Source: a virus. Taken from it: a stretch of DNA of 64,000 nucleotides. Location: IMG/VR virus record IMGVR_UViG_3300034061_002572, positions 1 through 64,000 of that record. One strand, 5' to 3'. The notes below the pieces were generated by a model, which was given only the letters and a program-made list of their open reading frames with translations, had not been told where the DNA came from and did not search any database. Position numbers and translations under genes: made by a program. This document shows, piece by piece, positions 1 through 64,000 of the stretch (within the stretch, counting starts at the first letter, position 1; every line of letters starts with the position of its first letter).

Positions 1-227
1 AAGTAATATTCTTGACTCATAATGAAGAAAAACATAAATATAATCTAGCACAGAGACTCACAGGTGAGCATCTGTTATGGGTACCTAAAATACAGGAAAG
101 GAAAGTATCACAGTATGGTGGAAAAAACATTAGGTATGAACATAATAGGAAAGCTGATTATATCAAACAGTTTGTTGAGCTTCATGATGAGATAATACCA
201 TTTAACACAATAAGATATATATTCTAG
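1..227 (+). CDS. C-terminal part of a spore photoproduct lyase (SplB)-like radical SAM protein, 5' truncated by the window
   Basis: Frame is open from nt 3: VIFLTHN...LLWVPKIQERKVSQYGGKNIRY...IRYIF. This resembles the recalled C-terminus of SPL-family proteins (IFLTHN...LLWxPxxQExKxS...NxRY...RYxF). The radical SAM CxxxCxxC motif would lie outside the window. Confidence 0.65.
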   Translation, partial: VIFLTHNEEKHKYNLAQRLTGEHLLWVPKIQERKVSQYGGKNIRYEHNRKADYIKQFVELHDEIIPFNTIRYIF

Positions 228-229
228 AT

Positions 230-505
230 ATGACACTTAGAGAAACAGAATTACTAGGAAATGCTCTTGTTAGAAAGTTGGGTTTTAGAAGAACTAAACT
301 TAATGATAATGTTTATAATTTAGCTTATCAGTATATTTCTATTGAAGTAGAGTTTTATCCAAAAGGAACTAAATGGTATGTTAATGTTGTTTATCATATT
401 GATACAGGTACTACTGTTATATTTCATAGTGCTGTCTTAAATATTGATAATATAATTTCTGACGCAAATAAATTAATTGGTATGTTTTATTTTATAAGAA
501 CATGA
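230..505 (+). CDS. hypothetical protein (91 aa)
   Basis: ATG 2 nt after the previous stop; ATGA overlap with the next ORF. Confidence 0.75.
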   Translation: MTLRETELLGNALVRKLGFRRTKLNDNVYNLAYQYISIEVEFYPKGTKWYVNVVYHIDTGTTVIFHSAVLNIDNIISDANKLIGMFYFIRT

Positions 506-894
506 ATTTTGAAGAAAAAAATATTAAAGAGTTAGTATATGATATCTGTCTTGAGCATTCTGAAGTATGCAAAGCAGCAGATAGTAATATGGGATATCTA
601 TGGTATATGTTTACACATGGGTCAAAGGCCGGGCAATACAAACCATTTATATTCTTGGCAGAAATTAACCTTTTGGTTAAAATGGGATTACTCTTTGAAG
701 AAGAAAGAGATAGACTTATTGAAATGATAAGTTCTGAAGATAAAGACAATATGTATTTAGTAGGTTTATCTATACTGCAGTTAAGAGACCAAAGAATTAA
801 AACTTATGGTAATTATACAGCAGATAATGATGCTTACAAGAGTATTGACTATCTGACAGATGTTATTAGTCCGGAATTATTTATTGGTAAATAG
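502..894 (+). CDS. hypothetical protein carrying the LxxMxxSxDxxN helical motif
   Basis: Translationally coupled ORF; contains LIEMISSEDKDNMYLV. Confidence 0.8.
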   Translation: MNFEEKNIKELVYDICLEHSEVCKAADSNMGYLWYMFTHGSKAGQYKPFIFLAEINLLVKMGLLFEEERDRLIEMISSEDKDNMYLVGLSILQLRDQRIKTYGNYTADNDAYKSIDYLTDVISPELFIGK

Positions 895-910
895 ATTTAA
901 AAAAAGAAAG

Positions 911-1162
911 ATGACAGAACAAGATCTGATAAATGAAGGCTTTGAAAAAGTAATAATATCAGATGATGAAAGCCAGAATGGTTTTGATTATTATTATTAC
1001 CAAAAAGAAGTTTGTGAGAATATAGTACTTCATAGTACAGATAATGTAGATGTGGTAGATGACAAATGGCAGTTAAGAACATTTGATATCCCCGCAATAC
1101 TAATATCTGAACTAGGACACTACAAAGAGTTTATGGAATTAATGAGTAATATAGTTTGTTAA
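911..1162 (+). CDS. hypothetical protein (probable start MTEQDL at 911)
   Basis: ATG at 911 follows an A-rich leader and avoids the overlap implied by the 860 start. Confidence 0.75.
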   Translation: MTEQDLINEGFEKVIISDDESQNGFDYYYYQKEVCENIVLHSTDNVDVVDDKWQLRTFDIPAILISELGHYKEFMELMSNIVC

Positions 1163-1164
1163 TT

Positions 1165-1542
1165 ATGTTTAGTGGAAAATTTATAAAGAAAGATGGCAAG
1201 CTTACTTATGCAAGTCCGCAGGATAAGCTTGCCTATGAAATTTTTGTAGATAAGATACAAGAAGGACAGAAGGTAGAAATGTATATTGGTCTGGCTAATG
1301 CTGACCACAGTATTGCGCAATTGGCAAAAGTGCATGCTTGTATCCGGGAACTTGCTAAAGAATCTGGATACAGTTTTGATGAAATGAAAGTACTGATTAA
1401 AGAAAAATCAGGATTATGTTATGATGGAGGTGATGCTATACTTTGTAAATCATTTTCTGATTGCTCAAAAGATGAAATTGCATTAGCTATTGAAGCTTGT
1501 ATACAAATAGGGAGAGAAAACTATAATATTAATCTAACTTAG
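1165..1542 (+). CDS. NinB/Orf-like recombination accessory protein
   Basis: SIAQLAKVHACIRELAKESGYSFDEMKVLIK...SFSDCSKDEI resembles the NinB pattern; size about 125 aa. Confidence 0.55.
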   Translation: MFSGKFIKKDGKLTYASPQDKLAYEIFVDKIQEGQKVEMYIGLANADHSIAQLAKVHACIRELAKESGYSFDEMKVLIKEKSGLCYDGGDAILCKSFSDCSKDEIALAIEACIQIGRENYNINLT

Positions 1543-1843
1543 ATTCTACATAACCTTCATCACCTGGTTGTAGAACTTCTTTTTCATCATAAAGAGATTT
1601 TTCCTTTGCCACTCTTTCAATTTCAGCAATTAGGAGTGTAGTAGTATAAAAAGCTCTTTCATAATGGTTAAGTTCAGCAAATTGTTTGGTTGTCATATTT
1701 TTTAAAGATTCTTCTAATTTTGTAGAATCTTTTTCAGAAAGAAATAAATAGGCTGCTAATTCTTTAGCCATTAAATAGAAACCTTTATTTACTTTGATGT
1801 CAAATACTGCATCATCTTTCATTTCTTTAATTTTAATTGCCAT
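1529..1843 (-). CDS. hypothetical protein (104 aa), lone antisense gene in the replication arm
   Basis: Fills the gap between + genes, protein-like composition, ATG start and its own TAAATTTG element upstream. Confidence 0.8.
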   Translation of the reverse strand: MAIKIKEMKDDAVFDIKVNKGFYLMAKELAAYLFLSEKDSTKLEESLKNMTTKQFAELNHYERAFYTTTLLIAEIERVAKEKSLYDEKEVLQPGDEGYVESKLD

Positions 1844-1860
1844 AACAGTTGATTTTTTAA

Positions 1861-1868
1861 CAAATTTA
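1861..1868 (-). promoter_or_regulatory. Bacteroidota-type -7 promoter element TAnnTTTG (TAAATTTG)
   Basis: Exact consensus match 17 nt upstream of the ATG at 1843. Confidence 0.55.
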
Positions 1869-1875
1869 ATAAAAT

Positions 1876-2586
1876 ATGAATAACAAACTAGAGTTAGAAG
1901 AAATTAAAAACAAATTATTAATTAAACTAGAACCTTCTGGTTGGAATTTAATATTAAAATCATTTATAGAAAGTTCTGATTTTGAAAAAATAATAAAGCA
2001 ACTAGTTTATCTTGTTAAAGAAGGTAAAAGATTTACTCCCACATTAAAACAGATATTTAGAGCATTTGAAGAATGTCCGTATAACAAACTAAAAATAATC
2101 ATTGTAGGTCAAGATCCTTATCCACAATTAGGAGTTGCAGATGGTATTGCATTTAGTTGTAGTAATACTATGGAATTACAGCCAAGTTTAAGCTATATGT
2201 TAAATGAAGTAAACAAAACTGTTTACAAAGGACATCCAGGATCTATAAATGTAGACTTAACAAGATGGTCAAATCAAGGAATATTAATGCTCAATACAGC
2301 TCTTACTACTACAGTAGGTAAAATAGGTCAACATTACAATATATGGAAACCATTTTTAGCATATTTATTTGATCATTTAACATGGAATAATTCCGGGCTT
2401 ATTTATATTTATATGGGAAAACAAGCTCAAGAATGGGCGGAGTGTGTAAATGATAATAACCATAAATTTTATGTAAGTCATCCTGCAAGTGCTGCATATA
2501 ATAATAGTGCTTGGGATTGTCAAAATGTATTCATAGAAGCTAAGGATATTGTCAAAAAAATGTATAACGAAGATATTATTTGGTAA
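1876..2586 (+). CDS. ung: uracil-DNA glycosylase, family 1
   Basis: Catalytic GQDPY, ADGIAFS, QGILMLNTALT and HPAS motifs. Confidence 0.95.
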   Translation: MNNKLELEEIKNKLLIKLEPSGWNLILKSFIESSDFEKIIKQLVYLVKEGKRFTPTLKQIFRAFEECPYNKLKIIIVGQDPYPQLGVADGIAFSCSNTMELQPSLSYMLNEVNKTVYKGHPGSINVDLTRWSNQGILMLNTALTTTVGKIGQHYNIWKPFLAYLFDHLTWNNSGLIYIYMGKQAQEWAECVNDNNHKFYVSHPASAAYNNSAWDCQNVFIEAKDIVKKMYNEDIIW

Positions 2587-3176
2587 TGGAAGATGTATTT
2601 AACAAACTGATAAAAGCAGGTATAACACCTAATGCATTTTATGTTTTATATTGTTCTAAACATAAAAAAATTCCTAATTCATTTGTAAGTTATGCTTTAG
2701 AAATTAGAAAGCTTCAAGTTGAAAAATGGGTAGATCAAGATTTGCAATTAACAGAAAAAAGTATTAATTTTATTCAAGAAATTGATGCCTTTTTCAAGAA
2801 AAGTAAAAAGAAAACTTCTTCAGTTTTGATGGGAGAATCTTTTTTAGATTTGATACAAGAGTATGTAGAAATTTTTCCTAACAAAAGACTTTCAAGTGGC
2901 AAACCTGCAAGAGTAAATGTAAAAACATTAGAGAATTCTTTTCGTTGGTTTTTTGACACATATAGTTATGACTGGGAAACAATTCTAGCAGCAACTAGAA
3001 AGTATGTTTATGACTTTGAGCTTAAGAATTATGAATTTATGAGAACTTCTCAATATTTTGTAAGAAAACAAAATACTGATAAATCTTGGGATTCTGACTT
3101 AGCTACATATTGTGACATGATTATTAATGGAGAAGATGATTTTGAAGATAATCATTTTAAAGAAAGCGTAGTATGA
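2586..3176 (+). CDS. putative replication initiator / winged-helix DNA-binding protein
   Basis: Position upstream of the helicase; N-terminal wHTH-like segment and a C-terminal YxxxFP...Y domain. Function inferred. Confidence 0.45.
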   Translation: MEDVFNKLIKAGITPNAFYVLYCSKHKKIPNSFVSYALEIRKLQVEKWVDQDLQLTEKSINFIQEIDAFFKKSKKKTSSVLMGESFLDLIQEYVEIFPNKRLSSGKPARVNVKTLENSFRWFFDTYSYDWETILAATRKYVYDFELKNYEFMRTSQYFVRKQNTDKSWDSDLATYCDMIINGEDDFEDNHFKESVV

Positions 3177-3367
3177 GTAATTTTAAAATTAAAATTTTAT
3201 TGGGAATCTGTGCTATCACAGGTTCAATTGCTGGATACTATTTTGCAACATTTCTATTTGGTAGTATGCCATTTTGGAAATATATTTTGTTTGAATTTGC
3301 AATAACAATTTTGCATACAATGTATAATTTCACAAAAGAACAAGCATTACAAACTGTTAAGAAATGA
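3173..3367 (+). CDS. small membrane protein (2 predicted TM segments)
   Basis: Two hydrophobic stretches; ATGA overlaps on both sides. Confidence 0.7.
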   Translation: MSNFKIKILLGICAITGSIAGYYFATFLFGSMPFWKYILFEFAITILHTMYNFTKEQALQTVKK

Positions 3368-4365
3368 GTGACTATTTAAATACTAAACCAGTAAAAGTAA
3401 AAAGTAAAATTGAAGCTTTTGATGAAGCTTTAGTTCACATAAAAGCAAGACAAGAAGGCAGAATAAAAAGTTTAACAACCGGTTGGTCCAAGTTCAACGA
3501 TGCTTTATTAGATGGGATAGAATGGAATACCCTAACAGTCATAGGGGCCAGACCAGGAACAGGAAAAACTTTTTTTATTGACCAATTGTGTGCTGACGTT
3601 GTTGAGTTAAACCCTAATGAAAATTTTAGAGTTTTACAGTTTCAATTAGAAATGCCGGGAAGAACTAGTGCTATTAGAGAATTATCTACTCCTACTAAAA
3701 AAGATTATAAATCTTTAAATAGTGCAGGTGCTAACAAGCTGACTGATGATGATTATGACAGATGTGTTTCTTATGTAGAAAAACTTAGACAAAATGCAAG
3801 AGTTGATGTTGTATATGACCCTTGTACAATAGAAGAGTTTATGTCTACTATCCATCATTATGTAATGAAACATTGCAAAGAAGTTGATGGTAAAAAGAAA
3901 TATACCAAAGTTTTAATCACAGTGGATCACTCAACTCTATTCAAAAAGTCTGCAAGAGATAAAGACAAGTTTGATATGTTGTATAATCTAGGTGAAGCAA
4001 TTACTTATATGAAGAAAACATATCCAGTTGCCTTTCTTATTTTGAGTCAATTGAATAGAAATATTGATAGTCCTGAAAGATCAGAAAATGGTAAGTATGG
4101 TAACTACGTCCTTGATTCTGATATTTTTGGTGCAGATGCTTTATTGCAACATGCTGATACCCTAATTGGTATTAATAGACCTGCACTTAAGAAAATCAAA
4201 TATTATGGACCTGATAGATACATAATACCGGATGACACTACAATTGTATTTCATTTTCTTAAATCCAGAAATGGAGACACTAGAATTAGTTTTTTCAAGC
4301 TGGATAGACAGCAGATGAAGATTGTAGAAATTGACACTCCTCCGCAACAACAAAAAACAAAATAG
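3364..4365 (+). CDS. dnaB: DnaB-like replicative helicase (C-terminal ATPase domain only)
   Basis: Walker A GARPGTGKT, QLEM, ITVDH, LSQLNR, DALLQHAD and KSRNG motifs. Confidence 0.92.
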   Translation: MSDYLNTKPVKVKSKIEAFDEALVHIKARQEGRIKSLTTGWSKFNDALLDGIEWNTLTVIGARPGTGKTFFIDQLCADVVELNPNENFRVLQFQLEMPGRTSAIRELSTPTKKDYKSLNSAGANKLTDDDYDRCVSYVEKLRQNARVDVVYDPCTIEEFMSTIHHYVMKHCKEVDGKKKYTKVLITVDHSTLFKKSARDKDKFDMLYNLGEAITYMKKTYPVAFLILSQLNRNIDSPERSENGKYGNYVLDSDIFGADALLQHADTLIGINRPALKKIKYYGPDRYIIPDDTTIVFHFLKSRNGDTRISFFKLDRQQMKIVEIDTPPQQQKTK

Positions 4366-4371
4366 TAAATT

Positions 4372-4908
4372 ATGACAAGAAAAGAAAAAACAGAAGAATT
4401 GTTTAAGAAGCATTCTCCAACTTTTAGAGTTATGAAAGTTGATGATCCCTTCTTTACATTAAAAAGTGCGTATTTTATTAGTGGTAAAAAAGGTAAATTT
4501 ATTCAGTTATTTGAAAGTGAACTTGGTAAAGAAAAAGATGTTTATATAGAGTTTGTCAAAAAAGATTTAACTCCAGATTTATCTGATAGGCCTTTATTCA
4601 AATTAGCTTTTAATCCGTTTTATAAAGAAGAATATGAAATGGAAAATAAAACAACTGAAGAAGGAAAAGAATATTCAGTATATATAATTCCTGTTTCTGA
4701 GTTACAAGTTATTATGCCTAACGGTTCTTATATTACATATTCTAATTATGAGAATGGATTTACAACTGATAGACAACAAACATTATTTCCAGACTTTGAA
4801 GATCAATTTGGTTCTAATGCAGAAGAAGTAGATTCTGAAGAGTCAGCATCTGATATTCTCTTAAGAATTGCTATAGATTTTCAAAAATTAGCACAAAAAT
4901 TAAAATAA
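4372..4908 (+). CDS. hypothetical protein (178 aa)
   Basis: In-operon ORF between the helicase and the AAA ATPase. Confidence 0.85.
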   Translation: MTRKEKTEELFKKHSPTFRVMKVDDPFFTLKSAYFISGKKGKFIQLFESELGKEKDVYIEFVKKDLTPDLSDRPLFKLAFNPFYKEEYEMENKTTEEGKEYSVYIIPVSELQVIMPNGSYITYSNYENGFTTDRQQTLFPDFEDQFGSNAEEVDSEESASDILLRIAIDFQKLAQKLK

Positions 4909-4909
4909 A

Positions 4910-5629
4910 ATGAGTATAGTACTTCCAACAACTAAGATTAAAGGGGATAGAGTAAATCCTAAAAGACTCTTAATTTATTCAAAACCTAAAACAGGTAAAA
5001 CTACTGCATTTGCAGGGCTTGAAGACAATCTGATTATGGATTTAGAGAATGGTTCTGATTATGTTAATGCTTTAAAAGTTAAAGCTAAAGACTTAAAAGA
5101 ACTACTTGCAATTGGTCAAGCAATTATTGATGCCGGTAAACCTTACAAGTATGTTACAATTGATACAGTAACCGCTTTAGAATCTATGGTAATGCCACTT
5201 GCAGTAAAACTTTATAGAAAAACCCAAATGGGTAAGAATTTTGAAGGAGATAGCGTAACTGGATTACCTAATGGTGCTGGTTATGGATATATTCGTGAAG
5301 CATTTTTCAATATTTTAGATTTTATTGATACCTTAGCTCCCCATATTATTTTATCTGGTCATATTAAAGATAAAGTAGTTGATGATAAAGGAGAAATGGT
5401 GATGTCAGCAAATATTGATTTAACGGGTAAAATTAAATCTTTAATCTGTGCTAATGCAGATGCCATTGGTTACATGTATAGAAAAGGTAATAAAACCATT
5501 TTGTCATTTAAGACAAATGAAGAAGTTACTTGTGGTGCCAGACCTGAACATTTGAGAAATCAAGAAATAGTAATAACTGAATCAGTAGATGGTGTATTAA
5601 CTACATCATGGGATAAAGTATATAAGTAA
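4910..5629 (+). CDS. AAA_24 / Sak4-like P-loop ATPase (putative recombinase)
   Basis: YSKPKTGKTT Walker A, MDLENG, VTIDT, ILSGH, ADAIGY and GARP motifs. Confidence 0.85.
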   Translation: MSIVLPTTKIKGDRVNPKRLLIYSKPKTGKTTAFAGLEDNLIMDLENGSDYVNALKVKAKDLKELLAIGQAIIDAGKPYKYVTIDTVTALESMVMPLAVKLYRKTQMGKNFEGDSVTGLPNGAGYGYIREAFFNILDFIDTLAPHIILSGHIKDKVVDDKGEMVMSANIDLTGKIKSLICANADAIGYMYRKGNKTILSFKTNEEVTCGARPEHLRNQEIVITESVDGVLTTSWDKVYK

Positions 5630-5651
5630 TAACAAATAAATAAATACAAAA

Positions 5652-6347
5652 ATGAACGTAGATTTAACAGATTTATTAGAAAGTAAAAGTGGTGGTAAAG
5701 GTGGTAAAAAGATTACACCCGGAAATCATGTATTAAAAATTACAGGTTTGAGTACTAAAGAAGATGAGAGATATCCTGAAAAAAAGTATATCTATATTCA
5801 TGTAGAAACTGAACCAATTGAAGATTTTGAAGGTTTCTATATTGATAATGATCCTAGTAAGGGTAGACATCTTGGTAAAATTGGTAAGATTAATGCAAAT
5901 CCTTTTGGATACAAAGATGGAACCATGCCTAGTGGTGAGCCTGTTACACAGCAAAGATCAATGTTTATGTTTGTAATTAACTTATGTAAAACATTAGGTA
6001 TTACTGAATGGGCTCGTGAACAAAATAACAAACATTCAAATGCTGAATCTTTTATAGATGCATTTAATGCTACTGCACCATTTAAGAACAAGTTTCTTGA
6101 GTTTTGTGTAGGTGGTCAGGAATGGGTTAATGCAGAAGGTTATACAAATTATAATTTACAACTTCCAAAAGCTGCAGGTGGTAGATACTCTATTGCTGGA
6201 CTTGAAGAAGGTAAATGTTTAAGATTTGATGCTTCTAAGCATATCTATGTTCAAAAAAGTAAAACTCAAGAAGTTCAGAATTTTAGAAAAGATGATGATG
6301 ATGATCTTGACATACCAAAATCTTCAAGTGAGTTTAGTTTAGACTAA
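5652..6347 (+). CDS. putative single-stranded DNA-binding protein
   Basis: Follows the Sak4-like gene; beta-rich sequence with acidic C-tail DDDDDLDIP...FSLD. Confidence 0.55.
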   Translation: MNVDLTDLLESKSGGKGGKKITPGNHVLKITGLSTKEDERYPEKKYIYIHVETEPIEDFEGFYIDNDPSKGRHLGKIGKINANPFGYKDGTMPSGEPVTQQRSMFMFVINLCKTLGITEWAREQNNKHSNAESFIDAFNATAPFKNKFLEFCVGGQEWVNAEGYTNYNLQLPKAAGGRYSIAGLEEGKCLRFDASKHIYVQKSKTQEVQNFRKDDDDDLDIPKSSSEFSLD

Positions 6348-6366
6348 TCATTCTATTTAATAATTT

Positions 6367-6401
6367 AAGGGGAAGTATTACTGCTTCCCCTTTATTATTT
6401 T
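6367..6401 (+). terminator. intrinsic terminator
   Basis: AAGGGGAAGTA-TTAC-TGCTTCCCCTT stem followed by a T-rich tract. Confidence 0.75.
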
Positions 6402-6406
6402 AGATT

Positions 6407-7384
6407 ATGCAATCAACAGTTAATTTTGTAACAAGTATTATTGATGTTCCAAGAGAATGGATATTTGAATTTTACTTGAATCTTTCTACTAGACTTTATG
6501 GTCAAACAATAAAGATGAAGTCTGTATTTAATCCAGCAGAGAAAACAGAATCTATGTATATCTATTTTGATGATTCAAAAGGTTATTATAGATATAAAGA
6601 TTTTTCTTCCGGATTTGGTGGAGATTCTAGTAATTTAATAATGGATTTGTATAAATTATCTAGGAAACAAGCTAATCTAAAAATTGTATTAGATTATTCT
6701 AAGTATCTTGAAGATAATAATTATGATCCTGTAACTGAATATAAAATTGCTGCTACTTACAAGGTTTCAGATTTTATGATTAGACATTGGAACATTCTAG
6801 ATAAAAGTTATTGGCAGTCATTTAAAATTGGTACCGATCAGCTTACTAAATATGAAGTAATTCCACTTGAGTATTATACATTAAGTAAAATAGAAGATAA
6901 CATAGAAACATCATTTACTATAAAAGGAGAACATATTTATGGCTACTTTAAAAATGATGGAACTTTGTATAAGATTTATCAACCCAAGAATAAAGAAAAG
7001 AAGTTTATTAAACTACTTAATTATATTCAAGGCTCTGAGCAATTAACATATACCACAAAGTATCTAATGATTATATCTTCACTAAAAGACTTGATGGCAT
7101 TTAATTCATTAGGAATTCAGAATATCGAAGGAATAGTTCCAGACAGTGAAAATAGTCTTTTACCTGATAGTTTGATTCAGTATTATAAAGAAAAGTATCA
7201 TAAAATAATTACTTTGTTGGATAATGATAAAGCCGGGATTCAAGCTATGGAAAAATATAAAGAAAAACATGAACTAAATTATGTTATCCCACCTGCTGAA
7301 AAGGATATTGCTGATTGTATTAAAACTCACGGGATAGCAAAAACAAGAGAAAAATTATTTCCACTATTAAAACAAGCATTATGA
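6407..7384 (+). CDS. dnaG: DNA primase (DnaG-like, TOPRIM)
   Basis: KDFSSGFGGD degenerate Zn-finger region, KIYQP, SSLKD, LLDNDKAG and KDIAD motifs. Confidence 0.85.
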   Translation: MQSTVNFVTSIIDVPREWIFEFYLNLSTRLYGQTIKMKSVFNPAEKTESMYIYFDDSKGYYRYKDFSSGFGGDSSNLIMDLYKLSRKQANLKIVLDYSKYLEDNNYDPVTEYKIAATYKVSDFMIRHWNILDKSYWQSFKIGTDQLTKYEVIPLEYYTLSKIEDNIETSFTIKGEHIYGYFKNDGTLYKIYQPKNKEKKFIKLLNYIQGSEQLTYTTKYLMIISSLKDLMAFNSLGIQNIEGIVPDSENSLLPDSLIQYYKEKYHKIITLLDNDKAGIQAMEKYKEKHELNYVIPPAEKDIADCIKTHGIAKTREKLFPLLKQAL

Positions 7385-7806
7385 GCTGGTTATATGAAGG
7401 AAGACCTTTTAATGATAGCATGATTCCAGATGGAGCCGTAGGTTTTGTGTATGAGATGGAAGCTGTTATTAATGGAAAGTCTGTAAGATATGTAGGTAAG
7501 AAGAACTTTTATTCTACTACAAAGAAAAAGTTTGGTAAAAAAGCTATGGCTCAAGTAACAGATAAAAGAACTAAAAAGTATGAGACTGTTACTAAACCTA
7601 GTTATCAAAACTATTATAGTAGTAATGCAGTTCTTAAAGAAGCTCACAAAGCTGGTGTAAAGATTAAAAGGTTTATGGTTAAGATATGTTTTTCCAAAAT
7701 GGAACTTACATATTATGAGACTAAGTATCAGTTTACAAGAGAGGTTCTTGAAAAAGAAGAATTTCTAAATGGAAATATTCTTGGAAGATTCTACCGTTTT
7801 AAATAA
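7381..7806 (+). CDS. GIY-YIG family endonuclease
   Basis: GFVY...YVGKK, YYSSN, YYE and C-terminal NGNI motifs. Confidence 0.75.
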   Translation: MSWLYEGRPFNDSMIPDGAVGFVYEMEAVINGKSVRYVGKKNFYSTTKKKFGKKAMAQVTDKRTKKYETVTKPSYQNYYSSNAVLKEAHKAGVKIKRFMVKICFSKMELTYYETKYQFTREVLEKEEFLNGNILGRFYRFK

Positions 7807-7818
7807 ATTCGAATAGTT

Positions 7819-8223
7819 ATGACAGAAACAGAATTAACAGCAGTCTTAATTAGACTAGCTGATGCTGGTGTTACCGGTGTTAAAATTATATATGATGGGG
7901 CTGGAGACTCCGGATCCATAGAATCTGTTGTTTATACAGCAGAACCATGTGAAACTCCAGAAGATATTGATGATACGGTAGATGGTTATCATTATGAATC
8001 TAATTTAGCAAATATTGATATGAATGCTGCTGATGCACTTTCCAATTTTGCTGACAGTGTATTATTAAATGAAATTGAAGATTGGTGGAATAATGAGGGT
8101 GGGTATGGTACTTTGTGTATTATGGTTCCTTCAGGAAAGTACATCATAAACAATCATATCAGAATTACTGATACTGAGGATTATTTTCACGATGGAGATT
8201 TATTAAGTAAAGTAGAAGACTGA
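7819..8223 (+). CDS. DUF6878-like acidic protein
   Basis: YDGAGDSGSIE and DWWNNEGGYG motifs recalled from this family. Confidence 0.65.
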   Translation: MTETELTAVLIRLADAGVTGVKIIYDGAGDSGSIESVVYTAEPCETPEDIDDTVDGYHYESNLANIDMNAADALSNFADSVLLNEIEDWWNNEGGYGTLCIMVPSGKYIINNHIRITDTEDYFHDGDLLSKVED

Positions 8224-8570
8224 TGGCACATCCTTTAGAGCATTCCAAGACATCTGTCAGAAAATGGAAAGGTCAAGTCTCTGATTATCAGGCTATTCAT
8301 GAGTGGCTTGATGAAACAAAAAGTTGGGTTGGACATAGTATGCATAGAATGTTCCGGCACCATAGTGAAGGTATATTTGAATGTGAAAGAGTATTTGGTA
8401 AAAGTTTTATTAATTCAGATGGTAAAACTGTGTATACAAGATATGTTGCAGAACAGCATGTTAAAGAAGACTGCAATAATTACATTCCTAGTGCAAAGGA
8501 ATGGGTTACTATGATTGCTTCTGGTAAACCTGAGAAATGGGCAATAAAAACTTTAAAAATTGAAGACTGA
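8223..8570 (+). CDS. DUF6915-like His-rich protein
   Basis: MAHPLEHS...IHEWLDETK...HRMFRHHSEGIF...EQHVKED...IPSAKEW. Confidence 0.75.
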   Translation: MAHPLEHSKTSVRKWKGQVSDYQAIHEWLDETKSWVGHSMHRMFRHHSEGIFECERVFGKSFINSDGKTVYTRYVAEQHVKEDCNNYIPSAKEWVTMIASGKPEKWAIKTLKIED

Positions 8571-8944
8571 TGGAAAATCAATTTGTATCTTATGAATTAG
8601 CTTTAAGAATGAAGCAACTTGGATTTGATGAGCCTTGTTTTGGATATTATGATATGGGACAGAAATTTAACTTTCCTGGTTGTACAATGAACAACCGTAA
8701 TTTTATTAATCTTAAAACTACTATGGCACCATTATTTCAACAAGCATTTAGATGGTTTAGAGAGAAGTATGATTTACATTATCAATTGATTCCTTTCTTT
8801 TCAGATAAAGAGAGTCATGCAGTAGATTATTATCTTGCACTTGCCCAGCACAGACCTCCAATTCAGGTAAAAACCTATGAAGAAGCTGAACTTGCTTGTA
8901 TTGAAAAGTTAATTGAAATTGTTGAACAAAAAAATGAGAACTAA
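8570..8944 (+). CDS. conserved phage hypothetical protein
   Basis: FVSYELALRMKQLGFDEPC, APLFQQAFRWFREK and TYEEAE motifs, recalled from Bacteroidota phages. Confidence 0.8.
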   Translation: MENQFVSYELALRMKQLGFDEPCFGYYDMGQKFNFPGCTMNNRNFINLKTTMAPLFQQAFRWFREKYDLHYQLIPFFSDKESHAVDYYLALAQHRPPIQVKTYEEAELACIEKLIEIVEQKNEN

Positions 8945-9351
8945 TGGGTAAAATGATTTTTGACAAAGAAGAAACAAGGAATTTACTAAACATGTTGAAA
9001 TCCTCTGACAAAGAGAATCATGTTGTAGCATTGCAAGCATTGCAAAATGTAAATGTAGATAAATACATAGGAGAATTACTTGTTATGTATAAGTATTCTG
9101 GCATACAAAAGTCTGACTGGAGTGAGGCTGGAAAGAAAGTACATGATAAACTAAAAAAGATCACTGGAGATATTAAACTGACAAGTCCAAGAACTCTTAG
9201 TCTTATTACAGAACATAAAGGTTCTAAGACTTCAGTAGAGTTATTCATGGAATATTTTGTTAGAGATATGACAAGTATGTTGGAACAAATTGGGTATCCA
9301 ACAAGTAGTTTTGAAATTAACATAACACTTAAAGATGCAGAACAAAAATGA
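8944..9351 (+). CDS. hypothetical protein carrying the LxxMxxSxDxxN motif
   Basis: Coupled ORF; LLNMLKSSDKENHVVA; overlaps the start of the vWA gene. Confidence 0.8.
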   Translation: MGKMIFDKEETRNLLNMLKSSDKENHVVALQALQNVNVDKYIGELLVMYKYSGIQKSDWSEAGKKVHDKLKKITGDIKLTSPRTLSLITEHKGSKTSVELFMEYFVRDMTSMLEQIGYPTSSFEINITLKDAEQK

Positions 9352-10642
9352 TTTACTGAGTAAAGCAGGTAAAGACTTAATGCTCAAAGAACCTTATTAT
9401 GGTATATTTCTTATTATGCTTAATAAGTTCTGGAGTGACCGTCTTGATACAGCCGGAGTAAGTAAAATGGGTATTAATTATCAACTTGAAATTAATGAAG
9501 AGTTCTGGCTTAAGCTTACGGATGACCATAGACTTGGTATTCTAAAGCATGAGTTACTTCATATTGCATTTGGGCATTTAACTATGTATTTTAACTTCTC
9601 TGATAGAAGAAGAGCTAATGTGGCTATGGATATGGAAATCAACCAGTATATTGAAAAAGGTTGGCTTCCGGGAGATGAGCATACTCATGATCAGTATCAG
9701 GCTCTTGTTAAATCTATCACAGATAAAATAACACAAGGTCTAGAAGACAAGTCTATGACTCCTGAACAAGCCCTAGAAGAATATAAGGAGATTCCTCCTA
9801 GAGGTATTCTTTTTGAAGACTATGCTGACAAGGGTTGGGATGCTAAGGCCGGTTGTAGATATTACTATGATAAGCTAAAAGAAGCTCAGGATGAGAAAGA
9901 GAAGAATGGTACTACTGGTAATGAAGCACTAGACCAACTTCTTGATAATATGGAACAAGGTGATACTCCTGATCATAGCACCTGGGAAGACTTTGAAGGA
10001 ATTAGTGAAGCTGAGCAAAAGTTATTAGACAAGCAGTTGCAGAAATTATTATCTGATGCTAAGGAACAAACTCTTAAGAAACAGGGAACTATTCCTGGAG
10101 AAGTTGAAGCTCTCATAGAAATTGAAGATGTAGAACCACCTAAGTTTGACTGGCGTGGATATATCAGAAGATTTACTGGTGTTAGTACTAGAGTCTTTAC
10201 AAAGAAGATCCGGAGAAAAGAAAACAGAAAGTTTCCTGAAAGTCCGGGTCTTAAGATAAAGATGAGACAACATATGTTATTAGCAATTGATACTTCTGGT
10301 TCTGTAAGTAATGATGAGCTCATGGAGTTTATGAATGAGATACATCATATTTATAGAGCAGGTGTAGATATTACTATTATACAATGTGATACTAAGATCA
10401 ATAGTATTGAAAAGTATTCTGGTGAATTTGAATTAAATGTAATAGGAAGAGGAGGAACATACTTTGATCCTGTCTTAGAATTCTTTAATGACAATCTAAA
10501 GACTTTTACAAGTCTTGTATATTTTACAGATGGTGAAGCAACAGCATCTATTACTCCAAAGGGTAAAACTCTTTGGGTATTATCTGAAAGATCCCATATG
10601 AATCATGACCTACCGGGAAGGGTTATTAAATTAGAACTTTAA
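9335..10642 (+). CDS. zincin metallopeptidase-vWA protein (DUF2201-like)
   Basis: HELLH, NVAMDMEIN, MIDAS DTSGS, GRGGT and YFTDG motifs. Confidence 0.9.
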   Translation: MQNKNDLLSKAGKDLMLKEPYYGIFLIMLNKFWSDRLDTAGVSKMGINYQLEINEEFWLKLTDDHRLGILKHELLHIAFGHLTMYFNFSDRRRANVAMDMEINQYIEKGWLPGDEHTHDQYQALVKSITDKITQGLEDKSMTPEQALEEYKEIPPRGILFEDYADKGWDAKAGCRYYYDKLKEAQDEKEKNGTTGNEALDQLLDNMEQGDTPDHSTWEDFEGISEAEQKLLDKQLQKLLSDAKEQTLKKQGTIPGEVEALIEIEDVEPPKFDWRGYIRRFTGVSTRVFTKKIRRKENRKFPESPGLKIKMRQHMLLAIDTSGSVSNDELMEFMNEIHHIYRAGVDITIIQCDTKINSIEKYSGEFELNVIGRGGTYFDPVLEFFNDNLKTFTSLVYFTDGEATASITPKGKTLWVLSERSHMNHDLPGRVIKLEL

Positions 10643-10653
10643 AAACAAAAACA

Positions 10654-11844
10654 ATGGCAAGAAAAAAAGTTGAGAAAAGACAAGTACAGTTAAACTCTGA
10701 AGAATTAAAAGATTTCTTAAGACATGTTGTAGACAATAATCAGCATATTCAATCACAAGGAAAAGTTCCTGTAAGTGTGAGTGTTACCGGTGAAGCGGGT
10801 ACAGGTAAAACTTCTAGTATAATTGAGCTAGCTCAAGAACTAAACTTTGATTTAGTTAAAATTAACTTAGCTCAGATAGAAGAGATTGGTGACTTAGTTG
10901 GGTTTCCAGTAAAAGAATTTCAGATTCAAAATGCAGAAGGTAAAACTACTTGGATTGTAGAACAACAAATTGATGCTGCTGTAAAGAAAGGATATAAAAT
11001 TGTAAATAAAAGAATGGCTTATGCTGCTCCGGAGTGGATTCAAGGCAAAGGTGAAGGTGGTATCTTATTGATTGATGATTTTAACAGAGCTGATACTAGA
11101 TTTACTCAAGCTTGTATGGAGTTAATTGACCGGCAAGAATATATTTCTTGGAAGCTTCCTAAGAACTGGCATATTATTTTATCACAGAATCCTGATGATG
11201 GAGATTATATGGTAAATGCTCAGGATTTAGCTCAGCAAACAAGATATATTTCTGTTGACTTTAAGTTTGATGTGAATGTATGGGCTAAGTGGGCTGAGAG
11301 AAACAATGTAGATTCCAGAGCAATTAACTTTATGTTGATGCATCCTGAATTAGTTACTAAGGAAACTAATGCTAGGATTATTACTAAGTTCTTTGATTCT
11401 ATCAGTTCTATTCCTAAGTTTGAAGACAAGCTGCCTCTTATTCAAATGATTGGTGAAGGCTCAGTAGGAATTGATTTCAGCTCTATGTTCACTATGTTTA
11501 TTAATAACAAGCTAGATAAAATTATTAGTCCTGAAGATATCTTAACCAAAGATGAGCAGTATGTAATGAATTCATTAGTTAATGCTGTTGGTAAAGATGA
11601 TGACTTCCGTGCAGATATTTCTAGTGTAATTGCTACCAGGGTGATTAATTATTCATTGCACTTTGCAGAAACTAAATCTGTACCAGATGCAATGATTAAA
11701 AGGTTAATTAAACTTACTACAGACTGTGACTCTTTTACTGATGACTTAAAATATTATATCATCAAAGAGGTAGTTAACGGAAATAAACTTAAGTTTTCCA
11801 AGCTGATGCTTGATTCTACCGTGGTGAAGATGGCTGTTAAGTAA
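10654..11844 (+). CDS. MoxR-like AAA+ ATPase
   Basis: GEAGTGKT Walker A, DLVGFP, LLIDDFNRA Walker B, NP sensor; adjacent to the vWA gene. Confidence 0.9.
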   Translation: MARKKVEKRQVQLNSEELKDFLRHVVDNNQHIQSQGKVPVSVSVTGEAGTGKTSSIIELAQELNFDLVKINLAQIEEIGDLVGFPVKEFQIQNAEGKTTWIVEQQIDAAVKKGYKIVNKRMAYAAPEWIQGKGEGGILLIDDFNRADTRFTQACMELIDRQEYISWKLPKNWHIILSQNPDDGDYMVNAQDLAQQTRYISVDFKFDVNVWAKWAERNNVDSRAINFMLMHPELVTKETNARIITKFFDSISSIPKFEDKLPLIQMIGEGSVGIDFSSMFTMFINNKLDKIISPEDILTKDEQYVMNSLVNAVGKDDDFRADISSVIATRVINYSLHFAETKSVPDAMIKRLIKLTTDCDSFTDDLKYYIIKEVVNGNKLKFSKLMLDSTVVKMAVK

Positions 11845-11902
11845 TTGAAACTTAGAGCAGTTTTCCTTTTAAAGACACATAAAATTAATTAAAAACAAAC
11901 AT

Positions 11903-11940
11903 GAGGGGGACGTAATTGTCCCTCTCTAATTTTTATTATT
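11903..11940 (+). terminator. hairpin / probable terminator
   Basis: GAGGGGGAC-GTAATT-GTCCCTCTC followed by TAATTTTTATT. Confidence 0.6.
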
Positions 11941-13347
11941 ATGAACAAAACTATTTTAAATTTTGATTCAGACATGGGTCACTGGACTGATGAATGGAGT
12001 GACATGGGTAGAGAACACACTTATACTATAGGTGTTCTAACAGGTAGTGATAAGAGAGAAGATTTATTTAATGTTGAGAAGAAAGAATATATTCCTGTAA
12101 ATGGAGATAGAATTTATTTTCTACCCGGAGTAAATGTTCCAAGAGTTAAGTTCAAAAATCTTTGTGATGAAAAAGGTATTAGAACTGTAAGAGATGCTTC
12201 TAAAGCAAATATATTTGTTGCTAACAATAATAGCTATAGCAAAGTACTTGATAACAATTGGAACTATAAAGTGAAAACAGATGATTTCAAAGCTTTAATA
12301 GAAATGAATGAATTTAATTCTAAGCTTGATAGTTTTCATTACAAAAAAATTGCAGATGCTTTAGAGTTTTATGTTGAGGACTATGTCTATACAGATAGAC
12401 CAACCGCAGCACTTATTACTACATATGTAAATCATAAAAAAGATTTTAGATCTAGTTCTAAAAGAATTTACTATGTAAGAGAAGAATATGCAGAATTAAT
12501 AAATGCTATATCAGGACTAACTATCTATGATGAAGAAACTATTATTAATCAATTAAATGGTGATGATGCTGCAGTTATTGATGATCAGATATACAAACAG
12601 CTATCTACTATGCTTGATAGTTCTGATAATGATAATAAGATTCTTGCTATGGAGGTCATGGCTAACTGTAAATATAGTGCTAGTCTAGTTCATCTCATGA
12701 TGTTGTTTTATAATCATGGTAATACTATATATAACATGCCCACTAAGAATCATGTTAATTTTAAATCTTTATTGAGCTGGTTAGATCTTACTCCGGGTAA
12801 TCCTCATATTAATATGGATGATACTGTTAAAATCCTAAGAGAGAAAGGTCAACTTACTCCGGATAAACTTGATAAAGTACTAGGTTACATTCAAGATGAT
12901 GTGGTAAGAAATGGTAATAGTAGATACTTTAAGATGAAAACTGTGAGTATAAATCCAGAGCTTCTTGAAGAAATGAATGTTAACTATTCTTATCAAACTC
13001 AGGCTGACTTTGTACCATCTGTTCCTGAAGCTGAGATTAATCAACAGGAAGATGTTAATACAGATGAAGTTAGAGAAGATCTAATACATGATGAAAAACC
13101 AGTTGATGAAGCTGAGATAGATTTAGTAGAAGAAACACCTACTAGTGAAGCTCAGGAAGATCAAATAGTTTTAGAATCATCTGAAGAAGTTTCCGAATCT
13201 GAATTAAATAAAACAGAAGAAGAATTGGCTCATGAACTTTATGGTGTAGATAATGACAACATTGAAGTTACATTGCCAGTGCAACCAATATCAAATAACA
13301 ATCAAATAGAAGAGACAAATGGTGAAAATGATTTTGAGTGGTTCTGA
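11941..13347 (+). CDS. hypothetical protein with possible BRCT-like N-terminal segment, LxxMxxSxDxxN motif and long acidic tail
   Basis: IYFLPGVNVPRVKFKNLCDEKGIRTVRDASKANIFV; LSTMLDSSDNDNKILA; E/D-rich last ~110 aa. Confidence 0.8.
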   Translation: MNKTILNFDSDMGHWTDEWSDMGREHTYTIGVLTGSDKREDLFNVEKKEYIPVNGDRIYFLPGVNVPRVKFKNLCDEKGIRTVRDASKANIFVANNNSYSKVLDNNWNYKVKTDDFKALIEMNEFNSKLDSFHYKKIADALEFYVEDYVYTDRPTAALITTYVNHKKDFRSSSKRIYYVREEYAELINAISGLTIYDEETIINQLNGDDAAVIDDQIYKQLSTMLDSSDNDNKILAMEVMANCKYSASLVHLMMLFYNHGNTIYNMPTKNHVNFKSLLSWLDLTPGNPHINMDDTVKILREKGQLTPDKLDKVLGYIQDDVVRNGNSRYFKMKTVSINPELLEEMNVNYSYQTQADFVPSVPEAEINQQEDVNTDEVREDLIHDEKPVDEAEIDLVEETPTSEAQEDQIVLESSEEVSESELNKTEEELAHELYGVDNDNIEVTLPVQPISNNNQIEETNGENDFEWF

Positions 13348-14338
13348 TGAACTAGAGAGATTTTACAAACAGAAGTTTTACTTCAGCTATAGTGGTATTA
13401 ATAAACTACTATATTCACCGGCTGCTTTTTATAATCATTATGTGCTCAACCAAAGAGAAGATAGCAAGGATGCTCACCTTATAGGAGGGAGCGTCCTGCA
13501 CTGTCTTTTATTTGAGCCAGAAAAATATGATGACAAGTTTATAAGTTTACCTGGAAAATTTCCTACAGATAATCAAAGAAAAATTATTGATAATATTTTT
13601 AGAACTCATTGTAGTCTTGGAAATAATTCATTAGTTTTAGAAGACTATTCGCAGGAGATAATTACACAACTTCTTACTTCTAATCTTTACCAGGCTCTTA
13701 AAACAGATGTCCAAAGATTAGAAAAAATTCTTACTGAAGAAAACAAAGAGTACTTTGAATTCCTTAAACAAAGTCTAGACAAATTAATAGTTGATGAACC
13801 TACTTTGAGCGGCTGCAAAGTACAGGTTGAAATACTAAAGAGTAATGAAGATGTAAGAGCTTTATTACAACTAGATAAAACTGAGGAAGATGATCACATT
13901 GAAGTTTATAATGAGTTGCTTATAACAATGGATCATGATCAATTACCCTTTGGTCTTCATGGGTTTCTTGATAATGTAGTCGTTGACAGAGAGAGTAAAA
14001 CTATTTTTGTTAATGACTTAAAGACAACTGGTAAATCTGTTCAGGATTTTCCTGAATCAGTAGAATATTACAAGTACTGGATACAAGGTGTTATTTATCT
14101 TGTATTAGCTGCTGAAAGGTTCTTGAAAGATAAACCAGACAGAAATGAATGGGAAATTCAAGTAACTTTTATTGTAATTGACAAATACAATTTGGTTTAT
14201 CCGTTTCAAGTTTCAAAAGAATCCATGGAGATGTGGAAGAAAGATTTTAGAAAAGTTCTTAAAATTGCTGAATGGCATTATAAGAATAAGAAATATGATC
14301 TTCCATATGAACTTGCAGTTGGTAATGTAAAATTGTAA
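13328..14338 (+). CDS. PD-(D/E)XK exonuclease (RecE/DUF3799-like)
   Basis: SYSGI, GSVLHCLLFEP, GFLD, NDLKT and YWIQGVIY motifs. Confidence 0.85.
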   Translation: MILSGSDELERFYKQKFYFSYSGINKLLYSPAAFYNHYVLNQREDSKDAHLIGGSVLHCLLFEPEKYDDKFISLPGKFPTDNQRKIIDNIFRTHCSLGNNSLVLEDYSQEIITQLLTSNLYQALKTDVQRLEKILTEENKEYFEFLKQSLDKLIVDEPTLSGCKVQVEILKSNEDVRALLQLDKTEEDDHIEVYNELLITMDHDQLPFGLHGFLDNVVVDRESKTIFVNDLKTTGKSVQDFPESVEYYKYWIQGVIYLVLAAERFLKDKPDRNEWEIQVTFIVIDKYNLVYPFQVSKESMEMWKKDFRKVLKIAEWHYKNKKYDLPYELAVGNVKL

Positions 14339-14340
14339 AT

Positions 14341-14904
14341 ATGAACATGTACACGCTTTATAGTAAGTATTTTCAAAAATCCAAGGTGTTTATATATCCG
14401 CTACTTGGAATCAAAAGAGGAAGCAAAATTGTTCCGTATGAAACTTATATAAGTTGGAATGATACTTTTGCTCCCGAGGATATGAGATTAGTATGTTTAT
14501 ACCATAGAAGAGAAGATGAGGATTATGAATATTTCGAAAGAACTATTTTTAAACATCCAAGATTATGTGATTATATTAAAGTAAGTTCTAAAATTGATTT
14601 ATTCACTTTTGATTTTTCAGATTTAGAAGATGATTGGGATTGTTTCAAAGGCGGTAAATATAGTATGATGAGTATGAGTGTAAAGCGTAAAATAATGGAT
14701 TTCTTTGACAAAAATGGTGGTAATTATGTTTATATACAGAGTTTTTTATATCCTCATAAATGGTTTGATAAGTATGCTGAACTATTAAATGTTGATGTTG
14801 AACTTTTAAAACAAGTTGGAGAGCTTTGTGATAAACCAGATCTATCAAAAGAAAAATTAATATTGTTAGTATCAGATTTGGAAAACATAAAAATTCTCGA
14901 TTAA
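14341..14904 (+). CDS. hypothetical protein (187 aa)
   Basis: In-operon ORF. Confidence 0.8.
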   Translation: MNMYTLYSKYFQKSKVFIYPLLGIKRGSKIVPYETYISWNDTFAPEDMRLVCLYHRREDEDYEYFERTIFKHPRLCDYIKVSSKIDLFTFDFSDLEDDWDCFKGGKYSMMSMSVKRKIMDFFDKNGGNYVYIQSFLYPHKWFDKYAELLNVDVELLKQVGELCDKPDLSKEKLILLVSDLENIKILD

Positions 14905-14934
14905 TTTGTAATAAATTTAAAAAAACCAACATTT

Positions 14935-15291
14935 ATGAGTGAAAACACAATGATGCTTATTCAGGCCACATGGAATGATAAGCAAACTTTTAGAATGATT
15001 CCAATTACAGAATCATGTCCATATGTAGAATGTATTTTTGATCCAGATACAAAAGTATTTGTAATCATTTCAAAAATCAAAAAGACTTCATTACACATGT
15101 TACCTAAACTTGATGAGTACGGTCAACCTGTAGCAGGTACAAAAGGTATGAAACAAGAGAGACATAAAATTGAAGTGTTTCAAGAATTCTATGTAGAAGA
15201 CCATTCTGCAATCGAAGAATTAATCAAACTTATGTGTATTAATCCAAAGTTTGATTATAAGAAGTTTATGTCTGCGGCTGAACAGGCATAA
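14935..15291 (+). CDS. hypothetical protein (118 aa)
   Basis: ATG after an A-rich leader; followed by a terminator. Confidence 0.8.
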   Translation: MSENTMMLIQATWNDKQTFRMIPITESCPYVECIFDPDTKVFVIISKIKKTSLHMLPKLDEYGQPVAGTKGMKQERHKIEVFQEFYVEDHSAIEELIKLMCINPKFDYKKFMSAAEQA

Positions 15292-15310
15292 ATGTAAAAT
15301 GAATGGATGG

Positions 15311-15345
15311 AAAAGAGGGTGAATAATAGTAACCCTCTTTTTTTA
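15311..15345 (+). terminator. intrinsic terminator
   Basis: AAAAGAGGGT...ACCCTCTTTT followed by further Ts. Confidence 0.75.
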
Positions 15346-15383
15346 TTAACTAAACGGGGGAACAGCTTAACTGAACATAAAAT

Positions 15384-17282
15384 ATGAGAACACATTGGGT
15401 AATGGACTATGAAACTCTTAGTAATTGTTTCATAGCAGTCTTTGAAGATATCAAATCTGAACATCAAGAAGTATTTGTGATTCATGAATCTAAAAATGAT
15501 ATTGTAGCTTTCTTATCATTCTTAATGAGACATGTCAATAATAAAGAATGGCATGTTAGTTTTAATGGTCTTGGATTTGATAGTCAAATTACTGAATACT
15601 GTATTAGATATGGTAATGATTTACTTGATATGTCAGGTGAGCAAATTGCCAGATTTATTTATGGTAAGGCTCAAGAAGTAATTAGAAGACAGAATGATGG
15701 TGAATTTCTTGAATTTAGTCCTAGAGATTTAAGTGTAAAACAAGTAGATGTTTTTAAACTTAATCACTGGGATAATCCAGCTAAAAGATCTAGTTTGAAA
15801 TGGATTCAATTTACAATGGACTGGCCAAATATCATAGATATGCCGATTCATCATAGTAAAGAAATCAAAGCAGAACAGATTCCGGATATTATCAAGTACT
15901 GTATAAATGATGTCAAGTCAACTAAGCAGATAATGCATCTTAGTAAGAGTCAAATAGATTTAAGAGGTAAATTAACTGATGAGTATGGTATTGATTTGTA
16001 TTCTGCTTCAGAGCCTAGAATATCAAAGGAGTTGTTCTTATATTTCTTGAGTAAAACTACTGGAATAAAGAAACAGGAACTTAGACAACTAAGAACCAAA
16101 AGAGAAAAGATTGTTGTTAATGATATCATACTTCCATATATTGATTTCAAGACAGCAACATTTCAAAACTTACTAAGAAAGTTTAAAGAAGTAGTTATTT
16201 ATACTGGAGAAACTAAAGGAGGGTTTAAATATTCTGTACATTATAATGGGGTAAAAACCGATTATGGTCTAGGAGGTATACATGGTGCCAGAGCAAGTAA
16301 AGTATATGAGTCAACAGAAGATATGGTCATTATGACTTCTGACGTAACTTCATTTTATCCAAATCTAGCTATTAGAAACAAATGGTCTCCAGCTCATTTA
16401 CCACAACAAGAGTTTTGTGATCAGTATGAATGGTTCTTTGATGAAAGAAAAATAATACCTAAGAAGGATCCTAAGAATTATGTTTACAAGATTATTCTTA
16501 ATTCAACTTATGGGTTGTCTAATGATGAAAACAGTTTTCTATATGATCCAGAATTTACCATGAGAATTACCATAAATGGTCAGCTAAGTTTGACTATGTT
16601 GTATGAAATGATTACTGAAGGTATACCAGGTGCAATTCCTCTAATGCAAAATACAGATGGTCTTGAGACTATGATTCCTAGAGAGCATGTGCAGAAATAT
16701 ATGGACATATGTGCCCAGTGGGAGAAAATTACTAATCTACAACTTGAACATGACAAGTACTCCAAACTTATTTTAGGTGATGTAAATAATTATATTGCTG
16801 TGACTGAAGATGGTAAGTCTAAATGTAAAGGTAGATTCGAGTATGACAATCTTGCTCTTCATAAAAATAAAAGCTTCCTTATTATTCCAAAAGCAATACA
16901 TGCTTATTTTGTTGATGGTATTAAACCTGAAAAGTTTATTAAAGAAAATCTAAACATTTTTGATTTTTGTGGTGGTGTAAAAATTAAAGGAGATTGGAGA
17001 TTTGAGGAACAATACATAGAAAGTGGTATATTCAAACAGAAACCACTACAGCATACAATAAGATATTTTATCTCTAATACAGGTAGTAAGATAATGAAAA
17101 GACATCTTACAGATGGCAGAGATATTCAGGTTGAAGCCGGTAAATGGTATCAAACCGTGTATATTGATCATTCAGATAAACCAATTTCTGAATATGATAT
17201 TAATTACGATTTCTATCTGAGTAAAATTAGAAAAGAAATAGAGTCACTTGAACCTAGTGTAAATCAATTAAGTTTATTTTAA
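15384..17282 (+). CDS. polB: family B DNA polymerase with 3'-5' exonuclease
   Basis: ExoI DYE, ExoII FNGLGFD, ExoIII YCIND; polymerase motifs DVTSFYP, KIILNSTYG and NTDG. Confidence 0.93.
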   Translation: MRTHWVMDYETLSNCFIAVFEDIKSEHQEVFVIHESKNDIVAFLSFLMRHVNNKEWHVSFNGLGFDSQITEYCIRYGNDLLDMSGEQIARFIYGKAQEVIRRQNDGEFLEFSPRDLSVKQVDVFKLNHWDNPAKRSSLKWIQFTMDWPNIIDMPIHHSKEIKAEQIPDIIKYCINDVKSTKQIMHLSKSQIDLRGKLTDEYGIDLYSASEPRISKELFLYFLSKTTGIKKQELRQLRTKREKIVVNDIILPYIDFKTATFQNLLRKFKEVVIYTGETKGGFKYSVHYNGVKTDYGLGGIHGARASKVYESTEDMVIMTSDVTSFYPNLAIRNKWSPAHLPQQEFCDQYEWFFDERKIIPKKDPKNYVYKIILNSTYGLSNDENSFLYDPEFTMRITINGQLSLTMLYEMITEGIPGAIPLMQNTDGLETMIPREHVQKYMDICAQWEKITNLQLEHDKYSKLILGDVNNYIAVTEDGKSKCKGRFEYDNLALHKNKSFLIIPKAIHAYFVDGIKPEKFIKENLNIFDFCGGVKIKGDWRFEEQYIESGIFKQKPLQHTIRYFISNTGSKIMKRHLTDGRDIQVEAGKWYQTVYIDHSDKPISEYDINYDFYLSKIRKEIESLEPSVNQLSLF

Positions 17283-17283
17283 A

Positions 17284-18525
17284 ATGCCAAAAAAGATTTC
17301 AGAATGTACAAAGGCACATTTAATTAGTGTGCCTTTACCGAACCATGCGGCTACTTATACAGTAATTAGCCACCAGTTTGTTATTGATTATGCATATCAA
17401 GCTCTTGCTAATGCAGGGTTTGGAATTGTAGAAGAGGAGTACAGATGTACTGCTGACGGACAAATAGCTCAAGGTATTTATAAACTACAGTTTATGAGTG
17501 ATCCTGAGTTGTCCATGATGTTTGCTTGGACAAACAGTTATAATAAGCAAGTAAAATTTAAGTGTGTTGTTGGTGCCTATATAAACAATACCGGGTCAGT
17601 AATGATCTCTGGAGAAGTTGGTAGCTGGGTTAGAAAACATATGGGAACTGCAGACACTGAGACAAAAGATACAATAGACAAATATATCAGTAATGCTCAC
17701 ATGTATTATGATCAGCTTTGTCTAGATAAAGCTACTATGGAAGGAATAACTCTTAATACTAGAAAGCAGGCCCAGCTCCTTGGAGTTTTGTTTGCTGAGT
17801 ATGGTATTTTGACTACTGAACAAGCTAGCTTGGTAAGAGATCAAATGAAGAAACCAGTACATGTATTTGCAGACAGCAGCAGTTTATGGGCTTTCTATAA
17901 CTATGTCACTGTTGCTTTACAGTTATCTCATCCAAAGACTTGGATGGAAGATCAAAGAATTCTTCATTATTTTATCAGTACTATTGGTAACTTTAATAAA
18001 CCGGCTGCTCCAGTTCAAGTACCAGTTATTGCTGTACCAGAATCGGAAGTAGTTGATCCATTGTATGCTATACCAGGTCAAACTAATATACTAGATCAGA
18101 TTGCTGAAATAGAAACACAAGTGACTGATAATCAAGTGGTGCAAGAAGAGGTAGAAATAGACACGGTTTTGCACCAGTCTGAAGAAGTTGTTGAAGAAAC
18201 AGATGAAGCTGAGGAAATTCCATTTGATATAGATGCTGATGATGATGCTGTGTTAGATGCAATACTTGTTCCAATAGAAAAACCGGAGCCTGAAATTACA
18301 GTAGAAGAAGATTTACTTCCACCTGGATTACTAGATGAAGCAGTAATGAAATATACTGATCCAGCAGGTAATACATTTGAAGCACCTATTATTCCTGATT
18401 TAAACAATCTAGCTGCAGAAGTTGTAGAAGAAATAGTTATTGATGAAAATGATGATTTTGATTTAGAGGATTTTATTTCAAATGATGATGAAGATGATCC
18501 GGATAGTATCCCGGACTTTTTCTAA
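17284..18525 (+). CDS. DUF932-like protein with long acidic C-terminal extension
   Basis: YTVISH, NSYNK, RKHMG and SLWAFYNYVT motifs; last ~170 aa rich in D/E/P/V. Confidence 0.7.
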   Translation: MPKKISECTKAHLISVPLPNHAATYTVISHQFVIDYAYQALANAGFGIVEEEYRCTADGQIAQGIYKLQFMSDPELSMMFAWTNSYNKQVKFKCVVGAYINNTGSVMISGEVGSWVRKHMGTADTETKDTIDKYISNAHMYYDQLCLDKATMEGITLNTRKQAQLLGVLFAEYGILTTEQASLVRDQMKKPVHVFADSSSLWAFYNYVTVALQLSHPKTWMEDQRILHYFISTIGNFNKPAAPVQVPVIAVPESEVVDPLYAIPGQTNILDQIAEIETQVTDNQVVQEEVEIDTVLHQSEEVVEETDEAEEIPFDIDADDDAVLDAILVPIEKPEPEITVEEDLLPPGLLDEAVMKYTDPAGNTFEAPIIPDLNNLAAEVVEEIVIDENDDFDLEDFISNDDEDDPDSIPDFF

Positions 18526-18568
18526 AGCACTTGTCTTTTAGGGGACAAGTATAAACAATTAATAACTT

Positions 18569-18599
18569 GGGGATGGTTTAGGCTGTCCCCTTTTTTTTT
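18569..18599 (+). terminator. intrinsic terminator (preceded by a second hairpin at about 18530-18550)
   Basis: GGGGATGG...CTGTCCCC followed by T9. Confidence 0.8.
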
Positions 18600-18606
18600 A
18601 ACTTTG
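18599..18606 (+). promoter_or_regulatory. Bacteroidota-type -7 element TAACTTTG
   Basis: Consensus TAnnTTTG just upstream of the ATG at 18610. Confidence 0.5.
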
Positions 18607-18609
18607 ATT

Positions 18610-19032
18610 ATGGAAAAACAATTAAAAGCAGTGGCTGAGTTTCACAAAGCATTTAAACAAGTAGATGGTCAATGGCCACAGAATCTTAACAAAGATGAAG
18701 TTGTGTTAAGACATAGACTTATGGCTGAAGAAAATGATGAGTATCTTGATGCTTGTCACACAAATTCATTAGTAGAAATTGCTGATGCCCTAGGTGATCA
18801 ATTATACATTCTATGTGGTACAATACTTAAACATGGCATGCAACATATTATACAAGATGTATTTGATGAGATACAGGAAAGTAATATGAGCAAGCTTGGT
18901 GCAGATGGTAAACCAGTTTTAAGAGAAGATGGAAAGATTCTTAAGGGCCCTGGATACTTCAGACCAGACATTAGTAAATTTATTAAAGTTGACACAGATG
19001 CATCCAATAGTATTCAGGAAAGCAATGATTGA
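18610..19032 (+). CDS. MazG-like / PRA-PH nucleoside triphosphate pyrophosphohydrolase (possible dUTPase)
   Basis: EENDEY...EIADALGDQLY, SNMSK and DGKILKGP motifs. Confidence 0.88.
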   Translation: MEKQLKAVAEFHKAFKQVDGQWPQNLNKDEVVLRHRLMAEENDEYLDACHTNSLVEIADALGDQLYILCGTILKHGMQHIIQDVFDEIQESNMSKLGADGKPVLREDGKILKGPGYFRPDISKFIKVDTDASNSIQESND

Positions 19033-19177
19033 AGCCTATATGGCAGGATTTGCAGCTGCTATAGAAGCAGGACTCAAAGATTATCCAACAAAACAAGAAG
19101 CCAGAGACTGGTTTGATAATGAGTATGGACAACAAGAGTCAGAAGAATGTGACTGTTGTGAAGATACAGAAGAATAA
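18998..19177 (+). CDS. small hypothetical protein (MHPIVFRK..., 59 aa)
   Basis: ATG at 18998 in frame with the 18929 ORF; ends just before the terminator. Confidence 0.6.
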   Translation: MHPIVFRKAMIEAYMAGFAAAIEAGLKDYPTKQEARDWFDNEYGQQESEECDCCEDTEE

Positions 19178-19179
19178 TT

Positions 19180-19207
19180 GGGGAGCCTTCGGGTTCCCCT
19201 TTTTTTT
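19180..19207 (+). terminator. intrinsic terminator at the convergence of the two arms
   Basis: GGGGAGCC-TTCG-GGTTCCCC (cUUCGg tetraloop) followed by T8. Confidence 0.9.
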
Positions 19208-19208
19208 C

Positions 19209-19349
19209 CTACCTACCCTGAGCCCTGTAAGCTTTCTTATAATGCTTAGAGCTTTTCATTTTAGAGTTTTTAGTTTTGCTATGTACACCAGGTCTAGATT
19301 TCTTAACCTTTACATATGCCTTAACTAATGTAGTTGATACTTTTGCCAT
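19209..19349 (-). CDS. 46-aa highly basic protein (not in the ORF track)
   Basis: Manual translation MAKVSTTLVKAYVKVKKSRPGVHSKTKNSKMKSSKHYKKAYRAQGR*. ATG lies 6 nt after the stop of the 2028-aa gene and the ORF fills the gap exactly. Confidence 0.8.
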   Translation of the reverse strand: MAKVSTTLVKAYVKVKKSRPGVHSKTKNSKMKSSKHYKKAYRAQGR

Positions 19350-19355
19350 TGCTGA

Positions 19356-22300
19356 TTAGTTTAGATTTTCAAATGCTTCATTCTTTTTAATAGCCCATAT
19401 AGGAGATACGTTTTTACCTTTGACTCCAAATATACCAAATAAATGATTCCAAAGTTTATAATGGTATTCACCATTTTCATCTTTATGCTGCCATGGATAT
19501 GGTCCAACATCTGATTTGTATAATCCTTTTTCATTTCCGGTCATCATATACCATAGGTCCATCATAATTTTAGAATATAAATCTAGTGTAGGTCCTGTAA
19601 CTATAGTAGTGCTATTAGTGAACTCTAACCACTCGTCCATACCAATACCTGGAATAGGAATAAATGACTCATTTTCTCTTTTTACCATGATTAACTGATA
19701 CAATGTATGATTAGCCAACCATCCAAATGTACCATATTGATCTTCTCTTTGTTTCATTTTTTCAAATCTGTCCTCATCTCCCTTATCATAACCAAAGATC
19801 ATTGTAACTGCTAATGCAAGTAATGCAAGATAAAGTCCTTCTGCAGCTACTTTTCTTAGTGCTACTTTTTCATCCTTAGTCATTATCTTCCAATACTTGG
19901 TTCCTTGACGGACAGTATTGTACATTGATTGGAAAGCCCTAATGTAATAACCTTTTGTAGTAGTACCCATATCCCAATCATACACTTCACCACCAAAGTT
20001 TTCTTTAGATGTATCAAACTGGAATCTATTCAAGAACATTGATGTAGCATACTTTCTATAGAAAGTAAATAGTCTATATGTAAGATATTTGTTAGCCTGA
20101 GGAGTATCCTGCTCAGACATTAGACCATTTAAGTTTTTACCAACTCCCTGAATTTTTAGTTTGAAATCATTAAATAATTTTGATTTAGAAATTACAAGTG
20201 GTTGACCTTCAGTTAATGTATCTGATGTTAGTTTATTTTTAGTTTTAAGTTCCTCAGCTGTCATATGATATTTTTTAGCAATAGACTCTAATGTGTCTCC
20301 TGCTTGGACATCATAATTAATTGGACTTGGTCCCCATTCAGGATTAATACCTTCTTTAAGTACCATTTGGTTATTTGCATCCAATTCAAATGCATCAACA
20401 TATTTGATTTTTTTTACGGTACCGTCTTTCTGAGTTTGTTCTATTTCTTTATGATACATCATACCATAGAACAACTGTAAGCCAGATTCAACTTCCATTA
20501 GTTTTCTTGAGTCATACATCCAAGTACCATCTAAAAAGTCTTTAACAAATGTTCTAGAACTTGATTTACCAAAGTCTGATTTTGTTTTACCTGTGATAGG
20601 ATCAAATCTTTCCATCATTTGTAAGTCTAGACTCTTTGGTCCTTTAGTATAAATTCCTTTTGAGCTCAGTTCTATGGTTGCTTTAAATGCTCTTACTCTA
20701 CCTTGTGCTGCAGATACAGCATTTAGATATTGACCTCCGGCAGTTTCAATCATTTTTTGGAATGTCATACCAAGTTTGTTTTTTAGTGCTGACGTAACAT
20801 CCAATGCAATGAATGATCTACTAGCTGCTCCCATTAAGTTATTGGCAATCTTAGTAACCCAAACATTTTCATTTTGGAACTGGGAACTTCCTTGACCATA
20901 GAATAATCTATCTATATAGTGACTGTATGCATCTGCTCTTTGGTTATCTCTTCTAAATTTATTCCGTCCTTTAGGAATAAATACTTGTTTACCTCTAGCT
21001 TTAGATGCTTGTTTACTAACTTTATTGGTTTCTTTAATAGCATTTTCCGGATCATTAAGAATATTCTTAAGTGCTTTTGCTATCGGTTCTTCCTCAATAA
21101 GAGCTTGTTGTTCATTCAGAGAGTGTAAATAAGTAGCCGTAGCAGTTAGTACATCTTGAGAAACTTCATTTGCTTTAATTCTATATAATCCTCTTACAGG
21201 GATCTCAGTTATAACTTCTCCTTGTAAGTCAGTCTCAATTAATAAACTATCTGTATCAAAATTAAATTTGTGTTCCGCGTCTTCAGCATCTTTTTTAAAC
21301 ATAGCAAGAGCCCCACCTTTTATTCCTTCAAGTTTACTTCCAAAGTCTGCTTTAGCTTGACCAGATTGAACATACTCAAGATTTGATTTTTTTCTAAATC
21401 TCGGCATGTCTAAATATAATTTAGATTCACTAGGTTTATCTTCTTGAATTTTTAAATACTGTTTTTTATAAGCCTCAAGTAATCTAAATCTAACTCCATT
21501 CTCGGCTTTAAGTTTATAGTACTCATCATTTATGAATTTTTTATCATAAGCACTATTTGGATCTCCTAAGTTATATTCTCTAGGTAAGAATTGTCCACGG
21601 TTATTAATCACAGTACCAATGTATTGAGATTTATCAGCTCCTCTAGGAATAGTCCTGTATTGATCTTTTACTCTTGTATAAGTATATTTAGAAACAGGAA
21701 CACCTAATACATCTAACTCAAGACCATTAGCCGGATTAATAATTTTAGTTTTTACATAATACTTAGAATCACTAGGACGTGTAACAGACCAAGCTTTTAT
21801 CCTATAGTATCTTGTAGTCTCTTTGCCACTCTTATCAAAAAATGTTTTGCTGTAATGATTTCTATCAAACCATTCAGCAAATGCTGAGTTTGCAGCTTTT
21901 ATTTGATAAATAGCCGCTGAATTAATAAACTCATCTGCAGTTTCAGTAGTAATAGATTGTACAGCTCCCATTCCAATAGTGTTATCCGGAAGAAGCTGTT
22001 GAATTTCAGTATCACCTACTACATCATTAAATGTTTTAAGGTAACTATCTGTAGCTGTTGTGTTTGTAATCTCACTCAATTCTTTGAATAGCATCTTGAG
22101 ATTAGTGAGTTCCAGACTTGATAGACCAAGGTCATTCTTTAAATCAAGCAACCTTGCATAATCATCTTGCTCAATTGAAGTCAAATCTTTTCCTTCTTGT
22201 ATCTTAGACTCATACTGGTCTAGTCTTAGTTTTTGCTCAGTTGATAAACCAGTCTTCTTATCAAATGCAGAATTCAATTCAACTATCTTGTCTTCAATAG

Positions 22301-25300
22301 ACTTTAGAAGTTTAGATTGATCAATACTTAGTTCCGCACCATTCGGTTCCCCATCTTTATCCGTTACTAAAGCAACAAGAGCAGATCTTTGTCGGTAATA
22401 CTCAGATAGTTCTCTCACAATATCAGCTTTCTGGTTCTTGGATCCTATCTCTCTTAACTGGGCATATATTTCCTGAAGTCTTTGTTGATATTCTGGAGTA
22501 GTTGCAATTTTTAAATTCTTGTTAAAAAACTTTTGCAACTCTTCATTAAACTGTTTCATCTTTGCCGGATCACTTTCATCATAAGTAATACCTTGAGCAG
22601 CTAATTCAACATTAACATAATTATCTAAGTCTCTTTGAAATTTAGCTGTGTCAGTTACAAACTCATTAAAGCCTGCAGATTTTCTTCTGTGATGTAGTCG
22701 GATTAATACCTTTTGAAGTTCATCACCTGTTTTGTATTTACCAAAGCTATCATAAACATTATAAAGCTCATCATAGTTTCTTTTAGCAATTTGTGAATCT
22801 GTAACTTCTAATACATCATCTAACTCAGTAAAAGGTTTCTTACTGTAAATTGACATCTGGTCAATGGCCTTTTGTCTTTCTAATAAAGCTTGTGTAGCTA
22901 CATCAGCTGGAATTACAATCTCTGTCTTAGTGGATGGATCATATACTCTGTTATCTTGGAACCAAATCTTCTGTACGTCATATACTTCTTTCTTGTATTT
23001 TCTATGCATGTACTTATCATTGAACTCCCAAATATCTTTTTGAGCTTGTCTTATTTTAGCAAGGTCTTCAGTTTCTCTAGCTTGTTCTAATGCATCATTT
23101 AACCTTCCTATCTCAGCTCTCCAACCAGTAAACTTATCAATCAAGGATAATACTTCAAATTCTTCATACTCTCCTTTGTCATTCTTACTTGGAATTTTAT
23201 CAGTAAACATTAATAGTTTAGCTAGTTGCCCTGTATCATTTGGATTATATCCTGCAGCTTTTAGTTCCGGAAGAATAGATGACATAAAATCATTCCACTC
23301 TGTATAACTTTTACTTTCTGCATTAGATAGTTTAGACTTCATATATCTTACAAAAGATCCTAAAGGATCATCTATATTAGAATATGGTGTCATCATTGAG
23401 GCCAGGATACCTAAGTCTCCAGCTTTACCTTCTAGAAGATCCGTTATTTTTTCTTTAGTGATAACCTTTGCAAAGTAAGATTGCACAGCATCAAGTATTG
23501 CTTTTTCAAATCTAGTAGGTTTTGGAAGTTTTAAATCCTTCACATCAAACCTTCTCATATCCTTAGTATTAACTATCTGGTCAACTACTGAATCTATTTC
23601 AGCATCCGTATAGTTGTCAGCCTTAAGAATATTCATCATCTTTTCTTTAAGAGAATTTGAAATTGATTCATTCATAAAGTCTGAATTCTCTACAATGAAA
23701 TCTTTCATAAACTCTTTCTCCAACTTTCTAGTCTCAGCAATTGTATTTCTTACTCTCTCACCTATAGCAGATAATTTTTTAGTTAATGCATTATCTGGTT
23801 CTAACTTAAGTGTATCTTTAATCTCATCTAGAAAATCATTTTGTCTTTCCAAAAACTGCTGATAATAAGCAAGTTTGGCCATTCCTTCATTAGTAAGATG
23901 TTCATTAGATTGTTTCATCTCATTAATTACTGTCTGAATTCTTTTTGTAAAGACCTCTATTTCACTTATACTGTTTATAAATGCATTAGCCCTGATTCTA
24001 AAATCAGTTTGTTGTTCTTCTATTTGTCTTAATAACTCTGCAGGATCTATAGAAGCTTGATTAGGATCAACAGTTTGTGAAGTTTGAAGATTATCAATCA
24101 GATTTCTTAGAATTCTCATCCCGTCTTTTCCCTGAAGTTTTTCTTTTAACTTATAAGGGCTATTTTTTAAAACTCCAATCTGGAACATTGCTTCACTATA
24201 AAATCTATTAATAGCTTCTAAGAAGTCTTTAGCATCCGTGGACTTTAAATCATTTAAGAAATCATCAATATCATTTTTAAACTCAGCATAGTCACTTGGT
24301 TCAAACTGTAAATTTTCAATCACAAAGTCTTCACCTAACAACATATCAGTTAATTGCTCTAAGTCTGTAGTTGACTTTAGTTTTTTCAAGTCAACTTTTC
24401 TCCCCATAACTTTATTTATGATTTGCTTGATAGCATATAATAGTAAGTCAATGAATGCTTTGAAGTTATTATCGTCTGATACAATACCATCAATTTTATT
24501 CATGGCATCTCTCTCTAAAGCAGTTACAAGACATTCTTCTTTGAACCGGTCAGACTCTTGGTCTAACTCTGGGTAAGTATTAGTTATGATATTGCTGATA
24601 TCTTTCCCATCTGCTGTAGTCATAAGCTTGAAATACAGATTTTCAAATAGGACTCTGTTATCTCTTGCAATACCTTTAATCAATGGATGTGCAAACTCAT
24701 GTATTAAGTTATCTACAGAAAACTTACCGTCTATAAAATAGATTTTATTATTAAAATAAAATGACGCGGCATTAGGTTTTAATGGTGTTTGAGTATCAGC
24801 TAATAACTCTTCTGCTTCTGACTTACTTATCATTTGATAGTCCATACCAAATGCAGCCTTAAACTTCTCTCCTAATTTTTGAGCAATCTCATTGGCTCTT
24901 GCCTTTTTAATTTCATCCTCATTCTTAGGAAACATTGAATACATCTGCTCCTCAATAGTAGTAGGTTCCTCATTAAATAAACTGATTTGACCTTTTTCTT
25001 TTATTGCTTTTTCAATATCAGAAATAAGTTTACCTCTTTCAATTGCTCTCTGCAGTTTTGCGGGAGCATCCAACATACCTTTTCTTTTAGTAACTATCCA
25101 GTTATATAAACTAGATTGACCTACAGGAACATAGTTAGCAAAGTAATTTATAGGAATACCCTTTCTAAAATTATCTGTATTCTTTTTATCAATAGCCTGA
25201 TTAAGTCTTATCTGATCTTCATTATAGATTTCTTTCTTAATTGAGATACCAAGATCTGTTTTAATATCAGCGGCAGTCATTATACCAAGATCTTTTCTAA

Positions 25301-25442
25301 CACTGTTAGACTTTAAGAACTCAGCATATCCAGGAAACTCTTCATTAAAATACTTATCAACTAAATTTTTAATTTTTATTTCACCAAATATATCTGTTAG
25401 CCTTTTTACTTCCGGATCAGATAAGTTTAAACATGTTGCCAT
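19356..25442 (-). CDS. giant putative ejected virion protein with N-terminal zincin (HEFAH) and LysM domain
   Basis: 2028 aa, next to the vRNAP gene; IHEFAH...EE; YDVQAGDTLESIAKKYHMTAEELKTKNKL...GQPLVI; hydrophobic C-terminal segment. Confidence 0.85.
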   Translation of the reverse strand: MATCLNLSDPEVKRLTDIFGEIKIKNLVDKYFNEEFPGYAEFLKSNSVRKDLGIMTAADIKTDLGISIKKEIYNEDQIRLNQAIDKKNTDNFRKGIPINYFANYVPVGQSSLYNWIVTKRKGMLDAPAKLQRAIERGKLISDIEKAIKEKGQISLFNEEPTTIEEQMYSMFPKNEDEIKKARANEIAQKLGEKFKAAFGMDYQMISKSEAEELLADTQTPLKPNAASFYFNNKIYFIDGKFSVDNLIHEFAHPLIKGIARDNRVLFENLYFKLMTTADGKDISNIITNTYPELDQESDRFKEECLVTALERDAMNKIDGIVSDDNNFKAFIDLLLYAIKQIINKVMGRKVDLKKLKSTTDLEQLTDMLLGEDFVIENLQFEPSDYAEFKNDIDDFLNDLKSTDAKDFLEAINRFYSEAMFQIGVLKNSPYKLKEKLQGKDGMRILRNLIDNLQTSQTVDPNQASIDPAELLRQIEEQQTDFRIRANAFINSISEIEVFTKRIQTVINEMKQSNEHLTNEGMAKLAYYQQFLERQNDFLDEIKDTLKLEPDNALTKKLSAIGERVRNTIAETRKLEKEFMKDFIVENSDFMNESISNSLKEKMMNILKADNYTDAEIDSVVDQIVNTKDMRRFDVKDLKLPKPTRFEKAILDAVQSYFAKVITKEKITDLLEGKAGDLGILASMMTPYSNIDDPLGSFVRYMKSKLSNAESKSYTEWNDFMSSILPELKAAGYNPNDTGQLAKLLMFTDKIPSKNDKGEYEEFEVLSLIDKFTGWRAEIGRLNDALEQARETEDLAKIRQAQKDIWEFNDKYMHRKYKKEVYDVQKIWFQDNRVYDPSTKTEIVIPADVATQALLERQKAIDQMSIYSKKPFTELDDVLEVTDSQIAKRNYDELYNVYDSFGKYKTGDELQKVLIRLHHRRKSAGFNEFVTDTAKFQRDLDNYVNVELAAQGITYDESDPAKMKQFNEELQKFFNKNLKIATTPEYQQRLQEIYAQLREIGSKNQKADIVRELSEYYRQRSALVALVTDKDGEPNGAELSIDQSKLLKSIEDKIVELNSAFDKKTGLSTEQKLRLDQYESKIQEGKDLTSIEQDDYARLLDLKNDLGLSSLELTNLKMLFKELSEITNTTATDSYLKTFNDVVGDTEIQQLLPDNTIGMGAVQSITTETADEFINSAAIYQIKAANSAFAEWFDRNHYSKTFFDKSGKETTRYYRIKAWSVTRPSDSKYYVKTKIINPANGLELDVLGVPVSKYTYTRVKDQYRTIPRGADKSQYIGTVINNRGQFLPREYNLGDPNSAYDKKFINDEYYKLKAENGVRFRLLEAYKKQYLKIQEDKPSESKLYLDMPRFRKKSNLEYVQSGQAKADFGSKLEGIKGGALAMFKKDAEDAEHKFNFDTDSLLIETDLQGEVITEIPVRGLYRIKANEVSQDVLTATATYLHSLNEQQALIEEEPIAKALKNILNDPENAIKETNKVSKQASKARGKQVFIPKGRNKFRRDNQRADAYSHYIDRLFYGQGSSQFQNENVWVTKIANNLMGAASRSFIALDVTSALKNKLGMTFQKMIETAGGQYLNAVSAAQGRVRAFKATIELSSKGIYTKGPKSLDLQMMERFDPITGKTKSDFGKSSSRTFVKDFLDGTWMYDSRKLMEVESGLQLFYGMMYHKEIEQTQKDGTVKKIKYVDAFELDANNQMVLKEGINPEWGPSPINYDVQAGDTLESIAKKYHMTAEELKTKNKLTSDTLTEGQPLVISKSKLFNDFKLKIQGVGKNLNGLMSEQDTPQANKYLTYRLFTFYRKYATSMFLNRFQFDTSKENFGGEVYDWDMGTTTKGYYIRAFQSMYNTVRQGTKYWKIMTKDEKVALRKVAAEGLYLALLALAVTMIFGYDKGDEDRFEKMKQREDQYGTFGWLANHTLYQLIMVKRENESFIPIPGIGMDEWLEFTNSTTIVTGPTLDLYSKIMMDLWYMMTGNEKGLYKSDVGPYPWQHKDENGEYHYKLWNHLFGIFGVKGKNVSPIWAIKKNEAFENLN

Positions 25443-25444
25443 TA

Positions 25445-28400
25445 CTATCCTAATTTACATTTTTTATAATATTCTAAAACTTCATCTACAGATAACTCAG
25501 GGTTCTTAAGTATTTCTTGATTAAAGAATTGACCAAACTCCGCACTGTTTAAAATTTCAACATCTGATTTTTCAAAAGTTGGCTCTTCTAAACTCTCAGT
25601 ACTTTGTGGTTTAAGTTCCTCTGGAGTTATTCTATTGTCATTGCTTTTAGAAGTATATCCATAGATTGTAAAGTTATTATAATTTTTAGACATTAAATAT
25701 TCTAAAAATGGTCTATCTGCAGAACTGTTACCAAAAATGAATGTAGCCTTTTTACTTATGAATGCATTAATTGCTTCTTTTACTGGAGCGTCCAAAGGTT
25801 TATTTCTTAAAGAATAGTTTCTTGCCAACATAATCACCGGGTTCTCAATATGAGACATTGGAGCAACTAATCTAGCTCTTCCTTTTATTTGAGCTACCAC
25901 ATTAGGTTTAAGTTCTTCTGGCAGCTGATCTTTAATTTTTTTCTGTACTACCCTAAGTGTGGTTTGTGAAGAACTAACAGATTCAACTGATTCAACTAAA
26001 GCACCGTCTGCCATCTGTCTCATCTTTTGATCAGCTAATGTACCATCTTCTTTACTTACCTTTTTAAACTCACCCATGTCAATGAAGTTCTCAGATAAAT
26101 CTGGTTCTCCAGTTTCTATGTATTCATCAGGAGTAAATCTATTGTAATCCCAAACATCTTTAAGTCTTCCAAATGCAATCTTAGCAGCAAATGTATTTCT
26201 CCAATCAGCAATTCTTAAAGTAACACCTGAACTAAGTTTAATAGGTCTATTTGCTGTTCTCTCAGGAGTAACAACATCATAACTAAATATATCAATTGCT
26301 TTAGCTTCTATGTCACCAGTATGAGAATCTGTCTTAGGAATATATTGACTAACTACTTTACCTTCTGCATCTACTATATCATAACCAACTACCTTGTTGT
26401 TTTTTCCTTGGAATTCAACATTCTCTATTGTATATCCTTCTGGAGCTATCAACCAAGTATCCGTAGAGATACCATCTTCTTTATTGACAATTTCTCTAAC
26501 ATAAACATTATTAGGATAGAGTTCTTCAAAAATTTCTTTTCCTTTTTCTCTAGTTAATGTTGATACCCAATCTAAGTCATGTACTTGATTCTCATTTGGT
26601 CTGTATACACTACCTTGTTCTGATAGTGTAGTTGACCCGGTAAGAATAAAATATTCTGACATCTTATCTACTACAGCAGTTGCAAATGGATCAGAGTCTA
26701 GTGCTTCTTGTAAGTTAACTGGAGTTATTGGTTTACCTTCGGCCCCCGGCTTATAATTACTTGCAACAATCATAGACTTATTTCTAGCAAGAACACCATC
26801 AGCAATTAATCCAATATTCCTATTGATTCTTTTTAATCTAATTGCATTGATCAAATTAAAGAAATAGTCAATTAATATTTTAATCTTCTCAATTAAAGAT
26901 TTAGGCATTTCTGTATTGGTCTTCTTATGAAGTTGTTCTGAAATAAGTTCCCCGATAACATCTAACAACTCATCCTTTGAAGATGATTTGTATCTGCTGT
27001 ATTTTCTTAGAGCTTCATAAGTCTCAGTAACCAATGGGTTATGTTGCATCATATAGGCAATAAACTTACCTGCAATGTTTGGTAAATCTTCCGTGTTATC
27101 CTTTTGTACATAACCTATTTTGTTAAGTATATCAGCTACCGCAAAAGAATCCATTCCTAGTTTCTCTTTAATATCAGTATACTCAAACTTGATTCCAAAT
27201 GAAGACAAGTAGTTTACTAAGAGTTTATTTAGTTGATTCTCAGCTTCAGGCACAGATCTGTTTAACAAGTTTGTGTCAATAGGATCAATGTTAACTTTAC
27301 TGAAGTCATAAAGCTTTTTAAGATTTTTCTCTAAATATTTTTTATTGATGCTACCATCATTGGCTCTTTTTCCTGTCTTAGGATCAAGAGTTCCCTCATT
27401 TCTAGATGCATTTAACCAAGTCTCATAGTTTCTAGTTACATTATAAATTATATGAGATGGTACTCTAAGATCATCTAATGAAGCTTTGATAACATTTACA
27501 TCTGCATTTTTATCATTTTTCAGAATTTCATTTCTCATTCTGTTATATGCATAAAGTGCAAGTTCTCTTTTGTTCAACTTTTTGATTTCATCAGCAGTTA
27601 CTTCTTCTAAAGGTTTTCCAAATAATCTCATAGAGATTCCCGGATTAGAAGCATACATATACTTTTGCATGTTCTCTTCTTTAAAGTTATATCTAAAGCT
27701 TGCCTTACTTATTTGATAGCCACTTCTTTGATATTTATCAGTTACATCCTTAGGAGCAAATCCAATTACATCAAATTGTTTAGATATATAAGGAATAGCT
27801 TCAGCTAAAAACTGTTTACTTGTTGGAGAAGAGTTCATGTTTGATACAAACACATTTAATCTAGGCTCATATGTACCAAAGATGTAAGTGTCCTTATACT
27901 TAATAACATTACTATTTTTAACATATCCAACAAACTTTTCATAAGGCAATGCAGACTCAGCTCTTTGTTTATTTCTACCCATCAGATTAACATAATTCTG
28001 ATAAAGTTTCATTAAGAACTCTTGAGAGGGCTCCTCACCTAGGACATCTGATAATCTATTTCGAACCATACCTTTTGGCTCTACTTCATTATCAAGTGTA
28101 TTAAAATCTAAACTACCTATTCCAGGAGCAATCTCATTAACTGCAGGTTTAGGAATATCAATTTCAAGAATCGGAACACTTAATATTTCATCTTTTTGTA
28201 TACGGCTTGCATTAGTAAATGAATTATAATTTTCAGGATCCTGAACATAATTCTTAAAGTAATCTTTTCCTTTAAACAAACTTTCAAAAATATTATCAAA
28301 TGTATTGATATTAAGATTTCTATTTGTAAAGTTTATAGATGCGTTCTCCATAACTAGTAGGAACTGATCATAAGGAAGTACTTTATTGATACCATATTTA

Positions 28401-31400
28401 CTGTACCCAAGTCCATTTTGATAAATAGACATTAAAGGTAAAATCTTAAATACTTCTGTTATGTATTCATTTGCTGCTGGATCATCAGACTTAAGAACAT
28501 TTATATCAGCAAGATCAGTAAGGTTAAGATTATATGACTCAGCTAAGTCACCTTTTGCTAAACCTTTATTGTTTAAAGTAAGAATTTTTTCTGCTCCTCT
28601 TGAGTTTGCTTCACTCAATTGTAAGAGTACAGGATATTTATCTTTTAAAGTTGGATACTCATTAATTACACTTTGTACAAGTTTGGTAAATGAATATTCT
28701 TCTGTACCTACAATTGCTTTTTGATTAAAGCTATTTATAAGTGCTCTTTGATTTACAAAAGTTTCATAGTCTCTTGATTTTAACCATCCGGAATTATCTT
28801 TCATTGATGCTTTTGGAAACTTATCCTTAATAAATTCTCTTTCCATAGTATATCTCAAGTATGAAGCAAATGTTTCAAAAGGATCATCTTGTGTTTTAAA
28901 TGGTTTTAAACCTTTCTTTGCATATGCCTCAGGACTTGGAGAACTATCTAAATATGTTTTTGCATTAAATTGTTTTTTCAGTTCTTCAGTATTTATATAA
29001 AAGTTTCCGTCTTTAAACTCAACACCGTTATTTAATTCAGCTGTAGTTTGAACAACTTGAGCTCCTCTGTATATCTCAGGAATATTAACAACTTGACCTT
29101 GAGCATTAATTATATTTGTCATATAGTTCTGATAAATATAATTGACTACTGCATTTTTATATTCATTAATGAATTGTCTTACTCCTTCCTGACCTTTTCC
29201 ATATTTACCTGTAATCTTAGATGCATATGCCGAAATAGCATAGCTTACATACTCATTAATTCTTTTGTTATTTCTGAGTTTGAATAATGGCTCAAGTAAA
29301 TCAAGAACAACTTGGTTGTCAAAGAATGTATTAAGGATTGATTCGTTTCTTAATTTTTCTATTAACTCCGGATCAATCTTAGATAAGTCAGATAGATCTT
29401 CAAGTGCTGTAACTCTTTCAACTATCTCTTGTATAGTCTTAGAAGTTTTAGTATCTGGATTAGATTGTCTCTTTAATGCTTGAATACCTTTAATTTGTTT
29501 TTCAATTTCAATAAAGTGTAAGAACATATCCAATGATTTTTTATCAATAGGATAACCTTCTTTCAATCTGTTTCTCATATCAGCTGTATCAAAACTACCA
29601 GTATTTGCAACTGTAGCTGCTGTATAGTAATTTTTATTTGTTACAAGTGATTGAGCTGGAGCATAGATTACATCATATTTTTGTTTGTCTGGATTGTATT
29701 CTTTAATTGCAGTAATATGATCTATACCTCTATCACCAGGTTTTAATACTTTATCAAGACCGTCTATGATTTCTTTTCCTGTTAATACTTTAGTAAATTC
29801 CTTTGTATTACCATTTGCATCTGTACCATTAAACTTGTATTGATATTTAGTATTCCAAACTAAAAGATCTTTTACATTTTTAATGTTCTCTTCATTTAAT
29901 TTTTTGTATACTGGATCTAAAATATCTCTTGGTACCAAGTTATTAATGGCATTATTAGATGCTTCATATTTTATGTATGAAGGTGACTCTGGTGACTGAC
30001 CACTGAGTTTTCCATATACACTACCTAAAATCTTTTGTTGTTTTACATACTCTCTTACAAGAGGCTGTGATACAAAATTTATAGCCTCATTCTTTGGAAC
30101 ACCTGTTTTAATTAAATAAGCTAAGACAGGTATTACTTCTAAGTTACCTTGAATAAAGAATATCCATGCATCTTTCTCAACATCCACAAGACCGTTCATC
30201 ATCTGTGAATATAAATCAGCTATTGTATCCCCTTCAGCATTTAGAATGTTTGATAATGAGATATTTCCCGCGGCTGTTTTATTATGATTAAGTCGCAATC
30301 TCATATCCATTTCTTCTCCATACTTATCTTCCACGTATCTTTGACGAGACTCATCAAAATAAACTGGTTTGTATTTTAAAGGCATCTTAGCACCAAGTGC
30401 ATTAAAGATTGGACTTAATGAGTTTTCAATAGCTACAATACCAAGACCGGCCTTACCAACCATGTTTACATCATGCTTGTGTAAGTTGTATCCAATTTCT
30501 AATACTCTGGTCGGACTGATTACCTTTTTAGCTTTTCCTTTTTTATCTATAACATACCGATCACCCTCATTATGTTCATTACCAAACTTGTTATAGTCAA
30601 TAACATCTGATTCAAGATCATCTGCAATTTCCTTAAGTAGATAAGTTTCATTTGGTCTTACTAAGTTTGCATAGTTTTCAGGAAGCTCAAGTATACCTCT
30701 GATAGAAGTTATGAGTTTGTTCTCAAGTACTTTTTTCTTTTCTTCAATAAGACCTAACACTCTTGATCTAGCATTTTTGTCATCTGAATTCTTAATGTTT
30801 TCTATTACTCTTTTGAGAGCTTCATTATCAAATTCTTCTGTGCTTTCTCTAAACTGACCTTTCTCATTTATACTTGGCATAAATGTAGTCAACTTATCAA
30901 CGTCAAAGTCAGATCCTGATTTGGCAACAATTTCAGATGGAGGAATGATTATATTACCTGCAGAAGGATGTAAGAAGTGATGTACTTCCATAAACTCCAT
31001 AGAGTTTAGACCCTGAACTGGAATCCTAACTGCTGTTAAGGTAACTGATTTTCTATTAGTTCCAGTATCTAACCAGTCATCATCTTTAATAGCTTCATTT
31101 AGTCTAGCTAAACTTGCATTAAAATCTACTGTACCATCTGCATTATTAACCTCAATGGTTTTATTATCAGGATGTTTTAATTTAAATAGATTTTCAAAAT
31201 CACCTTGCATTGCAATAGCAACTTTCATTGCTGATGTTTTCCCTCCATTATTATCATAAAAAGGAAGGTTATTAGAACCCATGTACTTTCTAATGTCATC
31301 TTCGGTTGCTCCAGTAAATTTATTACTATGACCCCATAGACCATTACTTAAACCACTAGATACTTGTACAAGAGCTTCACCTTTTACTTTTTGTTTTACA

Positions 31401-34400
31401 AGTCTTTTCTCAATAAGTGATACTAAGATTTTTTCAATCTCATCTGCTTCTAGATGTAATGATAAATCTGTCTTTACATTATTGTTTTCTGTTACATTTA
31501 CAAATTTAATATGGTGCTCAGGTATTGCTCTTCTTCCTAATTCATCACGAACTACTTTTAAGAAATCACCTAAGTTACCTACATATTTACCATTCTTATA
31601 CTCATATCCTATTTCCTCAAGTAATTGAGTTTTGAGAATGTCAGAGTATTCATCTACTGTATCTTCATATTGTTTTACAGCCGCCTCAATGTCTGTGTTA
31701 CCTCTTAAATTTATAATCCCTTGTTCATATAGACCTTCAAGAATTAACTTTCTTAACTGAGTAGAGAATACAGTTTTACCTTTAAATTTATTTGGAACAG
31801 ATGTAACATTCTTTAAGTATTCAAGATATATTGTATTCTTAGTAAATTCAATATCAGTCTTTAACTTTTTACTTTCTGGATCATCATATATCTGATCAGC
31901 TTTACCATCTTTAGTTTCACTACCAACTTTAGAACCAGTTTGGAATGTAACATACTGAACTCCTTTCTTCATCATTTGATGGTGAAGTGATTCAAGATCA
32001 GATCCTTTTATTACATTAGGTATCAATGGAATCAAGGCAAATTTATGCATTGCATTGACCGGTAACTCAGTATATGCCAAGTGACCAAAGTGCTGTAACT
32101 TATATGCTGGAAAAAATTCAGATATCTCAGAAGTTGTAACTGGTTTGTTTTGAATAATTTTTTGGAATAGAGCTTCCTGTTTATCCGTCCAATTGTTTTC
32201 AAGCAATCTTAAATTCCTATATGCATCAAAAGTAATGAAACCTTGTGCATCAGTCTCTTCCATTTTTTCATACTTCTCAACTTCTAAGTTTACTCTTCTT
32301 TCAACCTCAGCTTTAAGAGCATCACCTTTATATGATTTACTTAACTTGTTAGTATAATCTTTAGTCAGACCTTTTCTGATTTGCTCAGTATAAACAGACT
32401 TTCTTTCTATATCTCTGAATATTGCAGTATTGAAAGTACCTCTATACTCAGTCCATAGATTCATTTCATTTGCAAATTCAGGTTGTTTCTTTAACTCTTT
32501 TGCATATGAAGTATTTTTTGCAAAGCTATTTATAAAGTTCTGTGCATATACATCAGTTAGAAATCCTTGCCCACCTGATGTAGATCCTGTATTTCTTTTA
32601 TGCATCTCTTCTTTTGCATGGTTATATTGTACCATATCACCATACATAAGGTTTGCAGTCTCAAAGTTATGTATCCAGGAGTTGTATGTAAAAGCTTTTA
32701 CTAAAGCTGATACAGCTTCACTTTGCTTCATACCTAATCCTGTAAGTCTTTTTAATAGTTTAGGATCTATGTAGTTTACCTCAGTAAGATACTTCTCATT
32801 CTTAAGAGCTTGAGCATCAAAGTAATTTTTAATCTCATTAGTAATCTTTTCTCGAAGTTCTGTATTTGTTTGTAAGTATTCTCTTAATGTAGAATCTTTT
32901 ACATTTTTATAGATCTCTTCTTTAGTATCTTGAGTTAATACATTATCAAATGCAGTAAAGACTTGACCAGCATAAAGAATAGGATCACCATTGGCATCAT
33001 ATTCTAAAACTCTATTATATCCACTATATGTTTTAAATAGATCTTGATCAGAATTAAATGCTTGAATTCTTCCTAACTCAGCATCCAAATAGTCTATAAA
33101 GAATTCTTCAACAGCATACTGGTTAGCAATACCATTAGGAGTGAACATGTCTATATCAATATATAGATGTCCATCATCTCCTTTTTCCATTCCTCCAACT
33201 ATATCACCGTTTACCTTTACACCAAATGAAGATGACTTAGAAGCATGTCTCATAAACTCTTGAAGACCACCTTTTAACATCATATGCATTTCTTGCAAAA
33301 ACTTACTATAGATATCTAGTGAAGTAGTATTAGCTCCTTCCGTACCATCAGCAATCTGGGTTCCAGACACATAATTCAAATCCAAAGACTTACCTTGCCT
33401 TCTTTCATAAGTAGCTGTATCAATTTCAAAAATACTGTTTAGAATCTTTGATCTCAAAGTAAAAGAGTTTATCTCTGGATTAAGATAACTCATATACGCT
33501 AACTTGTCAGATCCCCATAATTCTTGTAAATTCTTAGCTTGATTAATAGCATGCACAATCATACTAACTGTATGATCTTCAATGTGTTCAAATACTAGAT
33601 TTCTCTCGGCATTCAATACACTAAAGTTTGAAGAGTCTGCACCATATTTACCTTGAAGTTCTGCAAATCTTTCTATAATATTTTTTTGCTTGAACTGTTC
33701 TGTTCCAATAACACCTGCCGGAATTCCTTTTTTCAATACTCCAACAGGATCTAGTTTAAAGTCAGCTATTGTTTTTAATTGATCTCTAGTGACTTTATTT
33801 TTTTCTTTATTAGATAGTTCCTCAAGTTCAGAAAGTTTTTTAACTGCCTGATAAATATACTGGAGACTATAGAAGTCTTTATTTTTATTAAGCTCATTCT
33901 TTATAATTGATAAATCATCAAGATATAAACCAATGGCTCTTGCAAATTCAAATGACTTTGTACTATCAAATGCACCACTATCTTTTCTTCCAAATTTTTC
34001 AGCAATCTTTTGAAGATCAAGAGAGTTTACATTATTAGTTCTAATAGTATATGGATTGTTTGTATCCGCCTTAAACTTATTTTGAAACTTCCGTATTACA
34101 CTGGAAGTCTCTATTGAAGCTTCTGTAACTTCTAACTCATATCCTTTACCTTCTTTAAATGCCGTAAGCTGAATATATGTTACTCTTGGCTTCTTAAAGT
34201 CTTGCCAGAATGCAGAACTAATTGAAAACTCATACTTATCTAAAGTCTTTGTTGGGTCCGGAAGTTTATAATCAATAAGTTGTTGTAACTCAGGAAATGT
34301 AGTAGAAGCAGCTTTAAGCTTATTATACATTTCAACTCTGTCTTTTGTACCACCTATTGTTCTGGTTACATTATTCCATGTAGTAGTAAAATCAGCAAGT

Positions 34401-37400
34401 TCTTTAAAACCTAGTTTATTGTAAACAAAGTTTTTACCATCTTTCTTAAATAAACTTTTTAGAATGTAAACAGTTTCTTTACTAGCTAGTTCTTGAAGAG
34501 ATTTATCATTAGATATTTTATCACCATACCTTTCACTCTGTTGAGCTTCTTCAACTACAGTTTTATTTTCATCATCTGCATATTCTATTTCAATATACTT
34601 CTGACGAACAATATCAAATGTACTGTTTTCAATATGATACTTTACTAAACCTTTAGTTTCATCACCAAAATTATCTAATCCAATTTGAATGATTCTCTTG
34701 GCATCTTCTAACTGAGATATCTCATACTCTCTTTCAGGATTATTTTCAATAACTTTAATTTGAGAATCAATTTGTTTTAGTCTCTCTCTGAGTTCTTCTT
34801 CAACCATCTCATAAGCAACCTTCTTGTTTCTTTGATCAGTTAAGATTTTTACAGCTCCCGCCTTACTTACTATTTTATCATCATTCTGTTGTTTAGCAAG
34901 TTCAATAGACTCTGCATAAGTTTTATCAATAATATCAGATATAATTGAATCAATACTATTTACTAATACTGCAGAATCTTGAAAGTTTAATACTTCTGAC
35001 TTTAAACCATCAACAGAATTAACACCTCTATCCAGCATGCTGAACATTGCATTATCTACATTTGGTTTATAGATGTTTAGTATTGAGGGATCACCACTTG
35101 CCATGTATAACTTATCATACAATTCCTTGACAGCAGGTATAAGAGTTACATCACCGGCAACTTCTTCTCTTTTGAATACTTTATTAAATAATGACTTTAT
35201 AAAATTTAAAATTCTTCTAAACAGACTATTCTTTACAGGAGTATCTTTTGCAGCTTTTGGATTTAGAACATAACTCCTAAAGTCTTCTGCCAGCATTTCT
35301 TCTAATTCAAAATATGTTTTGTCTTTGTTAGGTTGATTACCTTTAGAATCTGTATAATTTTTTAATTCATTATATAGCTTAGTCTTTTCTTCTTTAGTTA
35401 AGAACAACTGAGAAAATGCATGCCATGCTTCATGGTATACATCTACCATAGTTCCACCATTAGCAGTATCAATATTTATACTTGTATCCGCCAGAGTAGC
35501 TCCAGCAATAATAAAATTTGCAAAAGAATCTGAGTTAACAACATTACTCATTTGTTCAAGCTTGATAAACTTACTTAATGGACTATTCTTCCACCATTTT
35601 ATAGCTTCATCAACTTGTTCTTTGGTAACATTATTAGGTAACTTATTACTTCTGTCCCAGAAAAATCGGTTTCTCAAAGTTCCTTTTGAAGTAGGTGTTT
35701 CTTCAGGTCCTTTAGTATCTTTAGGTTGAATACCTTCTTCAATACTTGGAGCAACTGGGAATGATACACTTTCTTTAAGTATAAAGTCATCGGTACTTGT
35801 CGGTAATACATCCGGTTCACTTTTTACTGCTGAATCTACATTAGTAGGTGCAACCTCTCCAAATGTAAGAGTATCTGTAACTTCTCCTTCTTCTTTAACT
35901 TCAGTAGGTTGAGTAGATGGTTTTTGATCAACTTTTTCTTTAGCTCTATTTAAACTTTCAGTAAATGGAGTATTAGGTCTGAACATAATATAAGAGTTGA
36001 AAACTCCTAGACTATTCTCAGGTGTAAATTTTACTTTAGCAGGAAACTGTTTAATGAAATCAGTATAGTTTGCTCTTACAAACTTACCTGTAGTAGTATC
36101 ATAGTCAGAAAAAGTTTTACCATTAAGTTTAGGTTCAAACTTCATTTTAGAAGTTGAGTATTCACCGTCCTCTCTATATGCATACTTTAATACATTCTCG
36201 ATAATATCTTTTGCATCTGGTTTAGTAAGATCAAGCGCAATAGGATCATTCTTTAATTTATCTAACATAGCTTTATACATTGTATAAGGTCTATAGAAAA
36301 ATGATAGTTTGCCTTCTGCTTTATTATAGAAGACAGCATGTCTTTGAACTGAATAGTCAAGATTAGCTGTAAACTGATTTACATAAATATATTTTTGTTG
36401 ATCGGTTAACTGTGGATTTGTAAGTACTGCAACAATTTTACCTATAAGATTATCATCCATATTAGGTCTATTAACTGCAAACTCTCTGTCATTAATAGTA
36501 ATTACTGCTTGAGATTGTCCAAAACCATCACGAGGAGATTTGATAATATTTAGTGTTTGATATACATCATTTGATACTCCCGGGATATTTGTTAGTTCAT
36601 TAAACTTAACTTCCTTGGTCACATATCCCATGTTTAATCCTTCACTAACACCAGTTATAGAGAAGTCTTCAGTTTTCCCTTCTAGTATATTTTTTTTAAT
36701 ATCATAGAGAATTTTAAACTGAGCTTGCTGTTCAACTTCTTTTTCAGCAATTAAATCTTCAATTGTTTTTCCTGTATCTTTTAATAACTGAGCAGCAAAT
36801 TCTTCTTCAGTCATTTCTGATTCAGCTATTTCATTTTCTACAAGTTGTTTAGGAGTAATGATTTGATTATCAATACCATAGATATCTGTTACTCTATACT
36901 TGCCATCTTCAATTCTGGTGTCTCTTAAAAATTGATAAACCAGTTTTCCAGTTTCACGATTATCAGTAACATGTCCATCTTCATCAAATAAAACAATCTG
37001 ATTAGTATTTTTATCTACTAATACCATTGCAATCATTTCATTTGCTTCAGTAACTCCAGCTCTACCTGTTTTGTTCTTTCTAAATAGAGCACTCTTTTTT
37101 ATTCGGTCAATAGCATACTTATCTAATTGCTCTTGAGGAAGTTCTGTTAATCTTTTAGGTTGAAGCACTAAGTTTTTACCTTCAAAGATTAGATCTGTCA
37201 TTGCATTAAATCCTTCAGGTAATGATCTTCTGATATTATATAGAGTATTATAAATTCTATTTTTTGTTGGTTCAAGTTCTTCAATTGCAAACTCTTCTTT
37301 CTCAGAAGGTTTTTTTGCTTTGAATTGTTGCATTGTTAAACCAAAAGGACTCTTAGCAGCAAGTCTTACATCAGCTTTCTGAATAGGCTTTTGTTCATTT

Positions 37401-37792
37401 GGATTATTCAAGACATTTCCTTGTTGGATTTTAACAAGTGTCTTTAAATTTTTTGGATCAGCAACTGGTTTAAATTGTTTTAGTACACTATCTATTCCAG
37501 TATCCGGATCTAAGAATGTATCTCTTAACTCCATCAAGTCTGTTTCCTTCTTAAGTTTTAATCCTCTCATAGAAGGTTTCATAGCAATTGTACCAATAAT
37601 CATAGGTAACTGCTGAACAAATAATGCCCCTGTTATAGGATCATTCTTCTTGTCATATAAGTCAAAAATTTGTTGCATTAGCTGCTTAGGATCAAACTCT
37701 TCACCTTTTGAAAGTGAAGCATTCATTCCTGAACTAGCTACAATATATAAATTCTTAATGTCCTTTTCGGTTAATACACAACTTGTTTTCAT
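25445..37792 (-). CDS. giant crAss-like virion DNA-dependent RNA polymerase, multidomain
   Basis: 4115 aa; RIPVQG and GSDFDVDKL catalytic motifs, VDVEKD; HEAWH zincin; C-terminal NTase-like motifs. Confidence 0.9.
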   Translation of the reverse strand: MKTSCVLTEKDIKNLYIVASSGMNASLSKGEEFDPKQLMQQIFDLYDKKNDPITGALFVQQLPMIIGTIAMKPSMRGLKLKKETDLMELRDTFLDPDTGIDSVLKQFKPVADPKNLKTLVKIQQGNVLNNPNEQKPIQKADVRLAAKSPFGLTMQQFKAKKPSEKEEFAIEELEPTKNRIYNTLYNIRRSLPEGFNAMTDLIFEGKNLVLQPKRLTELPQEQLDKYAIDRIKKSALFRKNKTGRAGVTEANEMIAMVLVDKNTNQIVLFDEDGHVTDNRETGKLVYQFLRDTRIEDGKYRVTDIYGIDNQIITPKQLVENEIAESEMTEEEFAAQLLKDTGKTIEDLIAEKEVEQQAQFKILYDIKKNILEGKTEDFSITGVSEGLNMGYVTKEVKFNELTNIPGVSNDVYQTLNIIKSPRDGFGQSQAVITINDREFAVNRPNMDDNLIGKIVAVLTNPQLTDQQKYIYVNQFTANLDYSVQRHAVFYNKAEGKLSFFYRPYTMYKAMLDKLKNDPIALDLTKPDAKDIIENVLKYAYREDGEYSTSKMKFEPKLNGKTFSDYDTTTGKFVRANYTDFIKQFPAKVKFTPENSLGVFNSYIMFRPNTPFTESLNRAKEKVDQKPSTQPTEVKEEGEVTDTLTFGEVAPTNVDSAVKSEPDVLPTSTDDFILKESVSFPVAPSIEEGIQPKDTKGPEETPTSKGTLRNRFFWDRSNKLPNNVTKEQVDEAIKWWKNSPLSKFIKLEQMSNVVNSDSFANFIIAGATLADTSINIDTANGGTMVDVYHEAWHAFSQLFLTKEEKTKLYNELKNYTDSKGNQPNKDKTYFELEEMLAEDFRSYVLNPKAAKDTPVKNSLFRRILNFIKSLFNKVFKREEVAGDVTLIPAVKELYDKLYMASGDPSILNIYKPNVDNAMFSMLDRGVNSVDGLKSEVLNFQDSAVLVNSIDSIISDIIDKTYAESIELAKQQNDDKIVSKAGAVKILTDQRNKKVAYEMVEEELRERLKQIDSQIKVIENNPEREYEISQLEDAKRIIQIGLDNFGDETKGLVKYHIENSTFDIVRQKYIEIEYADDENKTVVEEAQQSERYGDKISNDKSLQELASKETVYILKSLFKKDGKNFVYNKLGFKELADFTTTWNNVTRTIGGTKDRVEMYNKLKAASTTFPELQQLIDYKLPDPTKTLDKYEFSISSAFWQDFKKPRVTYIQLTAFKEGKGYELEVTEASIETSSVIRKFQNKFKADTNNPYTIRTNNVNSLDLQKIAEKFGRKDSGAFDSTKSFEFARAIGLYLDDLSIIKNELNKNKDFYSLQYIYQAVKKLSELEELSNKEKNKVTRDQLKTIADFKLDPVGVLKKGIPAGVIGTEQFKQKNIIERFAELQGKYGADSSNFSVLNAERNLVFEHIEDHTVSMIVHAINQAKNLQELWGSDKLAYMSYLNPEINSFTLRSKILNSIFEIDTATYERRQGKSLDLNYVSGTQIADGTEGANTTSLDIYSKFLQEMHMMLKGGLQEFMRHASKSSSFGVKVNGDIVGGMEKGDDGHLYIDIDMFTPNGIANQYAVEEFFIDYLDAELGRIQAFNSDQDLFKTYSGYNRVLEYDANGDPILYAGQVFTAFDNVLTQDTKEEIYKNVKDSTLREYLQTNTELREKITNEIKNYFDAQALKNEKYLTEVNYIDPKLLKRLTGLGMKQSEAVSALVKAFTYNSWIHNFETANLMYGDMVQYNHAKEEMHKRNTGSTSGGQGFLTDVYAQNFINSFAKNTSYAKELKKQPEFANEMNLWTEYRGTFNTAIFRDIERKSVYTEQIRKGLTKDYTNKLSKSYKGDALKAEVERRVNLEVEKYEKMEETDAQGFITFDAYRNLRLLENNWTDKQEALFQKIIQNKPVTTSEISEFFPAYKLQHFGHLAYTELPVNAMHKFALIPLIPNVIKGSDLESLHHQMMKKGVQYVTFQTGSKVGSETKDGKADQIYDDPESKKLKTDIEFTKNTIYLEYLKNVTSVPNKFKGKTVFSTQLRKLILEGLYEQGIINLRGNTDIEAAVKQYEDTVDEYSDILKTQLLEEIGYEYKNGKYVGNLGDFLKVVRDELGRRAIPEHHIKFVNVTENNNVKTDLSLHLEADEIEKILVSLIEKRLVKQKVKGEALVQVSSGLSNGLWGHSNKFTGATEDDIRKYMGSNNLPFYDNNGGKTSAMKVAIAMQGDFENLFKLKHPDNKTIEVNNADGTVDFNASLARLNEAIKDDDWLDTGTNRKSVTLTAVRIPVQGLNSMEFMEVHHFLHPSAGNIIIPPSEIVAKSGSDFDVDKLTTFMPSINEKGQFRESTEEFDNEALKRVIENIKNSDDKNARSRVLGLIEEKKKVLENKLITSIRGILELPENYANLVRPNETYLLKEIADDLESDVIDYNKFGNEHNEGDRYVIDKKGKAKKVISPTRVLEIGYNLHKHDVNMVGKAGLGIVAIENSLSPIFNALGAKMPLKYKPVYFDESRQRYVEDKYGEEMDMRLRLNHNKTAAGNISLSNILNAEGDTIADLYSQMMNGLVDVEKDAWIFFIQGNLEVIPVLAYLIKTGVPKNEAINFVSQPLVREYVKQQKILGSVYGKLSGQSPESPSYIKYEASNNAINNLVPRDILDPVYKKLNEENIKNVKDLLVWNTKYQYKFNGTDANGNTKEFTKVLTGKEIIDGLDKVLKPGDRGIDHITAIKEYNPDKQKYDVIYAPAQSLVTNKNYYTAATVANTGSFDTADMRNRLKEGYPIDKKSLDMFLHFIEIEKQIKGIQALKRQSNPDTKTSKTIQEIVERVTALEDLSDLSKIDPELIEKLRNESILNTFFDNQVVLDLLEPLFKLRNNKRINEYVSYAISAYASKITGKYGKGQEGVRQFINEYKNAVVNYIYQNYMTNIINAQGQVVNIPEIYRGAQVVQTTAELNNGVEFKDGNFYINTEELKKQFNAKTYLDSSPSPEAYAKKGLKPFKTQDDPFETFASYLRYTMEREFIKDKFPKASMKDNSGWLKSRDYETFVNQRALINSFNQKAIVGTEEYSFTKLVQSVINEYPTLKDKYPVLLQLSEANSRGAEKILTLNNKGLAKGDLAESYNLNLTDLADINVLKSDDPAANEYITEVFKILPLMSIYQNGLGYSKYGINKVLPYDQFLLVMENASINFTNRNLNINTFDNIFESLFKGKDYFKNYVQDPENYNSFTNASRIQKDEILSVPILEIDIPKPAVNEIAPGIGSLDFNTLDNEVEPKGMVRNRLSDVLGEEPSQEFLMKLYQNYVNLMGRNKQRAESALPYEKFVGYVKNSNVIKYKDTYIFGTYEPRLNVFVSNMNSSPTSKQFLAEAIPYISKQFDVIGFAPKDVTDKYQRSGYQISKASFRYNFKEENMQKYMYASNPGISMRLFGKPLEEVTADEIKKLNKRELALYAYNRMRNEILKNDKNADVNVIKASLDDLRVPSHIIYNVTRNYETWLNASRNEGTLDPKTGKRANDGSINKKYLEKNLKKLYDFSKVNIDPIDTNLLNRSVPEAENQLNKLLVNYLSSFGIKFEYTDIKEKLGMDSFAVADILNKIGYVQKDNTEDLPNIAGKFIAYMMQHNPLVTETYEALRKYSRYKSSSKDELLDVIGELISEQLHKKTNTEMPKSLIEKIKILIDYFFNLINAIRLKRINRNIGLIADGVLARNKSMIVASNYKPGAEGKPITPVNLQEALDSDPFATAVVDKMSEYFILTGSTTLSEQGSVYRPNENQVHDLDWVSTLTREKGKEIFEELYPNNVYVREIVNKEDGISTDTWLIAPEGYTIENVEFQGKNNKVVGYDIVDAEGKVVSQYIPKTDSHTGDIEAKAIDIFSYDVVTPERTANRPIKLSSGVTLRIADWRNTFAAKIAFGRLKDVWDYNRFTPDEYIETGEPDLSENFIDMGEFKKVSKEDGTLADQKMRQMADGALVESVESVSSSQTTLRVVQKKIKDQLPEELKPNVVAQIKGRARLVAPMSHIENPVIMLARNYSLRNKPLDAPVKEAINAFISKKATFIFGNSSADRPFLEYLMSKNYNNFTIYGYTSKSNDNRITPEELKPQSTESLEEPTFEKSDVEILNSAEFGQFFNQEILKNPELSVDEVLEYYKKCKLG

Positions 37793-37802
37793 TTACTACT
37801 GA

Positions 37803-40800
37803 TTATGATTCACAATTTTCTTCTCTCTCTTTTTCCATTTGAGCAAGAGCATCTTCAAGGCTTGTAGTTTTTCCTTGTTGATCTAATTCATTAAGATTAG
37901 CTGTTTCAAGGAAATTTTCAGTTACTACAGAACTATCAACTGATGTTTCTTTAGTAACAGGATCTGCACCTGTTGTATATTGTGCTTTATATTCTTCAAT
38001 GCTCATAGTAGTAAAATAGTCATTTATTTCGGATAAATCAAGTGTTCTTTGAGAACCTTGGTATTTAAATTTAACTTTTCCATTTTCAACAGAAGAAACT
38101 CTTATTTCGGCACCTACATCTGCAAACACTTCATTTGGATTTCGAGCTTTAAAGATAGTACTAATAACTGTAAGTTTATCACCCGCTTGAATAGAAGATT
38201 CACTTATTTTTACATTAGTAGGATCAGTAAGTTCTGCTTTTTTCTCACTAAGTAAATCTGATATTACTTCCATATCGGTTGGAGTTATTTCAAATGCTAA
38301 AGCCTTATTATTCAATTCTAACTGATAAGCTAAAAATGTTTGCATATCATTTATAGTCTTCAGTTTTTCCACTACATCATCTACAGAAATTAATTCCGGA
38401 GTGTTATCAAAAGTAATTGAACTTGTTACTTTACCTTCTTCATTAATATTAGTTGGTATTCCAAATGAAAGTGAACTGACAACTTGTTCTTCTCCTGTAG
38501 GAGTTGGAACAACATCATCCTGTGGTTGTTTTTCCTGAGTAAGTAATTCATACTTAGTTATAAGATCTTTAACATCAGCTTTACTAGTTGCTGCTTTAGC
38601 AGTTTCTATATCTTCATCTGACATTAAGTCAATCATTGCACTAGTAAATCCAAGTTTACTTAACTTAGCTTTTGCTGCCGGAGACATTTCAGTACCAACT
38701 GTAATAGGTGCTTTAAGAGGAATCAATTTATCTATATCCTCTTTTACAGAATTCTTGTCTAAGTTAACAATATATTTTCCTGGAGCTAACAATCTAGTCT
38801 CTCCTGGTTTAAGAGCTTTTTTATCAACTGGTCTAGATACTGAAGTTATCATACCTGTTTCATCCTCATATGTAATTTGTATTGGAAGAATTCCAACATT
38901 TACATCAAGTCCTGGAAACATGTTCTGTAATAACCTTGCATATGCAGCTTGCTGATATGTATTTTCTATTTTCTTATTATAATGAATACTTGTAGGATCA
39001 TTATATCCAGCCCATTTACTTTCTTTACCAGTCTTAACATCCACAATAAACATTTTACCAGATTGGTCTACCAATAGTAAATCTATCTCACCTGCTATTG
39101 CAGCATCCTCATCATACACTCTCAAGTCTTCAGACACAACATAATACTGACCTGTATCAACCATTTCTTTTATCTTAGCTAGATAACCGTTTTCACCAAA
39201 TAATTGATTATAAGCTTCTTCAGTTATTTTAGCAGGATTAAACACTGGTGTTTTACCGGCAAATAATTCTTTAATTGCTCTATCAATATAATTACCTGCT
39301 TCAGTAGCTTCATCATATGTATTTTCATTTGTTATAGGTTTAACTTCTTCACGGAGAATATTAAACTTATCCATTTCATCTTCAATTTCTGAAGTATTAA
39401 ATACATAATTTTTATCTCTATTTTGTCTGAGTTTATTGTATACAGCTGATGGTTGGTCTAAAACATCATCTGTTACTACTTGATCACCAAATATTGTAAT
39501 GTGTCTTCCATCTATAACATTTCCATCTTTTAAATTAAAGATCCATTTTTTAACCATTTCCATTTCATCCATTGGAGCATCAACAGTGACAGTTCCATTT
39601 TGAATTGGTGATGTAAGTCCTTCTCTAGATATGTATCCTCTATTCATAAAGTTTAACATATCAGATTTCATTTTCTTAAATGCATTTTCACTTAGACCAT
39701 CATCTTTAATTTTTTTGTTTCTAAGTTCATTAATAAATTCATCCAAGAAAGCTTCATTAGGTTCAGTTACATTTGGATTATTTTTCTTATAGTTAGCAAG
39801 TGCTGTATCATAAGCCTTCATGACTTTATCCATATACTTGTAACTGTACTCTTTTGGTAATACTCTTTGGATTGCTTTTGTAACCCTTTCCATTACCTTT
39901 CCATTTATAACATAGCTACCATCAAATAAAATATTTTTCTGCATATCTTTAAGCTGTTCAATTTGCTCAATTGCTTTTTTCATTTCAGTTGAGTATCCAG
40001 CTCTTGATCTAGATTTAATTAATAACTCAAGCTTATTCTGAATTGCTTTCATTTCAGCTATTGAGTTAATATTCTCTAATGACGGTGTAGTGATTTTATT
40101 AAGATTATCAATAATAAGTTCTAGGTCAGAAATTAATTTTCTTAAGTTAGGAATTGTCTTATAATCTGCAGTATTAACTTTTTTACCATTAATCATAAAT
40201 GTAAAATCCTCAACTTCTCCAGTTTCTTCAGTAGCAGCTTTAATTTTTGCATTCTGATTATACTGTGAAATTAAATCTTTAGCAGACAAACTTGTTCTCA
40301 TGAAGTCAGCAAAGAAGTTTTCTTTCTGTTCTTCAGAAGCAGACTCAGTAAGATTCTTAGGTAATGACTCAAAATAAGATTGATATGCACTCATAAGAGA
40401 TTCATATAACTCCGGAGCTCTCCTTTGTATTTCATCTATAGGAGTAGTGATTGTAATAGGTTCAGTTTTTTCAACTTGAGTTTCTTTTCCTAAACCTTCA
40501 CGATAACTATCTATAATCTCTGCTCTAAGTTTCTCATACTTTTCATTAATCATTTGAACTTCAGCAGGATCAGCTTTCATTACATTGCTATATCTTACAG
40601 CAGATGTAAAGTTGATATCATCATTCATCTCCACTAATTCACCCTCAGCATTATCATACTTCAGATTACCCATATCATTATAGTAAACTATAGGCTCATC
40701 TGCTCCTTCATATGTTGCTTCAATATACTCACCAGGTAATGATTCTTCAAGTATGGTTCCCATACTAAAGTATTTCATTTTACCTGTTGGTTCAATTATA

Positions 40801-43800
40801 CCATTATCTTGTCTCTGCATTGTTTTGACAAGATTATTAAGATCAATACTTTTTTGTTTATCAAGTTCATTTAATTGATCTTGTAAAGCTGTATCTACTT
40901 CTTCTTCTGCAAATCCGGTTTTATTTTTTTGGATTTGAGAAAGTAAAATAAATACTTGAATATACTCTTGGTATTTAGGATTACTAGATGTGATTACAGT
41001 ATTATTGCTATCATCATAAAACTCTTCCGGAAACTTACCATTTTCCATCCAGTCATTAAAAGCATCCAGACTAATATATATGTTTCGATCAGCTAAGTGA
41101 TTTAATAAATCATTACCTTCTTTAGCTTTTATGGCTTTATCAACCATATCTTTATAATACTCTTTTCTGTTATTATAAAGATCTTTCATCCATTTTGCAT
41201 TTCTGTTTACATGCTCAATATATCCTTCAGGATTATGAAGAAGATTGATGTAGTCAACAAGAGATCTAGATTCTTTTTCTAAATCATAAAAATCAATAAA
41301 CTTTTCAAATGCATTTTCAATATCTGAATCAAATAACTTAGGACCCTTGGTTAATGAATTTAAATAATTTCCAAACTCAGATTTCAAGTCATCCATCATT
41401 TTGATAACCTTTTCATCTGACATTTTTCCATATTTCTTTTCAACTTCAGCTGCTAGATCTTCTGAACTAATCTCAGGATTTATAGCTTTAATCTGATCAA
41501 TAAGTTCCTTCTTATTAAAGAAGTTATAATACTCATTAAACTTTTCTGAAAATTTTTCTAGACTAGCCAACTTTCTTTTTTTCTCCTCTAATAAGTTTTT
41601 ACTATCTGGTGTAGCCCCTGTTTGTTTTAGAGTTTCAATATCATTTTTTAGTAAGCCTATTTCATTTGCTAATCTACTTCTATCAAATAATACATTGACA
41701 TCAGAGTTAGAAACATTTTTAAGACTACCTATATTGGTTACACTATCAATTATGCTCTTCATTCTAGATGCCGTATCTTCAAATGACTCATTAAAAAATA
41801 CAGCATTCTTTCTAGCAGTTTCCCAAGCTTCATGATATATTTCGGCATCCTTGTATTCAGGACTATCCTTCCTATAATTTTTTAAATTAATTGGATTTGG
41901 AAATCTATCTTTATATTGATTATGTCTCTTTTGCATTTTTTGAGCTCTATCAACAACACGGTCAATCATTTCACCTTGTCTTTCGGCTCCAGTTCCAGGC
42001 TCCAATCCAAATGATTCTTCAAACTCTTCAGGAGTCATTTGTTTAAATGACTGTATGTGTTCAATAAAGTAATCCATTGTATCTGTATCAAGTACAGTAT
42101 TTATCTGAGATTGAAAAGCTGCATCCATAATATCTCTTTCAATTTTTTCTGATTGAGTCATTTTTGCTTTAGCAGCTGTAAATTGATTACCATAGTTAAA
42201 CATTCTTGAGTTAAAGAACTCTTTTGGATTTACAGCATTTAATGTTTCAACCACTTGTTTAGCTACTTTTTCTCTAGCATTCTTATAATCATTGTATGCT
42301 TCTTTATCAAAAATTTTATTCATACCAATACTTCCATATTTAATAGAAGCATTTAATGGAGCAGCAAACATACCCATTAAGAATCCTGATGAAAATGTTT
42401 CAAGACCTTGAGAACTAAACTGTTTACCAATTGAACTTTCTACAAGTCCTTTAGCATAGTTGTATGTTCCAACTGCAGGGTTATAAAAAGTATCTTTGTA
42501 ATATCTTTTTGTTGCATCAGAGATAACTTCCTGAGCATTTTCTTGAAGACCTTCTGTTATATTGGCTTTAAAATATGCAAATGCGGCTGGCAAACCTTTT
42601 CTAAATGGATCTTTTAAGAATGCTTTACCAGTATTAACTAAGCTATTTTCAACATACTTAAACTCTCCTTTCATTAATTGTTTTCCTACTTCTTCCGCAG
42701 ACTTCTTTGCTCTTTCAAATACAACCTTTCCTGTTTTAAAACTTAAGACATCATCCGTTGCACCTTTTAAGAAGTTTTTAATACCTCCTTTAGGATTAAT
42801 TAAATTAGGAAATACAATTTTATTAGAAGCATAGATGATTCCTGTATTCCATTTTAATGCAGTCATACCAGCTTGTTTAGACTGGTCTACCATTCTTTCT
42901 TGTTGTTTATCTGTTGGAGGGTATCCATTTCTTCTATAAAAATCATTATATAAATCTTTATATAAATCATTTTCTACCATTCCTCCTTCAAGCCTTGCTT
43001 CAGACAAAGCCATATTTAAAGCTCTGATATCTCTATACAATCCACCGGCTGTCTTCATACTAGCATTATAAACTCTAGCTAGTCCAGTAAAGTTATCTTC
43101 ATTCTTATAAATTGCTTTTGCAGCATCTGTAAGGTTGTCTAATGGATTAAGAAAGTTACCTACTGATTTAAATAAATTTCTAGTTTTATTAATATCATTT
43201 AAACCATGTAATGTTTTATTAATAGCCTTACCGGTATCCATTGCCAGATCTATACCTTTAAGTCCTTTAGTTATTAAAGGAACTTTTCTTAAGTTATTAG
43301 CTGTAGCTGCAAACAAACTACCACCTCCTGTTAAAGGAGCTAACATACCTCCAGCAACTTCTTCTAAAATAGCACTTGACATAATACCAGCTGTATAAGC
43401 AAAGCTCATAGCAGTATTATTTATAAATGATCCAAAACCTCCTCTTGAGGAATAACCTATTGCAGCTGCTTCAGAGTATCTTTTACTTTCGTCAAGATCA
43501 GGAGAAAAATCTCCTTGTAGCATTTTACCTAAACTTTTATAACTTGTAGTAAGACCCATTGAAAATAGTGGCCAAAATGAATGTGTTATCATTCTTTTTG
43601 AATCTTCTAATGTAGTCGTACCCGCATTGAATACTGCTTCATTATCCCTAAATGGTGTAAATCCTATAGCATCAAATTTTTCCTGACCCACTGCTTGATA
43701 TTTCTTAAAGAATGACTGACCTGTAGGTCCTGCATTATAAGCATATACCTTTCCGTATTTATTCTTATTTACTAAAGATCCTGCATCTGATGCGGATTTT

Positions 43801-44078
43801 AGTGCCCATGCTGCAAATACATCTTTTGGTTTAGTATTTGGATTGTTACCTTGCGGCTTTTGATTATTAGCAGATCCTGTATAATTTTTTTTAATAGGAT
43901 ATGTTGGATTACTAAATGGCTCCGGACTAGGTAATATAGGTTGAACAGGTGGAGTTTTAATGACAGGGTCCTTTAAACTATCACCTTCAAAAGGCATAAA
44001 ATTCTTAACAGTTGGAATATCTGCATTACCTCCATAAGATGGACCTAATGGATCTAAGGGATTAAAATCTTCAGCCAT
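37803..44078 (-). CDS. giant putative ejected virion protein with PD-(D/E)XK nuclease domain
   Basis: 2091 aa; Gly/Ala-rich hydrophobic N-terminal helices, EARLEG and EGLQE motifs, coiled coils; AGEIDLL...VDVKT...QQAAY. Confidence 0.85.
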   Translation of the reverse strand: MAEDFNPLDPLGPSYGGNADIPTVKNFMPFEGDSLKDPVIKTPPVQPILPSPEPFSNPTYPIKKNYTGSANNQKPQGNNPNTKPKDVFAAWALKSASDAGSLVNKNKYGKVYAYNAGPTGQSFFKKYQAVGQEKFDAIGFTPFRDNEAVFNAGTTTLEDSKRMITHSFWPLFSMGLTTSYKSLGKMLQGDFSPDLDESKRYSEAAAIGYSSRGGFGSFINNTAMSFAYTAGIMSSAILEEVAGGMLAPLTGGGSLFAATANNLRKVPLITKGLKGIDLAMDTGKAINKTLHGLNDINKTRNLFKSVGNFLNPLDNLTDAAKAIYKNEDNFTGLARVYNASMKTAGGLYRDIRALNMALSEARLEGGMVENDLYKDLYNDFYRRNGYPPTDKQQERMVDQSKQAGMTALKWNTGIIYASNKIVFPNLINPKGGIKNFLKGATDDVLSFKTGKVVFERAKKSAEEVGKQLMKGEFKYVENSLVNTGKAFLKDPFRKGLPAAFAYFKANITEGLQENAQEVISDATKRYYKDTFYNPAVGTYNYAKGLVESSIGKQFSSQGLETFSSGFLMGMFAAPLNASIKYGSIGMNKIFDKEAYNDYKNAREKVAKQVVETLNAVNPKEFFNSRMFNYGNQFTAAKAKMTQSEKIERDIMDAAFQSQINTVLDTDTMDYFIEHIQSFKQMTPEEFEESFGLEPGTGAERQGEMIDRVVDRAQKMQKRHNQYKDRFPNPINLKNYRKDSPEYKDAEIYHEAWETARKNAVFFNESFEDTASRMKSIIDSVTNIGSLKNVSNSDVNVLFDRSRLANEIGLLKNDIETLKQTGATPDSKNLLEEKKRKLASLEKFSEKFNEYYNFFNKKELIDQIKAINPEISSEDLAAEVEKKYGKMSDEKVIKMMDDLKSEFGNYLNSLTKGPKLFDSDIENAFEKFIDFYDLEKESRSLVDYINLLHNPEGYIEHVNRNAKWMKDLYNNRKEYYKDMVDKAIKAKEGNDLLNHLADRNIYISLDAFNDWMENGKFPEEFYDDSNNTVITSSNPKYQEYIQVFILLSQIQKNKTGFAEEEVDTALQDQLNELDKQKSIDLNNLVKTMQRQDNGIIEPTGKMKYFSMGTILEESLPGEYIEATYEGADEPIVYYNDMGNLKYDNAEGELVEMNDDINFTSAVRYSNVMKADPAEVQMINEKYEKLRAEIIDSYREGLGKETQVEKTEPITITTPIDEIQRRAPELYESLMSAYQSYFESLPKNLTESASEEQKENFFADFMRTSLSAKDLISQYNQNAKIKAATEETGEVEDFTFMINGKKVNTADYKTIPNLRKLISDLELIIDNLNKITTPSLENINSIAEMKAIQNKLELLIKSRSRAGYSTEMKKAIEQIEQLKDMQKNILFDGSYVINGKVMERVTKAIQRVLPKEYSYKYMDKVMKAYDTALANYKKNNPNVTEPNEAFLDEFINELRNKKIKDDGLSENAFKKMKSDMLNFMNRGYISREGLTSPIQNGTVTVDAPMDEMEMVKKWIFNLKDGNVIDGRHITIFGDQVVTDDVLDQPSAVYNKLRQNRDKNYVFNTSEIEDEMDKFNILREEVKPITNENTYDEATEAGNYIDRAIKELFAGKTPVFNPAKITEEAYNQLFGENGYLAKIKEMVDTGQYYVVSEDLRVYDEDAAIAGEIDLLLVDQSGKMFIVDVKTGKESKWAGYNDPTSIHYNKKIENTYQQAAYARLLQNMFPGLDVNVGILPIQITYEDETGMITSVSRPVDKKALKPGETRLLAPGKYIVNLDKNSVKEDIDKLIPLKAPITVGTEMSPAAKAKLSKLGFTSAMIDLMSDEDIETAKAATSKADVKDLITKYELLTQEKQPQDDVVPTPTGEEQVVSSLSFGIPTNINEEGKVTSSITFDNTPELISVDDVVEKLKTINDMQTFLAYQLELNNKALAFEITPTDMEVISDLLSEKKAELTDPTNVKISESSIQAGDKLTVISTIFKARNPNEVFADVGAEIRVSSVENGKVKFKYQGSQRTLDLSEINDYFTTMSIEEYKAQYTTGADPVTKETSVDSSVVTENFLETANLNELDQQGKTTSLEDALAQMEKEREENCES

Positions 44079-47000
44079 TATCTATAATTAATATTTTTAT
44101 ATTGTTGACTCAACATATTTAACTCTTCAATTTTAGAATTAAATACTTCTTGAGCACTTATTTGTCTTTTAGTTACAGGATCTGTATAAGAGTATGGTAC
44201 ATTATAACTAATATTATTATCTGGATTCTTTTTATCCATAAGAGTAAATATTAAGTTATCATTTGCCTTATCATGATTGACTCTTATACTTCCTACACCA
44301 TATGAATCAGAATATTCAATAGGTCTTCCTGCAGCATCTGCATATATAGCATTTGATGCAAATAATGGTATTCTTGCTCCCATAGCTAAACTGTTATTAG
44401 CAAAGGTTCCGGAAGGTGCAATTACTGATATACCATGATTAAGCATAGCATTATAGTCAGCCATTGTTAGTATATTATTACCTTGACCATTTTCATCTGG
44501 CTTATCATTGGTAGACAAGTATTGTTTTAAAAACTCAGCTGTTGGTCTAATGATCATTGCCTCTTTTCCTAAGTCACCACCTGCTATAGATTGATGCTCT
44601 ATATCAAATGGTGCAAGTTTATTCATTTTAGGATTAGACATGGCTCTATACATTTCTCTCATTATGAACTTTGTCTTAGCATTTTCAGAATAGTTGGCAA
44701 ACCACTCTGTATCTGTTCTTTTTTCCAATGATCTATCAATTGCAGATACACTTGTACCACCAAATGTACCCATTGCATTTGTTCCATCTAAATCTAAACT
44801 CTGAACAGTATTTAAAAACTCTAACATAGCTCTAGTTCCTGGAGCTTGCCTATTCATAGGTAAGACCTGTACAACACTTGACTCAGCATATAAACCAGTA
44901 CCCGGATCATGTGATCCTCTAATAGTAGGAATAGGAAGTTTTTGAATATCACTTCCTGTATAAGCTTGATCTACTGCATTTCTAATTTCATTATACTTTG
45001 AACTTGCAACATTATTTCCTTTTTTAACATTTCCATTAAAACTATTAAAGACATAACTATCACCAAGTTGTTTGTATATTTTTGATTTATCACCACTAGG
45101 ATCTACTTCTTGAATAACATAAGCATTATCGGAAAACCATCCTCCGGCATTTGTTTGTTTTACAATATAACTTTTATTTGAACTAATTAAGCTTTTAATT
45201 AAGTCTCTATCATCAGATATATTTTTTCTATTTCCATTTTTATCAATGTAAACAGCATCCATACCTTCATTAGTTCCTAATGCACTATTGATACTTTTTC
45301 TTGCATCATCACCATTTTTATAAAATTTGGCACCAGCACTTCCTAGTTCACCCTTTTCATATAAATATTTACCAATATTATATGCAACATTTTTATAGTT
45401 TTTATCTGTAACATTAATTTGTTTTTTAGAAACAGGATCATATACAGTAGAACCACTTCCTGAAATTAAATCTGTACTACCATACTTTTTAGTAAACAAT
45501 TTTTCAAATTCTTCTTCAGATCTTAGTCTTCCTGTTTTTTCATCAAATGCTAAACTGACATATTTAGGATCAGCTCCCATTCTTAATACTTCTTGTTTAG
45601 CAAGATCACCTGTTCTTTTAATATAGTCAGCATCATTTTTTGCAAAAGTAATTAACTGACCAAAGTTTGAACTAGCTTGATCATATGTAGGTTTTAATCT
45701 TTGTACATTTAATAAATGAGCATGAGCATTAAAGTAACCATCAATTCTATTTTTTACTTGTTGTAGTCTTTCAGGTCTGTTAATTGCATATTTGCTCATG
45801 TCACTCATGAACTGATCCAAAGATTTTACTTTTTCACCTTTCTTTAAAGGTCTATCACCATACTGTAATCTTTTTAAATCTTCTTGACTAAATTGATTAC
45901 TGCTTTCTAGTGCCTTGAAAATATCTCTAGTTGTATTCCAAAATGGATCTGAGTATTCACTTCTAACTTGACCTTCAAAATACTTTTGTAATTTTCTTAC
46001 ACTTGTTTCACCTGTAGCATTTCCACCTTCACCAAATCCAGGTCTTGCAAATAAAGCTAAGTTATTATCAACTAGTTCTGTTTTAACTACTGGTTTGCCT
46101 GTACGTTTGTCAATTATTGGATTACCATTCTCATCTGTTTGTACAACATCTTCAAGTATGCTAGTTCCTGATTCCAGTCTCCATTTTCTATCAATGTTAT
46201 CTGCTTCCCCTTGATTCCTTGCTTTTACAGCAGCTAGAGTTCCTGCATTTCTTAGACGTATTTGGGCCATTTCATTTGCATGTTTCTCTGCAATAACAGC
46301 ATATGGATTTTCTTTTTGAGTAACCTTATAATCTCTATATGCATTTATTTGAGCTGCCTCATTTAAATGTTTTGATAGTTTATTCCAAGTCATTCCGTTG
46401 TCTACTTTCATTCTTAAGGATTTAATATCTCCATAAGGATTTTCAAATCCGGAATCACCTTGACCTGTAAAGTATTCTTCATTCTGATCTCTGAACCTGT
46501 CTAATACTTTATCATTTATTTCTTTGTTTCTTTTTAAATCCTCAAGATATTTTTCGGCACCCTCTCTTGCTGTACCATTCTTTATTTGAGTTTCTATATC
46601 TTTAATTTTTGAATCATATGAATTAGAAACTTGTTGAGTTGATTTATATGATTCTTGTACTTGTTGTTTTAGAACATTGAAGTTATCTTTAAGATATTGC
46701 ATTTCTGCTGCTTCTTTATTTCCATTAAACTGTGCAGCATTCTCTTCTATGTAATCTTTACGTTTTACATAAGCAAGAGTTCTATAAACATCTTGAATAC
46801 CAGGATCATTACCAAGTTCTGATTCAAACAATTTGCTTAATGGCTCCATTATCTGTTCACCATTCTTTGTTTGATACATCCATTTACCGTCTTCAGAAAA
46901 TGAAGGTGTTTCCATAGAAATTCCAGATTCTTTAGCAAGTAACCTAGCTTCTTTAAATACATTTCTAAATGGTGTATAGGCAACATTACCAAATTGCATT

Positions 47001-47479
47001 GATTCTTCATCTGATGAATTCTTAAATTCTTCAGTTAAATAGTCAATAGCTTTTATACCTTCATTAAAGTACATCTCACGTTTCTCCTTATTGGTTTCAT
47101 TCTTCAATGACATGCCATAAGCTCTTTGTGCATTCTTAGTTTTAGTCCAAGCCATGTCTTTCATAAGGACATTGTCCTCATAAAATGGTTTGAATACTTG
47201 CATAGCCTGATCAACATTCTGACTAAGTGATAAGTCTAATCCAGCTACTCTCTGTAGATTAAACTCAATATTCTTCATAAGATCCTCTTTCTTTTTAATG
47301 TTAGGATCTCTAGTTAAATCTGCATAAAAATATTGACCATATACATTATTAAGAGCTTTCCAATTTGTGTCATACTGTGATTGTTTGACTTGTAACAAAT
47401 TAGACTCAAAATTTAAGTCAGGTTGATACGGTTGATACTGAGGTATATATGATGTAACTCCTTGTATATAAGTTGCCAT
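44078..47479 (-). CDS. large putative virion/cargo protein (1133 aa)
   Basis: Long ORF; N-terminus with PYQPDL...KQSQYD and DLS resembles crAss-like cargo proteins preceding the giant genes. Confidence 0.8.
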   Translation of the reverse strand: MATYIQGVTSYIPQYQPYQPDLNFESNLLQVKQSQYDTNWKALNNVYGQYFYADLTRDPNIKKKEDLMKNIEFNLQRVAGLDLSLSQNVDQAMQVFKPFYEDNVLMKDMAWTKTKNAQRAYGMSLKNETNKEKREMYFNEGIKAIDYLTEEFKNSSDEESMQFGNVAYTPFRNVFKEARLLAKESGISMETPSFSEDGKWMYQTKNGEQIMEPLSKLFESELGNDPGIQDVYRTLAYVKRKDYIEENAAQFNGNKEAAEMQYLKDNFNVLKQQVQESYKSTQQVSNSYDSKIKDIETQIKNGTAREGAEKYLEDLKRNKEINDKVLDRFRDQNEEYFTGQGDSGFENPYGDIKSLRMKVDNGMTWNKLSKHLNEAAQINAYRDYKVTQKENPYAVIAEKHANEMAQIRLRNAGTLAAVKARNQGEADNIDRKWRLESGTSILEDVVQTDENGNPIIDKRTGKPVVKTELVDNNLALFARPGFGEGGNATGETSVRKLQKYFEGQVRSEYSDPFWNTTRDIFKALESSNQFSQEDLKRLQYGDRPLKKGEKVKSLDQFMSDMSKYAINRPERLQQVKNRIDGYFNAHAHLLNVQRLKPTYDQASSNFGQLITFAKNDADYIKRTGDLAKQEVLRMGADPKYVSLAFDEKTGRLRSEEEFEKLFTKKYGSTDLISGSGSTVYDPVSKKQINVTDKNYKNVAYNIGKYLYEKGELGSAGAKFYKNGDDARKSINSALGTNEGMDAVYIDKNGNRKNISDDRDLIKSLISSNKSYIVKQTNAGGWFSDNAYVIQEVDPSGDKSKIYKQLGDSYVFNSFNGNVKKGNNVASSKYNEIRNAVDQAYTGSDIQKLPIPTIRGSHDPGTGLYAESSVVQVLPMNRQAPGTRAMLEFLNTVQSLDLDGTNAMGTFGGTSVSAIDRSLEKRTDTEWFANYSENAKTKFIMREMYRAMSNPKMNKLAPFDIEHQSIAGGDLGKEAMIIRPTAEFLKQYLSTNDKPDENGQGNNILTMADYNAMLNHGISVIAPSGTFANNSLAMGARIPLFASNAIYADAAGRPIEYSDSYGVGSIRVNHDKANDNLIFTLMDKKNPDNNISYNVPYSYTDPVTKRQISAQEVFNSKIEELNMLSQQYKNINYR

Positions 47480-47528
47480 AGTATTTTTTTATCTGATATG
47501 TAAAACTATTAAAATTTTTAAAGTTTAA

Positions 47529-47545
47529 TAAACATTAAAAGTTTA
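47529..47545. promoter_or_regulatory. palindrome TAAAC-N7-GTTTA
   Basis: Same arms and spacing as the palindrome at 53691-53707; upstream of the 1133-aa gene. Confidence 0.45.
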
Positions 47546-49864
47546 GAGAATAAAAGGATAAACAATATCTCCATATACGAATCCACCATCATCAAAGTAC
47601 TGACCTCCGACCATATAAACCGGACCACCATAAGCTTGATACATCATATCAGCTGGAGTAAACCCCCTATTACCTGAATCCATTTTGATTGCCGCCATTA
47701 AGGTTTTATCATCAAATCCAGGATAAAGTTGTTTATACTTCATTAGCTTATCTAGAGTACTGGTTGATTGTTCAGGTTTAATCTTTTTCCCTCCTTTAAA
47801 TATTCCAATACCTGTTCTTGGTGCAATAGCAAATTGTTCAGTTTGTTCATTGTATGTATTAGCAGCACCTGTTATACCTTTATTTAACTTCTCTGTTTTT
47901 CTAGCTGCCCAATCATTAAGTTCATTGTTCCAGTTTTGATTTCCTGTACTTAATTCATCTACATATCCTTTTCTTAACTTACCTTGATTTACCATATTTC
48001 TATCAAGAACTCCAAAGTTTGCTTCTCTTTCTGCATTCTCAATACCGGTATTTTCTAAGTTAGTTCTATCAATAATACCTTCTGGATTACTTTGCATCTG
48101 AGTAAGTATAGCTTGTTTAGCTGATGCAGGACCTGCACTTCTTCTTACTTGTTGTGTTCTTCCTGCCTCACTAGCTAACTGAGCTTGTACTTCACCAATC
48201 CAGTTTTTCTTGATATTTTCAAATTCAGGAGCATCAACACTTGGAAGATAAGGGTTTTCTTTGCGGTGTCTTTCATTCATCACAGTATTAAACTCATTGA
48301 TATCTTGCTGTCTCCACTCCGGCCAAAATTCACCTTGAGGTTGTTGCATTCCCATATATTGACCTGAACCACCACCTTCTCCACAGTCTGGTTCAGAACC
48401 ATCTTCCGGACAATCAACTGCAATCTTTTTAGAAGGATCATTAGGATCAGGACAGTAACATTCATCACCAGGAACGGTAGTTGTTGATGTTGCACATGTT
48501 TCAGGAAGACAGTTTCCATTCTCATCTTTATCAGCAAACATACCTTCAATAACATTACCTTGAGCATCTTTACATGGGCAATCTTGTTCTTCCATATAAA
48601 TAGCTTGTTCACTTTCTACAGCACCCTTTTGTTCACATGGTTTAAGTGTAGCTATAGCAGATTTATTTAATCCGGCATAAGCTACTACTTCTTCAGCAGT
48701 TTTACCATAATGCCTAGAACCAGGTGTTTTCATATTTCTACAAAGATCATTTACAAGATTTGGGTTACTTCCTCCACCTGAAGGAGCCCTGCTCCTATCA
48801 TATTCTTTTCTACCTTCTACTTTACCTGTAGTTTTATTATATTTATACTCACCTCTTTCATCTTTTCTTGTTTCCCAAGTACTTTTTCCATATTCATCCT
48901 TGCCTACTTTTTTAGTATCTTTTGGTCTACCTTTAACTTCATCACCTTTATCATATTGTTTTAAACCTCCATATCTCATTTCATATGGATCATTATAAAA
49001 CGGTAAACCATAACCACCCATAGACATTCCATACATAGCCATAGGAGCTTGTTGCATCATCTCTGGAGACATTTCTTCTTTAGGCATTGGTTGAGCAATT
49101 GGTTGACCATCAGGCATTACTGTTGGAGCTGTTCCATCTGGTTGATCTTCTATAGGTTCAGAGTAATCATTAGGCATTTGAGGAATATTGTTTTCTTCAC
49201 TCATTTCCTCTTGCTGCTGTTTGTTTGGATCATTTGGAAGAATGTCTTCATCCGATAATCCAACAGACTGCATGTATGGTTTTGCTACCTCTGGTATTCC
49301 TTGTGGAAATCCTTTCTTTCCTTCTTGAGCTAATGCTAATGCACCAAGTTTAATAACATATTTTTTGATCATCATCTCAGCTGTTCTTCTTGTCATCTCA
49401 TCTGAGTCTGGATCCTCAAGCATAGTTCTATACTTGTTTATGTCATATGGTTTAGCAAGTTCTGCCGGAGTATATGATTTTTTACCACATGGTTTATTGA
49501 ACATCTTTAACATAGTACAGTCACTTATCTTCATAGATTTAGTATCACTGAAGATAAATGTACCATCAGGAAGATTCAAAGGAACTCCTCCTTCATGATG
49601 TCTCTTACCTTTAATAATTTTATGTTCCGGAAACCCATCACCATTAATATCCCCAAATGCTGTCTCTCCTCCTTCAGCTTCTAGATTGGCTTCATCTCTT
49701 GGAACACTTGTTAAGTACTTGCTATCTTGTTTAGGTTTCTTTCCAATGTAAGCATTGTAATCTCTACCACCCATAGCAGGGACGTCATTAACAAGAGAAC
49801 CTTGAACTTGGTATCCAGTTCTTGCCGTTGGCAAATGTGTAATTCTTACTTTAAACTTTTTCAT
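47543..49864 (-). CDS. putative virion cargo protein (773 aa)
   Basis: EAEGGE, GKRHHEGGV and IFSD motifs recalled from crAss-like proteins; xxxGG motifs; Cys-rich insert. Confidence 0.8.
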   Translation of the reverse strand: MKKFKVRITHLPTARTGYQVQGSLVNDVPAMGGRDYNAYIGKKPKQDSKYLTSVPRDEANLEAEGGETAFGDINGDGFPEHKIIKGKRHHEGGVPLNLPDGTFIFSDTKSMKISDCTMLKMFNKPCGKKSYTPAELAKPYDINKYRTMLEDPDSDEMTRRTAEMMIKKYVIKLGALALAQEGKKGFPQGIPEVAKPYMQSVGLSDEDILPNDPNKQQQEEMSEENNIPQMPNDYSEPIEDQPDGTAPTVMPDGQPIAQPMPKEEMSPEMMQQAPMAMYGMSMGGYGLPFYNDPYEMRYGGLKQYDKGDEVKGRPKDTKKVGKDEYGKSTWETRKDERGEYKYNKTTGKVEGRKEYDRSRAPSGGGSNPNLVNDLCRNMKTPGSRHYGKTAEEVVAYAGLNKSAIATLKPCEQKGAVESEQAIYMEEQDCPCKDAQGNVIEGMFADKDENGNCLPETCATSTTTVPGDECYCPDPNDPSKKIAVDCPEDGSEPDCGEGGGSGQYMGMQQPQGEFWPEWRQQDINEFNTVMNERHRKENPYLPSVDAPEFENIKKNWIGEVQAQLASEAGRTQQVRRSAGPASAKQAILTQMQSNPEGIIDRTNLENTGIENAEREANFGVLDRNMVNQGKLRKGYVDELSTGNQNWNNELNDWAARKTEKLNKGITGAANTYNEQTEQFAIAPRTGIGIFKGGKKIKPEQSTSTLDKLMKYKQLYPGFDDKTLMAAIKMDSGNRGFTPADMMYQAYGGPVYMVGGQYFDDGGFVYGDIVYPFIL

Positions 49865-49872
49865 AATTGCTA

Positions 49873-52800
49873 TTATAAAAATTCAACTTTACCACCTGCT
49901 TTTAAGATCTCACGAATTTGATCCATAGTAAGTTGATATTCACCATTTTCTTTTAATCCTGTAGTACCACCTTTTTTAACAACTCCTTCAAAGCCCATTT
50001 TGTTAAATGTTCCTGAATTTTCTTCCCATGGTCCGGTTTCTATTCTTTGTCTAGAAGGTTGATCAGCATATGCTAAATTCTGCATAGCAGGTACATAATT
50101 ATTTCTAAATCCTTGTAGTTGATCCATATTAGTTACAAAAGATCTTGCACCAGCTTTTAAAGTATTTGCTAATCTATCTGGATGAAAAGTCTTAGCTGTT
50201 TGTTTTTTAACTTTAATCTGTTCAGTATCTTTTTCATAACATGGACTTGAAGGATCTTGTTTTTGTTCTTCTGTACAGTTATCTAACATTTTTTGTTTAG
50301 AATCCATAACAGCTGTTCCAACAGGATCTGTTACCCAACTAGGAACTGAATTGCCCATAGGATTTACTTGATTATTAATCTCACCGGCTATTTGAAATTC
50401 TGGTATATAACCACCATCCTCAAATGCAAATGGAGGAATATAACCGCCATAACCAAATTCACCACTTACATTGTACATACCTGAACCCGTATTTCTACCT
50501 GGGTTATACATAGGTTTATTTGCCGGACTATTTGGATTTACTGGTGGTCCTTCTATACCTTCAGAAACATTATACATTCCTGATCCAGTATTTGGTTTTG
50601 GTTTATATGTCTGTTGTTGATTACAATTAGGACCAAAACAACCAGTTTTTATAGCTCCACTGTCCATAGCTTTTTGCATAAGTTCAGGAGTTATAGATGA
50701 CTGGTTATCATTCATCATATCTTCACCTCTACCTAATTGCCTAGCTGTTCTTCTTTCTCCTCTTCTAATTTGTCTTTGTGCTCTATTTGATAATCCTTCT
50801 GTGTTAGAATAAATATTAGATCCTTGAGTTTGAGTAGATGTATTTCCTGTTGGTTGATTAGAACCTAAAGTTTGACCTTGTTTATTTACTAAGTTAGGAT
50901 CTAAAGGATTAGACTGAATATTATCTGGAATACCATTGTTATCCAAATCATTTGATGGCTGTCCTTGACCAAGAGATCCAGGTTTGGCAAAGTCAAAAGT
51001 ATATACTCTATCTTTATTAAATCCTAAATTTCTTTCAAACCAATTACCATCTTGTTTTCTCTCTTTAGAATACTTCATACCTGTAGGAACCATTCCAGAC
51101 TTTTGAATATTTGCTAATGAAGCTGCATAAGCTTGCATAGGATTAACAGCAATATTACCTTGTTTACCACCACCGTATGGTGTAAAGTAATCAAAGTCTT
51201 TAGTCATCATTCCAAATAGATTACCATACTGACCCATTCTACCTGAGTAACCTGGTGCATAACTTGGTCTTCCCCACATAGGTTGCCCAGCTCCAGCACT
51301 ACCAAATGAACCAGGATAATATTGTTGTTCATTATAATACTGTTGCTGACCTTGCTGAGGATTTTGTTTTTTACTATATTCTTCAAACATTTTTTGTACA
51401 TCCTCTCTAGTAAGCCCAGTATTTTGACCTTGTTGTACTTCACTGTCCTTCTCTCCATCAAAATGATATAACCCACCATGTTTGAAATAAGGATCACTAA
51501 CATCTTTAGAATAAGTAAAATCCATGTCAGCATTATCTATATCATCTCCACCATATATGTATTTGTATAGATCTGGATTTATAGCTCCTCCTGTTTGTTT
51601 CTTCTTTTTCTTTTTATTTTTTATTTCCTCTTTTGCTTTATTTAATGCCTTAGTATGTCTATTAGTGATATGATTCTGAAAACCATCAGAAAGTACAGAT
51701 GGTGTTTCACCAATACTACTAAGTCCTAATAAATCTGCTCCATCATCAATTGCATTGTCCATATCTGTTCTAGTTTTGTATGGACTATTTGAATATGGAT
51801 TACTTGACTTAGAACCAGATGCACCAGGTCCTAATTGTTTAGGATTAGATCCGGAACCCAATGATTTAGGTCCACCAGGAAGTTGTCTTTGACTATTAGG
51901 TAAACCTTTAGGGTTATTTCCAAAACCTCTAGAACCTATATTACCTATCATTCTAGTTCCAAATGTCATAGCATCTTTAATACCTGGTACACCTAATACT
52001 ATATCTTGTATTAGTTCATCATCTGCATATGAAGCTTGAGGTTTCATAGAACCATCCGCATTATAAAGATATGGTTGAGACTTGATCATTTGTTGTGTCA
52101 CTTGACTTTGACTTTTTTTCTTCCATTCTTCCATTACCTGTTTAGGAGTTTTTCCTGCCTTATCTCCTAAAGTATACTTACCAGAATTTTTATCAAAGCC
52201 GTACCATTGATCATATTCAGGTCTTCCCCATTTATCTTTTTTAAATTTATTTTTTTTAGCTTTAGCCTCATCCGGATCAAAACCAAACCACTCATCACCT
52301 TCTGATCTTCCCCAAGCATCTTTCTTTTTCTTAGGTTGAATTACATTTTGTCTTTGGTTATTTGAAGTTCCATCACCTGCAGTACCTTGATTTAATTCAG
52401 AGTTTGCTGTACCTGGTGAAGATCCTGCATTTGGATTATTAGCATCGAGTCCTGTATTTTTTGCTGCATCTGCATTAGCTTGTCCTTGAACAGTTTCAGA
52501 ACTAGTTGCAGTTGAATTAGGTGTGTCTTTTGCTACTTTATCTAATGCTTCTTTATTTTCAGTTTTTGCAACTATAGCTGTAGGAGTTTCAGAAGATGAT
52601 TTAACTCTAGTGCCTTTAATTTTATAAGTAGGAGAATACCATCCACCACTATAACTTTGCATCATACCCGGCATTACAGAACCAAAACCAAACATACCTT
52701 GCATCATTTTGGGATCCCAAGATACATTAGCAGATCTTAATCCACCTAGTAAACCAAACTTGTAATCAGCAGAAACTCCCGGAGGTGCAAACGGTACACC

Positions 52801-53646
52801 AAACATAGCTCTATTAGCTCTTCTCAATCTTCTATTAGCTCCACCAAATTGAAACTCTTGATTCATCATTGACTCATACTGTTGTTCTGCAAATTTTTTA
52901 TTTACAGCATTCTGAGCATTTTGTTTTACAGCAGGTACAAATGTTTCTTTACTTGTTAAGTAGTTACCTTTAATGTCATCTGCTGTTCCTCTTAATGATG
53001 CAGTATTTGTATCTTGTTGCTCCATACCTTCTTCAGCTTTAGAAAGTCTGGACATAGTTTCTCTAATAAACTTTCGTTTACCATTAGATCCACCATACTT
53101 CATAACATCTTTAAATGCTTTATACTCATCAGGATCATTCCCTTCTAATGCACTACTTGACATCAACATGTCATTAATCATTTGGTCATCTTCACCATCA
53201 TCACTTGCAGTACTATCATCATAGTATCCATAATCAGTTGTTGATTCTTCTTCATCTGTATCTGTATCAACTTCTGTATTATTATTAGCAGTAACTATAT
53301 CTTCTTCATCCTCATTCTCACCTAGAAAATTTGCTACTGTTTGTAAAGCTTGTTTACCTGCACCATTTATAATGCTTTGTATTGCACTAGGGTCTAGATT
53401 CATTTGTTGCAGTTCTGCAGCTTTCTGAGACATTAATGGTCTTATATCAGCATTCTCTGGATCAGGATCCTTCATTATTGTATTAACAAAGTAACTTGAT
53501 AAATCTGAAACTATTTGAGCTAAGTCTACAGCTGGTGCTTCTTCTTGCATACCACCCGAAACAAATTTTCTCATTGCAACTTGTTCTCTAGTGTAATAAC
53601 CCGGTGTTTCTCCAGGTTGAGCTTTTCTTATTTTATATCTTCCCAT
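49873..53646 (-). CDS. low-complexity putative cargo protein (1257 aa)
   Basis: Long ORF rich in G/Q/N, with many xxxGG motifs and internal repeats. Confidence 0.8.
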   Translation of the reverse strand: MGRYKIRKAQPGETPGYYTREQVAMRKFVSGGMQEEAPAVDLAQIVSDLSSYFVNTIMKDPDPENADIRPLMSQKAAELQQMNLDPSAIQSIINGAGKQALQTVANFLGENEDEEDIVTANNNTEVDTDTDEEESTTDYGYYDDSTASDDGEDDQMINDMLMSSSALEGNDPDEYKAFKDVMKYGGSNGKRKFIRETMSRLSKAEEGMEQQDTNTASLRGTADDIKGNYLTSKETFVPAVKQNAQNAVNKKFAEQQYESMMNQEFQFGGANRRLRRANRAMFGVPFAPPGVSADYKFGLLGGLRSANVSWDPKMMQGMFGFGSVMPGMMQSYSGGWYSPTYKIKGTRVKSSSETPTAIVAKTENKEALDKVAKDTPNSTATSSETVQGQANADAAKNTGLDANNPNAGSSPGTANSELNQGTAGDGTSNNQRQNVIQPKKKKDAWGRSEGDEWFGFDPDEAKAKKNKFKKDKWGRPEYDQWYGFDKNSGKYTLGDKAGKTPKQVMEEWKKKSQSQVTQQMIKSQPYLYNADGSMKPQASYADDELIQDIVLGVPGIKDAMTFGTRMIGNIGSRGFGNNPKGLPNSQRQLPGGPKSLGSGSNPKQLGPGASGSKSSNPYSNSPYKTRTDMDNAIDDGADLLGLSSIGETPSVLSDGFQNHITNRHTKALNKAKEEIKNKKKKKKQTGGAINPDLYKYIYGGDDIDNADMDFTYSKDVSDPYFKHGGLYHFDGEKDSEVQQGQNTGLTREDVQKMFEEYSKKQNPQQGQQQYYNEQQYYPGSFGSAGAGQPMWGRPSYAPGYSGRMGQYGNLFGMMTKDFDYFTPYGGGKQGNIAVNPMQAYAASLANIQKSGMVPTGMKYSKERKQDGNWFERNLGFNKDRVYTFDFAKPGSLGQGQPSNDLDNNGIPDNIQSNPLDPNLVNKQGQTLGSNQPTGNTSTQTQGSNIYSNTEGLSNRAQRQIRRGERRTARQLGRGEDMMNDNQSSITPELMQKAMDSGAIKTGCFGPNCNQQQTYKPKPNTGSGMYNVSEGIEGPPVNPNSPANKPMYNPGRNTGSGMYNVSGEFGYGGYIPPFAFEDGGYIPEFQIAGEINNQVNPMGNSVPSWVTDPVGTAVMDSKQKMLDNCTEEQKQDPSSPCYEKDTEQIKVKKQTAKTFHPDRLANTLKAGARSFVTNMDQLQGFRNNYVPAMQNLAYADQPSRQRIETGPWEENSGTFNKMGFEGVVKKGGTTGLKENGEYQLTMDQIREILKAGGKVEFL

Positions 53647-53664
53647 GATATTGGTTATATAATA

Positions 53665-53675
53665 AATATACTAAA
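53665..53675 (-). promoter_or_regulatory. candidate late promoter TTTAGTATATT
   Basis: Identical 11-mer at 63817-63827; both copies are intergenic and just upstream of structural genes. Confidence 0.5.
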
Positions 53676-53689
53676 TTTTAAATTAATAA

Positions 53690-53708
53690 CTAAACTTTAT
53701 AAGTTTAG
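53690..53708. promoter_or_regulatory. perfect inverted repeat CTAAACTT-TAT-AAGTTTAG
   Basis: 8-bp perfect arms upstream of the candidate promoter. Confidence 0.5.
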
Positions 53709-56128
53709 TCTATTCTTTCAATAATGTAACCACCATCTAAATAATTTTGAAGTTGGTCTTCTGATAAATCATCAACTATTATTTCTCCGCCATTCTCTTC
53801 TTGTTGTAAGGCTCCTACTCCTATAGCTGCTGGTAACAAAACTGGAGTTTTATTTAATAAATTAGATAACACATTATAGCTTTCTCCTTTAGTTTTTATA
53901 TCCCAAGGTTTTGTAAATGATAATATCCTATTTAAATAACCTTTATGATTAGCATAAAAATCTTGAAGTATGTCTGGTGTAACTTGTTCATGAATATTTT
54001 TTATTACACCTTTTTGTAACATTTGTTGTTTTAGTTCTCTTAAATGTGGCAATGGTTCATTGCCTTTACTTCCTCTAAAAAAATATGCAGCATTTGAAAG
54101 TTCTTCTGAATCATCATCAATTTGATTTAATAGATTATCAGCTTCATTTTCATTCATTAATCTAGTGTTATCAAAATACTGTTTTGTTTTATCTCTTGTG
54201 AATGGAGCTAACTGATCAATAGCTTCTATATCTAAATAAGATTGTCCTTTATGTGTTTTACCTATACTTTCTAAATAAGATTGAATATTATGTCCTAGTT
54301 CATGGGACATAACATATCTTAATTTATTATCATCTATTTTATTACCAAGAAGTTCTTTTAATTCATCAAAATTTATATTTACATATGGTGATGTAGCTTT
54401 ACCCTTATTTTTAAATGCTCCTGCAGAAGTGGATTGATATCTACTTGAATGAGCTTTTCCTTTATTCATAAATTTCATAAAGTCATCTATGTCATCTACA
54501 CCTAAATGATAAAGTCTTTGTTTTCCTTCTGGTGTAAGTAATTTTGCAATCTCATCTTTATAAATTTTAGGAACTTTTTTTATGTTAGAATAGTTATTAA
54601 TATAATGTTTAATATCTTTTTTTGCTTCTTTAGCTGTAGATAATATATCATTTACAGTTCTTGTAATAGGTCCTTCTGCATTTACAGCTTTTAAATTTTT
54701 AATTGATGCAGGATCAATTTTAGCTGCATTTACAGCAGCAGGCATTTCTTTAGTAAACTTACCAAGATTTCCAACACCTCTAACTACTGAAGCACCTAAC
54801 ATAGGTATGTCATAAGGTAGAGTATAATTAAGAGGATTTAATGCTGCAATTTGTTCTGGTTTTACATTAGCCATAGGTTGTCCAGATAATGCACCTGGAG
54901 CTTGTCTATAAGAACCTCCATAAAATTCATTACCCGATTTTTCTAGTGCATTTGCTGCAGCTACACCTAGAGCATCCAACCCAGCTAATGCTTCTAAACC
55001 GCCTACGGGAATACCAAATAATTCAGAATCTTTAATTTCTTGTTGTTCTTTTTTTGTAAGTCCTGGTAACTCTCCTCTATTCATAGCATCATTAGCTCTT
55101 GCATCAAATGGAGTAGTCAATGTTACAAGTCCTGCTAAAGTTCTGTCCCATAAACTTGGTTGTAGCTTAGATTCAAATTTAGAATTAGCAAATACATTTC
55201 TTTCACCTTTTGATAAATAGTCTACCCACTCTCCCCTTCTTTTAGGTGAGAATCCGTATTCCTTACCTAGTTTTTTAGCTACATAAGTATTTTTTTTATA
55301 TTCATATTCATTAGCAAAGTTTTTTTCTACAGCTTCTGGAAAATTATCCATAGATATCCCTGCAGCTTTACTAAGACCTTTATTAGTATTTTTCAGATAC
55401 TCTCTTTTCTTCTTATCTATAAAAGCTTGTTTAGAGTTTTTACTTTCATATTCTCTAGAGGCTTTTACCCAATAGGGTGCTTCGGCTTTTTTAGTTACTT
55501 CAGAATAAATCGGCATTCCTTCTGCAAATCCTTCCGGTGTTTGACCTTCTGCATATGTTACTCTTTCTTCTATTCCATCTGGTGGAAGTTCATTTACTTC
55601 ATTTCCATCTTGAAATTGATTTAATGAAGGTATAGAAATGTCTTCTATAACATAACCTCCTTTTCTGTATTCTTCTATTTCTTCAGGTGAAAGATTATCT
55701 ATATAAACATAGTCATCCGACTCTCCTCCATCTTGATAAAAAGGTGCATTAGGATCAAATATTTTATGCTTATGCTTTTTATGTAAAAAGTTCTTGACAA
55801 ATAATCTATTAGTTGCAGTTAAACTTCTACTATACTTTCTTGAATTTTTTGTTCCACCCTTTTTTGCAACTTGAGGATATTCATCTACAACGTCTCCAGG
55901 GAATTGATAATCATTATCTGGATACATCATTTGACTATAACCAGTATTATCTACACCATATACAGGATAAGGTACTCCGGCCATAGTTATATCTCCTGAA
56001 GGTATTCTGGTAGGTTGACCAGGAAACTTCCATTGTCCCATAGGATCATAAATAATATCCTTTGGTTTTGCAGGAGCCTTAGCTTTATCTAAATTTCTTT
56101 TAGCTGTGGATAATACTTTTTTATTCAT
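53705..56128 (-). CDS. putative cargo protein with zincin-like HELGH domain (807 aa)
   Basis: N-terminal GQWKFPG...ITMAGVPYPV...YQFPG..VDEYP; HELGH...E; duplicated GGY(V/I)IE module. Confidence 0.8.
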   Translation of the reverse strand: MNKKVLSTAKRNLDKAKAPAKPKDIIYDPMGQWKFPGQPTRIPSGDITMAGVPYPVYGVDNTGYSQMMYPDNDYQFPGDVVDEYPQVAKKGGTKNSRKYSRSLTATNRLFVKNFLHKKHKHKIFDPNAPFYQDGGESDDYVYIDNLSPEEIEEYRKGGYVIEDISIPSLNQFQDGNEVNELPPDGIEERVTYAEGQTPEGFAEGMPIYSEVTKKAEAPYWVKASREYESKNSKQAFIDKKKREYLKNTNKGLSKAAGISMDNFPEAVEKNFANEYEYKKNTYVAKKLGKEYGFSPKRRGEWVDYLSKGERNVFANSKFESKLQPSLWDRTLAGLVTLTTPFDARANDAMNRGELPGLTKKEQQEIKDSELFGIPVGGLEALAGLDALGVAAANALEKSGNEFYGGSYRQAPGALSGQPMANVKPEQIAALNPLNYTLPYDIPMLGASVVRGVGNLGKFTKEMPAAVNAAKIDPASIKNLKAVNAEGPITRTVNDILSTAKEAKKDIKHYINNYSNIKKVPKIYKDEIAKLLTPEGKQRLYHLGVDDIDDFMKFMNKGKAHSSRYQSTSAGAFKNKGKATSPYVNINFDELKELLGNKIDDNKLRYVMSHELGHNIQSYLESIGKTHKGQSYLDIEAIDQLAPFTRDKTKQYFDNTRLMNENEADNLLNQIDDDSEELSNAAYFFRGSKGNEPLPHLRELKQQMLQKGVIKNIHEQVTPDILQDFYANHKGYLNRILSFTKPWDIKTKGESYNVLSNLLNKTPVLLPAAIGVGALQQEENGGEIIVDDLSEDQLQNYLDGGYIIERID

Positions 56129-59100
56129 TACCTAAGTGATATTTGATTCTTAGTATTTATCAGTTTGATTATCATATTTACTTTTCTTTCTTCAAGATCA
56201 ATTACTGGATCTTTTCGTAAGAATAAGAAATTTGTATAATGTCTAAACTTCTTTCTTTGTAATAATGGTTTATTATAATCTAAATTACTCTGATTAAGTT
56301 GTTTATCATATCCGTTTAGTGCTGTATTCCAAGGAACAATTTCTGTATAGTTTCCGGCTAATATAGTAGTATTTGGAATTAATGTTCCTGTTGGTGGATA
56401 TCCGGCTCCAACTGGAAACTCACCTCTATCTTTAGTTATATCCCAAAACTGATTAAATCTGTATTTCTGTTCTTCTTTAGAAAACAAAATATCAAATGAA
56501 TTTAAGTTACTATTTAGTTTAGGATACTGAAGACTAAGTGTTACATTATTCTTAGGAAAGATGTTTAAGTTCAAATATCCTGATACCTGTTCAGAGTTAA
56601 ATACAACAGCTGTATCAAAGTTATGATCAAGAACATGAAACTGATCAACAGGATTTGTTACTGATCTTTTATAACATTCAAGGATATACTCAACTGATCT
56701 TAATGTATTTACAGTTTGGCCTGATACAACAGGAACTTCAATTTCAAATGGATATGCAACACCATAGAAATTACAGTAATCAGTAAAGGATGCATCATGT
56801 TTCCATATACCAGTTCCTTTAACTGATAAGAATGATCTCTTTGAAGCAAGTGTTAAATCTGGATGCCAATCATGGAAACTGATCCAATACTTATTTTTAG
56901 GGTCAAAACTTATTGTCCAAGATGCATCCTGAAAATATGGGGCTTGTCCTAATTTAATAGGTGTACCTCTATATGTAAAGGTATTTGTAGATTCATTATA
57001 TACAAAGTCTGAGTTATCATATTCAGGTGGCACATAATAATCTTTCTTAGAAAAATAAACAATAGAGTTTTTATTATCATATATTGCTTGACATCCTATA
57101 CCTGCTACTGGATTATCTGTATGTGGATAGTTAGGAAATTTATCTGTAAGCTTATATGGTAAATAATAGTTAAACCACCACTTCATTCCATTTTGTGAGA
57201 TTTCAGTTAAACCATCACTATATGTAAAAATTTTACCTTGGTTCTGAGAAATATAATATAAACCAGCAGGAGTTGATATTATTCCATATCTATTTTGTGA
57301 TGATCCGTATTCATATGAATTTTCAGAAATAACAATGTTTTGTGGAGCTTGATTAAATAAACCTCCATCACCTAATGTTACTTTAGTTCCAGACTCAAGC
57401 TGTAACAGGTCTGTACCTTGATAAATAATAGGACTTGCATTTTTAAAAGTAATAAACATACCTGTTCTAGCAAAAGGCTTCACACTGTTTATGTCACTCT
57501 TAAATATTACATAATTTAAGGGAAGATATAAAAACCAAGAATCTTCAAATGATTCATTATCTTGAGGTAATGAATAAATTATTTTATTAGGTGCATAAAA
57601 ATAACACAATCTGGCTACTTGAGGATCATATGTTGTATCTTGAACTGTAGCATATGTAGTAAACTGATTAAACATGTTGTTTATGCTCAATGAATAATCA
57701 TAAGCATAATAATTACCTTTTGTAATTCTATTAGGATCTATATTAAATAAAAAGGCAAGATCCGTATATTTATACGGAATATATGGTCTTTGATAATCAA
57801 ATGTACCTGGATTTCTAAAATCAGTTATTACATCTGATTCTACAAAGAAATCTCTCACTCCTGAAGAAGCTAAATAGAAATATGAATCTCGTATACCAGA
57901 ACCAAATGTAGGTGGATAATTAAGTGTTGTATCTGTAGCTCTGTTATAGTTTCTATTATCCAACTTATAAAAATCAGTTGGCATAAAACCTGTACCAAAA
58001 GAAGGACCTGTAAAATAACTTATTAAGTTAGCAATATTTGTAGGGCTAAAGTTTATCCATGTAGCATCATACTTAAAGCTATTCATCCAGTACCTAGCTT
58101 GAGGTAACATTTGATAAAGAAAATAATTAAATTCAGTTCCATTTGGTACATCATATAACCAATTGTAAAAGAACAACATAGTATTCTTTTCTGTAAATCT
58201 TGTTATATAGGTATCACCTTTAAAAAGTAAATCTGTTGATGGAACTAGTCTTTGTTTTAATGTATAACTACAAAAACTAGATACAGTACTTTCAGGAATT
58301 GTATTAGGATCAAACTTAAATTCACAATCAGTGATAGGCAATTGTATAATTGTATTAATCAATCCATATTGATTCTTAAGTCTATATTTGATTCCTGCAT
58401 AGTGACTTGCAATAATTAAATCAGCTTGATGTGTAATATTATTATTAAAGTCAATACTGTATCCTAAATCATTAAGCATACCAATTGATGCTTGAGATTC
58501 ATCTATACTGTAACCACTTGGATTTAATAATAAATGAGGACCTGTTAATGTATTACCTGTTGATGCCGCAGATGTTCTTATGAGAACTGTTTTAGATCTC
58601 TTAATATTATTAATAACATATCTTATTGTATTACTTGCTGGATCTACATATTCTGGAACATCTTGTAATGAATCATAAAGATAAAAACCATTCTCCATTC
58701 TAAATCTGCGTAATTGATTAGGATCAGGTTTGTAGAATAATCTATAAAAACCATGAGAAATCAATTGCAATGCATACTGTCTAAATGGTAGGAATGCATA
58801 TATTACATCTAATGTAAGACCAACACCTTCAGAAAAATAATACAACCATTGCTGTACACCACCAAGTACAGATAATGCTGGAGGAAGTTGTTGTGATCCT
58901 GTAAGCTCACTTTGATAAATTATTGCATTATAAGTAGCTCTTGCAGTTAGCGAATCTTTATTATGTTTCTTAAATATATCTGCAACATCATTTTGTCCTG
59001 TTAGGGAATCTATAAAAAATTGACCAGTAGCAAAAGCACTTTGCCAATCAATATTCCATGCAGTATTAGCATTTGCTACATCAATCCCTGCTTGGTTATT

Positions 59101-61527
59101 TGTATTATCAACATTGTTTGTAGTATTCAATGTACCAGATGTACCAGATGTTCCTGATACAGTTGCAGGATAAACTCCTGGAATTAATGTTCCTGGAGTC
59201 ATTGTAAGACTTTGATCTTGTTCAATCTCATGTTGGCCTGTATAACCTCCTTGCGGATAGTTAATTTGTTTCTTACCACCAGTTGATAATAATGCATTTA
59301 TAAGACCACCTATTATCATATAAAATAAAGCTCCGTCTGATACTAATTTATTTGTTGGATGTTTGTCAGGTTGAATAAATTTTGTAGCAGCAGTTCCTTT
59401 TAGATAACCATAAAGTTTTAATTCTGTAGTTGATAAGTTAGGATTTCTAAAACTTGTATCAGGTGATGTAAATGTAACTAACTCTAAAGGTATGTTTTGA
59501 TTTAATACATTATCATTATTATCAACCTTCTTTATAAATGCATCATTATATAAGTAATTATGATCTCCAGGATTTGTCAATGTGTTTCCTGGAGGGATGA
59601 TACAGTTGTATGGATGATTTGGATATAATCCTACTTTACCTTGACCACCTGAACTTCCAAGAATATTATAGTCCTTAAGATTATTTATCATTCCTTTTGC
59701 AAGAATGCTTTTATTACCTTTTCTTGTACCTCTTAAAATTTCATAACCTACAATATTAGTTAAATCTTTTCCTGCTTCATCTTTAGGAAGAATAATATTA
59801 CTAAATCTTACTCCCATTATAATAATAGAATTTGTAATACCTAGATTAGTTTCGAAATGTGGAGATAACTCATTATCAGGAAACTTGTGATGTCTTATAT
59901 ATTGACCACATAGATCATAATAAAGTACAGGTTGTGTAAGATCTGGAAGCGGAACACCAGTCCAACAATTAGCAGATGAGTTCCAAACTTCTTCTTTATT
60001 GTCTGGATACTGTAATGAAGACTGCCAGTAAGCCATATCTCCATATGCTCTAAATATACCACCGTCAGGTAATACTGTTCCTGGAGTTCCAGAAACACTT
60101 GCTGTATTAAATGTTTCAAATACCATAGTATCTCCTGGCAAACTATCTCCATTAGTATAAGGAGCAGTTTCTAATAATGTTGTTGAAGTTCCAGGAATCT
60201 TAAAGTTTCTTGGTCCCCGTCCGGGAATATGATATGATGCAGACTTATCTCCTGTATTGTAAACCCATCTAATAAAGAAACAGTAAACTTCATCTCTTAG
60301 ATAACTAGTATTGGAACCACCCTTAATATAATAATCTTCGGGATACTCTACAGCAACCCACTCTGTCTTAATTAAGTTTGCTAATGGTTGATAATTAAAA
60401 TCAAACTTGGATGTTGGTCCTATTCTTAATAAATAGTTATTTACATCTACCATTTGATCTGATCTCTCATAAACTGGATTCTGTTCTCTTAAAGATAAAG
60501 AAGTTACAGCAGGTAGAGTTTCTTGTATCTGATCAATAAATATTTCAGTGAGTCTTGTTGAATAGTATCCAAATTGTTTTATAGATGTTTGTTCATCTAT
60601 AATTCTAACAATTACAAGTTCAAACTCATCAAAGTTTTCTTGATCCGCTTCTATTCTAACTAATAATGAGCCTTCTCTATCTCTTTCATTATATATAGGT
60701 TGGACATTACTTGGTGAATAATAATTAGTTACTCTATTGTTTTTAATACTATATGCTACTTGAGCATAGTAAGAACCATTTTGTAATGTTCCACTTCCTG
60801 CAGCAATTTCTAATGATACACAAGGTGTATGTACTATTCTAGCTAATAATAAAGCATTGCATTCTAATTTATTGTCATCTTCACAAATATTACAATTACC
60901 ATTAGTTACAGTACATATTTGTTCCCATTGTACACCAGGCCACAAGATTCTGTTACTTGAATTATCTATATACCAGTTAATGGTACTTGGAGAACCACTA
61001 CCTTGCCAGGTATATACATTAGGATTTGGCCATAACTTTGGATCTCCTATATTTAAATATTTATCCGGATTCAAACCATCTGCCCAATAGACTTGCCAAG
61101 AACAATCTTCTTTTAATCTAGATGCTCCAGATATAAGATTATACTTATTAAATTTTAAACAATTTTTATCTTGAACTATAATTCTATATAAACAACTATC
61201 TTCATCAAATAATCCTATCTCTGACCAGAAAGGTCTATCTAAGGTATCATATGAAACAGTAAAGACAACCCATTTATCACTAAAAAGATGAATTATACCT
61301 ATAATATGTTTACTCACTCCAGGAAGTAATTCACCAGCTTTAATACATAATTGATTTGATGCCTCATTAGATAATGTAGATATGTCACCTTCAATAGTAT
61401 TGTTAACTACATTTCGGGCATGTGTCCACATACCTTCATCTATGAAACTTGCATCATAATCTTTGTTAAGTCCTTTGGTTAAAGAATTAAGTTTATTGTT
61501 ATTTGATTCTTGTGTTTCCTTTGCCAT
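56128..61527 (-). CDS. tail stabilisation / muzzle-like protein (P22 gp10-like)
   Basis: 1799 aa, beta-rich; KGLNKD...NE start, RDEVYCFFIRW, IRHHKFP, WTISF...WISFHDWHP and CNFYG motifs recalled from crAss-like tail proteins. Confidence 0.8.
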   Translation of the reverse strand: MAKETQESNNNKLNSLTKGLNKDYDASFIDEGMWTHARNVVNNTIEGDISTLSNEASNQLCIKAGELLPGVSKHIIGIIHLFSDKWVVFTVSYDTLDRPFWSEIGLFDEDSCLYRIIVQDKNCLKFNKYNLISGASRLKEDCSWQVYWADGLNPDKYLNIGDPKLWPNPNVYTWQGSGSPSTINWYIDNSSNRILWPGVQWEQICTVTNGNCNICEDDNKLECNALLLARIVHTPCVSLEIAAGSGTLQNGSYYAQVAYSIKNNRVTNYYSPSNVQPIYNERDREGSLLVRIEADQENFDEFELVIVRIIDEQTSIKQFGYYSTRLTEIFIDQIQETLPAVTSLSLREQNPVYERSDQMVDVNNYLLRIGPTSKFDFNYQPLANLIKTEWVAVEYPEDYYIKGGSNTSYLRDEVYCFFIRWVYNTGDKSASYHIPGRGPRNFKIPGTSTTLLETAPYTNGDSLPGDTMVFETFNTASVSGTPGTVLPDGGIFRAYGDMAYWQSSLQYPDNKEEVWNSSANCWTGVPLPDLTQPVLYYDLCGQYIRHHKFPDNELSPHFETNLGITNSIIIMGVRFSNIILPKDEAGKDLTNIVGYEILRGTRKGNKSILAKGMINNLKDYNILGSSGGQGKVGLYPNHPYNCIIPPGNTLTNPGDHNYLYNDAFIKKVDNNDNVLNQNIPLELVTFTSPDTSFRNPNLSTTELKLYGYLKGTAATKFIQPDKHPTNKLVSDGALFYMIIGGLINALLSTGGKKQINYPQGGYTGQHEIEQDQSLTMTPGTLIPGVYPATVSGTSGTSGTLNTTNNVDNTNNQAGIDVANANTAWNIDWQSAFATGQFFIDSLTGQNDVADIFKKHNKDSLTARATYNAIIYQSELTGSQQLPPALSVLGGVQQWLYYFSEGVGLTLDVIYAFLPFRQYALQLISHGFYRLFYKPDPNQLRRFRMENGFYLYDSLQDVPEYVDPASNTIRYVINNIKRSKTVLIRTSAASTGNTLTGPHLLLNPSGYSIDESQASIGMLNDLGYSIDFNNNITHQADLIIASHYAGIKYRLKNQYGLINTIIQLPITDCEFKFDPNTIPESTVSSFCSYTLKQRLVPSTDLLFKGDTYITRFTEKNTMLFFYNWLYDVPNGTEFNYFLYQMLPQARYWMNSFKYDATWINFSPTNIANLISYFTGPSFGTGFMPTDFYKLDNRNYNRATDTTLNYPPTFGSGIRDSYFYLASSGVRDFFVESDVITDFRNPGTFDYQRPYIPYKYTDLAFLFNIDPNRITKGNYYAYDYSLSINNMFNQFTTYATVQDTTYDPQVARLCYFYAPNKIIYSLPQDNESFEDSWFLYLPLNYVIFKSDINSVKPFARTGMFITFKNASPIIYQGTDLLQLESGTKVTLGDGGLFNQAPQNIVISENSYEYGSSQNRYGIISTPAGLYYISQNQGKIFTYSDGLTEISQNGMKWWFNYYLPYKLTDKFPNYPHTDNPVAGIGCQAIYDNKNSIVYFSKKDYYVPPEYDNSDFVYNESTNTFTYRGTPIKLGQAPYFQDASWTISFDPKNKYWISFHDWHPDLTLASKRSFLSVKGTGIWKHDASFTDYCNFYGVAYPFEIEVPVVSGQTVNTLRSVEYILECYKRSVTNPVDQFHVLDHNFDTAVVFNSEQVSGYLNLNIFPKNNVTLSLQYPKLNSNLNSFDILFSKEEQKYRFNQFWDITKDRGEFPVGAGYPPTGTLIPNTTILAGNYTEIVPWNTALNGYDKQLNQSNLDYNKPLLQRKKFRHYTNFLFLRKDPVIDLEERKVNMIIKLINTKNQISLR

Positions 61528-61529
61528 AA

Positions 61530-62573
61530 CTATACAATTCTATTACTTACCGCTCTTCTATAATATTGATTGTTAGGTAAATGAGATTTAAACATATCAT
61601 AGTATTTTGCATACTGTGATTTTCTATTAGTCCACCAGAGTTTCTCCATTTCTTTGAAATTAGGTGTATTAACTAAACTTAATGCATTGTTTCTTGCTGC
61701 TTTGTATTCAGGAACAATAATCTGTAATCTCTGCGCTACATCTTCACCATTTAAGGCAAGGTTTTCAATTATTCTTTTCTTTAAAGCATACTCATAGTAT
61801 TCATTAAGTAATGCATGATCAGGAACAAGTAATTGTCCTTGTTCATCTTCTAATTCTCCTTGATAGTTTAAATAAACTTTACCTGTTTCAAATGTTGTAA
61901 ATAAATAGCCTCCTTTTATCCATCCTTCATTATAAGTATTGTAATATAGATTAGGACATTCGCATTCTATATTCTGACTTGATTTCATTCTTAAAGGAAG
62001 TAAAGTTTTATAGATTCTAGTAAGTCCTGGGTTAATTACTTGGACAAGTTCATACTTTTCTCCTTTACAATTCATAAATACTCTTGGAGGAATACATGTG
62101 TCACCATATGGATTATTAGGATCATATGATGTAGGTATAGGATCTACTATAGGATGATTAAGATCGCAAGCTGCAGTTTTATTACATGGATTAGAATTAC
62201 ATGTTCTACAATTAACTGTAATAGGAGCACAAGTATCTACTGTACTTGGAAATTCCTTATATGGAATTTCTTGTATATTTGTTCCTCCTTGCATTCCTCC
62301 ATATCCAACTCTTTCTTCAAACTCTCCACAAATCATTCCGTAATTCCATACATAAAAATCATCTGGTAATTTTACTTTATTATGACATACTTCAACAATA
62401 ACTTCTTTGGTTTGATTTAATCTAAGACCCAACTCATAGTTTAGTTTTCTTACCAACTTAATAAGTTGTTGAGGCTCTATCATATTTTCTAGAGCAAATG
62501 TATTTAAGTCAATAGTAACATCTTCCAGCAACTGGTCAAAGGTTCTGTATTTAAGAGTATAATTAAAATCCAT
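61530..62573 (-). CDS. putative tail ring/adaptor protein with Cys-rich insert
   Basis: KLPDDF, GKVYLNY..., DEQGQLLVPD and EYYEYAL motifs; lies upstream of the stabilisation gene. Confidence 0.65.
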   Translation of the reverse strand: MDFNYTLKYRTFDQLLEDVTIDLNTFALENMIEPQQLIKLVRKLNYELGLRLNQTKEVIVEVCHNKVKLPDDFYVWNYGMICGEFEERVGYGGMQGGTNIQEIPYKEFPSTVDTCAPITVNCRTCNSNPCNKTAACDLNHPIVDPIPTSYDPNNPYGDTCIPPRVFMNCKGEKYELVQVINPGLTRIYKTLLPLRMKSSQNIECECPNLYYNTYNEGWIKGGYLFTTFETGKVYLNYQGELEDEQGQLLVPDHALLNEYYEYALKKRIIENLALNGEDVAQRLQIIVPEYKAARNNALSLVNTPNFKEMEKLWWTNRKSQYAKYYDMFKSHLPNNQYYRRAVSNRIV

Positions 62574-63235
62574 TATCTTAAGTTATTTTGGCTATCATCT
62601 GCACCATCAGATGGTATATTGATTGCCATGGTTAATTCTTTAACAACAAATTGTTCAACTTCAGAAAACAAATATTCAGGAATATTTAATGGTTGATCTT
62701 GTTGAATTTGACAAGGATCCGTATCACAGTTTTCAGTATTGTTTTCAAATATTGCTTCTATTCTTACGGCATCCCAATCAATATTTGGAGCATACAAGTA
62801 TCCATTAAGATACCAGAAGTAAGGTCTTTTATTATATTTAAAAGTTGTTGACTTACTAATAGATATCCAAGTTCCCGGATCTGTTCTAAACATTTCAATA
62901 GAACCATCTATTGAAGATACAGTACGAATAATAGGTCCAAACATTCCATTTAAAATACTAGGAAGTTTATCCTTTGATCTTTTAAAATAACATTCTGAAT
63001 ATACACCTACACAACCGGCTTCTATTTTATCAACATCAATAAGTTCTACGTATGGTAAAACTTGAAAGATTTGACTCATCTTCATTAGTCTAAACTGATT
63101 GTCTTCTCTTTTAATTAATGTTTGAGAATACTTCATCAAGGAAAAGTAAATAGTCCGGTCTGTTAAAAACGGATCTTCCTTTACAGCTTTTAAAGTATTC
63201 CTCACTCTTGATATTGCTTCACCTATTGTTGTCAT
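62573..63235 (-). CDS. putative tail tubular/ring protein
   Basis: PYFWYLNGYLY, AIFEN and terminal D-DD motif; synteny with crAss-like ring genes. Confidence 0.65.
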   Translation of the reverse strand: MTTIGEAISRVRNTLKAVKEDPFLTDRTIYFSLMKYSQTLIKREDNQFRLMKMSQIFQVLPYVELIDVDKIEAGCVGVYSECYFKRSKDKLPSILNGMFGPIIRTVSSIDGSIEMFRTDPGTWISISKSTTFKYNKRPYFWYLNGYLYAPNIDWDAVRIEAIFENNTENCDTDPCQIQQDQPLNIPEYLFSEVEQFVVKELTMAINIPSDGADDSQNNLR

Positions 63236-63813
63236 AAGTCAAATTCATTATATGTAGTCAAAGACTTTTTAGTCTCATACTCAGCTCTATTTTTATAGTA
63301 ACCTTTACTATATGTTGTATTTAATTTTTTTGTAGAATCTATAGCAACATACATATTCCAATTTTCTGCATATGACTTTGCTACACTTCTTTTAAATTCT
63401 CTGCATGCTACAAAACTCCAAAATTCTCTATTCTTTATTTTGTGTTTTGGAGCAAAATTGGTAAAAAAGATTTTGGCCAGTTTACCATCTGTGTCAAAAT
63501 TATTATTAGTAACAGTTACTCCATACTTTAGTGACTTTGCAAAATCAACATTTCTTTTTTTACTTTGCTCGCAACTTCCTATAAATAACCAACCTATTTG
63601 ATCAGGTAATTGAATCCCATCTCTGTTGTCAATTACATTCTGATACACTGCTGTATTAAAGGTTTTTATAATAGTCTTTATCACAGCTTTATCCAGGTTT
63701 TTATATTCTGGATAACTTAATTTAAATTTATCAAAGAACTCTTGATTTAAAATACTGTGTACTTCAGGCCTAAATCTAGGTGCTTTTACGTCTGGTTTTT
63801 TAAATTCCTTCAT
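63232..63813 (-). CDS. IHF/HU-like conserved crAss-type protein
   Basis: GIQLPDQIGWLFI, VDFAKS and FVACREFKR motifs; position before the ring genes. Confidence 0.55.
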   Translation of the reverse strand: MKEFKKPDVKAPRFRPEVHSILNQEFFDKFKLSYPEYKNLDKAVIKTIIKTFNTAVYQNVIDNRDGIQLPDQIGWLFIGSCEQSKKRNVDFAKSLKYGVTVTNNNFDTDGKLAKIFFTNFAPKHKIKNREFWSFVACREFKRSVAKSYAENWNMYVAIDSTKKLNTTYSKGYYKNRAEYETKKSLTTYNEFDL

Positions 63814-63816
63814 ATT

Positions 63817-63827
63817 AATATACTAAA
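63817..63827 (-). promoter_or_regulatory. candidate late promoter TTTAGTATATT
   Basis: Identical to 53665-53675; lies between a terminator and the ATG at 63813. Confidence 0.5.
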
Positions 63828-63853
63828 AATAAATGACTTTAACAAATGTAAGT

Positions 63854-63888
63854 AAAAAACAAAACCCCCACAAGTGTGAGGGCTTTGC
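63854..63888 (-). terminator. intrinsic terminator
   Basis: Minus strand reads CAAAGCCCTCAC-ACTT-GTGGGGGTTTTG-TTTTTT. Confidence 0.8.
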
Positions 63889-63939
63889 TGTTGTTGTCAC
63901 AGAAACCAACAAACCTGCAACATTTTTTTGTATTTTAAT

Positions 63940-64000
63940 TTAAGCTGGAACTTCATAAAGCTTTCCCCATGTTTCAATTGAAGCTATAACAAGTGTATTA
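63940..64000 (-). CDS. 3' end of a gene truncated by the window (...NTLVIASIETWGKLYEVPA*)
   Basis: Open frame from the window edge to TAA at 63940-63942, followed by a terminator. Confidence 0.55.
   Translation of the reverse strand, partial: NTLVIASIETWGKLYEVPA

Follow-up and report, generated by a model that had tools for sequence, protein, structure and literature searches.

A domain close to the end of a 4115-residue protein of an uncultured crAss-like phage, known from one IMG/VR record, is predicted to be a catalytically intact nucleotidyltransferase (NTase) of the DNA polymerase β (Pol-β) superfamily (residues ~3690-3895). With a helical domain directly upstream (residues ~3545-3690) it would form a two-domain unit, the second-to-last module of a virion RNA polymerase polypeptide. 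The packaged polypeptide would be ejected with the DNA, which would place the enzyme in the host cytoplasm before any phage gene expression; there, the NTase would move nucleoside monophosphates (NMPs) from NTPs onto an RNA 3' end, either of a host tRNA or of an early transcript. To this reading taken as a whole, i.e. an intact DUF1814-like NTase, within a mobile two-domain unit, that is delivered by the virion together with the RNA polymerase and transfers NMPs to an RNA 3' end, we assign a probability of roughly 0.55. With respect to its parts, catalytic activity of the domain is very likely, delivery with the DNA is probable by analogy with a studied relative, and an RNA 3' end as the substrate is our best guess, held tentatively and at less than even odds.

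The window, i.e. the whole 64,000-nucleotide stretch of viral DNA that was analysed, encodes the carrier protein in one open reading frame (ORF), with no interruption over its 4115 residues. This ORF unites a zincin-like signature (a like module is present in 55 of the 189 NTase-bearing proteins), an RNA polymerase, two modules termed A and B, the NTase and a tail, a polyvalent architecture, the modules of which are shuffled between relatives (Table 1). As judged from a DFDxD motif and from tblastn matches, the carrier is a crAss-type RNA polymerase. Available portions of the relevant sources describe DFDxD as the catalytic motif of crAss-type two-barrel RNA polymerases (10.1101/2020.03.07.982082; PMC7886860). 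Residues 1400-2800 of the carrier matched 69 phage records by tblastn, the organism names of which are Bacteroides or Cellulophaga phages, crAssphage and uncultured gut phages; several of these records carry the annotation putative RNAP, and the RNA polymerase genes of crAss-like phages are 21-25% identical to the carrier, with E values down to 3e-19. A phmmer search with the same region matched no PDB chains at E ≤ 0.01, and homology to the solved crAss-like polymerase structure is therefore unsupported by sequence. By megablast, no nucleotide relatives of positions 25445-29000 were found among phages. The crAss-like virion RNA polymerase gp66 of phi14:2 is about 2180 residues in length; the DFDxD motif is common to gp66 and the carrier, but the latter is approximately twice as long and has, as extra modules, the zincin-like signature, A, B, the NTase and the tail.

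These results bear out an initial, sequence-only reading of this DNA, which had placed the NTase motifs on an RNA polymerase, about 1400 residues past its active site; given the position of DFDVD at residues 2295-2299, the motifs start ~1420 residues later. The same reading had put the NTase at the C terminus of the polymerase, which is correct in so far as the domain lies near the end, but not at the very end, because a further module of ~210 residues (~3905-4115) lies downstream.

Table 1. Features of the carrier protein and their positions in the window.
Feature	Residues	Position	Strand	Basis
Giant ORF P0001, carrier protein, 4115 aa		25445..37792	minus	ORF list and translation
Zincin-like signature, HEAWH ... 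EEMLAEDFR	787-839	35276..35434	minus	motif location
DFDVD, an instance of DFDxD (catalytic in crAss-type two-barrel RNA polymerases)	2295-2299	30896..30910	minus	motif location
Module A, first part of the cassette	~3285-3480	27353..27940	minus	jackhmmer
Module B, helical domain directly upstream of the NTase	~3545-3690	26723..27160	minus	recurrence and AF2 model
Predicted Pol-β-fold NTase domain	~3690-3895	26108..26725	minus	AF2 model, Foldseek, VIA, profile match
Motif I, hG[GS], FILTGS (G3719, S3720), FILTGSTTLSEQG	3715-3727	26612..26650	minus	motif location
Motif II, VHDLDWV (H3738, D3739, D3741)	3737-3743	26564..26584	minus	motif location
IDIF, D3834 as candidate third carboxylate	3833-3836	26285..26296	minus	motif location
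Motifs III and IV, AAKIAFGRLKDVWD	3869-3882	26147..26188	minus	motif location
C-terminal tail module, ends KKCKLG	~3905-4115	25448..26080	minus	recurrence among carriers

All four proposed NTase motifs were located, at the expected places, within the single ORF, and they are more than a chance resemblance, in that they recur family-wide. The motif definitions were taken from the available part of PMC3985639, i.e. hG[GS], DhD, motifs III and IV and the family-specific +DxxD pentad of AbiEii/DUF1814. LTGS occupies residues 3717-3720 and HDLD residues 3738-3741, such that an hG[GS] loop is followed by DhD on the next strand, as in the Pol-β superfamily; motif III is K3871-I-A-F-G-R3876 and motif IV, with the +DxxD pattern, is K3878-D3879-V-W-D3882. 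In AF2 model 1, H3738, D3739 and D3741 are on a predicted β-strand (model residues 71-76), the candidate third carboxylate, D3834, is in a predicted strand (163-170), and motifs III and IV are on predicted helices (196-204 and 209-216). The spacer between motifs I and II comprises 18 residues, compared with the canonical 9-13 given in the same part of PMC3985639. Residue conservation was analysed over 189 full-length domain copies, with 193 carrier proteins being examined in all. G3719, H3738, D3739, D3741 and D3834 are invariant (189/189), S3720 and the spacer residue R3731 are each kept in 184 copies, K3871, R3876 and K3878 each in 186, D3879 in 187 and D3882 in 185, and the fourth position of motif III is aromatic in 165; the copies are otherwise only 26-60% identical.

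The predicted fold of the domain is of the Pol-β NTase type, the sole fold among the strong structural matches. AF2 model 1 (pLDDT 84.3, pTM 0.80) was compared with the PDB using Foldseek, a check that had been proposed at the outset, and gave four matches at E ≤ 1e-3, all of them JHP933 or MenT1, with low TM-scores (0.30-0.40). On VIA re-alignment, all 50 of the 50 entries listed were Pol-β-superfamily NTases, with Z from 9.5 to 5.0. A Foldseek-independent VIA search of 48,161 chains returned NTases as its top seven, namely Megavirus poly(A) polymerase (Z 9.4, rmsd 3.8, 154 residues aligned), MenT1 (8.7) and TM1012 (8.1), then TglT/MenT3 (8.0), LnuA (7.9), ANT(2'') (7.8) and JHP933 (6.8), values of 8-9.5 being in the range that VIA terms 'middling'; the first clearly different fold was at Z 4.6. 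At the sequence level, a domain-only profile (A2) matched JHP933 (E 0.0047 and 0.061) and TM1012 (E 0.5) in the PDB, with no other match at E ≤ 10. The domain-only alignment was used in place of a flank-containing profile (A1), which gave only noise against the PDB, and a single-sequence phmmer search of the PDB with the domain gave one unrelated match (E 0.18). A two-domain model of module B with the NTase gave no better structural matches than the NTase alone; a Pol X-like arrangement of the two was considered and rejected, the family-X alignments being long, with TM ~0.18-0.20 and low probability. ANT(2'')-Ia, LnuA and TM1012 are similar to the phage domain in size and fold (Z 7.8-8.5), with the TM1012 profile match being weak, but as far as the alignments show they do not have +DxxD, and they are free-standing bacterial proteins.

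The domain had initially been credited with the complete signature set of AbiEii/MenT-like enzymes. The four-motif layout, including +DxxD, holds, whereas membership of that family does not follow, there being no PF08843 match at E ≤ 10 and a weak hhalign match. The features in common with DUF1814 proteins (AbiEii, MenT1, MenT3 (TglT), MenT4 and JHP933) comprise the Pol-β fold (Z 8.7-9.3 for MenT1, 8.0-8.2 for MenT3 and 6.8-7.2 for JHP933), hG[GS], a long Arg-holding spacer, DhD, a Lys-aromatic-Arg motif and the +DxxD pentad, and JHP933 is the sole sequence-profile match at E < 0.01. Motifs I and II with a long spacer and a conserved Arg, R3731, are present in DUF1814-like form; K3878-D-V-W-D3882 is an exact fit to +DxxD, and motif III falls short of KLxAaxxR by two residues. 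There are also differences. The spacer is of 18 residues here and of 15 in DUF1814, its Arg is 8 residues before the first Asp compared with 4 in AbiEii, and the phage family has an invariant His before the first Asp. In the model, motifs III and IV are 2 residues apart on two short helices, rather than in the ~100-residue helical lobe of DUF1814, and these two helices are all that follows the sheet, the large C-terminal helical lobe of the DUF1814 toxins being absent from the model. Two positions ahead of the first Asp, 176 of the 189 copies have L, V or I, and the Ser/Thr regulatory phospho-site described for MenT1/MenT3 in the available part of PMC10435456 is thus absent. The phage domain is internal to the 4115-residue ORF and has no small partner gene, in contrast with the DUF1814 toxins, which are free-standing and accompanied by an antitoxin (AbiEi/MenA).

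The local hhalign match of the family to AbiEii has a probability of 4.5-4.8% and an E value of 0.008-0.009, over 42-49 columns around motifs I and II, with motifs III and IV unaligned; its score, 25.5, compares with 12.2 for the reversed profile and with ≤17.8 in 30 of 30 column shuffles. This weak match pairs the family G/R/D/D with G49/R63/D67/D69 of the AbiEii alignment (A3), i.e. R3731 with the invariant AbiEii R63 and D3739/D3741 with D67/D69, whereas global hhalign against AbiEii failed, with a score of 1.9. PF08843 gave no matches at E ≤ 10 in the whole phage genome, with the same model being positive in 47 of 81 test genomes. For the domain itself (residues ~3690-3895), hmmscan found no Pfam families at E ≤ 10, and no PADLOC model at E ≤ 10 and no NCBIfam model at E ≤ 1 matched; a PHROGs search, made with the whole protein, gave no match to the NTase domain at E ≤ 0.01. 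We read the domain as a new nucleotidyltransferase family, DUF1814-like in motif layout; the family is unannotated and phage-restricted.

A search of 1.84 billion representatives recovered the ~220-residue domain from 224 representative clusters at E ≤ 1e-3, of which 151 reach E ≤ 1e-10; nearly all of them are of giant proteins. The NTase starts in the first third of the carrier in 77 cases, in the middle third in 46 and in the last third in 66, and its relative position ranges from 0.11 to 0.94 across 53 carriers. The domain had been put forward as an effector carried by the RNA polymerase, yet it is not polymerase-specific: a crAss-type polymerase is present in only 24 (by BLAST) to 35 (by DFDxD) of the 193 carriers, and ~80% of them (158-169) have no detectable RNA polymerase. 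Two carriers hold the N4-type virion RNA polymerase domains PF21624 and PF21867, and other carrier domains in relatives include zincin, PDDEXK, ART-PolyVal, LysM and PIF1 helicase. The NTase and the helical domain upstream behave as a mobile unit, which turns up anywhere along the giant multidomain ('polyvalent') proteins of phages. None of 50,697 deposited phage records matched the NTase domain by tblastn at E ≤ 1e-5, a scan of one genome per species over 185,579 prokaryote species gave one locus, and a single-protein search of viral contigs gave 19 pattern matches, of which 0 were confirmed. A literature search, to which supplementary files were outside scope, found no published report of a virion polymerase, crAss-type or N4-type, that bears an NTase.

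Module B precedes the NTase in 159 of the 189 carriers, with a gap of <60 residues in 155, and has five helices in AF2 model 2 (pLDDT ~54-84); module A is upstream in 84 (jackhmmer). Neither module has a Pfam match, and a profile of module A (A5) found nothing at a meaningful E value in the PDB. The tail module is present in only 11 of the 189, which are P0001 and its close orthologues, and has no usable Atlas, Pfam or NCBIfam match. Relatives have further partner domains, which are absent from the 4115-residue protein. A tRNA-ligase-type 2H phosphodiesterase directly follows the NTase in relatives (P0116; PF08302, E 4.4e-7, 30.1 bits against a cut-off of 23), with a 2H-like domain in 6 of the 193 carriers, and a Walker-A domain is present in 24 of the 193, in most directly after the NTase. 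The Walker-A domain was considered as a kinase, but because it matched no known kinase family it is not called one.

Available portions of the reports on phi14:2 describe its crAss-like RNA polymerase as part of the virion, translocated together with the DNA (PMC7886860; 10.1101/2020.03.07.982082). If the same applies here, the NTase, being part of the RNA polymerase polypeptide, would enter the cytoplasm prior to phage expression; the uncultured source phage has only distant relatives for which packaging and ejection are known. With regard to what the enzyme might modify, the substrates of the structurally closest proteins are very different (RNA, tRNA, aminoglycosides and lincosamides), and the fold therefore does not fix the substrate. 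No tRNA genes are present in the window and, judged by the window alone, the phage thus relies on host tRNAs.

An alternative function in which the enzyme acts in RNA repair or counter-defence, rebuilding or protecting RNA 3' ends (e.g. the CCA of tRNA) that have been damaged by defence nucleases or NTase toxins, alongside the end-healing domains fused in relatives, is consistent with the 2H cyclic phosphodiesterase and Walker-A partners, with the lack of tRNA genes in the window and with the shared fold of CCA-adding enzymes (Z 5.3-5.8). The protein studied here has neither partner, however, the Walker-A domain is without an assigned kinase family, and the CCA-adding enzymes score below MenT and the poly(A) polymerases and have body and neck domains for tRNA measurement that the phage domain does not; we regard this alternative as unlikely. 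A role in tailing, in which poly(A)-like 3' tails would be added to the first RNAs from the ejected genome by an enzyme delivered with the virion RNA polymerase, draws on the highest structural scores obtained, those to the giant-virus poly(A) polymerases of Megavirus (4p37) and Mimivirus (4wse) (Z 9.4-9.5, ~150 residues aligned, rmsd 3.5-3.8), which are likewise viral NTases acting on RNA 3' ends. Among the BFVD matches are putative catalytic subunits of viral poly(A) polymerases, an Atlas neighbour cluster has PF19244 (Poly_A_pol_cat) on 11% of its members, and virion RNA polymerases of two unrelated kinds, crAss-type and N4-type, carry the module. The giant-virus enzymes are ~500-residue dimers with duplicated NTase-like domains, and the hosts of these viruses are eukaryotes. 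Tailing nevertheless appears rather improbable, given that their Z values are within 1 unit of that of MenT1 at 5-7% identity, that the sequence-profile signal is to DUF1814 (JHP933) and not to poly(A) polymerases, and that most carriers have no detectable RNA polymerase.

A target other than RNA, via NMPylation of a host or phage protein or nucleotidylation of a small molecule (e.g. a nucleotide signal used in defence, or a compound resembling an antibiotic), is suggested by the small-molecule NTases ANT(2'')-Ia and LnuA at Z 7.8-8.0, by an Atlas neighbour cluster with PF10706 (Aminoglyc_resit) on 40% of its members, and by the protein NMPylation that Iyer et al. predict, in the available part of PMC5512222, for the minimal Pol-β NTases of polyvalent proteins. 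It is improbable, although the case against it is indirect: DUF1814-type motifs III and IV have hitherto been linked, in PMC10435456 and PMC3985639, to tRNA-modifying enzymes and GTP binding, and the partner domains of the relatives are of RNA-end types. The lack of a match to any curated family model, in a giant protein that is otherwise mostly structural or without assigned function, might also indicate an inactive remnant, i.e. a dead NTase serving as a spacer or packaging domain. Dead domains lose catalytic residues, whereas the predicted catalytic residues of this family are invariant or nearly so over 189 otherwise divergent copies, and for this reason the remnant is rejected as extremely improbable. 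The preferred reading, an active, virion-delivered NTase acting on RNA 3' ends, can be extended to a more specific proposal, in which the unit would be an RNA-end-remodelling enzyme embodying MenT/AbiEii chemistry taken over by phages and injected along with their genome. Its action would fall within the initial seconds of infection, when it would either disable host tRNAs or repair or shield RNA ends against tRNA-targeting defences, and, as a cassette, it would be exchanged between the RNA polymerase and the other giant proteins that crAss-like and N4-like phages eject; taken in full, this extended version is possible but doubtful.

Few known viruses are as abundant as the crAss-like phages and, to our knowledge, the greater part by mass of the giant proteins that they eject is without assigned function. 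A ~220-residue portion of one such protein is now a predicted enzyme with named, mutable catalytic residues, and its family, which comprises at least 224 sequence clusters, is covered by no database model. In motif layout, the known relatives of the family are tRNA-blocking toxins of bacterial anti-phage and toxin-antitoxin systems; were the NTase to be injected, phages would be employing the chemistry of those toxins on the opposite side of the conflict. The module also provides a handle for studying the exchange of cargo domains among ejected 'polyvalent' proteins. Pol-β NTases of polyvalent proteins, as described in the available part of PMC5512222, likewise lie within a multidomain protein from a mobile element, a protein presumed to be delivered to the new host. 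According to that part of the source (Iyer et al. 2017), they occur only in conjugative-element proteins of Firmicutes, fused to ArdC-N, and are minimal four-strand domains, related to NTox45, that are among those absent from phage-type polyvalent proteins (PMC5512222). In contrast, the family reported here is phage-type and larger (~220 residues, with extra strands), and has DUF1814-like motifs. The gene for the 4115-residue protein sits among giant genes and adjoins one encoding 1799 residues, which matches PHROG 'virion structural protein' families.

The polymerase-borne nucleotidyltransferase (NTase) is a real finding, and the reading of its fold as Pol-beta-type is correct. The domain represents a new family of NTases with a DUF1814-like motif layout, and forms one half of a mobile unit of two domains that giant phage proteins carry. 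All four motifs quoted in the sequence-only reading are present in an ORF of 4115 residues that runs without interruption on the minus strand (25445-37792 of the window). Given the position of the DFDVD motif, the domain starts ~1420 residues after it, in agreement with the ~1400 residues proposed earlier; the domain is not the C-terminal end of the polypeptide but its second-to-last module, with ~210 residues still downstream. Across 189 full-length copies, which in a sample are 26-60% identical to the query, G3719, H3738, D3739, D3741 and D3834 are kept in every copy, D3879 in 187, K3871, R3876 and K3878 in 186 each, D3882 in 185, and S3720 and R3731 in 184 each, with Gly in place of S3720 in the remaining five. 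As a pattern of sequence conservation, this is that of a working active site as opposed to a decayed domain, and the invariance of the catalytic residues implies that the domain would be an active enzyme.

Positions of features in the giant protein and of the genes that adjoin it
Feature	Window position	Residues of giant protein	Strand	Remark
Giant gene, 2028 aa, LysM domain (E 4e-11)	19356-25442		-	adjoins polymerase gene
C-terminal tail module	25448-26080	~3905-4115	-	in 11/189 carriers: the giant protein and ten close orthologues only
AAKIAFGRLKDVWD		3869-3882	-	NTase motif
IDIF		3833-3836	-	NTase motif
VHDLDWV		3737-3743	-	NTase motif
FILTGSTTLSEQG		3715-3727	-	NTase motif
Module B (helical)		~3545-3690		
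Module A	27353-27940	~3285-3480	-	upstream of NTase unit in 84/189 carriers
DFDVD		2295-2299	-	polymerase motif
Zincin-like signature HEAWH ... EEMLAEDFR	35276-35434	787-839	-	N-terminal part of polymerase protein
Giant gene, 2091 aa, weak PD-(D/E)XK match (E 1.6e-4, at cut-off)	37803-44078		-	adjoins polymerase gene

The fold was borne out by an AlphaFold2 model of the domain (18-sequence alignment; mean pLDDT 84.3, pTM 0.80), for which the Foldseek comparison suggested by the sequence-only reading gave four PDB matches at E<=1e-3, i.e. Helicobacter pylori JHP933 (three chains) and MenT1, followed in rank by further MenT1 entries, TglT/MenT3, TM1012 and the Megavirus poly(A) polymerase; Foldseek TM-scores of the model are low (0.30-0.40). 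When Foldseek's best 1000 chains were realigned with VIA-align, all 50 entries listed were Pol-beta-superfamily NTases, with Z scores of 9.5 for the Mega/Mimivirus poly(A) polymerase, 9.3 for MenT1 and, at the lower end of the matches listed, down to 5.0 (Pol beta, Pol lambda, CCA-adding enzyme, TdT). A Foldseek-independent search of 48,161 representative chains returned, as its top seven, NTases already topping the Foldseek-based comparison, namely the Megavirus poly(A) polymerase (Z 9.4), MenT1 (8.7), TM1012 (8.1), TglT (MenT3; 8.0), LnuA (7.9), ANT(2'') (7.8) and JHP933 (6.8), Z values of 7-8 being such as may stem from common arrangements. Fifteen chains reached Z>=5 in this search, the first clearly different fold being a complex I subunit at Z 4.6. 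The assignment is made jointly on the unanimous matches, the catalytic motifs and the sequence-level signal. Matches in BFVD were poly(A) polymerases of viruses along with small proteins of phages, and those in the ESM Atlas were unnamed phage clusters, a few members of which carry DUF7277, Poly_A_pol_cat or Aminoglyc_resit.

With respect to sequence, a domain-only profile of the family gave E values of 0.0047 and 0.061 for JHP933 and of about 0.5 for TM1012, with no other match at E<=10; we take JHP933 to be a DUF1814 member, its record label reading just 'putative nucleotidyltransferase'. Compared by hhalign with an alignment of 24 AbiEii genes found with PF08843, the phage domain aligned over 42-49 columns only, around motifs I/II (probability 4.5-4.8%, E 0.008-0.009), its G, R, D and D pairing with AbiEii G49, R63, D67 and D69; the score was 25.5, versus 12.2 for a reversed control and a maximum of 17.8 over 30 column shuffles. 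The parts of Dy et al. (PMC3985639) used here describe motif I/II of DUF1814/AbiEii enzymes as hG[G/S]x15DhD, with a spacer that exceeds the canonical 9-13 residues and contains an Arg, motif III as a Lys in a hydrophobic/aromatic setting (KLxAaxxR), and the family-specific motif IV as +DxxD. The phage domain resembles them in its LTGS-x18-DLD with a conserved spacer Arg, in its K-I-A-F-G-R, the fourth residue of which is aromatic in 165/189 copies, and in its K-D-V-W-D, which fits +DxxD exactly. It differs in the invariant His immediately before the first Asp, in having L, V or I (176/189) at the position of MenT1 T39 and MenT3 S78, in motifs III and IV lying two residues apart, on what are predicted to be two short helices without the helical lobe, and in the lack of an antitoxin gene. 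The AbiEii/MenT-like signature proposed by the sequence-only reading holds for the motif layout, but the Pfam AbiEii model had no match at E<=10 anywhere in the phage genome, and global hhalign against the AbiEii alignment fails. We conclude that the phage domain would work like the DUF1814 enzymes and is probably distantly related to them, and we set it apart from PF08843 as a separate, unannotated family.

Against Pfam at E<=1, the whole 4115-residue protein had just one chance hit (0.11), and against PHROGs at E<=0.01 it had none; for the excised domain (P0002, aa 3669-3908), Pfam and PADLOC gave no match at E<=10, and NCBIfam none of any significance. A word-indexed search limited to proteins of 2263-7202 residues found 53 carriers (28-98% identity), and when 1.84 billion cluster representatives were scanned exhaustively with HMMER, 224 reached E<=1e-3, of which 151 reached E<=1e-10 and 55 reached E<=1e-30; almost all are thousands of residues long. 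A full-length copy is present in 189 of 194 sequences examined, and two copies in none; the carriers have a median length of 2628 residues, and the domain starts in their first, middle and last third in 77, 46 and 66 cases, respectively. By tblastn nothing was found at E<=1e-5 in 50,697 deposited phage records, and a pattern scan of one genome for each of 185,579 prokaryotic species yielded one locus. On these searches, the family is restricted to uncultured phages. The prokaryotic locus (L002, 3-9590) consists of an ORF, at least 3195 residues long, that is cut off by the start of its contig; this 138,768-bp MAG contig, labelled uncultured Myxococcales, may be of phage origin and have been binned with a bacterium.

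Jackhmmer within 193 carriers places module B upstream of the NTase in 159/189, directly so (gap <60 residues) in 155, at least 150 upstream residues existing in only 174. A model of the two together (pLDDT 76.5, pTM 0.60) has module B as five helices with a low-confidence linker, and its structural matches are the same NTases as for the domain-only model. Module A has a strongly conserved core (e.g. DTYIFG, SSP, ASVP.D) with no match in Pfam or by profile against the PDB, the tail module has no usable match in Pfam, NCBIfam or the Atlas, and a zincin-like module, present in 55/189 carriers, often precedes the NTase by a few hundred residues. The polymerase region of the giant protein has BLAST similarity to 24/193 carriers, DFDxD occurs in 35/193, and in polymerase-type carriers the NTase stands either before or after the polymerase. 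Two relatives, P0052 and P0053 (4700-5014 residues), combine the unit with the N4-type vRNAP domains PF21624 and PF21867 (vRNAP_plug, vRNAP_dom_2); therefore, the NTase module has become linked to virion polymerases of two kinds that are unrelated to each other. Further carriers hold PD-(D/E)XK, ART-PolyVal, LysM or PIF1 helicase domains. The picture is of a cassette moving among co-encoded giant proteins, in line with the 'polyvalent protein' theme as set out in the parts of Iyer et al. (PMC5512222) used here, in which Pol-beta NTases are a minimal NTox45-like version, confined to conjugative-element proteins, from which the phage family differs. In other phages the unit lies near the N terminus of proteins with LysM or PD-(D/E)XK domains; the LysM and PD-(D/E)XK giant proteins neighbouring the polymerase gene in the present phage are without it.

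The source record (122,643 bp) is rated complete by CheckV. The window (G+C 31.6%) encodes replication genes (DNA polymerase, exonuclease, ATPase) on its plus-strand part and a run of giant genes on its minus-strand part, one of which (1799 residues) matches PHROG 'virion structural protein' families. Residues 1400-2800 of the giant protein match 69 deposited phage records by tblastn (21-25% identity, E down to 3e-19), named as Bacteroides or Cellulophaga phages, crAssphage or uncultured gut phages, the annotation of several reading 'putative RNA polymerase' or 'putative RNAP catalytic subunit'; at E<=0.01, phmmer gave no relative of this region with a solved structure. In crAss-like phages, DFDxD marks the catalytic site of the polymerase that is packaged in the virion (10.1101/2020.03.07.982082; PMC7886860), and we accept the sequence-based label 'crAss-type virion RNA polymerase polypeptide'.

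Because the NTase sits in this polypeptide and, among crAss-like phages, also in giant proteins encoded nearby, its delivery with the phage DNA is implied, by analogy with relatives in which such delivery of the virion polymerase is known (PMC7886860, in part). The fold does not fix the substrate, since the enzymes with the closest folds include some that act on RNA 3' ends, some on tRNA and some on small molecules. A tilt towards RNA ends is suggested by the motif III/IV layout, so far tied to tRNA-extending MenT toxins in the parts of PMC10435456 used here, and by the partner domains. In P0116 and P0061 a 2H phosphodiesterase of the tRNA-ligase type (P0116: PF08302, E 4.4e-7), which resembles the CPD domain of fungal tRNA ligase, comes immediately after the NTase; 2H-like domains occur in 6/193 carriers, four of which hold them elsewhere. 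A Walker-A (GxxxxGKT) domain of ~225 residues, with no Pfam, NCBIfam or PDB sequence match, occurs in 24/193 carriers, in most cases directly after the NTase; in a divergent branch of the family (P0105, P0106, P0108, P0119 and others) it directly follows the NTase at the extreme C terminus of the giant protein. Both partners fit RNA-end remodelling and are compatible with a role of the unit in host shut-off as well as with one in repair or counter-defence.

In the full-text literature, supplements and subscription journals aside, no virion polymerase of the crAss or N4 type was found to be described as bearing an NTase; the texts included parts of PMC5512222, PMC3985639, PMC10435456, PMC12386605, PMC13573597 and PMC7886860.

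A tRNA search of the window found none. The zincin-like module may serve in polyprotein processing. The giant protein has only two cysteines, at residues 5 and 4112, the latter inside a conserved ending, KKCKLG; several short members of the family end in ..KCL, ..NCL or ..CKL.
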